The notes under the pieces are model-generated. The model searched no databases and had not been told where the DNA came from. It saw nothing but the letters and a program-made list of their open reading frames with translations. Positions 1 through 45,011 of a stretch of DNA of 45,011 nt are shown here, in pieces. Position 1 is the first letter of the stretch. Each line of letters begins with the position of its first letter. The position numbers were made by a program, and so were the translations under genes. This DNA comes from Trypethelium eluteriae (Eukaryota), in NCBI GenBank assembly GCA_051942245.1, contig JAVECL010000016.1, positions 62,001 to 107,011 of the forward strand, in the 5' to 3' direction.

Positions 1-282
1 AACTACCTCTACCATAGTGTCAAATCAAACTTGATTCTGTCATGATTATATAGCCATTACGGAATGGGGCTGAAGTTTAAGCACAACCCAATGAACATAC
101 TAAGACTGAACAAGGGCTTGGGTGCCATTGCTAACGACTCATTGACCATACTTAAGTCTTCAGGACGATCCTGTTGCCGAGATGTTGATGAGCGTTTCAC
201 TCCGCATAGATCCCATATCTTTCTACTCTAGATCTTTGAGTGCTCGAGAGCTCAAAGTGAGGGTATCGACATTATCACCATT

Positions 283-1311
283 ATGGAAATACTCATTGTC
301 ATTGCTCTAGTGCTTTTCAGCTATTTTCAACTATCAGTCGCCGCTCCGGTCGACCAAGACCCAACTCTTGATACTGGGGCAAATCTAACCTTCGCACTTC
401 CCGCTCATGTCGTACACGAATTCCCAGAAGACACGTGGATAGAGAATCTTGCTGTACGGAGCAATGGACAAATCCTTGCAACCGAAGACTCCAAGCCGCG
501 AATCTACCAAGTAGATCCGTTTTCCAAACGCAATCCAATCATCATTCATGAGTTCAATGAGACGGCTTCGGTCCTCGGAATCGCAGAAGGAGCGCCAGAT
601 GTGTTTTTCGTATGCACGGCGAACTATTCATCAAAACTGCTGCAAGGATACGGCGAAGCATACATATTCCAGGTGGATATGCGAGGTTTCTCTGAAGAGA
701 TACCAGGGTCGGCCAAGGTTTCGAAAGTAGCGACTATTCCTGGAGCAGGAGCACTTGACGGCTTGGTATATCTGGGCGACGACTCCAGTTTGTTACTCGT
801 CAGCGATTTTCTAGTGGGTATCATATGGAGTGTCGATACCACTACCGGAGAAGTCAAGATACCTATCAACAATACCTACACGCAATCGACCGGATTCGGC
901 GCAAACGGCCTCAGACTCCATGGACAAGAGCTTTACTTCACGAACTCGCAGCATGAAAGTCTTGTCAGAGTGCCTATTAATTCTCAGGGCGAAGCAATCG
1001 GAGATTTCACCGTCTTAGCAGAAGGAGGATTCACACCTGATGACCTTGCTGTCGATTCTCAAGGCGACGCTTACGTCACAAGTTTTACCATTGGCAAGAA
1101 TGGTCTCGTCTTCATCCCACGGGATGGGGGGCAGGCGATGTACATTGCTGGCATGGCTGGCCCGACCTCGTGCGCCTTTGGTAGAACGGCCATCGACCGT
1201 GACACCCTCTACGTTAGCACGAGTGGGGGAGACTATCAGTACTCGACCGGGAACAAAGTCACTGTATCAGGGAAGATACTCCGAGTTGAAGTAGCGCGGC
1301 ACAAGAAATGA
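283..1311 (+). CDS. Secreted six-bladed beta-propeller protein (SMP-30/gluconolactonase/LRE-like; same broad family as fungal hetero-Diels-Alderases such as AsR5/EupF)
   Basis: Intronless 342-aa ORF with ATG start and hydrophobic signal peptide (MEILIVIALVLFSYFQLSVAAP). Family-typical motifs: WIENLAVRSNGQIL, FGANGLRL...LYFTNS, PDDLAVDSQGDAYV, GPTSCAFGR...LYVSTSGG. Confidence 0.8.
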   Translation: MEILIVIALVLFSYFQLSVAAPVDQDPTLDTGANLTFALPAHVVHEFPEDTWIENLAVRSNGQILATEDSKPRIYQVDPFSKRNPIIIHEFNETASVLGIAEGAPDVFFVCTANYSSKLLQGYGEAYIFQVDMRGFSEEIPGSAKVSKVATIPGAGALDGLVYLGDDSSLLLVSDFLVGIIWSVDTTTGEVKIPINNTYTQSTGFGANGLRLHGQELYFTNSQHESLVRVPINSQGEAIGDFTVLAEGGFTPDDLAVDSQGDAYVTSFTIGKNGLVFIPRDGGQAMYIAGMAGPTSCAFGRTAIDRDTLYVSTSGGDYQYSTGNKVTVSGKILRVEVARHKK

Positions 1312-1497
1312 ATGAACTAGCTGATAGGCCAGATTACTTCCAAAGCTTTACCACTTGCCATAGTAGTCCGTCTCTCTGTAGACCAGATAGTAATGTATTA
1401 CAGAACATTAGGAGAGTTGTGGAAGCAATGACATGATCTCATAGTGTATCCTGACAAAAATCTTACCAAGACTGCGCAGCACGGTGCCAACGTCAGT

Positions 1498-3552
1498 CTA
1501 CAAACTCAAGAAAACTTTGAGCATAGCAGGGTAATTTGGTGTCCCAAGACCAGTGACTGGATCCCAACCTGAGACCGCTGAAAAGCCTTGAGTATTACAT
1601 CCTGGGTTTGTGCCATTGGTAATGTCATGGAATCTAAATCGCCAGTGTTAGCGAAGTGCAACGCAGTTAACGGATGAATACGTATTGAGGCCTTACATTT
1701 CTGGGTGTGCATAAAGCGTCGGGTTAACGAATCCGATGGTGGACTTTCCCACGGCAATACGCTCTTCATTGATCCTGTTCAGAATCGAAGCAAATACAGG
1801 GGCAGCAGCGGAAGTTCCGCCAATTAGAGTCGGCGCTCCATTGTTGAAAATCACAATGTTATCGCCGACTGCGGAGGCGTCCGGGTAGCCACGTCCGGCT
1901 CGGTTATAAATGCCAGTGCCGTACTGGGCTGCGGTTGGGTTGTTTGTGCCGGTGACGCTGTAGGACGGATAGCCAGGGTTGTGGTTGGCAAAATAGTTCT
2001 GGATAGTTGCGTTCTGGTACGAGGGTGTCGCGTAGATGTTGCTGAAGCCGCCACCACTAGGGAACCTCGTGACCGCGCTTTCCTGGTCTTTGGAGACGTT
2101 GCCATAGAGGACTGTGGCACCGAGTGCTGTAACGTACGGGCATGAAGCAGGAAAATCAGGATTGAAGACCTGCCCCGTGCCAAGGCAGCCGTCTGCATTG
2201 CCGTCGTCTGTGCCCCGAGCGGCAACTCCTGAATCGCCGGAAGCTAGGATGATTGAAGTGCCCTGCATTCCCAGCTTCATCATTTCGGCACATTGTCTTT
2301 GCTGGTAGTTGGTTGGTAGGTCATCTTCTTGTTCGCCATAAGAGATCGAGATGACATTGGTCGGCTTATAAACACCGCACTGACGCTGACCTTCGTAGCC
2401 TAACGGATTGGGATCTGGATATTTGGGGTCGATTGACGCATCTCCCGTCTCTCCAAAAGCGGAGAAATTGCAATAAGAACCATCGATCGCGTCAAAAAAT
2501 GTGTTGAGGAACCCTCCACCACCTTCGACACCCGTTGCATAGAATATGTCGTCAGTTTGGAATAGAATCTCACCCTGAGGATAGATGATAGGATATGAGA
2601 TTTGAAGGTCCAAATCCGATTCGCCACCAGCATACAAGCCTGGAGCAAAACCGCCGTCGATGCCCTCTAATTTGGGTTCTGTCGTAACGGGAATATTGGG
2701 CGTAAAAACAGCGAAAAATTCGATGAGGTCCTCCGCTGCGTAGAAATCACCCTCCTCGAAGATACCGAGTTGATTGCCTGGAGCAGCCTTAGTTGCCTTC
2801 GTAATGTTGTACATTGTCGCGATGCAGGCTGGAGTGATGTAAGAGTCGCAATTGGCCAATTGAGCGTTTGCAATAGCCTGTCCCGTCGCGTTGCTCAAAA
2901 CCTGTTTGATGCTTGGTCCTGTGAAGTTTGAGTGTCCATTGGTTCGGAAACCTCTCTTCTCAATGTCGTAGCCATCTTGAGTGAGCGTGTTCGCGGAAGC
3001 TTTGCCACCCGCAATGAGCCTGAGGCCTGGAGTGATGTAGTCAACGTGCTTCTGGACATGCTCTGGGACATGGTACCCATCGCACGCGATATTGGTGCGA
3101 CCAGTCGGTCCATGCTCGTAGATGTAATACTCGGTCCGCAGGAGGCTTTCGGCCTCTTCCACAGAGGCATCAAATTGTATCCATTGCTTGTTGGCAGACT
3201 GTGAGATTCTGTCTGGTCTGATTCCCGCCTTTTCCAGCCAGCTGCGTATCGTGGACACGGACTCTTTCGAAGGCTCGAAAAGGTCTACAATCTCTTCGGC
3301 CGTATACCATTTCCCGTACTTGTCTGACTGGGGATGGGCAACTTTCATGAGTAAAGCATCGCCTTGGTCAAGGTTAGACTGTGTCATCCCAATGCGCATG
3401 GGAAGCACTGCTTCTCGTTTGAGTGCTTCCCGCTTGGTCCAGTGCCTCGTCGGTACAGACCGCTTCTCATGGAGGACATGCGGAATATCGAGCACAGCAG
3501 CTTGCGCCAAGGTAGCTACGGCCATGGCCGCAGTTATGAGAGGAAGCTTCAT
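1498..3552 (-). CDS. Secreted sedolisin (S53) serine-carboxyl peptidase, aorsin/tripeptidyl-peptidase-like, ~663 aa, 2 exons
   Basis: Signal peptide and pro-domain. Catalytic motifs ESDLD (Glu/Asp), ASGDSG (oxyanion Asp) and GGTSAAAP (Ser). Intron 1696-1634 (GTAAGG...GCTAAC...TAG) restores the Ca-binding C-terminus FHDITNGTNPGCNTQGFSAVSGWDPVTGLGTPNYPAMLKVFLSL*. Confidence 0.95.
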
Positions 3553-5116
3553 GATGGATACTGGACACGGGAATGAGACTTAAGGAAAGGGAAATTGACG
3601 AACTACTAGTATCAGATGAGTGAATAGTCCGGTGAAAAGAGAATCGTTGCAAAAATAGAGACTCCGAACGTATTCTTAAGTAGACTGAGATCAAAAAGCA
3701 TTTCAAATGGCTTGACAGATCCGAGAGGCTCAATAGACTTCCGCTATTGATGTTGTATCAAGGCCCACTAATGTTGTCAAATTCACCCCTCTAATGCGAG
3801 TCTTATCTCACCCTAACAAATCACAGAGAGTTTTTAGGCACCCTCATCGGGAAATTTCAGAAGGCTTGGCCTCCTCTCTTAGGTAGGTGGGGGTGGGATC
3901 TAAATCCGGGCGTCCGGAATGAGTACGATCGCCGGTTCAGTAGTTTTGATGACGACATTTCAACTCGAATCAGTATAACGGGGGCGCAGTAGCCTTGGAT
4001 GGCTTCGACTGTTCACTTCCGGGCATACTTCAGCATGTGAGAATAATCGGGAGTTGGCCATCGATAGTATCCGCGAAGAAAGGAAGTGGATGGTGTAGCG
4101 AGAGTCGAATTGATAAGAGTGGGCGGCCTGCCTAAACGAGAGGTGGCAGGCTGGAGAAGATAACGACATATCTTGTTGAAACGATTTCCTAATCCTCTTT
4201 GCCTACCACGAGATTGCTTCTTCGTCTTTCAGCTTCCAGAGATCAGTGGATGGTTAGGAAGGCTTACCATCACCGAGGATCTCCACAAGCCTCGCCACAA
4301 GACTCGCTTGGCGCGGCGTTGTTTCTCACTGTTGATTTCTTTGAGTCAAGCCTGTTCTGGGCTTGCAGCGGCTGTAAGGGGTGGCCAGGGGAAGTGGGAG
4401 GTTGCCAGGACTCGTGGCCAATGCGCACCATGACTTACGGTATGGTAACTACCTTAGTGCGGCAACTGACCTTTTCGTTCATGAAGCCTCGGGGACATGT
4501 GGAGATCTGCGCGCAAGTCACTTGATCCCACAGCTACCTGACAGATGTGCAGATCAAAGCCGGTAATCTGGGACAAGTATGCTCGAAAATGATGATGGTC
4601 AAGGCAGAACACATGGGCGCATGTGAAAAGACTATTAATCAAGATTTGGTGCCTCCTTTCCAAGGATAGTCTAGCGTCGCTTATTCAAAGCGAAAAAGGA
4701 AACACGACACCACCTTCTCAAGCTCGCGCCAGCAGCTTTTCAACCCCCATAAGAGTCTGAAGGATAGACGAGAGATATGCAGGTTGCTTCTTGTCCCGTG
4801 TCGCGACTTAACCTTACCCGGCACTGTCAAAGAAAAAAATTCTACACTAATGCAATATGAAGATGTGTACTACACGAGACCGTATCCGTCATGAAGCAAT
4901 TAGATTTTCAGAAGTATTTGAAGCCTCTGAGCCTGTATCATGGGTGTTTGACCAGAGGAACATCGAAATTGAACGATCTTGTTAAGACGAGTACCTGCGC
5001 TAAGTTCATAAGTATTATTTGTGCCTCCTGGTCTGGACCATCTAAAAGGAAAAAGGATCAAAGATATCAGCTACCACAACACTTCCAGTCCAGCTCCTTT
5101 CGGACTATTGAATCCA

Positions 5117-6583
5117 CTACAAAGGATCGTCACCCGTGCTATATCCAACTGCTTGACAATTCCGAGGTACTTCTCCCGTCACGTTCCCCACCAAGCTCGA
5201 ATCAAGTAGCTTCTTTGGCCCATCAACCAGACTCGTTGCCAAAAAGATCTTTGAATATGCATCCTGATAGCTACAAGTGACGAGATAGTAGACCCGAGCC
5301 GATGTGTCCACCGCCGTCAGGACCGACTTTGGTTGAGGCGCCGACGAAGCCTTCACCGGACTCGCCGCAGGCACGAGCGCCCTATCGCAGTGTTCAGTCT
5401 TGTCATATTCATGTATAAATTCAAGTCAGGTTTTCAGGCGCCAGAGGTACCTACACAGGCAACGAGGTCACGGGCATATTCTCCGGGTCGCTCAACCTCA
5501 GCCTCCCGACCCCCCACGCTGCTAGCGTATCTGCATATGTATGTAGCAGCCACCCCTTGGATGAAGCTACCATGAATGGCGCGTTCCCAGCAAACAGCGC
5601 ACTGACTGTCAAGTTATCGGTGGACTGGAAATTGGTCTCGCTGAAGGAGTATATGTTGCCATTCAGAGCGTGGTGCAGAACTGCTGTTCCCTGAATAGCC
5701 GTGATGGCCGCGAAGGTGGCATTTGGACAGGAGGCACTTGAGGCGGTGCTGCAAGTGACATAGTGGCTGACTGTGGTGTTATTGCTTATGGAGGGCGAGG
5801 GTGGGATGGTGGAGGTAGTTATGGTATCGGCAATAGGTTGACCGCTGGAGTCGCACCAAGTCCAGGGGTCGATGAGTGGAGAGCAGAGGGTAGTGCCAGA
5901 GGGTGGGGTTGGGCCAGTATCGTTGTAGCCGTCTGATCCATAAGTCAGTGAACAGCAATGCGGTGAGTGCGGTCAAATCAGTACATATTAACGTATTGGA
6001 GCTGTTATTGTACGCTTGGTTTGCAGCAGCTGTTATTTGGGTGACACTCTGTTTAGTACGTTAATACAATAGAAGCCAAATGTGCAACACAGCAACCTCG
6101 AAGAACAGACGAAGCACCCACATTCTGGAAACGGAGCAGGACTTCTTCATACAATGACATCGGAGCGGTTTGCCTCTTGCAATGTTGGCCTCGCGGGCAA
6201 TGCACTCCATCATCGTCGTCGGATAGAGCTGGCATATCATCAGCGATGACAATGTTTGCTGTGCTCGCGTAGAGTCGGTCAAAATCCGGATAAGATGTGG
6301 CATCAATCGAGCCTATTTGCTCGTCTTGCAATATATCGAAATCGCAATCGCTATTTATCGGGCTGCTACCGCAAGCCTGTCCGTTGGAGAAGGTCGCTGT
6401 TTGGCCTCTTTTCCCCATTCCGTAAGGTGTAGAGTCTGTCGAAAGTTTGTGAACAGCGGACGTATGGTCAATTGGCGGTGGGAAAGGCTTGTGGAGATCG
6501 AGATTATTTAGAGTAAAAGATTTTGAAAGTCCCCAACAAATCGCAAACAAACAGAAAAGTACATGGATAATGTTCAAATCCAT
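5117..6583 (-). CDS. Uncharacterised secreted glycoprotein, ~422 aa, 4 exons (6583-6122, 6048-5985, 5932-5455, 5381-5117)
   Basis: ATG at 6583 gives a signal peptide (MDLNIIHVLFCLFAICWGLS). Three GT-AG introns of 73, 52 and 73 nt join four open exons in consistent phase. Exon 3 (478 nt, stop-free) is absent from the ORF track. The protein has two KR sites, a Ser/Thr/Pro-rich middle, several NxS/T sequons and paired Cys. Confidence 0.75.
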
Positions 6584-7352
6584 TGTTATCGATAAAAGTC
6601 CGTTCTCTCGAATGGGTAACTGGGTAATTTCGATGTCTCGGATCAAAGTCTGGACCGTGGCATTGGGATTGAGATCTCGGGAAGATCGGCCGATATATAT
6701 ACAATATTGCAGAAGAACATGTTGAAGTGGGAAAATGAATTGTATTAATTGTGGTAGAATCAAGGTCTAAGTCTACGGAGGACCGTGGAGGTCGCTATAT
6801 ACACTAGGGCGAATGTGGTAACATCTACCGTGGATGCAGTCAACCTTCCTAACCACAGCAGGTGCAGTTTCCCTCAACAGAACATCCTGAGCCTAGGACA
6901 TGACATTCCGATGATATCGATTGGAATGGCAGCGAAAAGATGTAGGTCTTGACGGATATGGCACTCCGATAGATCTCAATCCAGCCGAAGATGGAGACTG
7001 ACGCGTACTGAATCGAGAGCATGAGGGTGTAGGAGACTGTTGAAGAGCTGAGAAAACTGTCCTACCTTCAGTATGCAAGGAGGTGCAATTATCTTCCCCA
7101 ACGTCGGTATTGTAAGCCTCCGATGTAGCACCAGGGGCAGAATAATTGACTAGGACGATTGACTTCGAGTTTTACAGGCGAATGTCTATCCCGAAAGGAT
7201 AACGTAGTAGATAGATGCGACTGAGTGACGGGTCAGCTTTCTATTTCCGAAGGCTCTCCTCTTGTCTGAGGTACTTCGAAGGCTTTCAGTCTAGACTCCT
7301 GGTGAGAAGCGTACAAGGCGTCTATCATCGGTGGAGGTAATCCATTGCTAAT

Positions 7353-7637
7353 TTAATGATTCTGCTTTTGGCTCCGTGATTGAGATTTGTGATCCCCACC
7401 ATTCAAAGCGATTCCAGCAAGTACAGCTATCAATGTCGTGCCTTTGAAGATAGTCTCATATTGCTCGGCTTTGATGGCCTTGCTGTACGGTTGGCGATGA
7501 ACGCGCAAGAATGCAAAACCCGTTGCCGCAACATAGCAACCTGCGAGCAAGACAAACTTATATTTACTGAGCAGAGAAGCATTCAGGCCGGAGGACTGCG
7601 CTGCGCCAGACGCATATCCTCGCTGCCTGTCCTCCAT
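7353..7637 (-). CDS. Small 94-aa two-TM membrane protein, divergent HIG1 (Rcf1/Rcf2-like) domain
   Basis: ATG-initiated ORF with two hydrophobic helices (FVLLAGCYVAATGFAFL; GTTLIAVLAGIAL) joined by RVHRQPYSKAIKAEQ. The spacing resembles the Rcf2 HIG1 domain (...GRNPYL...QKLVQARVYAQGLTLA). Family call is by eye. Confidence 0.6.
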   Translation of the reverse strand: MEDRQRGYASGAAQSSGLNASLLSKYKFVLLAGCYVAATGFAFLRVHRQPYSKAIKAEQYETIFKGTTLIAVLAGIALNGGDHKSQSRSQKQNH

Positions 7638-8528
7638 GGGAAGTGATGATAAATTTTAGAAAAGAACAGAGGCGAAGGTGACGGTAGTGAAGGAAAACGC
7701 CACAAGATAGCGCCATGACGTAGCGGACTTTGTAACCCTTTTACATACCTTTGGCCCCAATTTTGACCTACAACAATTTCTTATTGGGGATCAGTCCAAT
7801 AGGGAGAGAGGACTCAAGGAGCGGGGAATGTGCCTTCAGTTATTTACACAACATCAATACATTATTCTATCGTCAGCCACTGACTGATGGCATCAACGGC
7901 TGCCACATAGACCTAACCGGAAGGAGGGAGTGGCGTTAGGGAAATGAGGCTATCGTATCCATGAGACGATCCGTCCCAGCCGAAGCTTGGTCCACGCCTA
8001 CCGTCTCAGAGGATTTTTGAAAATAAAAAAGAGTATGAAAACGGTTTGCGGGCGCTTCGGGAGAGCATAATCTTGCAATTAGGCATGTTGTAACGCAAGG
8101 TGGTGAGTGTCGCGCCTGAAGTCCATGTCGTTTCGCCTTTGCCCAGCTAAAGTACCACACCATCACGTTGGAACTCAGCCACAGTGGAAGCCTGTGCACT
8201 GCGCACAATGTGAACATGTCACTTCCATAGGACGACTGAAGGCAGCTGATAAGATGCATTAAAGGACTTGCGCCACAATGGGACCCATAGAGGCGCGTAA
8301 TGTAACTGCTCAGGTACCACGACGTGAACAATTATCCACACTCAAACCTACACAGTTGGTGGCTGTGGTGATGCCGCCTTCGTCGTCGCTTTAACCCTCA
8401 TTGAAGCCTACGCAGGTTGGCATGTCAGGTATTCGACAATCTAAAAGCACGTATTCGTCTTCTTGAATAGAATAGTCCTGCAAGTTCCCCGACAACCTGG
8501 CCCTCCAGCTTCGCTGTCCACGCCGATC

Positions 8529-10196
8529 ATGGAAGGGTTACGGCAAAAAGCGAAAGGCATCTATACAATGCGACAAACGTTTACGGGATCTGGAACCAAT
8601 CTTGAGCGAGTTGAAATCCTCGAATACGGAAAAGAAGATGTCGAAATCAATTATTCCACAGTTCAAGGAGACAACCTCCATAATGCTTTTGTCCCCTCAC
8701 TCCCAACAAGACCCACTGCGTGCAGGTCTGCCACTTTGGTTCTCGTTCACGTTGAACGTACAAAATCTTTCCAGTGGAAGATTTCTCGCGAGGCTTTCGA
8801 TTCTGTCTTCGATCAATGCGGACTGGACCCTTATGTGTTGTATCCAATGACCCGCGGTGTAGACGGCTTCTATTGCCTCGGAGAGTCAATTTCTGAAAGT
8901 ACTGGCTCGAGTATTTTACAAAAGAGACAAACCTTTGTGAGCGGAGACAGTTTACCTCATGATTCCAAAAATTCCGGACAAGCTGTTCCTCAAGTGCCAG
9001 GCTTGCGTTCAGGTTGGACCTGCCCAAGATATGAAACGGAACTGAATGATACTCCACGAAGCTATCTTATCTGTATCCGAGGGTCATACATGCTTGCGTG
9101 GACATTCTTCCCAAAGACCAGATCAACTCGCGCAATTCTTATAAGTTTTCCTCAAAATTTCATCTACACTGCCCTCAAAATCGAGATGGAACGGCAGAAA
9201 TCACTGGTCGGCCATCCCCTGTTTCTGGCGTTTGTCGAGAGCATCTATTTGACGGGTCTTGTCCATACAAACATCCACAACGGTGAAAGATCAATCTTCC
9301 TGGTGGAGGACCAAACTAACTATAGTCCATGGACTGATAATTCGTCTAGCCGTTTCATCAAAGCTGACCAACCGGTGGATGATAACGGGAATCTCGCATC
9401 CCTGACCCGTCAGGTGAGCAAAGTCGTCGTCCACCTATCACTGCACTCGCGCCGTCTTTCGATCGCCAAGCATCTTTTGAACGCTCTGCTCGAATACGAG
9501 CCTACCCAGGACTCGTGCACTTCCTCTGAGGGGAGCCTCGACCTTCAATCCATGCGCAAAGCGGCAAGCTTGCTGGATCTAACGATCGAGACCAATCAAG
9601 TCTACATTGAGTTTCTTCGCGAGCGCAGCAAGACCCAACTTACTGTCCTCTTCAACCTCATTACGCAACGTGACGCAACCGCCAATATCGAATTAGCCAA
9701 GGACTCACGCACCATTGCGCTCGCATCTCAACACGATAGTGACTCAATGAAGACCATCGCCATCATGACCATGGTATTCCTGCCCGGCACCTTCTTCGCG
9801 ACATTTTTCTCGTCGCCATGGTTCCAATGGAACTCGTCTCCAGTCATTCAGTCCCAATTTTGGACATTCTGGGCTTTTACCATTCCCGTCACTGCCCTCG
9901 TTTTCGCGCTTTGGTTTGGCATCACTAAACGCCAGACAATTCGCAGGCAGGTCGAAAACAGGCGGCAGAGAGCGAAAGTCAAGCAGAGAATGAGGAGTTT
10001 TGTAACTCGGGGGTCTGCTCCAGACGGGAATGATAGTGAGCACGAGGAACCTCTCGATGGGAATGGAGATGGCGATGACCGACTTTCTGGCTGGCGCGGG
10101 GATTGGGTGCGAAGAGTGCTAAGAAAAAAGAGGTCTCGGTCACGGAAAGACTCTGGACTGGGTGTGGAGCTTGACAGTACTGTTGTGCAGGCATGA
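8529..10196 (+). CDS. Fungal CorA-like membrane protein (~555 aa), lacking the GMN motif
   Basis: Long intronless ORF, first ATG at 8529. A long amphipathic helix (IEFLRERSKTQLTVLFNLITQRDATANIELAKDSRTIALASQHDSDSMKTIAIMTMVFLPGTFFATFFSSP) leads into two TM helices (second: FWTFWAFTIPVTALVFALWFGI) and a basic tail. Confidence 0.85.
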   Translation: MEGLRQKAKGIYTMRQTFTGSGTNLERVEILEYGKEDVEINYSTVQGDNLHNAFVPSLPTRPTACRSATLVLVHVERTKSFQWKISREAFDSVFDQCGLDPYVLYPMTRGVDGFYCLGESISESTGSSILQKRQTFVSGDSLPHDSKNSGQAVPQVPGLRSGWTCPRYETELNDTPRSYLICIRGSYMLAWTFFPKTRSTRAILISFPQNFIYTALKIEMERQKSLVGHPLFLAFVESIYLTGLVHTNIHNGERSIFLVEDQTNYSPWTDNSSSRFIKADQPVDDNGNLASLTRQVSKVVVHLSLHSRRLSIAKHLLNALLEYEPTQDSCTSSEGSLDLQSMRKAASLLDLTIETNQVYIEFLRERSKTQLTVLFNLITQRDATANIELAKDSRTIALASQHDSDSMKTIAIMTMVFLPGTFFATFFSSPWFQWNSSPVIQSQFWTFWAFTIPVTALVFALWFGITKRQTIRRQVENRRQRAKVKQRMRSFVTRGSAPDGNDSEHEEPLDGNGDGDDRLSGWRGDWVRRVLRKKRSRSRKDSGLGVELDSTVVQA

Positions 10197-10637
10197 TTCA
10201 ATCATTTTGCCGTCTTGAGAACGAGTTTCCAGATCCATTTGGAAAAGATATATTGCCTGTGTATATTCCTTCTGACCCTCTGTCAGTATATCGGCCATCG
10301 AAAGAGATCCGGATGAAATCATCTAATCTGTATCCAATATCTTCCCATCTAGGTTCGAGGGAACGCCCAGACCTATTCTCTTTCAAAAATCTGTTGACGC
10401 CTACAATCGTTCCCGTCTTATGACACATGATGTTGTCAGCGTGGAAGATCATTTGGCGATTGTGTCGATCGAGTACAGCGTCGATGAGAACGGGGAAGGG
10501 TATCAAGTATGGTATGGCATCGAACAACTCACAATGGCCAAGAAATCTGTAAATGACATGTGTAACCCTCCAAAGTATGAAACCAAGAGCCTTGTGAATG
10601 GCTTAGAAAATAGTGGACGTTACAATGGGAAGCCCAC

Positions 10638-13354
10638 TCAATCTTCCCCGTGGTGCTCTCCTTCCTGGTGATCGCCCGTGTCATTCTCCCGATTTTCCGC
10701 CTCCTTGAGAAACTTCTTAATGACTGGCACAACATTTAGGTTGATCTGGTGCCGGCGATGATCGTGCCATATTGGGTCTACGATCCGGGTAGTCATTGGA
10801 TGGTGCTCGACGGCCACAGAGGTCGATCCGATGGCACCTTTCCTCAGCGCCTCAGCAGGATCGCCGTGTACCACGACACCGTGCGTATTCGAGGAGGGAA
10901 TCTTCATCATGGTTATAGCAAAAGTTCGGTAGAATGTGATACGTCTCCATGGCTCAAGGTATGCACAGAGGAGCGTAGAAGAGTTGACTTGGATAAATTT
11001 GAAACCAGGAAGTGGAAGCCCGCCGGTCAGAGTCTTCTTGATCCAGGAAGCCTTTCTATCGGTCTTGTAGTCTAATTTTGTGCCTTCGGTGTGAAGACCA
11101 TGATCCGTATTGTTGTGTGAACTTGGCGCGGTAAGATAACTGGGTTGACGGAAATCGCACGCGATCAGGGAAGTGCGTGATACGCTAAAGAACGGATCGC
11201 AAGACAAGAAATAGTTCCTATCTTGTGGCGTAACGTTTGCTAAAACATCAGGAGAAACGAAAGTTAGAGCGTAAGGGTTTCCAGCATGAAGGTCTCGGCC
11301 TAGAATTACGCTGGCCCGAACATGTCCGAGATTTGAAATTTCGTCAAACATTCCTCGCAAGCAATCCTGTTGCATGTTTTGATGCTTGCAGCTAGTCAGG
11401 AACACAGGCAATAGCTCATGTATCCCTTCGTCAGTGATCAAGCTAGCGTCGAAGAGGCCACCGCCATAATTCCGTTCCTCGGAGTACATTTTGCTAGAAA
11501 GCATTTCCTCCCAAGCTCCATTCGTGATCCTGAGGACAACCTCGATCTCGGCTCTAATTTGGCAAGCCGCAAAGTCATACAGCGCATTTTCGTAGCTGCG
11601 AAGTCCTCCAAGTGCGATCACATAGGAGAAGACGGCGTCTTCAATCTCGCCCAGATTTAGACAAGCGTCACCAAGCCATCGAGCTGCCGCGATATCGGCA
11701 TGATCCAGATCACGGACAGATCGAATTGGACGTGTAATCACAGACCAGAAATGGCCCTTGGCTTCCTCGAATCTGCCGGAAAAGCTCGCACAAATGCCTA
11801 GCATATGTTGTGCAAGTCTTGGCCCACCAAGTGGTTTTCCGCAGGTGTGAAGCTTCTGCAGAAAGCGCACCGAACTTGACCAGTCCTGGCAGTTCCAAAA
11901 TCGGCACAGTTGGTCCGCATCTTTTTGCCAAGCTTCGCTCCCGTCTGACGAACGATTTCTCCCCTCCATGTCTGGACTACTTCCTTGCTGAGGCGTGAAA
12001 GCAATCGCGAAGGAGGAGCGCCTTTCCTCACCGGGAGGGATGATTGACTGCCTGCGACTGGGTACTGAAGAGCTACGATGGTCCTTGGATAGCCTTCTTA
12101 GGTCCCATCTATCTCGGGATACGGAACCAGAGCGAGATCGCCGGTGATGAGCAGCAGGACCTGGTTGTATGAGCCCTGACAGCCTCACACGCGTTTCTGG
12201 ATCGTCAAGCGCTGAAGCATCTCTCGTTGAAGTAATATTCTCATCCTTGGATGGTGGTTTGGAGGACAATATCCCAGGACCTGGAGAAGATTTGGATTTC
12301 GGTCGGGTTGTAGGTTGACTTCCAGGTTGAGTGCCAGATTGTGATGAAGCTTGACTGGGCGTCATTTTCGGAGAAACCCCAACATTTGATTGCCTCTTAA
12401 ATGGTGATGAAGAATTGTGCGGTGGATCCTGTGATGGCTGATGTGATGGTGAATTAGCAATTGGCAGGGGAGGAGAGATCACAGAAGCAGACCCCGCCTC
12501 GGCTGATGGAGTCTTCAATGTGGAAAGGGGATCCGGAGCAGGCAAAGCTAGAGGAGCATCTGGATCGCACTCATGTGCCTTCATTGACCCCTCGTACTCT
12601 GCCCACGGATCCCATCCAGCCTGCCCTTCTTCTGCCTCACGTCTTTGTTCCATCCAGCTTTGGCTAATCGATTTCACGATGGAGTCGACAATGAATGCTC
12701 TGTTGCTTGATAATTCCTCTGCGGTGATTCCCATGTCTTCTAGATCACGCACTAGTTCGTTCCATTCAGGCCGTCGACTGAGTTCTTGCTCGGGAGGGTG
12801 CAGTATCCGTTGCTGTTGCTCATACAACCGCTCCATATGGGCGCGTGTATCTGCCTCAAGTCGGAAGACCGTGGCCGTATTGACACTGTTGAAAAATGCA
12901 GACAACATGACCACATTTGAAATCAACCGATTCCTAATGTCTCTACCTCGTTGCGCAGCCCAATTGAACCTGTTTATAGTCTTGTGTCCCTTTGCAAGTC
13001 CCCCATGATATTGTTTGAGAAACTTGTCAAGATCATGTAACGTCTGCCTGCATCCTTCTGTTCTTTCCAGCAGTTGTTGCACTTGCATAGGATTCAAGCG
13101 ACCATGTCTAGCTAGGGTCTCGCAGTCTTGTAATACGTTTGCAAGAGCCAGAGCCTCGTTCGCGAGACCACGGTATTGTTCTGGGGAATCTCGGACTGGA
13201 ACTGATTAGTACTCTTGCTTCTTCCACGCGTTGCTTGCTCGGCTGTGGGATTTGGTAGTCTGAGTCTCGACTCTTGTGAAATATGTAACTGACATTGTCT
13301 CCAGAGTACAAGAGCGTATTCAGATGCTTGGAGCACACCAGCAGCTGTAGCCAT
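10638..13354 (-). CDS. ~872-aa protein: N-terminal SesA/HeLo-like fungal STAND-type helical domain, long S/P-rich linker, TPR-like C-terminal region; 2 exons
   Basis: Exon 1 (13354-13294, MATAAGVLQASEYALVLWRQ) splices via intron 13293-13196 (GTCAGT...ACTAAT...CAG) in frame into FRDSPEQYRGLANEALALANVLQDCE...GCRQTLHDLDKFLKQY...RFNWA...IRNRLISNVVMLSAF, followed by WNELVRDLEDMGI. TPR-like helices: AQHMLGICASFSGRFEEAKGHF and AARWLGDACLNLGEIEDAVFSY. Confidence 0.75.
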
Positions 13355-14057
13355 TGAACCAAAGTTAAGCTTCGAGTAGACTGGTGCTGCCTTGCCCACG
13401 GAGGGCACGACATTGGAAAGCTTCATTTTGAGAGGCGCTCGCCTTGCTTGTGGCCAATCAATGCAGATTGCTTAACGTCGTTAGCCAGGAAAAGGAAAAG
13501 ACAATGAGGACGAAAGGTAAAGCGACAGGCGGTAGGTGCCTAACAGAATTTGAGACTCAAACTTTGACCCATTGTCTTCTTAGCTGAATCTTGGATTCGA
13601 GGTACGTGGAGTGAGGCCCGGACCGAAGGGGGTTGGTGTCAGGCTCCATGTTGGAATAGAAGAGTGTCCTCTGCCGCAGCAGGATGTTGGTATTGTCTGA
13701 CCAGAGTCCAGAGTGAATGCTGCCAGATGACGGACGAGGCTGCATCTTGGCTGTGCCCCGAATTCAGGCTCACATTTCATGCCTCAAGACACAGGAGATA
13801 AGACCGGCGCAGCAAGATGATTCCTTCCGTCTCTTGTCATGTCGGGATGGTGGGGCAGGAGCTGGGTCCCTGGGGATCCCTGACTCGACTAAGCCAAGCT
13901 GTCATCAATGAGAGCCGACGTCATCCGTCGTAAGTCGCCCAGGAGCTCCCCACCACTTTGGTTTCGGGAATTTCACTGCGCGTCGGAAGCCCGACATCAT
14001 GGTTTCCCATTTTAAATGTCGGGCGCAGCTGGAAAATTTCTTCGTACATCAGCCGCC

Positions 14058-15104
14058 ATGAAGATCGACTCCGCCATTGCCAAACTCCTTTCATTGGATC
14101 CCAGTTCCACGTCCGTCTCCTCCCACGGTGGAGGTGGGATGAGCTCTGCCTCAACGGCCAAAATCACCACCAAGCTCAGCGATGGATCGGATAAGCAATA
14201 CTTTATGAAAACAGGGATAGGACACGAGGCTGAGATTATGTTCCAGGGCGAGCATGCCTCCCTCAACGCCCTCCATCATGCTGTCCCATCATTATGTCCC
14301 CAGAGCTTCGGCTGGGGAAAACTCGCCGAATCCCCAAACAAATCCTTCCTCGTTACGGACTTTCTCGATCTTTCTAGCCGTCTCTCATTATCTTCCTCCA
14401 AATCTGATAGTCCTTCTCTCGCCGCCAAACTCGCCAAGTTGCACACGACACCTGCACCTATTCCTGATGGCTATGCGAAGCCTATGTTCGGATTTTCCGC
14501 TACAACGTGTTGTGGAGATACTCCACAGCCAAATGAATATAAGGATAGCTGGTCGGAATTCTATGCGCAGAATCGTTTGATGTTCATTGTACGACAAAGC
14601 GAGAAGAGCAATGGCAAGGACAAGGAATTGCATGACCTCGTTTCAACAACCGCAACCAAGGTCGTGCCAAGATTGATCGGTGACGAGCATCTCAACAATG
14701 GTAAGGGAGTGACTCCGGTAGCTGTACATGGCGATCTGTGGAGCGGCAATGCGTCCCGAGGTAAAATTGCCGGCAGAGGAGAAGTAGAGGATGTGGTATT
14801 CGATCCCAGTGCGTGTTATGCCCATAGCGAGTATGAGCTGGGGATTATGAAGATGTTTGGTGGATTTGGTGGAACCTTCTTGAAAGAATACCACCAGCTT
14901 TGTCCCAAAACGGAGCCCGTCGAGGAATACGAGGATCGTGTGGCTCTGTATGAGCTGTAAGTTAGTTCGCCCCTAATCGACTCACTTCGTACTGACATTT
15001 TACCTAGTTATCATCATCTCAACCATCACGCGCTGTTCGGAGGTGGCTATCGCTCGGGTGCTGTCAGCATTATGAAGAAACTTGTGCGTAAATATGCGCA
15101 GTAG
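14058..15104 (+). CDS. FN3K: Fructosamine/ribulosamine 3-kinase, ~331 aa, 2 exons
   Basis: Motifs YFMK, MFQGEHASLNAL, FGF...TCCGDTPQPN, VHGDLWSGN and FDPSACYAHSEYELGIMKMFGGF. Intron 14957-15007 yields LYELYHHLNHHALFGGGYRSGA...*. An in-frame ATG at 14016 is an alternative start. Confidence 0.95.
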
Positions 15105-15323
15105 TCCATGCAGGCACCCACTATTGTTTATTACTCCTGTACATATATTACAAGTCTTGCAACCTAGCAACCGTGGAGATGATCAAACACACTCCCGACG
15201 GATTTGACGCCCACCACCGATACCAGATTGTACGGTAAAATCCCATGAACTATTGGCCATCCTACAGAACGGCTTCGACCGAGGCTCTCCGCTCAACCAC
15301 GCTCTGTGCTTTCCTAGTGCCCT

Positions 15324-16700
15324 TCAGTGCGCTCCAAATCGTTTCATCAACGTCTCAGTCTCATTCATCTCCATCGCATCTTCCCCGTACATATCGTCCA
15401 CAACGCTCCCCGAGAACGAGGTCTTCTTGCTCTTTCCTCCTACTTTCTCCTTCGCTACTGAGATTTTAGGGGTTTCTTTAGAGGATGCAGTCACTTTAGC
15501 TGCTTGGTGGTGTTGGGAGGTGGCTTGTCGTTCTCTTTGTTCAGGGACCCCAGAGCCTTGGAACCCCGATTGCGGCTTTTGGCTGGGTTCTTGAGCGTTT
15601 CCTCCGCTGTTTTTGCAGGCTTAGTGAGTGTTTGCGGCACGTCTGCACTGATCTTTGACGATTTCTGAGACGTCCGTCTTGGGCGAGCCTTCAGATTCGG
15701 GAGCGCCGAAGAGGAGATATTGGCCTCAGGATTGTGGTCGCTATCTTTTCCGGCAGCGGCAGCAACTACCCTCCCACTTGAAAGGGTCTGGCTTGACAGA
15801 GGTGTTCTTCACCTTGGCAGTGTTTCTGAGAGGCACTCTTTGATGACGCACCTCATCTGAACCTGCGGATCGGCCAGTAACAATTATACTCTCGGCCTCG
15901 TCATCACTTGACTGAGCTGCATCTGCGCGACGCTTGTGAATTACTGTCGCTTTGCTCTGACCACCGGCCTCTGACGGACCGCAGGGCCATGCTCCTCCGG
16001 TGAACTCGTGAGGAGGACATGGTCCAGACGTACTCGTTTAGCAAGTGGAGATGCATTTTCGACGAATAGCAGGTGTTTTGTAACTTCGCGCGAACCTGAC
16101 GTCAGATCTCCAGTGCCAGGTTTGGACCAAGCTCCCTCTATAAGGGGAGTTTCCTGAACCATGCCCAGACTCTAGTCAAGATTAGGATCGGTTTTCTTCT
16201 TGTCCGTTTTCGGTGTAGAGGGAAGGTCCAGAGGCAATTTGTCTGCTGGAGCCTCTGAAGAGCTAGATGCTACATTGGCTATTAAAGCTCCTCCAACGCT
16301 GTCATTTTCTCTTGGTTCGCCAGATTTTTTCAAGGAATCTGCATTCATCTTTGTAAGACTAAAAGAGTATTGCCATCAGTAATATGGTATGGATTATATT
16401 GCGTTTGTATAGGTCAATCAAAATAGCATACCCATTATCACTTGCATTGGCCGTGATCATTTGCGCGTTGATGATGGATTCAAGTTGGCTAAATCTGCAC
16501 TTAGCAATGTTCATCCTAGATATGTTCTTCAGAACTCACTGGACGCGTTCGCAAGAGGCTTCAAGCTTTCTCATTCCCTCGTCGATATCGCTACGCATTT
16601 TCTTCATGGGTTCCGACTTTGCGACCAAGATGTGGACATATGCTTCAGTGGATCGAAGAAAATGCGCTCCGCCTTGCAAGCTCGACTTCTCGAGATCCAT
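15324..16700 (-). pseudogene. Probable decayed gene (coiled N-terminus plus low-complexity region); alternatively a 136-aa gene with a degenerate 3' tail
   Basis: ATG at 16700 and two canonical in-phase introns (16539-16495 GTGAGT...CAG; 16431-16359 GTATGC...TAG). An in-frame TAG at 16174-16172 is followed by ~77 more open codons (SPLAKRVRLD). Further protein-like segments follow in shifted frames (QSSDDEAESIIV; GGKSKKTSFSGSVVDDMYGEDAMEM). Confidence 0.5.
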
Positions 16701-17269
16701 TGCGTCAACCGCGACAAGCGAAAGAGTGAATGGAATGTGGCAAAATGGAGTCGCAGCGGTTCTGTGATACACGTGTACTGGGAAAGCATGCGCTGCTGAA
16801 TGTAAACAAGACACTCTCATGTCACGAGGGGAGAGAAAGTCGAAAGTGTTATGTTGATCCACAAAAGATCACACTTAGACCAGTTACAGCAGAAACAGAA
16901 GTGGATAACCTGATGACACAACACTTTGCGATAATACCAACGGGTCACTCCGCACACGTCACAGACCATTCACCTACGGTGATTATATTTTAGTTATGCA
17001 TAAAATACTCGCACCCACAGCCGGGCGTCTTTACCCCACAGATAAAACCATGTTGGTCATCTGGACATGTCGAAGTAGACAGGACATGTTAAGATAGCAG
17101 AGTTGTCTACGTACGTACTGCATTTCACTAGCTCAAGCCTAGCCATGTAGGCTTTATGAGATGTGAGAGACACGCCAAGATGATCTAGCATCAATGTCGT
17201 CGGACAGATCCTTGAGCAGATCCTCAGGCTAAGGCCATTATTCAGACAAGAGTGTTTCAAGTTTCTGCA

Positions 17270-17842
17270 TCACTCGCTGCGCTTGCGGTCTTGCTGTCTC
17301 TTCAAGTACTGCCGGGGTATGATAATGGGTCTCTGTTGACTTCGCGCAAAGGCCTCGGTGATTGATGGTGAACTTTCCGTTCGAATAGTAGTTCCAATAG
17401 ACATGAAGAAGCTGTGGCAATCAAATCCGGATTAGCAATTCCTCGCGAAGGCAAGGTCAGATACTTCCTAGGTAGCTTACCCAAATGTAGCTGCCGAGCC
17501 AAGCATGTACTGCCCAAGCATTCTCAGAGGACCATTTGGCCCCGCACCGAACCTCAAGATATTGGTGACGCCTGGGAGTCGTTAACACAAGACTCACTTT
17601 GAAAACTGGGAGACCGTACCAAATATGAAGCCAATGATAAGTCCAACCGCTAGATGCAGGCGTCAGTTGGGAATGGGTACCGTAAAGGACGTAGGTACGA
17701 ACATCCTCCCATCATAGCTCCCATTTTCCCTGGTAGAGGGTTAGTAGCTGGACTAGAACGCGTGTCTGCAGTACCAACATTTGTCCCAGGTAGTTGGGCC
17801 TCTCGGGCCTCCAGAACCACCTGTAGGTACTGCAACAGGCAT
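17270..17842 (-). CDS. MGR2: Mitochondrial TIM23-complex subunit Mgr2 (ROMO1 family), 117 aa, 5 exons
   Basis: Exons 17842-17779, 17729-17703, 17649-17620, 17571-17481 and 17411-17270 splice via GT-AG introns to MPVAVPTGGSGGPRGPTTWDKWKMGAMMGGSVGLIIGFIFGVTNILRFGAGPNGPLRMLGQYMLGSAATFGFFMSIGTTIRTE...*, the Romo1/Mgr2 signature. Confidence 0.95.
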
Positions 17843-18660
17843 GGTGGAGATTCGAAAATGGGTTCGTCGTGTCAAGCTCAGGACGTCTCCAAGCTCCGGA
17901 GCGGAGAGCATCAAGCAACGACCAGTCAGAGCATCAGACGAATGCGGCCCCTAGCCGATGTTTATCCAAGGTCACATGACCTGGCCGGCTCCCGGAAAAC
18001 TCCTTTACATTGGTCCTGTGGCCAATGTCTCAGGCTGCTTGCTTTGCGATCAGTACGTCTCTGAAGGGTTTCCTAGGAGCCGGGCTTTCGGTCTGAAGTT
18101 ACTTCTGTCTTTCTGCCGACTACTTCTGTCATCCAAGAAGCTGTGTGGTGGACGGGATCCACAGCGTTGAGAAGCGTGCATTTCTATTTGACGCCAGACA
18201 ACAAGCGGCACCCGCTTCGCATCCTCCACTCTTCCATCCTGGCTTACCACGCACCTCCTCCCTTCTTCATTCCTTACCACTCAAGCCTGGCCACACCTCT
18301 CTTTCTAGCACCCCGCCATTGAGTCTCTGCTTTGTCGGAGACTTGTTCGTCAGATCTCGAGTATCGGGTGAGGTCTGTCGGGGCGCGTGTTGGCCCGCCA
18401 AAGGCACACGACCCGCACTGTCCCTCTTAACCACCCATCGACCGTACCTTTGCACGTTGACAAAGCGTCACTCTCTTCGCTTATGCCCAAAAGACCACTT
18501 ATTCGCCATTTGTTGCTGTTCATCGGTGCTAGGTGTCATCTGTGGATTTGACTTGTCCTCGGAGAATTGAGTTCGGATCGAGGAGGGAAAAAGTGGAAGC
18601 GACGACAGGATCAATTGCCCTCACAGTGTTGCGGAAGCCGCCATTCGATCTTTCTTCCAA
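17843..18660. promoter_or_regulatory. Divergent promoter/5' UTR region between MGR2 and VPS64
   Basis: Head-to-head start codons ~820 nt apart. Inverted repeat AGGTCA-CA-TGACCT at 17969-17982 and two oppositely oriented CCAAT boxes near 18009-18026. Confidence 0.45.
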
Positions 18661-21013
18661 ATGACTGCAGTCGCACCTCCACTCACATTCCAGCCAACCT
18701 CTCGCACAGGATGGAACACCGGTAGCGCTGCCCAGAGTGGACTCGGGTCAATGAGCGCGGAAGACGTTTCGAGGATGTTTATGCCACGCAAAAGCGCTCA
18801 ACGTACCAATTCCTCGTCTTCGCTTGCATCCTCTGCATCTTCCAACTCGACAATATCGGCCTCAGCCGCTCAAACGAACGGGATCTCACCCACCAACGGG
18901 TTAGATCCTGCAGGCTGGGGAGCCCGAAAGAAACCAGCCAGAGGCATATGGCCTCCTGGTAAATCAGAGCCAATCTCAGGCATCACTGCTGCTCGTCCGC
19001 AGTCAGTGGCGGCCACAACCTCAGGTCCTTCCGCTGCCTCCGCTATCTCGGCTTTACACAGCCCGAGCTCTTTGCTACCTTCCCAGCACATGGGTCCCCC
19101 ATCCCAGCCCCAGCAAAATGGGGCTCCAAGACCACAAGGCAGGTCTGAGAATCCTGCAGTGCTTCATCTTCTTCCCATGAATGGCACATTCGAAAGAAAA
19201 TCCATCACTGTTCCGTACTACCCCGAGGTTCTTCGAATCGGACGACAGACCAACAACAGAACAATCCCAACACCACACAATGGCTATTTCGATTCCAAGG
19301 TGCTATCAAGACAGCATGCAGAAGTATGGGCAGATACGGCTGGCAAGATTTGGATACGCGACGTGAAGTCGTCTAATGGAACGTTTGTTAATGGACAGCG
19401 GCTATCTCAGGAGAACAAAGATTCGGACCCACATGAACTGCGAGAACAGGATTTATTGGAGCTGGGCATCGACATTGTGAGCGAAGATCAGAAAACCATT
19501 GTCCACCACAAAGTTGCTGCGCGGGTAGAGCACGCCGGCGTATATCCGACAGGAAATAACGTTCTCGATCTGAATTTTGGTGATCTGGATCCGGCAAATG
19601 GAACTGGCATGATGGGTCAGTCGCTTGGACAGAATATTTCATTACGAGGTCGAAATGGTAGTCAAAGCTCATTGAGCAGCAACGGTCGGGTGAACTCAGC
19701 TCCCCCAAGCGTTGCCGGAACAAACATGAACGTCATGGGTCAACCACGGAACATGGCTTGGTTACTTGGCCAGATCAGTGTTGATCAGGTTGTTAGAAAG
19801 CTAAATGTAAGCCAAGAACGACTCTTTCACTCCAAGCAACCTTCTAACAAACTTCCAGTCCGAACTCAAACAAGCAAAGCAGCAATCGCAAGATCTGCAC
19901 CGGACTGGACAATATATTGACGCTGTGTTACATTCGGAACCCAGAAAAGAGGAAACAAAGTCTCAACCACCACCTTTGAAGCCCTCACCAATCAAAGCGG
20001 ACCTTAAGGCGCATTTCTCAGAACCACCGGCTCCTCCGCCGCAGCAACCACTTCCTGAGAAGCCTGATACAGCACCAGCTCTGCCTGATTCCATGATTCA
20101 GCCTATCCTGAAGAGGTCGAACACTGAGCGCCCAAGGACACCATCTACGAGCAACTCACCTACTCGACATGATTCATCACTTCAGATAGTCAATTTAGTC
20201 GAGGCCCTCACATCTGCCAAGAAAGAAATTGATTCGCAAAGTGTTCGTCTGAAAGATCTTGAGGAGATGCTTGCACAAGAGAAGCTAGCTCGTGAAAGTG
20301 CCGAAGAGCGTGCACAAAGACTTGAGCTTGAAACTCGAAAAGATTCAGCAGACGTCTTGGAGCCGAGCGGGAAGCTGGTGGATGGAGCAGACGATACATC
20401 AAAGAGCCCTGAAGATACCATCACGGGAACGCCTGCTGAGACCGCCGCAGTTGAATCGTCAACGTCTAGATTGCAAGAGCGCATTGAATTGATGGTCGCC
20501 GAAATGAATGACCTAAAGATTCAGATGGACAGGTGTAAGCAACGGGCCGAGTCTGCGGAGGCAGAGAGCGCAAAGGATCGTCAAACGTTGGCGGAAATGG
20601 TGGAAAGAATACGAAAAGAGGATACAGAAAAGACTACAGATATCTCCGGATCATTGTCAAATGGAAGTGCAGCCTCGCATACAAAACCGGATAGCAACAG
20701 TAGCGATGGGTTTCCGAAAATTGCAAACGGCACTCTGACAACTACCAAGGCTCCTGAAGCTCACTTGTGGCGCGGAGACGAAATGCTTCGGAGCGCAGGC
20801 GTTGAGCATGGGAAACCAATCAACGCCGAGCAGCTGGTAGCATTGGAGAGGGCAATGGCAAACGCACTGATGGAAGGCCGACTGGAGACCCGAGGTCGCA
20901 GTAAAAATAATCATCTATCTCAAAGCGCTCCCTATATCTCGATGGTCAGTGTTGTACTTCTAGGTGTAGGGATGATGGCGTATTTGAATTCATGGCAGAA
21001 GGGAGAGAGATGA
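18661..21013 (+). CDS. VPS64: FHA-domain tail-anchored STRIPAK subunit (Vps64/Far9/Far10; HAM-4/PRO45; SLMAP homolog), ~766 aa, 2 exons
   Basis: FHA domain LRIGRQTN...NGYFDSKVLSRQHAEVW...IRDVKSSNGTFVNG...LELGIDIV. Intron 19807-19858 joins the two ORFs in frame. Coiled coils and a C-terminal TM anchor APYISMVSVVLLGVGMMAYLNSWQK. Confidence 0.93.
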
Positions 21014-22179
21014 TGACCGCACACTCTATGGAAAAGACTATCTCGCAGCTCTCAGCAAAGCAAACTCTTGAATTTGAGTATGCTACGAAAATCCGACGTT
21101 CTGCACCTACCAGTGCCGCGAGACCTACCTATACATCATCGGGCACGTTGCATTTACGAGAAGAGTACCTCAATGTAAAGCACGATACGCTTTACCGATC
21201 TTACGTCGCAGTTCATGAGACATGCCTTAAGTGGCGACTAGAATCTGTCTAATACAGTCTGGAAAGTCAGAACTCGATCTGGGGGCAAACCGATACCTCC
21301 TTCGACAATGAAGTCCCAAGCACGACTTTCACGACGACTAAAATACCCGTTTCCTATCACGTACAAGCTACCTCCAGGCAGTCCTTTTTCTCCCTAGTCA
21401 GTGGGCGTTTCCTTTGTACATTTGCACACAACATTGAAGGCGTTGGGAATCTTGCCGCCACTTTTGATGCGGTTTCATTTGGGATGGGTTTGGGGTTCGG
21501 ATCATGGGTGGACCATCTTCTCAGAATGACTCTCACGAGAGTCGACTCTCACTTTTGAAGCTGTTTTGGTACTGTATGTCTATAACGAACCTCCTTGGAT
21601 TCTTTGGAACTGCATCAGCGGGTGCTTAGAAGTAGTACTACGCTTCAGTATACATATTGAGCCTTGTCCGTTCTCCTGCGTACGCTTGTCAGTGTAGGCC
21701 ATATACGGAGGAATATATGACACCTTTTGGAGTACATACTAATGTTCAAATTTTGGGGTTCTTACATATTAGATCTGCACCCTGGGTACGGAGTACCTAC
21801 GGGGTACTTTTAAGACGTACATTTCCAAAAGAGGAAACTACAACCTGGAATGGATGATGTGCACGTGATCTTACTACAATGTCTGACTTCATCCATTGCT
21901 CCACCAATGTAGCCAATATTTGCCCAACCATCTCGAGAATTGTCTGCACGATGTCCACCTTCTCACAATCTAACATCCAGACCTAAAAAATCCTGTCGAG
22001 CGCAGACTACAGGACCTTACTCTGGCAAAACTACCTTAATATTCGAGATGGATTTCCTTGATCTTGATTTGCTGAAGCAACACAGGAAGGAGCCTTTCAG
22101 TACTACGAAACAAGTACCGAATATCACCAAGCACGAAATTCGCAGTTGAGCGGACTTATCCAGACTCGTTCAGTCAAGA

Positions 22180-23439
22180 ATGCCTAATGTGGAAACATAC
22201 AACATATGCAACGTCGAAGAGGATTTCAATGAGCTGGCTTTAAGTAACGCCCAAGGCATTTCTCTTCCAGATGAAATACTCTTGGAGGTGCTTTCATATG
22301 TGCGCGACACCGCTGGATCTCAGCAAACCCTCTGGTCGTGTTGTCTGATCTCACGACAGTGGTATTCCTGCGCTGTCCCGTTCCTGTACGAGCACCCGAA
22401 TCTCTATGGCAAAAACTTCGAACCATTCGCAGCTACTATTTGTCCATCTGTCAACCTTCACATTCGAAAGAGTCCTCTAGCAGAATATGTGCGGGGTCTG
22501 GATATGGGAAGGCTTGTACATCAAGGTAGCAAAAGTTTGACGGCACGCATACTCGGCAGGGTGAAAGGTGGACTGGAGGAGTTTGTGGCACCACAAGCAT
22601 CCTTCGGTATTAATTGCTTCGCAGCGTTATCGAAATGCTCAAAGCTACGACTAGTGGATCTGTCGCTCATCGTTGAGACTATACCTCTTGACTCTCTTCT
22701 AAGATGTCTTACTCATCTGCTCAACCTGTGTATCCTATATTTCCCGCGCCTCTCGGATTCAGAAATAGAACTTGAGCTAGCACAATGGTCATGGCCACCA
22801 AATTTACGCGAGTTGTGGATCACGAATGGAGGTGTACCGGACTCTTTCCTACACAATGTCTCCGGACTCCCTTCTACCTTGGATACGCTGGCGATTCAGC
22901 GCTGTGCGAAAGTGACCAGTCAATCTTTGCGGCGCTTGCCAGAAAAGCTATCCAGTCAGTTACGGGTGCTCCGAATTTCAGAACTTCCACGGCTCAGCTG
23001 GACGTCACTGGATGGCGTACTAGCACGCTGCCCCAATCTCAAGCAGCTCAGCGTTCCGATTAACAACATCACGCAAGCTTTCTTCGATGACCCGAGCGAC
23101 CTTGAATACCTGGAAATTACAATCTCAAATGGAGCTGGTGGGGAACACGAAGTCGTACCCGTGGATGTCTGCTTTGCAATCTCGGATAATCTACTCCCGA
23201 ACCTTCGTGGTGTCTGTTATCCCGGGACAATCTTGAGTCAATCCGAGGAGTTCAGGAAGGAATTTGACACGTTGGACTGTTTGCTTCGAGAACGTCTTGA
23301 CGCGGATGAGCCGACAGAGTGCGCATTCAAGGAGAATAGAATGACCATGAACTTGACGCAGATGGTCGAAGAGAACCTAATTGGAGCTTGGCAGTGGTAT
23401 CCACAATATGAGGCACGCCATGAGTTACGACATCATTAG
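22180..23439 (+). CDS. F-box/leucine-rich-repeat protein, 419 aa
   Basis: F-box motif SLPDEILLEVLSYV...LWSCCLISRQWYSCAVPFLY followed by LRR-like repeats (CSKLRLVDLS, PNLRELWI, LDTLAIQRC, LRVLRIS, CPNLKQLSV, LEYLEI). Confidence 0.9.
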   Translation: MPNVETYNICNVEEDFNELALSNAQGISLPDEILLEVLSYVRDTAGSQQTLWSCCLISRQWYSCAVPFLYEHPNLYGKNFEPFAATICPSVNLHIRKSPLAEYVRGLDMGRLVHQGSKSLTARILGRVKGGLEEFVAPQASFGINCFAALSKCSKLRLVDLSLIVETIPLDSLLRCLTHLLNLCILYFPRLSDSEIELELAQWSWPPNLRELWITNGGVPDSFLHNVSGLPSTLDTLAIQRCAKVTSQSLRRLPEKLSSQLRVLRISELPRLSWTSLDGVLARCPNLKQLSVPINNITQAFFDDPSDLEYLEITISNGAGGEHEVVPVDVCFAISDNLLPNLRGVCYPGTILSQSEEFRKEFDTLDCLLRERLDADEPTECAFKENRMTMNLTQMVEENLIGAWQWYPQYEARHELRHH

Positions 23440-24731
23440 GCAAGAAGGGACGATGATATATTACGCGTGAGCTGTCGTATGTTTAGTTCAACGAGAGCAA
23501 GTACTCAATTTTTTCACCTCCAACGTATCACACGAGCAGCCCAAACGCAGAGCTCATAAACTCAAGTAAGCGAGGCTAACAACTTGCGCGTCTTGATGGC
23601 CTAGCAGACTGATGGGACATCAGAGGACCTCTCCGAAATCGTATAGTAGACCACCCGACGGGCGACTCTGGATATCAGATACCAGACCCCAGCCAGGTGT
23701 TTTAGAGTGTTGTAGGTGAACAGCCGTATCGATATCCTTTTGAAAAAGGCCAAGATTCTCATACCATCGGCTAACACTCAATCTCTTGGCGTGTTTCAAA
23801 CGTTCACCAATGCAATTGCTGCGCACTTTAATTCCATACAAGCGTTGTGGGGTTAATTAACACCGCACGGTGCATCGCTTGCTTGCCTGATTCCCTCCAT
23901 GATTCGCGTTGTACGCGTTACTAAAATTGAGGCCGATGGCTGAAGCTGACACCCTGAGGTGTGGCAGTAATCCCAAAACTACTACCTAGCTTCCGCGACA
24001 TTACGTCACTTGGCCTTTACAGAGAACGATCTCATGCTGGATGCGAAAGTATAGTTTTTCAACGATAATACGTAAGGCGCTTCGTTTGGAGGATCTCGTG
24101 TTGCTGCAGTCTCATCGTAACTTCGAGCAAAAGGACATTCTCCACTCAGTTTTGGATCTCATGACATTTATTCCGAGTTCTGATCGCTAGCACTCGGTAT
24201 CTAGCAATGCACGACTCTGTGGATTCGATCCCGATCACCCGGCACGGAACGGTATGGATCTCGCTAACGAGTCGCTAGCATAGTCAAACTCCCTGGCGAA
24301 ACGGTATTTGGCCCCCACCACAAAAGGACATTTCTATAGTTGGCTTATCCTTTACAGCTAACTAGCAGCCTCGCTGACGTCGGTCGCAAGCATTATTCCT
24401 CCCACTCACATCCTTTCGTGCGGCTGCCGTGGCTGCTAAGCCTCTACCCAATCCCGTGGCTTTAATAACTTATGAAGTTGATCAATGCTTCGGAGCGGGG
24501 CTGAGCTTCAGCTATGGATATAGTATCGCCCGTTTCGAGTGTTGGGTACCCGTGGACTGCAGACTTACATCTATGCTGCAGCTACCTTAATGGATTTTGT
24601 CCCCGGAACTTCGTCTTTGGTCGTTGTCGAAGCCTTAGCTTGGAATGTTGATACCTACTTGGCACCCTCTCTCTTCACAGCTCCGCTCAGCGCTTTGATG
24701 ATTACGATAAAACGACAAACGATCCTTCAGT

Positions 24732-27665
24732 ATGGCGAGAATGAAGTGTAGCGATTACACTGTAGGATGGATTTGCGCAGTGCATGTGGAGTATGTTGTG
24801 GCGGCGGGAATGCTGGACGAAGAGCATGACGACCAAACGCAACCTTTGACTGAGTGGGACGACGAAAACTCCTACACCTTTGGTCGGATAGGCCCCCACA
24901 ATGTTGTCATTACATGCTTACCAATTGGCAAATACGGAATAGCTGCTGCAGCTGTAGCAGCGACGCATATGAAGAGGAGCTTCAAATGTATCCGGATGGG
25001 CCTCATGGTTGGCATTGGCGGCGGTGTACCCAGTAAAAATCACGATGTGCGACTCGGAGATATCGTAATAGGGGCATGTGCAGGATTGACAGGATCGGTC
25101 CTTGACTACGACCATGGGAAAGTAATGCCAGATGGTAAATTACAACTCACGAAGCACACAGACAAGCCACCATCAGTTTTGCTGAACGCGCTCTCAAAAC
25201 TAAGACGAGACCACGAACTAAGAGGAAATATGATTGTGTCCTACATCAAAGATATGATGGAAAAGAACCGTCTTCTACAAAGTGAGAGGAGATACAATCG
25301 TCCACCTCCAGAAGAGGACCGATTATACGAGACGTCCTATCAGCATGTCAACGAAGATTTAAGATGTGCCGAATGCTGTGAGCCACGTTTAGTAAATCGA
25401 GGTCGCTCACGAATGAACCCGGATAACCCTATTGTACATTACGGCCGGATTGCTTCAGCGAGCAAGTTGATGAAAGATGCGCGATATCGTGATCAAATGG
25501 CCGACGAACACGAGGTTCTCTGTTTCGAAATGGAAGCAGCTGGCTTGGACGACTTTCATTGCTTGATCATCCGCGGCATCTGTGACTATGCCGACTCTCA
25601 TAAGAATGATACATGGCAAGGATATGCAGCTGCGGCAGCAGCTGGATATGCCAAAGAACTTCTCCACGCGATACCGAGCAAGGCCATTCATGAGAGCCAT
25701 CCTACGCCGATCTTGAATCAAGCAGAGCCTGACTACTTCGGGCGGAACTTTGCCACACCGAATGCATCTACTCCAATCCTAAACGGCTCTGTTGCGTCTC
25801 CCTCACCAGTGCCGAACGGCATGACCGTCTCTCAGCCGCTGAACAATGATATGGTCGCCTCGCCGGCACCTCTATACCGCAGTGGCTCTTCGTCTTCCTC
25901 GATTCCGGATTTGTCTGTCTCTCAAGTCTCTCAAGAAGGCTCTTCCGACTCAAGCGTATCTTTGCCTGTTCGACCTCATGCCCTTTCTCAAGTCTCAACG
26001 CAAGATTCCTTCAAATCCTTCGACTCCTCCATGTCGAGCGACTCGTTATCAATACCCGGCTATCCCCTATCCCAAACCGTATCAGAGGAAAGCCTTCTTC
26101 CGGGACATGAGTATGATTGCCTCTCTCTCAATGTCCCTTCGCCGATCAATACATTTGTTATGCGGGAAGAAGATATGCAAAAAATTAGACGGTGTTTTCG
26201 CCAACGAACAAACTCTCAAAAATCCATCCAAAGGATGGCACTGAGGGGGATGGGCGGGTCTGGTAAGACTCAGCTCGCAGCAAAGTATTGCCATGATTCT
26301 GCAGAGGAGAAAAGATATGATTATATTGTTTGGCTTAATGCATCTGAGCCAAATCTACTTGAACTTGACATAGAGCAAATAGCGCATCAACTACCTCAAA
26401 AACGCCATTTCTTGTCTTCAAGGTTGAAAGAGGCATCGGATTGCCTGAGCTTTCTTCACGAATTACTTAGCCAGGCGGACTCATGGCTCATGGTCTTCGA
26501 CAACTTTGACGAACCTAAACCTTTTCGCAAAAATCTGGACAAATATATTCCTTCAATAATCGCCGGGCATGGTCGGGTACTTATCACAAGCCAGCTTGAT
26601 GAACAAGGTCTAAAACCGTTTGTCGATACAGTCCTAGATGTTGAGAAGATGCAACCTCAAGAAGCGGAAGAGTTGCTTTTTGTTCGAAGTAACAATCAAA
26701 GTGATGACGAGCAAATCCGAAATGATCGTCTTAGTGACGAGCAAGAGACTGCCTGGAAAGAGCTTCTAAAACAGCTAGACTACCATGCCCTCACAGTGGA
26801 CATTCTCGCAAGTCACATTCTCACCGGCACTCTAACCGCCAAAGAGTGTTTGCAGCAGGTGGATGCTGCGCTAAAGCTCGATACTGACTCGTCGTATGAT
26901 CGGACATCAGATGAGGTCTGCAAGCTTGCCCTAAATCGCATTGCAGGGCCAGAAGAAACCATGAAGAGAGACGCATACTTGATGGTCCTTGCAATTTTCG
27001 TGCACATTCGTGACCATCCTATCATGAAAGATTGGTTCTTTTATTACGCCGCAGTTGCAGCGCAGCTTGGCGAAGTCCGACCATGGATGAAATATTTCCT
27101 CAAAGATGGTAGCGACTACGAATTATGCCCAATCAAATTTGGACAAGGGTTGAGAGACCTTACAAGGCGGTCGATCATCAAGGATGTCGGGGGCAGTGAA
27201 AACTCATCGGGTCCAACGGGCTTCACCATGCATCGTATCATGCGTCATTGCCTCGAGTCATACCTAAAAGTACAAAAGTACGGAACCTCAACACTATATG
27301 AAAGCTCTGAGCTAGATGCAGTGAGCATGTTGTTTCTCTGGTGGAATAAGATCCACGGCCCCAAAATGGGACACTCACGGTCCTCTAAGGTATTCGAAAT
27401 AAAGACATTGTTGATCACGACTTGTACTGGCCAAAGAGTTCGGGATAAAGACGAGGTCTATGAGTTCAACGTCCTTGATCGTATCGCGCCAACTGTGGAG
27501 AGGCTTGAAGCGGTAGCTCGAAGAGAAGGATTTCCCAAGATTGCTAGGAGAATCTGGTACGGACGAAAATTTTGGAAATGGGCTCAATACCCAAGCCTTG
27601 TGGGGCCCAAGTCATATGCGCAACACCAAAGAGACCAAATCTTCAAAAGCTTTTCGCGCAAATAG
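24732..27665 (+). CDS. Fungal NLR-like protein: PNP_UDP nucleoside phosphorylase effector domain + NB-ARC, no recognisable C-terminal repeats; 977 aa
   Basis: PNP_UDP motifs DYTVGWICA, GLMVGIGGG, DVRLGDIV, CFEMEAAG and IRGICDYADSHKND-WQ-YAA. NB-ARC motifs: Walker A LRGMGGSGKTQLA, Walker B WLMVFDNFD, GRVLITS, LDYHAL and MHD-like FTMHRIMR. Confidence 0.92.
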   Translation: MARMKCSDYTVGWICAVHVEYVVAAGMLDEEHDDQTQPLTEWDDENSYTFGRIGPHNVVITCLPIGKYGIAAAAVAATHMKRSFKCIRMGLMVGIGGGVPSKNHDVRLGDIVIGACAGLTGSVLDYDHGKVMPDGKLQLTKHTDKPPSVLLNALSKLRRDHELRGNMIVSYIKDMMEKNRLLQSERRYNRPPPEEDRLYETSYQHVNEDLRCAECCEPRLVNRGRSRMNPDNPIVHYGRIASASKLMKDARYRDQMADEHEVLCFEMEAAGLDDFHCLIIRGICDYADSHKNDTWQGYAAAAAAGYAKELLHAIPSKAIHESHPTPILNQAEPDYFGRNFATPNASTPILNGSVASPSPVPNGMTVSQPLNNDMVASPAPLYRSGSSSSSIPDLSVSQVSQEGSSDSSVSLPVRPHALSQVSTQDSFKSFDSSMSSDSLSIPGYPLSQTVSEESLLPGHEYDCLSLNVPSPINTFVMREEDMQKIRRCFRQRTNSQKSIQRMALRGMGGSGKTQLAAKYCHDSAEEKRYDYIVWLNASEPNLLELDIEQIAHQLPQKRHFLSSRLKEASDCLSFLHELLSQADSWLMVFDNFDEPKPFRKNLDKYIPSIIAGHGRVLITSQLDEQGLKPFVDTVLDVEKMQPQEAEELLFVRSNNQSDDEQIRNDRLSDEQETAWKELLKQLDYHALTVDILASHILTGTLTAKECLQQVDAALKLDTDSSYDRTSDEVCKLALNRIAGPEETMKRDAYLMVLAIFVHIRDHPIMKDWFFYYAAVAAQLGEVRPWMKYFLKDGSDYELCPIKFGQGLRDLTRRSIIKDVGGSENSSGPTGFTMHRIMRHCLESYLKVQKYGTSTLYESSELDAVSMLFLWWNKIHGPKMGHSRSSKVFEIKTLLITTCTGQRVRDKDEVYEFNVLDRIAPTVERLEAVARREGFPKIARRIWYGRKFWKWAQYPSLVGPKSYAQHQRDQIFKSFSRK

Positions 27666-28307
27666 ATGTGCTATTTCACTCCGGGTACTTTGACCTTGAC
27701 GCTATACCGGAGTTTTAGGTGTCCATACCGGGCATGTCCATGGACTGTGTATTCCATAATGAGGGCAGAATCGATGCCTCAATGAGCGACCTCAAGAGCG
27801 TGAATTTAGTGATAGATCCAAACTCTGTAAATAATCTATGCCTCGATACTCTTTAAAGAAAAATTATCAAACGAGGCCAATGAACTATTTACGATTGACT
27901 CCAGTAATCTTCCGCGATGTCTCGCGCAGTTGAGAGCGTCCGCGTCTCCTCAGTTGTGGTCATCCATTGAGCAATGAATGGTAGGTACTACTCTACAAGA
28001 CTGCTGCAAAACAACTATGTTCCCATATATGAGAGCTACAATCTGATAGTACTTTCTTAGCAGTAGTGCTCGGAGGTCAAAGCAGGTATTGGATCGTATG
28101 AGTCGGATTTCTAGATGTGTTTTCCGTTAAGTAGTTCTGTCACTGTTTGCTCATGCCTTTGAATACCCCTCGCGCACAAGCTTTGTCGAAAAACATCCCA
28201 CCACCAACCCCACCATTCACGCACCCAGCCACGACTCCACGTTCGATCTAGACGTCAGTTTAACTGGATCGCTAGCATTCACAAGGCTTTGTTCGAACGC
28301 TGCCATT

Positions 28308-30188
28308 ATGGCCTCTGAAGAAAAGAAGGCTGACGGCGCTTCGCTCCCCGAACAACCTAAGCAGGAGGCTCCGTCTAGCGACGCCGGGCCCTCCAAAAAT
28401 GCGTTGAAGAAGGCCGCCAAGGATAAAGAGAAGGTCAGACTACACAATTCCAGCCCCTCAACCTCCATCCTCTCTACCCCAGCTCGTCCAATTCCCCACT
28501 AAACTATCCATCCTCAGGCTGAAAAAGCTGCCAAGCGCAAAGCGCAAGAAGACGCCCAGAAAGCCGCGTCCGCCGCGTCCGACGTCTCCTCCCACGACTA
28601 CGGCGACCTCCCCACCGTCGGCCTCACCCCATACACTCCCTCCGGCGTGCACCGCATCACGCTGCGCGAGCTCGTAGCGCAGCTGCCTCCGACCCCGTCA
28701 GGGTCCGGGGCGCTGCACGCGGAGGAGGCGTCGGCGGAGCCCGAAGCGCGGGTGGCGCTGCGGTGCGTAGTGGAGAACGCGCGGGTGCAGAGCGCGAAGC
28801 TGGCGTTCTTGGTGCTGCGGCAGGGGGCGGAGAGCGTGCAGGCGGTGGTGGCGGCGAGCGAGACGCTGAGTCGGCAGATGGTGAAGTTTGCGGGGGGGGT
28901 GCCGGCCGAGAGCGTGGTGTTGGTGGAGGGGGTGGTGCGGAGGCCGAAGGAGGCGATTAAGAGTGCGAGTGTGGGACATTTGGAGTTGCATGTGGAGAGG
29001 TTCTTTGTGGTGAGTCGGAGTGAGAGTCAGTTGCCGTTGCAGGTGGAGGATGCGGAGCGGGCGATTCCTGCAGAGGGACTGGAAGGGAAGGGTGAGGAGG
29101 ATGATGGCAGGCCGATTGTGACGCTGAATACGAGGCTGGAGCATCGGGTAATCGACTTGAGGGCGAGGCATAATGCAGGGATCTTTAAGATCAAGGATGG
29201 AGTGTGTGCGCTTTTTTCGGAATATCTAAGAGACAAGGGATTCGTTGGGGTACAGACGCCAAAGCTACTAGGAGCGGCGACAGAGGGAGGGAGTAATGTG
29301 TTTGAAGTGACGTATTTCGGAAAGAAGGCTTATCTGGCACAGAGCCCACAGTTTTACAAGCAGATGATGGTAGCTGCGAGGTACGAGAAGGTCATGGAGA
29401 TCGGACCAATCTTCCGAGCGGAAAACAGCAATACAGCGAGACATTTAACTGAATTTACGGGTCTGGACATGGAAATGGCGTTTGAAGAAGACTATCACGA
29501 GGTTATGACGGTGCTTGAGGAGTTGATGCTACATATTTTCAACGGTCTACGGACGAGATACGCAAAAGAGACAGAATTGGTCCGGAGTATCTATCATGTC
29601 GATGAGTTCAAGCTTCCAGAAGCCGGTAAGGTGCCTCGAATACAGTTTCCAGAAGCCGTCAAAATGCTCAGGGGAGCTGGTGAACAAATTGGAGATTTCG
29701 ACGATCTCAGGTACTTTACCATTCCTCCTTATTATGAATATGAGCTAATCGTCTTTAGCACGCCGCAAGAGAAACTCCTAGGCCGTCTTATACTTGAGAA
29801 ATACTCAACCGACTTCTATGTCATTGATCAATATCCTCTTGCGGTTCGACCCTTCTACGCCATGCCCTCCGCACAAACTACCTCTGCTCCGCTATCAGAA
29901 CAGTACTCCAACTCATACGATTTCTTCATGCGCGGTCAAGAAATCATGTCGGGCGGACAGCGTGTTCACGATGCTGCTCTCCTCTCGAAGAGAATGAAGG
30001 AGTTTGAGCCACCATTGGATCCCACGCATCCTGGTTTCAAGGACTACGTGAATGCGTTCAAGTATGGATGTCCGCCGCACGGAGGTGGTGGGATCGGCTT
30101 AGAGCGAATTGTCATGCTGTGGTTAGGTTTACCGAATGTTCGACTGGCGAGCTTGTTTCCTCGGGATCCTGTCAGACTTGCACCCTAG
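28308..30188 (+). CDS. DPS1: Cytosolic aspartyl-tRNA synthetase, ~582 aa, 3 exons
   Basis: Lys-rich N-helix SKNALKKAAKDKEKAEKAAKRK, OB fold, EGGSNVF...AYLAQSPQFYKQM, FRAENSNTARHLTEFTGLDMEM, GCPPHGGGGIGLERIV...LFPRDP. Introns 28434-28517 and 29711-29758. Confidence 0.96.
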
Positions 30189-30939
30189 AAAATGACAAGA
30201 TCAATTTCCATCTGTAATTAGCGAAAAGCTCTCCGATACTCTTACTGACGAAAGCGGGGTAGTGGCTGGTTAGGTCTGCGTTAGGCAACGGTTCGTTCTC
30301 CAAATTTGTCATGGAAGTGGACAGAATAGCAGCACTGACTTACCCTAGGAGGACCCCACGGACTACAATAGAGACGCCTGTCTATACTTGAGCTGAACCT
30401 ATATTTGCAGAATTACGGACATTTAATCCAATCTCTAAATTCTCCACCCTGAGAACTCAATTGTCTCGGCATTTATTGAGTTATCTCCCAGATGTTACAG
30501 GCCGCTGACAATCTCATGCAGTGAATGACTGAGTAGTTGACAAGCAGGAACATCGTTTCCATGCATCCAACATGCCGCATTCCACTGTATGAACAGATAC
30601 GCTTCCTCGAACAGGAAGATTCTCTAGCCTCATGTGACACCAAGAAGACAAGATTGAGGCTTTCGTGCCCAGGGCTTGCCAACCTGTGCACGCCATAGGC
30701 CCAGGACAAGTCCCCTTGATTTGCAAGCCATTTAAGTCCTAACGGTCTGGATTGAGCGTCTATCAATTTCCAAGATCTCATCTTGAATAAACATACACAG
30801 GTACTCTGTATCGACCGATCCTCCAAGATTTAGACCCCAGCCCACGAGACATTTGTCCGGGATATGTACAGATTGCTGTGGGTCGCCCCCATGAAGCGCC
30901 AGAGGTCGGAAGGATAATTGGATTGGATCTTGAATGCAT

Positions 30940-31150
30940 AAAGCTAGATCATCATGCGTAATAATGGATACCTGAATCCTAAGAAGGGTAATTGGGTCAA
31001 ATTTCTAGACCAGAGGAGAGTTACGATAGTCTGCAAGCTAGTCCTAGCCAGTCAAGAGCTTAGCCAAAAAGGGCTATTCCAGCTAATTGCAGGGCTGGAA
31101 CTGTAGAGCCCTCTAGACCTAGATAGATAGCCCAGTAGAGCTAGCAGGAG
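30940..31150. other. CTAG/TAG-dense, CpG-poor patch (possible RIP-mutated relic)
   Basis: Seven CTAG tetramers in ~200 nt (30944, 31005, 31038, 31044, 31113, 31119, 31141). No ORF listed across it. Confidence 0.35.
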
Positions 31151-31576
31151 CTGGGCAATAATGAGATGTCAAGTCTGCTCAATCATTATACAGATACCTT
31201 GGATATCCAGTAGTCTATCCGACACTGGGTTATCATACAAACCTCTGCGCAAAACCGACAACGAGCCTTCTTCCCGATAACTTAGCATTGCAGGATTTCA
31301 ATGCAGAAACGACAGATGTCTCGCCGTATGACATCAACGTGTGACATTGGGTAACGGAATAACAACGTCCGTTGGGTAGTATCTGCCTTGTCCTGCCCCC
31401 GCAAGGCTGTTGCACAAGGCTTCCACGCATGGTTGTCGCGCAAGGCTGACAACCGCTTGGCGAGGCGTTTCTTTCGGATAAAGGCTTGGCTTGTCATCTG
31501 CCTTCGAGATCGGACCTTTGAGACAATCCCCCATCTTCATCGCCTGCAAACTTCATCTCGAGACATCTGCCCAAAA

Positions 31577-32011
31577 ATGTCACGAAGGGTGTGCCCTGAT
31601 TCAGCCCTGCGAGCCGAAAGCAGTGCAAGGACCAGAACACAGACTCTTCCTTACAAGGTCAGCAACGGACGAGTTCAGGATAAGTTATCGGCCTATGATG
31701 ATTTTCCTTGGAAGAAGATCGAAGCCTACTTGAAGCAAAAGTGGCCGGGTTGGACGAACTTCAATGAAGTGCATGCACGTATACCTACATCTAGTCATGA
31801 GACGTAATGAGTAGTTTTATGGAGTGGCTGACGCGCCCGCAGGTGGGCGATAGCTGGCAGTTTGAGGTTCCCGAAAAGTTGACCGAGGTGAGTGGTAAAA
31901 GCATGGGGCAAGGCTTGGGGCTGAGGCGTGTCACAGGCAGATCGAGAAGCTCTCAAGCGGGAGCGAGACGCGCCGCGAAAGCAGCGTGAGTCAGTCTCAC
32001 CTGAACGCTAA
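31577..32011 (+). CDS. Small (~103-105 aa) uncharacterised soluble protein, 3 exons; first gene of the putative three-gene cassette
   Basis: ATG at 31577 (AAAAATG). Exon 1 ends at 31768 (GT donor) or 31774 (GC donor). Exon 2 is 31843-31887; intron 31888-31936 (GTGAGT...GCTGAG...CAG); exon 3 is 31937-32011. Product: MSRRVCPDSALRAESSARTRTQTLPYKVSNGRVQDKLSAYDDFPWKKIEAYLKQKWPGWTNFNE(VH)VGDSWQFEVPEKLTEADREALKRERDAPRKQRESVSPER*. Confidence 0.8.
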
Positions 32012-32328
32012 GCAAACAATTTTCTGTTGTTTCAAGGGCAGATCGGGCAAAGGGTATTACAAGTGGCGTGTAGAGACCTAGAATATCATCTCTTGAATGG
32101 GCGTTAGTCTTCAAACAACTTTGGGCTTGAAAAGCGGCTTCAATCCAGAACCCCTGATCTTCCTTGTTTTAAACCTCCCCAGCCGCCGAGGCTTACTTCG
32201 CAAGACCGATTGAAGACGCCATCGTAGACTTTAAATGCTTTCAAAAAGTGCGGCATCTTTTACGACCGGCATCACATAGCTCCACCATTCATTACTCATC
32301 TAATTCATTGGACTGAATTGGTAGAGTA

Positions 32329-34314
32329 ATGCCCGAACTACCCCTACCTGCTGAGTTGGGGCTATCTTTCAGCAACTGCAGCGACTATCCTGCCAATCTG
32401 ATCGTGAAAGGAACGTCCAATCATCGTTCGACGCTCAGCTCCTACAAGAAACGGCTGGACGATGCTGAGTCCAAGCTTTGTCTTATTCCAGACACAGATG
32501 ATGTCGACCAGGAGTTTGAGGTTCACTTCAGAGACCTCAAAACAGCGGATGGAAAGGGTAAATAGATATTCGGAATCGACTATGCAAAACTCTCAATGCG
32601 CTGACTATCGCAAGATGTTGATAAGAAGAACGTACATTCCCCAGATGGGGTAGCCCGATGGCTTGGGACCAGCTTCACTCCGAGTTCTGTTGATTCCAGC
32701 CAGCGGATAGCCACGTTCTCGAAAAGAGATCCAAAATGTCGCTTTATGTACACCAAAACACCACCCATCACATCGAGTATGCGCTGATCAAAGTCTAGAT
32801 ATCTGTACGCCGAGAACAGTCGCGACAAGCTAAAAGTCACTCGGGAAGTGCTTGTCCAGATCCTAACCTTCCACCAAGTTATGCCACTTTACCTAGATTT
32901 CATGTTCATCTTTGGAGCTCAAAGCGACCCAAAAGACTTGCGATTCAGCGGCTTTCGGGAGAGGACTATGATGCGAGACCCAGCACGTGGATTGCCAGTG
33001 CCTAGCCTAGGTCGCAGCGGTCGAAATTTTCAGATTTCCTATAATCTGAAAGGCGTCACGTTCAAAAGTAAAGGAAACGAGAGCATGAGACTTGATGAGT
33101 GGTCGATACGTCAGGCCGCTATCTATCACCAATTTGATATCGTATTTGGCACGACGTTGTGGATAGTCACAAAAGGCAGATTAGACATCCAGCAGCGCTA
33201 CAAAGAGCTTACAGGTCCTGATGGAAGGGCTGAAGACAAGTCATTTGACTCCCTCGAAGATTGTTTCCGCTCCACGTTAGCCGCTCATTTGCTATATTGT
33301 CACTGGTCAACAGAAGACTGGCGCTGGTACATTCGATGGCTGGAGGATATCATTGACGAAGAGGTAAGGAAGCTTGCCTTCGTGTAAGCTCTGCTAACTC
33401 TGTCCAAGAGTTCCATGGTGGTATACGGTCCCCGGGGTCCTGGTTACGCTCACCGCGAGTATAAACCGTATCACATTCAAGATCTGCAATATTGGCAAGA
33501 CAAGACCAATGAAGCTGTCATGGTTCTTGAAGCCAATGTTGGGGTAATCTCTGCGTTACGGAAATTCTATGCGAATTTGAGAGAGCATAAAGACTTTCCT
33601 GCCGAACTGAAAAATCGTGTAACAGACGATATCATTAGCTTCGCTGCTCACCTTGACGAAATCACCGATGACTTCAATATGCAAATCTCACGTGCTAAGC
33701 TCCTGGCTGGCATAACTAACGACCGCAAAGAACTTGTGGTCCAGCATCTCCAAGGACAGGTCGCGGAGCGAACGGAGCGATTGAACCTCAATCTCGAAAG
33801 GGAGGCTATTGTAATGCGAATCATCACTATTGTTACCCTTGTGTATCTTCCTGCTACCTTTGTATCAGTTAGTATACCTGTGCCTTAGGACAAGTTTTAT
33901 ATGCTAATGTACCATGTTCAGACATTCTTTAGTACCGATATCGTTAAATATCAGGATCAAGGAGATGGCAACGGTGCTCCGGGAAACGGGACGTTCTCCG
34001 CTGTCGCCATGCGGCGATGGATCCAAGTGACACTTCCCTTGACCGCTCTAACGCTTGTTGTTGCCTATTCGACATATAAGATTGCAGGACACACCAGACA
34101 AGGGGTAAAGCTCTTCGAACATTCTAGCCAAGCCAATAATCCTGCTCAGAGAAAGGCAAAGAGACGGCCTACGAGTTCATCACAACAGCGATCGAATCCT
34201 GGTCTATTCAGGGGGTTGACTCGAAGACTCAGTGCTCTGCGCATGTTGAACGGAGCGTCGCAGGCGAAGGCATCATCTCTGCCACTCCACGAGACATCAA
34301 AAGCTGCTGGCTAA
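32329..34314 (+). CDS. Fungal CorA-like membrane protein, ~592 aa, 5 exons, GMN motif replaced by STD
   Basis: Introns 32558-32614, 32748-32798, 33364-33408 and 33868-33921 all join in phase. Soluble alpha/beta region (DPKCRFIYLYAENSRDKLKVTREVLVQILTFHQVMPLYLDFMFIFG...WSIRQAAIYHQFD), long stalk helix, then REAIVMRIITIVTLVYLPATFVSTFFSTDIVKY and a second TM WIQVTLPLTALTLVVAY. Confidence 0.88.
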
Positions 34315-34504
34315 AGAGCTTCAGTAAACCGTGGATGATAGAGGAAACGGGCATGCTTAGTGGGATCGTCGATTCTTCATACGCCTCCCTAGAAGCTCTC
34401 TCAGTGAGCAGTCTCCGCCGATGGATAGCGTCAATGTAGACCGGGAAATGTTCTACGCGTAAACGACGTGTGGCACATGATCGAAAAAGCTCGCGGGGAG
34501 GTAA

Positions 34505-34800
34505 AACCTCTCCTAGACTAGGTAGGTAATTAGCCCCTCTAGCTTTTCTTCAGATAACTTCTTCCGCAATACCTACAATAGCAGTCTTGGGGATTTTTGT
34601 ATTAAGTGCCTAAGCATAAGAATTCGTTTTAACAACCGCACACTTGAATCATTGGTAGGTGATGTGGCACAACCTTGAGACCTATAAGTCGGTGCGAACT
34701 CTTCGAAGGTTGGGGGGACGGATAATGGATTCGAGTACTCTAGGCTAGGCTAGGGGGTGAGCTTGCTGGTGAGAGCCTACGGATGGACGCTAGGTACGCT
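34505..34800. other. Second CTAG/TAG-dense patch (possible RIP-mutated relic)
   Basis: Seven CTAG tetramers (34513, 34518, 34539, 34740, 34745, 34750, 34790), including a (CTAGG)3 run. Confidence 0.3.
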
Positions 34801-35974
34801 ATGCCACAGGTAGCTGGTGCACCACCGTACCACACCAGCTTTTATCAAGCAACACTGACGCCACTTTCGGGCGATAAGCTTTCCGCTCCAGCAAACGGCT
34901 GGATTCGGTCGAGTAGCGGGGATCATAGGATGGTACATGGATGACAGGCTTATTCTTCGAGTCTAGCGGAAGATCATTACCCGTGAACCAAGGATAAGTC
35001 CCCACTTAATTGACTGCTGCAGTTTCCCCTTTGGACCTTACCACCTTCACCTCGGCCCACCGGTTCTTAGGTACTACACCAACTTCCTGTACCCGATGCC
35101 TACGACTTGCATCAGCGTGCTCTGAAACCCGTGATGATGGTCGCTACTGCACGAGGAAATTAAGAGAATTACGACGGTGTTTTCACTACTTTCTCGCTAA
35201 GATCCTTGTGCGGATCTCTCCAGATAGGTCTGAAAGGCTCCATTAAAGGATGCCACCGGACGCAGGAGGATGACGCAGATGTGCATTTTTATACGTTGAG
35301 TCATAGGGATCCTTACGACTTTCTCCAGTACGTATAGAGTGTACGGAGTACAGCCCTCTCCCACGACAGTCAGATCCTCAGCCGAGCCAGCAGCAGCAAC
35401 GTGGCAAGAATCGTAGATTTCCTCTGTTCAAAGATAAGTAAGCCTTGACCTTGTGCAAGGAGTTTAGTGCTTCTAGTCGCTGAGATCATGATTAGATGTC
35501 ACCTGGTCGTATCGTACGCTGTCCTCGAAACAAAAGCTTACTGTGGAGTGAGCAAACAATATGCGAAGAGCCTCGAGGCGTGTAGGGTTGATGTGCAAAT
35601 CGATTATTGACGCAGCTAGGCCCCGGGCAATCCCAGTCTCAGGGCACTTGCAGCTTGGGCACCTGCTGGATTACACCATGAGATGATCCAGCTTTTCAAG
35701 CGCCACCGCGCGCAGCCCCTCAAGCGCCACTTTGCGACGATAGGTCAACACGCTCATGAGCGAAGCTGATTGGGTTGCATCTCCCCGCCTTCACAGACTG
35801 GAGCGACTTTGCTTTTCCCAAGCTCTCTCGCAAGGCTGGAATACTGCGCGGGCGGAGCTTCAGCTGCGATGACTCTACCTTTCAGACCCCGACAGATCTC
35901 ATCTTCTATATGGCGGGTTGATCGCAACGTCTATCTCGTCTTGTCTTTCTACATATGACTTCTTTGATCAACGA

Positions 35975-38900
35975 ATGCATGCTGGAACCGGTGTCGCGAT
36001 GGAGGCCCGCGACTCGAGCTATCTCGAGAGGTTTTCGGCCAAGCTGAAGAGTGATTGGACCCACGTCGCAAAAGCAGCTTGTCTTCGAAAATGCCAGCAC
36101 CCAAGAGAGGGCTGCTGTAAGCGACGTTTCATGCATACAGCCGAGATTATTCGATGGATGAAATCCTCGGGCTCCAACGATTCCGTGCAATCCAATGACG
36201 CGACACCAAACGCCGATCGCTTGCTCAATGAGCTTTCTCCAGAGATGAAACGCCATCGTTCGTTTCCACTTGATTCGAAGTCCATACTTGAAGGGAAGAA
36301 CAAGTGCGTTCTAGTTTTTAGCATCCTCCTCGAGCAAGGCTACGGCCATCTTATCGATCTTTTCCAAGATGCGAAAGTTTACGATACGGTCCTGGAGTTG
36401 CCAGATTACAAATACCAAGACAAGCTTCGAAAGGAACTCAACGAAAACAAGATCGACAATGTGGATCAAGTCATTGAGAGCTTTGAGGAAGCGAAATGGG
36501 CATATTTGCCATCTCGGCTCTCTCTTCACATGACAGAGAGATTTGAGGGCGGCAAGTTCGTAATGCCATTCTGCAGGCGGGAGACTGTCAATGAAAAGGG
36601 TGGTACAGCATCAGTATCTCGGGTAGCTGTAAAGGAACAGTTCATTGTAGATCAGGGCCTACAAGAGGCTTTAAAGAGCTCTTTATATGACGACCCTGAT
36701 TTTGGAAATGTAAGTCTTTTCTGATTTTGTGAAATGCTCCACCTTACTTACAAGAGGGTTTCCGTAGTGCTATCAAATGGCCCTCAAGTCTTACTCCAGC
36801 GGTATGCGGACCGTATACAATTGGGAAAAAGACGCTTTTTTTGCTCTACGTCGTGATGACAGCCGTGCAATCGTGAATTATTTCGGATCCTATTCTCACG
36901 ACGAGCCGAGAGAAACCCCCGAAGGCATTGTTAATGATACGACTTACAATATCTTGCTGGAGTATGGTCAGATGGACCTTGATGAATATTGTGCCGATCT
37001 AGCAAATGTACCTCCAGTAAGAGCGATGGAAGTCATACGCTTCTGGGAGTCATTCTGTACAATCGCCGATGCCATCAGACGAGTCCACAACTTTCGTATT
37101 CGTCAAGGGAAGCAGGAGAATTTCTATAATGGGTATAATTTTCCGCTGGCTTTAAGCATTCATTTACTTACGCCGACAGATGGCACGCTGACATTAAGCC
37201 GGACAACATATTAGTAGTCAACGGCGAATTTCGGTTAGCGGACTTTGGCTTTGCTAAATTCTCAGAGACTGTCAAGAATACCACTCTTCCTACGGAGTAC
37301 ATTGAGGGAGGCACGGACACTTATGGTAGGACCATAGCACTGAACACGATAGGATGATCTTGGCTAATTTGCTCAATCCCCAGGCGCTCCGGAATTTGCC
37401 AGGATGAAACAGTCAGGAACAAGGACTACGGTCACACAGACCATTGATACCTGGTCATTTGGATGTGTCCTCTCCGTGGTTGCAACATGGATCATTCTAG
37501 GCTTTCAAGGCATTCGGCAATATGAAATGCTTCGGAAAATGGCGAACTCAAGACTGGGAATGAACACTGACAGATTCCATGATGGAAATGACTTACTGCC
37601 AGAGATCAAGGACTGGCACGACTTCTTGAGAACCCATATGCGAACTTCTGATACTGCTACGCCGTTGATTCTTGAGCTAATCGAAACGCGCATGTTGCGG
37701 GCGCATCCAGAGGACCGTCACGAATCAGAAAAACTATGCAAAGAACTGGCATCCCTAAAACAGAGAGCGACACGAGAGCATGATGACAAGAAAGTAAGGG
37801 AGACGGAGGGCTGTGTGAAAAAAGCACTATTAGTGATGGACAAGTATGCAGTCTTGCAGGATGACAAGACCTCTCGAGTGGACGGTCTGCACGTCGGGAG
37901 CCGTTTACATGTCAACATAATAGATGAGGGACCAAAGCCTAGTCAGTTTCATATGCCTGTGCAAACACAAAACCACGAATCAAATCGGGCTGGAAAAGAT
38001 AAAAGAATGCTCGATGTGCCGTATGCTAAGACGCCCCATCGGAAGGAAATTCTAGAGGAAGAGATGAAAGATATCCGACTATTATTTGGAATGAGTGAGG
38101 AAGGCATGCCTTCTGAACCTTTCTCTAAGCATTTTGGGGAAACTACGGATAGCCCCATCAACGATACACCTCCTCAAAAAGCTGGAGAAAGGTGGGGTGG
38201 GAGATTAACACCACGAAACCCGGCGAGCAGATCGATCTCTCCAGTCTACCGAGTTCCGATACCTCCACCAGCCTCAAGACCTAGCGGCTCTATTGAGAAC
38301 GAAGCTTTCAGTGAGCTCCGCATACCTGCTAGAGGCATTTCTCCAGCTCCATCACAAGCACCCGGTATGGTCCCACGGATCATTACTTCAGCTGAATTTC
38401 CTGATCAAAACGCCTCCTGGGCCGCAAGCCCCGAGGCTGTCCAAAGGGTAGATAATCATCAAAGTACTGCCACCGAGGATGCTTTCCCGCGATTCTTCAA
38501 TGGCAGCTCCTCGTCTAGTTCTAAAGTGAATCAAGGCGGACCAGAACCCCATAATCAGACCGAAGTCGCTCAGCATGAAGATAAGGGAAAGCTTCCCATG
38601 ACACCTGAAAGCTCTAGATCTCCCACCATCATGACCTTATCTCCTCCAACAGGTCATCCTTCACCCCCACATGTGTATCATCTTCCGTTCGACATCTGCA
38701 GTGTTCGCAGACGGTTGGAGGCCGAGAAACCCCGGTCGAACTTCGAAAAGTGGAAGGCAAAGATAGGCAAAGAAGTCAAAGATCCAGAACTTGCAAGACA
38801 CGTTGTAGACAGAGATATAGTAAGTCCTCATCCGTAGAATCTTTTGGTCTTTTTACTGATGTTCTCAAGGTTCTCGTTGTTGACAATGGAAGTACCATGG

Positions 38901-39853
38901 CTCAACATTGGCCGACTGCACAATTCGTCGCTCAAACCCTCGGAATGCAAGTCATGCCTCTGGACGATGACGGTATCGACGTGAGGTTTACCATTAATGG
39001 CGCAAAATACAACAAGAAAGCCCTTCGCGGCTCGAATGGCATCAAGGAACTGGAGAAGCTTCTAAGCTCGGCACGACCATCAGAGCCTCAGCCTGAGGAT
39101 TCCAGGGAGGCAACCGACATGAATTTCGTTTTTTCGGACTTGTTTCGTGATTATTGGACGAAAGGTATCCAAAAACAAACTATGATTTTGATCCTTACCG
39201 ATGCCGTTTGGGAGGGTACCTCTCTTGACAAGATGAACCAGACTATCGTTAGGTTCGCTCAGGAGGTTGAAAAAGATAGACGACGATTCAATCCGCGACA
39301 TTTTACTCTTGGATTCATTCACATTGGCGACGGAGTTGAGGAGAAGAGAAAATTGAAAAGTCTCGATGACGACCTTTGTAGAAAAAATGGGCTTAAGTGA
39401 GTGAAACATCTCGATGACGACCTCACTCGTATCAGCTAATAGAAACTTTTTAGCGACATAATTGACGCTTGCTCCTGGAAGACTCGTGTGCGCAAAATGA
39501 TACTAGGAAGTTTACTCGCCTACGAAGACGAGACAGAAGCGGATGGAGATGACGTGGCCACACTTTCATCGCCACAGAGCCCAACTGCGTCGCTTCATTA
39601 CGAACAACAGGTCTTGAATCGTCTCTTTGATGAGTTCAACAGTGGCCGGCTCAAAGTTATTCTGCCAGATCTTCGATCTCATCACATGCACGGCGCGTCA
39701 AGCCGAAACTCCCTCAGCGTGTCTCCGAGTCGGCATACTTTCGGTCTATCAACAAATAGAGATGCAACACTAACTGGCACGAGCTTGAAATCTACCGAAA
39801 CGAAGTCGAGCTGGAAAGACAAATTTTCTGCTCAATTTAAATCCCAAGGCTAA
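35975..39853 (+). CDS. Non-RD Ser/Thr protein kinase fused to a C-terminal vWA-like domain, ~1200 aa, 6 exons
   Basis: Introns 36710-36767, 37133-37179, 37326-37383, 38820-38869 and 39397-39453 join in phase. Kinase motifs: NEKGGTASV, MALKSY, WEKDAF, WHADIKPDNIL, LADFGFA, GGTDTYGAPE, DTWSFGCV. vWA motifs: VLVVDNGSTM, LDDDGIDVRFT, ATDM, MILILTDAVW, FTLGFIHIG, LKSLDDDL, DIID. Start at 35975 or 35999. Confidence 0.9.
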
Positions 39854-40779
39854 AATCGGGAATATCTAGACGCTTCTCCTTGCACACATTTCCTCAGTAT
39901 GCTATTCATATACTGCCATGGCCTAGGCCACATATGCTCAACGTCTTTCCGTCCTGGTGCGTGGCTTCCGGCGTTCAGATTCATTTGCAAGATACCCACA
40001 AGGTACGCATTTCTTGGTGCTTGCGGAATGTATGGATCTTTGGTCTTTCTAACAAAGCCTATAGTCCATGGATGGTGCTAATAGCATGATTTCGTTTTTA
40101 GAGTTCAAACTTGTTTACTTGATGTTGGATAAGATGATAGAAAGGAGGCAGCACCAGTATTTGTCGACGAATCATATTGGCTTCTGGCCACTTGTTTCGA
40201 TACGATCTGTCCAAAACTGCCCTCGAAATCATACATGTCAATGCATCAGCACATAGTTGACTATTGTTGAGTAATGATCCTACTGAGATCATTCGATAAG
40301 CTGAAGCATTGTCCAACTGTACTGAACGTCAACATTCCGGCGCTTTCAGACAGGATCAATCAAACAAGGACGGCACAAATCCTGCAGCCCAGCGGAGGGA
40401 TGTAGCGATGGGGTGAAATTGAGTGCTCTGAGCCATATTTGGCCGAATGGCCCAGTGCGTATATTGTCAATCCTTCGAAGTGTGGCCAACGGGAATCGAG
40501 CATAAGCAAAGCTTGACTTCGAGACGTCATTCACTTTTCACCTGCCGACCTGATTCATGCAGCCAGTGGCAGGAGTAACAGACAGAAAAGTATCACGATG
40601 ATTCAAGATAGGAATGAGAGACCCAATCACACCGCGCCACGCCAAGCAGACGAGTGGATTGGAGAAAGCACCGTTTGTGATGTACATGTAACTTGCTGAT
40701 GCAACTATAAATTGAATCCATGAGGTCACTTCAGATATTCCGTTACTACAGACTCGAGTTACTCTTCCGTTCCATAAAC

Positions 40780-41828
40780 CTAGTAGCTCTCTACCTCTCC
40801 CCTCCTCCCCTCCTCCTTTAAATCCGGCATCCATCCTTTCGGTCTCTCTCTCCCCCTTACAATCAGTCCATACAACGCCTTTTCGACCTTCTCCACACTC
40901 TGCTGCATGACCCCCATTTTCTTCTGCACGTCCCAAGAGAGTGGGCTCGATCTATCAATATCGAGTCCTTCGAGCGTGGCACGTAGCTGCCGCAAATCCT
41001 GCATGACATCCCGACGGCGCGTATGCACCCGGCTTCCCTTCTCCCGACTCTCAGATACAGTAGCTGGCATATCAATCTCCATGGCCTCGGCGGAAGGCCC
41101 TACAGCGATTCCAGAGGGCCTTGATTCCGCATGCCCAGACGAAGAAGGCACATCGCTCCCCGGCAAGACCTGAGACGTCGCCATTGCCGTGATAGCGAAC
41201 CGCATCAGCTCGCCTGTCATGTCAAAGATCCCTAGTACGTAGTCCTCCAGCGACAGAGTAACGGGCGCATGCGGGTTTCCGAGTTCGGCTAAGCGAGCGC
41301 TGGCGTCTTGGTAGGAAATCAAGGTCTGGGTCTCGAGATAGTGCTGGAAGGAGAGAGATTCCATGAATTCTTGGTTACCGCCGGTGATGTTGCGGGAGTA
41401 GCGGTGGGCATTTTGGCCTTGGAGATCAGGGGAGATGGCAGAGTATTGGGTGCGGATATTTTCCCAGTGAAGTTCATTGCTTTTGGTAATAGATTGATGG
41501 AGAGGTTGATTGATTTGCCGGGCCCTGAGCTCTTTGGTGAGTTGTTGAATTCTGAAGCGCGGGACTTGCTAGTACCTTTGGAGCGCGAAGATTCTAGGGA
41601 ATCCATCATTAGCTTACGCATGAACAGATACAAACGAAATCGCACTGACATCTTTTTACTTGCGGCGGTGATATCTCGAGAAGCTTTTACAATCCGTTCG
41701 CGTCTATCATGATGCTCATCTAATTCTGCCCGAAACGTTTCGAACATGGGAAGGAACGGCGAGCTGGGCTGATCGCTTTGCTTATCCATTGCTTCTTCGA
41801 ATTGGCGTTTTCTTCCCATTTGGACCAT
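40780..41828 (-). CDS. TSNAX: Translin-associated factor X (TRAX; C3PO nuclease subunit), ~313 aa, 3 exons
   Basis: FETFRAELDEHHDRRERIVKASRDITAASKKIIFALQR via introns 41649-41594 and 41575-41525 (18-nt micro-exon). Catalytic acidic motifs QEFMES and DYVLGIFDMTGELMRF. C-terminal KKMGVMQQSVEKVEKALYGLIVRGRERPKGW. Confidence 0.93.
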
Positions 41829-42156
41829 CCAGAGATTTGTGAGATTTGAACACTATGCGAAGACGGACCAGTGCCTGTTAGTATCTGGAGTAGGCGAGCA
41901 GCTTGGAGGTCTGGGCAAGATGGTATGGAAGAGGTAAGTACCTCCTATATGCACGTCATCCGTGACCCCTGCAATTGGTCAATTTAGCGCAATTTCGACA
42001 CCGGAAGTCTCGTTTCTTCTCTCTACTCCCCACGAAACTCTGTCTATGAGGTACCCTTTCTCGCCCTACATGAGGGATTAGTTCGTCGATGCTCAATGGG
42101 AAACTAATGTCATTCGTCGTTGCGTTTTGTTCGTTCGTGCCCGAATCGTCCCCAAC

Positions 42157-43591
42157 ATGGACCGCTTTTGGTCCAACTCGCGACTTGTCTTTGGTTCTGC
42201 GGTTCTTCTGCGTGTTGCCTTGCTTGGATTCGGCATTTTACAGGATAACTACTCTCCAGTGAAATACACAGATATCGACTATTTCGTCTTCACTGATGCT
42301 GCTCGCTATGTTGCGACCGGGCGGTCGCCCTATATGCGAGACACATACAGATACACTCCATTACTAGCATGGATGCTGTACCCCACGGCTTGGGGCGGCA
42401 TTTGGTTTCTTTTCGGAAAACTTCTTTTCGCATTCGGCGATATCATTGCCGGTGGATTTGTTTATCGTATACTCCGGGATGGGGCTGATATGCCTCCAGC
42501 AAGAGCGTTAAAGTTCACGAGCATCTGGATCCTCAACCCGATGGTTGCCCAGATCAGCACAAGAGGGAGCTCCGAGGGTTTACTTGGAATGATCATCATG
42601 GCACTATTGTGGTCTGTTTTGCAGAAGAGAATCGTGCTTGCTGGGTGTCTACTCGGGTTTGCGGTACACTTGAAGATATATCCGTTCATCTATGCGGCTT
42701 CAATCATATGGTGGCTCAATGAAAGTGCTTCAGCTCAAACGTCAGGCAAACACACCCGAAGTCCGAGCACAGGTCTTCTCGTGTCCCTCCTCAAATTTTG
42801 CAACAGGTCTCGCGTCCTGCTGGCCCTCTCCAGTGCCATTACATTCTTCTCTCTCAACGTAGTCATGTACGCGCTGTATGTGTGCATCCTCTCTCTTCAT
42901 ACTACTTTCTGCTTACAGTTTCCAGATACGGCCGGCCATTCCTAGAGCATACCTACTTCTACCATCTTACCCGGACTGACCATAGGCATAATTTTTCGCC
43001 TTATAATATACTACTCTATCTCCAGGCTTCTCCGGAAACCCAATCGAACGTTCATTTGGAAAGACTGGCGTTCCTTCCCCAATTATCCTTGGCTCTTGTG
43101 GTCATTCCACTTGCACTTGCTAGAAGAGACCTGCCGTCCACGATGCTAGCCCAGACCTTCGCCTTCGTAACATTTAATAAGGTGTGCACAAGCCAAGTAT
43201 GTCAAACGTCTTGAGATGCAATATTCAGGCTAACTAGAATAGTATTTCCTGTGGTACATGATGTTTCTTCCATTTTACCTGTCTTCATCATCTCTTCTCC
43301 GAAACCCCCAAGTAGGCATCGTGGCGCTTGTGGTCTGGGTACTCGGCCAGGTAAATTCCCTAACCTCGGACAATAAGACCGTGCCACTGATGTTTGTCAC
43401 AGGCAGTTTGGATTCAGCAAGCCTATCAATTGGAATTTCTCGGTCAATCGACATTCGTTCCCGGCTTGTGGTTATCTAGCATAGCTTTTTTTCTGGTAAA
43501 CATTTGGCTGCTTGGTATCATCATTGCAGATGTAGGTCAGCAATCTACAAGGGTAGAATACGACAAGAGTCGAGCCAAGAAAATGTCGTGA
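42157..43591 (+). CDS. GPI14: GPI mannosyltransferase 1 (PIG-M), ~428 aa, 4 exons
   Basis: Motifs [16 protein letters not shown]...[46 protein letters not shown] and [13 protein letters not shown]. Introns 42876-42925, 43197-43242 and 43351-43402. Confidence 0.96.
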
Positions 43592-43793
43592 ACTGAATGG
43601 TGCTACCCCGCTCTAAGACCGAGGCTCTTGGATGAGATCATAGGTATCTCGTCATTTACGGATGCGCGTAGTGGTCTAATACTGATGGCGGATCTGCTAG
43701 ACGTATTTTCTTCAGCGCAAGACTGCCATTCAATCGAAAGTACCTTGAGGAACGATCCTTCGGGTTGATATCCGATTAAGGAATTCTCTAAAG

Positions 43794-44522
43794 ATGCCGA
43801 ATATCCTCATCACTGGAGCTGCCAGCGGTCTCGGTGCTGAATTCATGAGATTGTACTGCGCTGATAGCAAAAATCGGGTCTTTGCCTGTGACAAAGATCC
43901 TGTCCTGGATATCGCGGAGAACGTGGTCAAGTCTCAAGGCGATATTACATCCCTTCAGTACCTCTCAAGCTTGGAAGAGCTCTTGAAGAATATACCGATC
44001 GATCTCGTTATCCATTCAGTTGGCATCCGCGGCCTTGTGCCCACCGTCGAGGCAGTTCATCCCACGGACGTCGCCCGCGCTGAAAGTTTGGAGGTTATGA
44101 ACGAGGATATAATTGCACGGACCTTTCAGATTAATACCATAGGCACTTTCTCGCTTATCAAATGTCTGCTTCCCAATCTCCATCAGACATATATCGCGAA
44201 CGGGCGCGTCTGTCCCAAAGTCATTGTCATGTCCTCGCGCATGGGTTCCATTGGGCACAACACCAGTGGTGGCGCATATGCATACCGCATGTCGAAAGCA
44301 GCCCTCAACGCCATGATCCGGAGCTTCAGTTTTGATATTTCATATGCGACCTTCTTAATGGTGCATCCAGGCCGAGTAGAGACAGGATTGACAAAATCCC
44401 GGGAAGAGGGCGCGATCGAGGCGGAGGAAAGCGTAGCCTCGATGCTCAAATTAATTAACTTTGCTGATAAGCCGCATTCAGGCAAGTTTGTGGATCGATT
44501 CGGGGTTGAAATTCCTTGGTAA
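43794..44522 (+). CDS. Short-chain dehydrogenase/reductase (C-factor/CsgA-like)
   Basis: Rossmann motif ILITGAASGLG, MSSRMGSI, catalytic YRMSK, HPGRVET and terminal SGKFVDRFGVEIPW. Confidence 0.93.
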   Translation: MPNILITGAASGLGAEFMRLYCADSKNRVFACDKDPVLDIAENVVKSQGDITSLQYLSSLEELLKNIPIDLVIHSVGIRGLVPTVEAVHPTDVARAESLEVMNEDIIARTFQINTIGTFSLIKCLLPNLHQTYIANGRVCPKVIVMSSRMGSIGHNTSGGAYAYRMSKAALNAMIRSFSFDISYATFLMVHPGRVETGLTKSREEGAIEAEESVASMLKLINFADKPHSGKFVDRFGVEIPW

Positions 44523-44800
44523 AGGGGAGCCATTGGATTGAGCTGGGAGTAACTCATAGATATAGACAAGGGACGATTTCAATGAGGCCTTTCTCTGAAT
44601 CCGTTGTACGCCTCGCCTGCATATCATCCATCGACTCCCGTGATGAAGAATGTTAGAGGGCCATGCTTCAAGCCCAATTCATTCGGATGCTAAACCCTCC
44701 CTTAGCCGGCTGCTTATCATATTCGGCTGCCATATGTAGTCTTCCGGCGTTTCATTAATTTTCGGTCACATCTCAGTGTGCCAGCCCGACTCCATAAGCA

Positions 44801-45011
44801 TCAGCTCTCTTCCTCTATCACCTCCTCTCCAGGCTCTTCCACCTCTTCCGGTCCTACCACCTTTTCCAATACCTCCACTCCCTTCCTCACTCTCTTCACC
44901 AATTCCTCCATCCCCTGAAACACATCTCCGTCCACGACCGCCCTTCTCGCCTCCTCCAACGCCTTCATCGCCCTTTCTTCTTGCTCACTCTCCCTCTCCC
45001 TGCCCTTCCCC
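44801..45011 (-). CDS. 3' end of an unidentified gene running off the right edge of the window
   Basis: Open frame GKGRERESEQEERAMKALEEARRAVVDGDVFQGMEELVKRVRKGVEVLEKVVGPEEVEEPGEEVIEEES*, with stop at 44803-44801. Confidence 0.6.
   Translation of the reverse strand, partial: GKGRERESEQEERAMKALEEARRAVVDGDVFQGMEELVKRVRKGVEVLEKVVGPEEVEEPGEEVIEEES

Follow-up and report, generated by a model that had tools for sequence, protein, structure and literature searches.

A linked trio of genes for a small protein, a CorA-like membrane protein and a kinase-vWA protein in Pezizomycotina, with a possible role in self/non-self recognition or defence

Three neighboring genes of Trypethelium eluteriae, in a 45,011-nt stretch of contig JAVECL010000016.1 (this whole stretch is called the window below), form a linked unit, whose order and orientation are kept in five classes of Pezizomycotina and whose surroundings are not. 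They encode a small protein (g1), a CorA-like membrane protein (g2) and a kinase with a C-terminal vWA domain (g3). In Pleosporales the trio locus was syntenic, and the trio itself was hyperdivergent. We tentatively propose that the trio is a co-inherited channel-kinase module with a self/non-self or defence-type function at least in Pleosporales; elsewhere the module probably has a conserved cellular role, on which this function would build. We rate this reading slightly short of even. A sequence-only reading of the same DNA had proposed a linked sensor/regulator-effector module, possibly for allorecognition or defence, in which the vWA would sense, the kinase would gate the CorA-like pore and the small protein would be an adaptor or antidote, and as a whole this interpretation was partly supported. 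No description of the g1-g2-g3 trio was found in literature searches.

The three genes are intact and lie on the same strand at 31577-39853, and all of their introns are GT-AG (Table 1), which bore out the sequence-only reading of three intact, co-oriented, multi-exon genes. Its estimates were also close: a small protein of ~105 aa lying ~320 nt before g2 became 103 aa and 317 nt in the gene models, and the ~1200-aa kinase with a C-terminal vWA domain became a protein of 1202 aa with kinase motifs and a modelled vWA fold. The gap between g2 and g3 is 1660 nt in the window and 0.8-2.4 kb at other loci. The flanking genes had been called DPS1 and TRAX; Pfam assigned them to the class II tRNA synthetase and Translin families, and the exact names are those of the earlier reading only. 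An NLR-like gene also lies in the window as a separate neighbor, and none of the 80 loci described below had such a gene close to the trio. Several public annotations wrongly fuse genes of the trio.

Table 1. Features of the trio locus and its neighbors, in window positions.
Feature	Position	Strand	Content
NLR-like gene	24711-27665		neighbor separate from the trio
Flanking gene	28503-30188	+	class II tRNA synthetase (Pfam)
g1 exon 1, 64 aa	31577..31768	+	basic N-terminus, RTQTLP motif, core motif YDDFPWKKIEAYLKQKWPGW
g1 exon 2, 15 aa	31843..31887	+	VGDSWQFEVPEKLTE, then GTGAGT donor
g1 exon 3, 24 aa + stop	31937..32011	+	ADREALKRERDAPRKQRESVSPER, conserved tail R..S[VI][ST]PE
g1-g2 spacer, 317 nt	32012..32328	.	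g1 stop to g2 ATG
g2, 592 aa, five exons	32329..34314	+	32329-32557, 32615-32747, 32799-33363, 33409-33867, 33922-34314
S-T-D codons	33931..33939	+	outer end of TM1, GMN position of CorA
LPLH short linear motif	34279..34290	+	g2 disordered C-terminal tail
g3, 1202 aa, six exons	35975-39853	+	
g3 exon 1	35975..36709	+	N-terminal domain, ~245 aa
g3 exons 2-3	36768..37325	+	36768-37132, 37180-37325; kinase N-lobe, catalytic loop
g3 catalytic motifs	37184-37207; 37241-37249	+	HADIKPDN; DFG
g3 exon 4	37384..38819	+	kinase C-lobe (APE, DxWSxG), then long, poorly conserved Ser/Pro-rich linker
g3 exon 5	38870..39396	+	vWA domain, degenerate MIDAS (VVDNGSTM ... ATDM ... LTDAVW)
g3 exon 6	39454..39853	+	final vWA strand (DIIDACSW), C-terminal tail
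Flanking gene	40780-41852	-	Translin family (Pfam)

Gene-neighborhood co-occurrence across Pezizomycotina, the check that the sequence-only reading had proposed, was found both in named genomes and in a metagenome set. The order g1>g2>g3 recurred in named genomes from the five classes. Accessions of g2 and g3 were consecutive in four of the five species checked (Capronia, Cladophialophora, Massariosphaeria and Whalleya) and eight accessions apart in Clohesyomyces. Alternaria alternata gave a further consecutive g2-g3 pair, and Fonsecaea erecta (AYL99_01930/01929) and Cosmosporella each had consecutive g1 and g2. The metagenome loci were dereplicated to 62 groups. Of these, 23 extended at least 2.5 kb downstream; 17 of them had the kinase downstream in the same orientation, 2 had it upstream and inverted, and 4 lacked it. 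In 21 of the 28 groups that reached at least 1.2 kb upstream, g1 lay on that side. Neither DPS1 nor TRAX was found at any of the 80 loci, and of the 153 locus pairs that are possible, homology was shared by only 7 flank pairs. These results supported the linkage of the trio.

The g2 family is PF26616, the 'CorA-like transporter domain', in precomputed database annotation, and its mean column identity across classes is 41%. The exon-3 query of g2 (188 aa) was 99% identical to a protein of Viridothelium virens (P0001), and over the full length the two differed at 6 of 592 positions. The AlphaFold model of this orthologue has a pLDDT of 84.3, and all Foldseek matches listed for it were Thermotoga maritima CorA (E 3e-9 to 3e-7, probability 1.0). 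The modelling thus confirmed the CorA fold for g2, with a cytoplasmic alpha/beta domain, a stalk helix and two C-terminal TM helices, and g2 probably forms a pentameric membrane channel. At the sequence level, the Pfam PF01544 gathering score of 27 was reached neither by P0001 (21.8 bits) nor by exon 4 of g2 in the window (13.1 bits), and a 47-member g2 profile matched no PDB sequences, even at E<=1. The first TM helix ends in YLPATFVSTFFSTD, where FFSTD occupies the position of the CorA GMN; the GMN (GxN) selectivity motif is absent from this end of TM1, which reads F-S-T-D in the window, as the sequence-only reading of a CorA fold lacking GMN had claimed. S466, T467 and D468 were nearly invariant among 47 homologues. 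Since a conserved Ser-Thr-Asp ring would stand in place of GMN, g2 probably does not work as an ordinary Mg2+ importer. In the C-terminal tail, LP[LFSTVMQ][HYN] was found in 42 of 62 g2 proteins, compared with 1.1 expected from shuffles.

The N-terminal domain of g3 matched no known family, and it was kept among the kinase homologues. The motifs ALK, WEK, H[AGC]DIKPDN, DFG and GAPE were conserved in g3 and 20 homologues, and the Pkinase match of exon 3 scored 31.9 bits against a cut-off of 31.7. A catalytically competent Ser/Thr kinase is the best explanation of this sequence. It is a divergent ePK, and its best PDB relatives, TTK/Mps1, scored only 45 bits. No Arg precedes the catalytic Asp: the window reads HAD, and the homologues read HAD, HGD or HCD; as judged from these motifs, the non-RD state is a trait of the g3 kinase family. 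The model of exon 5 had a pLDDT of 91.4, and the PDB matches listed for it were vWA/I domains, among them those of Ku70/80 and of factor B, with a best E of 3.6e-4 and TM 0.5-0.6, and the vWA fold of the modelled exon was confirmed. Of 16 family members, 2 matched Pfam VWA and 3 matched VWA_2; the window's own g3 sequence matched neither. A complete MIDAS (DxSxS ... T ... D) is absent from g3, which reads D-N-G-S-T with the first Ser missing; the 16 members have D-[ND]-[GA]-x-[ST], and the Thr of TDM and the Asp of LTD are retained. Pfam searches with all exons and P0001 found no HET, HeLo/HELL, NLR, gasdermin or patatin domain in g1, g2 or g3.

The divergence in Pleosporales was followed on five Pleosporales-like metagenome contigs (L032, L039, L062, L029 and L026). 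The flanks of L032 and L039 were 97.1% identical over 4471 nt, and one side was 99.4% identical over 3184 nt, while the identities of the encoded proteins were 51% for g1, 55% for g2 and 43%, 53% and 50% for g3N, g3K and g3C. The edges of this island lie exactly at the neighboring genes, and identity climbs outward from 93.8% to 99.4%, an outward decay of divergence that is predicted under linked balancing selection. Likewise, L062 had flanks 91.6-93.9% identical to those of L029 and L026, and a g2 nucleotide identity of 67.5-67.9%. Fungal het loci are described, in the passages of PMC11138114 that concern them, as islands of divergence between near-identical flanks, and such islands of extreme divergence were found here on the Pleosporales-like contigs only.

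Different g2 classes also occurred within one species. Among the accessions listed for Alternaria tenuissima, strains AA0115 and AA0120 carry class A and strains AA0116, AA0118, AA0119 and AA0121 carry class B, with 60% identity between the classes. Class B was grouped with Bipolaris in the g2 tree and class A lay outside (SH-aLRT 97), and the AU test rejected Alternaria monophyly for g2 (p=0.009, for a group picked after viewing a tree). B. victoriae and B. zeicola, which we take to be sister species, were 70% identical, and B. zeicola and B. maydis were 94% identical. The trans-species polymorphism for which the sequence-only reading had suggested looking was thus positive-looking in Pleosporales, and the window's own lineage did not display unusual divergence. 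The Pleosporales pattern agrees with long-term balancing selection on a co-inherited module, as is seen at fungal het loci, with putatively allelic classes. Since ancient haplotypes of this kind mark loci of fungal allorecognition (het/vic) or of other conflicts, a conflict or self/non-self reading of the trio is plausible on sequence grounds.

Hyperdivergence of the trio was seen in Pleosporales only, and not in the window lineage (the 6 of 592 differences in g2 from V. virens), Chaetothyriales or the group of contigs L007 and L009. The latter two were 92% identical, an ordinary divergence, and the C-tails of two strains of Cladophialophora immunda differed by 1 residue. Gene-wide dN/dS within classes was 0.11-0.20 in 13 of 13 close-pair comparisons. 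Conserved orthologues, which the sequence-only reading had set against its own proposal, were found in so far as the family is broadly conserved under these dN/dS values and ordinary in the window lineage; the trio was linked nonetheless. An ordinary physiological module is possible, though clearly short of even: the trio would be a cation channel controlled by a kinase, together with a small regulatory subunit, and would serve ion homeostasis or stress signalling throughout Pezizomycotina, and the Pleosporales divergence would come from ancient paralogues replacing one another (by duplication, differential loss or ectopic conversion) and not from balancing selection. Conservation over five classes with purifying selection, the invariance or near invariance of STD and the kinase catalytic residues, the quiet lineages and the lack of a known death domain in the trio all agree with this explanation, and the Alternaria classes in the g2 tree are old lineages that could equally be paralogues. 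However, paralogue replacement must account for 97-99% identical flanks around trio proteins of ~50% identity in independent samples, and for different classes among strains of one species. It must also explain why the island stops exactly at the neighboring genes with divergence fading outward, and why two g2 copies were side by side at 0 of 80 loci.

The gene boundaries raise a second alternative, namely that the units are wrongly split: the exons given to g1 would be the first ones of g2, or g2 and g3 would be a single channel-kinase fusion. Public gene models do fuse g1 with g2 (P0045, P0060 and P0078), g2 with the kinase (P0074 and P0088) and all three (P0009), and the window sequence would formally allow the donor of g1 exon 2 to be spliced in frame to an AG within g2 codon 8; the end of exon 2, at ...KLT[DE], is the exact limit of the g1 part in four fused models. 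However, g1 closes with a conserved third exon and a stop codon of its own. This exon was placed by the tail conserved at other loci, and an AG acceptor lies immediately 5' of it in 11 of the 12 loci examined. A profile of g1 exon 1, whose RTQTLP motif reads RRPTLP in relatives, found 171 representative proteins at E<=0.001; these relatives mostly stand alone at 56-160 aa and are annotated separately beside g2. Most of 120 g2 models begin with their own Met, a few residues ahead of a conserved LP..FQ.SY motif, and the width of the g2-g3 gap also argues against a fusion. On the intron-less, cDNA-like contig L001, the g1 ORF, a spacer and the g2 ORF follow one another and the g1 stop is kept. 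This one contig suggests that g1 and g2 share one mRNA at least sometimes; read-through bicistronic transcripts account for 4.9% of ORFs in Fusarium graminearum, according to the part of bioRxiv 10.1101/2021.11.08.467853 that reports them. We consider the wrong split very improbable. Finally, both CorA-like proteins and kinases form large families in Pezizomycotina and the neighborhood of one genome alone proves nothing, but chance adjacency of three unrelated genes from expanded families is contradicted by the order and orientation recurring over five classes and in the metagenome counts between unconserved flanks, and its probability is negligible.

In the proposed channel-kinase module, which would date to early Pezizomycotina and work as one functional unit, g1, with its two conserved basic Ser/Thr motifs, would be a small soluble partner, and in g3 the kinase would lie between a family-specific N-terminal domain and a C-terminal vWA domain for protein docking. 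The kinase may dock via its vWA or N-terminal domain, either to g1 or to the LP[LF][HY] motif conserved at the C-terminus of g2, and phosphorylation of g1 and/or g2 would then control channel opening. The resulting cation flux could serve as a signal, or as a lethal membrane lesion when unrestrained. The Pleosporales trio would be a supergene, with several ancient haplotypes maintained at a single syntenic locus. In its strongest form, which we consider unlikely, the proposal is a new eukaryotic system of self/non-self recognition and regulated cell death, in which the vWA non-RD kinase senses mismatch or perturbation and acts through g1 as a small phospho-protein to open a CorA-fold pore. Such a system would be kept as a supergene with ancient trans-species haplotypes, with a quieter form throughout Pezizomycotina. 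It would be the fungal equivalent of the bacterial CorA effectors, and in function it would be analogous to RIPK3-MLKL.

To our knowledge, the fungal allorecognition and cell-death genes described so far encode HET, NLR, HeLo, gasdermin, patatin, CHAT and SNARE partners. If true, the proposal would add a new type of executioner, a channel with the fold of a Mg2+ transporter, and a new control logic, a kinase bearing a docking domain. It would tie eukaryotic cell-death clusters to bacterial defence systems using CorA effectors, and would give a testable function to PF26616 and to a kinase family that both currently lack one. Even as an ordinary module, a gene order kept over five classes despite scrambled neighborhoods points to a protein complex or pathway worth study.

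Compared with known systems, g2 shares the overall fold and the TM1 signature YLPxTF with CorA, Mrs2 and Alr1 (2-TM-GxN), but has STD for GMN, a larger N-terminal domain (PF26616) and a longer TM1-TM2 loop. TRPM6 and TRPM7 are TRP cation channels fused to an alpha-kinase; the trio also pairs a putative channel with a kinase, but as separate proteins, and its kinase is an ePK. Bacterial vWA-kinase 'ternary' conflict systems combine vWA and Ser/Thr kinase components with PP2C/FHA partners and have no CorA; the trio shares their vWA-Ser/Thr kinase pairing and adds a CorA-like protein. The logic proposed for the trio would resemble, by analogy, RIPK3-MLKL necroptosis, in which, as outlined in the relevant part of PMC12881547, the kinase phosphorylates and frees a membrane-permeabilising executioner that forms cation channels. 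There is no homology between the two, the executioner candidate of the trio having a CorA fold in place of the four-helix bundle and its kinase being a divergent ePK. In bacterial type III CRISPR systems with SAM-AMP signalling, a CorA-fold executing arm is encoded beside its regulators (PMC10600005). These systems are prokaryotic, activated by a nucleotide second messenger and devoid of a kinase; no Cas10, nuclease or second-messenger enzyme was found near the trio, and the likeness to g2 is at the superfamily level. The trio differs from fungal het/vic loci in having no HET, NLR, PNP_UDP, patatin, CHAT, HeLo, gasdermin or SNARE and in being conserved across classes, but the Pleosporales trio has in common with them (Aspergillus fumigatus hetA-E, Neurospora het-c/pin-c and sec-9/plp-1; PMC11138114 and PMC4540973) a narrow island of divergence, multi-gene haplotypes and gene trees that cross species.

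The three genes of the window were rebuilt from the raw sequence, namely g1 for a small protein, g2 for a CorA-like membrane protein and g3 for a kinase with a C-terminal vWA domain, together called the trio. All introns of the window models are GT-AG and the frames are uninterrupted. The g1 stop codon is followed by the g2 ATG after 317 nt, and a gap of 1660 nt lies between g2 and g3. The segment 32037-32081 was discarded as the third exon of g1 in favor of 31937-32011, on the basis of the conserved tail in other loci. A sequence-only reading had placed three genes between two housekeeping genes in this interval, and since the rebuilt models, the g1-g2 gap and the flanking genes agree with it, its coordinates, sizes and spacing were correct. 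The feature at 31577..39853 is real.

Features of the window, in window coordinates
Feature	Position	Strand	Exons	Product	Location	Basis
SGL/gluconolactonase-like gene	232-1311					Pfam
Sedolisin with Pro-kumamolisin activation domain	1693-3579	-				Pfam
Fructosamine kinase	14016-14960					Pfam
FHA-domain protein	18571-19920					Pfam
F-box protein	22150-23439					Pfam
NLR-like ORF	24711-27665	+		984 aa	just upstream of the tRNA synthetase gene	
Class II tRNA synthetase gene					upstream of the trio	Pfam
g1	31577-31768, 31843-31887, 31937-32011		3	103 aa		
g2	32329-34314		5	592 aa		
g3	35975-39853		6	1202 aa		
Translin-family gene		opposite			downstream of the trio	Pfam
PIG-M-like mannosyltransferase	42082-42945				downstream of the trio	Pfam

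GenBank numbers coding sequences along a record, and consecutive accessions are taken here as adjacent annotated genes. Consecutive g2 and g3 accessions were found in Capronia epimyces, Cladophialophora immunda, Massariosphaeria phaeospora, Whalleya microplaca and also Alternaria alternata, and the two genes of Clohesyomyces are 8 accessions apart on one 74.5-kb contig. Consecutive g1 and g2 genes were found in Fonsecaea erecta (AYL99_01930/01929) and Cosmosporella (Fc.00g024510/520), and those of Clonostachys byssicola are two apart. The linked genomes span Dothideomycetes, Eurotiomycetes, Sordariomycetes, Leotiomycetes and Lecanoromycetes. Metagenomes were scanned with the g2 alignment, giving 80 loci (L-numbers) that fall into 62 groups at 97% nucleotide identity. 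Where at least 2.5 kb of downstream sequence was available, the kinase lies downstream of g2 on the same strand in 17 of 23 groups and upstream on the opposite strand in two (L014 and L057), and no kinase was found in the remaining four (L024, L064, L076 and L079). Upstream sequence of at least 1.2 kb was available in 28 groups, and in 21 of them tblastn places g1 upstream on the same strand; a regular expression recovered one further upstream g1 in L066. The co-occurrence check thus bore out the proposal of a linked three-gene module, with adjacency in five classes, and the linkage of the three genes is strongly supported. As far as the literature searched reaches, this linkage is new.

The flanking genes of the window were found in none of the 80 loci. 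The 18 long loci give 153 possible pairs, among which only 7 flank pairs showed homology, nearly all of them from Pleosporales-like contigs. Since g1 and g3 recur beside g2 and the flanks differ, the trio stays together while its surroundings change. In L014 and L057 the kinase is upstream of g1, so that the trio is rearranged yet kept together. The NLR-like ORF of the window, about 3.9 kb from g1, has an N-terminal PNP_UDP_1 domain followed by NB-ARC/NACHT, which is a fungal NLR architecture. It was rejected as a component of the system, because none of the 80 related loci has a homologue close to the trio and its proximity therefore looks coincidental.

The g2 family corresponds to PF26616, annotated in the database as 'CorA-like transporter domain'. 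A search with g2 gave 155 proteins at E<=0.001, and the best 120 of the 155 are all fungal or metagenomic and all carry PF26616. The closest among the matches listed are a Viridothelium virens protein with 6 mismatches in 592 residues and a protein from a Trypethelium eluteriae MAG with 0 mismatches across the aligned part. CorA is barely visible by sequence in the V. virens orthologue (Pfam score of 21.8 bits, below the cut-off of 27), and the g2 family profile had 0 matches at E<=1 among PDB sequences. For the predicted structure of this orthologue (pLDDT 84.3), the match to Thermotoga maritima CorA spans ~460-480 alignment columns with an E value of 3e-9. TM1 of g2 ends in YLPATFVSTFFSTD, where Ser, Thr and Asp replace GMN and vary hardly at all across 47 homologues. 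On the structural prediction, g2 has a CorA fold yet fails the defining GMN test, as had been suggested from the sequence, and g2 is therefore not filed as a Mg2+ transporter. In the disordered C-tail, the short motif LP[LF][HY] is present in 42 of 62 homologues, compared with 1.1 expected from shuffles, and is a candidate docking site. In the longer form (S/T)xLP(L/F)(H/Y), it sits near the end of an otherwise unconserved tail; in the window it lies at 34279-34290. The idea of conserved RRx[ST] kinase sites in the g2 C-tail was dropped, since they are present in only 5 of 54 tails; it was retained for g1.

All catalytic motifs of an active ePK are present in g3, with H-A/G/C-D replacing HRD throughout the family. 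g3 is distant from any characterized kinase, with TTK/Mps1 as best PDB relatives at 45 bits, and judged by its motifs it is an active ePK that falls in no named family. Exon 5 is predicted to fold as a vWA domain (pLDDT 91.4), the PDB matches listed are vWA/I domains, and its MIDAS is degenerate or incomplete (D-x-G/A-x-S/T). The H-A/G/C-D motif and the fold of exon 5 agree with the earlier description of g3 as a non-RD kinase with a C-terminal vWA domain. No family was found for the 245-aa N-terminal domain in Pfam or Protein Atlas, where this domain and g1 recovered uncharacterized Ascomycota clusters only. An FTA2 match in Protein Atlas at 0.78 was discarded as below any useful level.

A word-index search for g1 homologues at 35-112 aa gave no candidate, and the family was recovered by profile search instead. 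The profile of exon 1 matched 171 representative proteins at E<=0.001 and 29 at E<=1e-10, almost all of 56-160 aa; the named ones are 'hypothetical proteins' of Ascomycota. The N-terminus is basic and carries RRxT[LI]P among most relatives, but RTQTLP in the window. It is followed by the core YDDFPW..IE.FL..KWP.W ... W.FEVPEKLTE and the tail DR..L..RRDAP.R.R.SVSPE. On either side of the core lies a conserved basic Ser/Thr motif, RRxT[LI]P toward the N-terminus and R..S[VI][ST]PE at the C-terminal end, and both look like kinase target sites. In L009, L010 and L013 (e.g., L009:594-1364) the frame of exon 1 is open for ~257 aa further upstream, which could mean that g1 is longer there or is fused to a further gene, or could be due to chance.

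The small protein is most probably encoded by a gene separate from g2. Its last exon is conserved and has its own stop codon; in 11 of 12 loci an AG acceptor immediately precedes this exon. Relatives of g1 appear in annotations as small proteins on their own. Most g2 models have their own Met just ahead of the conserved LP..FQ.SY motif. Fused public models exist for g1 and g2 (two from Alternaria and one from Variospora: P0045, P0060 and P0078) and for g2 and g3 (Cosmosporella and Variospora: P0074 and P0088), and a Cudoniella model (P0009) fuses all three genes, with ankyrin repeats after the kinase. These fusions are probably annotation errors. One intron-less contig (L001:105-2539) carries a complete g1 ORF of 113 aa, a 410-nt spacer and a complete g2 ORF of 599 aa. 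Compared with the genomic contig L062, with which it is colinear, it lacks both g1 introns as well as ~198 nt of g2, which matches the g2 introns, while the g1 stop codon and the spacer are retained. In this single case, the contig resembles a transcript that was spliced and is either dicistronic or the product of read-through, and it is a candidate dicistronic mRNA. Two other intron-less g2 contigs include only 42-47 nt ahead of the g2 ATG and say nothing about co-transcription with g1. In Fusarium graminearum, read-through and dicistronic transcripts cover 4.9% of ORFs, according to a preprint (bioRxiv 10.1101/2021.11.08.467853).

Between close relatives, Nei-Gojobori dN/dS was 0.11-0.20 in all 13 gene-pair comparisons (dS 0.03-1.2), and g1, g2 and g3 are under ordinary purifying selection. 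In Pleosporales-like contigs, where the locus is syntenic because the flanks align, the trio has diverged far more than the flanks. L033, which comes from another sample, is identical to L032. The flanks of L032 and L039 align over 4471 nt at 97.1%, comprising 3184 nt downstream at 99.4%, 497 nt adjoining the trio at 93.8% and 790 nt upstream at 89.9%. The 8.7 kb between them gave no blastn match at E<1e-20, only colinear patches of 65-78%. Protein identities are 51% for g1, 55% for g2, 43% for the N-domain of g3, 53% for the kinase and 50% for the vWA region, and the island of divergence stops at the neighboring ORFs on both sides. In L032 the trio is flanked by ORFs at 927-1598 and 10516-11565, both on the - strand. 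Transposons were rejected as the source of the shared flanks: six flank ORFs have no transposon domain, and one is a Peptidase_C78. The upstream flank of L062 is 91.6% identical to L029 and 93.9% to L026, whereas g2 is only 67.5-67.9% identical at the nucleotide level. In contrast, L026 and L029 show the normal relation, with 86.6% in the flank and 85.9% in the trio. In its kinase and vWA parts, L039 is nearer to L055 (66%) than to L032 (50-53%), and g2 of L032 is nearer to L055 (62%) than to L039 (55%). This mosaic similarity hints at old recombination between haplotypes.

Two g2 classes that are 60% identical were found in the Alternaria alternata/tenuissima complex. Among the accessions listed, class A contains A. 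alternata and A. tenuissima AA0115 and AA0120; class B contains A. gaisen and A. tenuissima AA0116, AA0118, AA0119 and AA0121, with A. burnsii and A. dauci at 91-92% identity. In the IQ-TREE tree of g2, class B and Bipolaris form a group that leaves out class A (SH-aLRT 97), and a single Alternaria clade was rejected by the AU test (p=0.009) for a group picked after the first tree was viewed. Bipolaris victoriae and B. zeicola are very close species; their g2 proteins are 70% identical, compared with 94% between B. zeicola and B. maydis. Outside Pleosporales no excess divergence was seen: the window g2 is nearly identical to that of V. virens, L007 and L009 are 92% identical, and 1 residue distinguishes the C-tails in two strains of C. 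immunda. The trans-species allelic polymorphism for which a check was proposed earlier is consistent with the divergence islands and strain classes of Pleosporales, which may represent alleles; no such divergence is seen in the lineage of the window, where 6 of 592 residues separate its g2 from that of V. virens. Alternatively, the trio could be a regulated ordinary channel with paralogue turnover in Pleosporales, a reading that we consider rather doubtful, though of appreciable weight.

The trio may instead be a conflict or allorecognition system. The support for this is real but indirect and comes from one order, and we put its probability only slightly short of even. Divergence involves all three genes jointly within a single island, so their products probably must match one another. 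In the proposed mechanism, g2 would form a CorA-like pentamer with a ring of Ser, Thr and Asp at the outer mouth instead of GMN, providing a cation pathway of altered selectivity. g3 would dock via its vWA domain and/or N-domain on g1 or on LP[LF][HY] of the g2 tail and would phosphorylate the conserved basic Ser/Thr sites of g1, thereby setting the open probability of the channel. A mismatch or a loss of restraint could then make the channel a lethal leak.

No description of the trio or of PF26616 proteins was found in the literature searched, i.e., main texts of papers outside subscription; one apparent match, PMC4986451, was discarded because the word found there was 'coral'. CorA has 0 mentions in the available part of a 2025 review of fungal cell death, as do kinase, CorA and transporter in that of a paper on het loci of A. 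fumigatus (PMC11138114). The 'island of divergence' that serves there as a criterion for het loci is seen at the trio locus of Pleosporales-like contigs as well. Unlike het loci, the trio carries none of the domains known from them, and it is not known to cause a phenotype. The parts of multi-gene het haplotypes likewise have to match one another, as proposed here for the trio. By analogy, its proposed logic of a kinase and a lethal leak would resemble that of RIPK3-MLKL and of bacterial CorA effectors.
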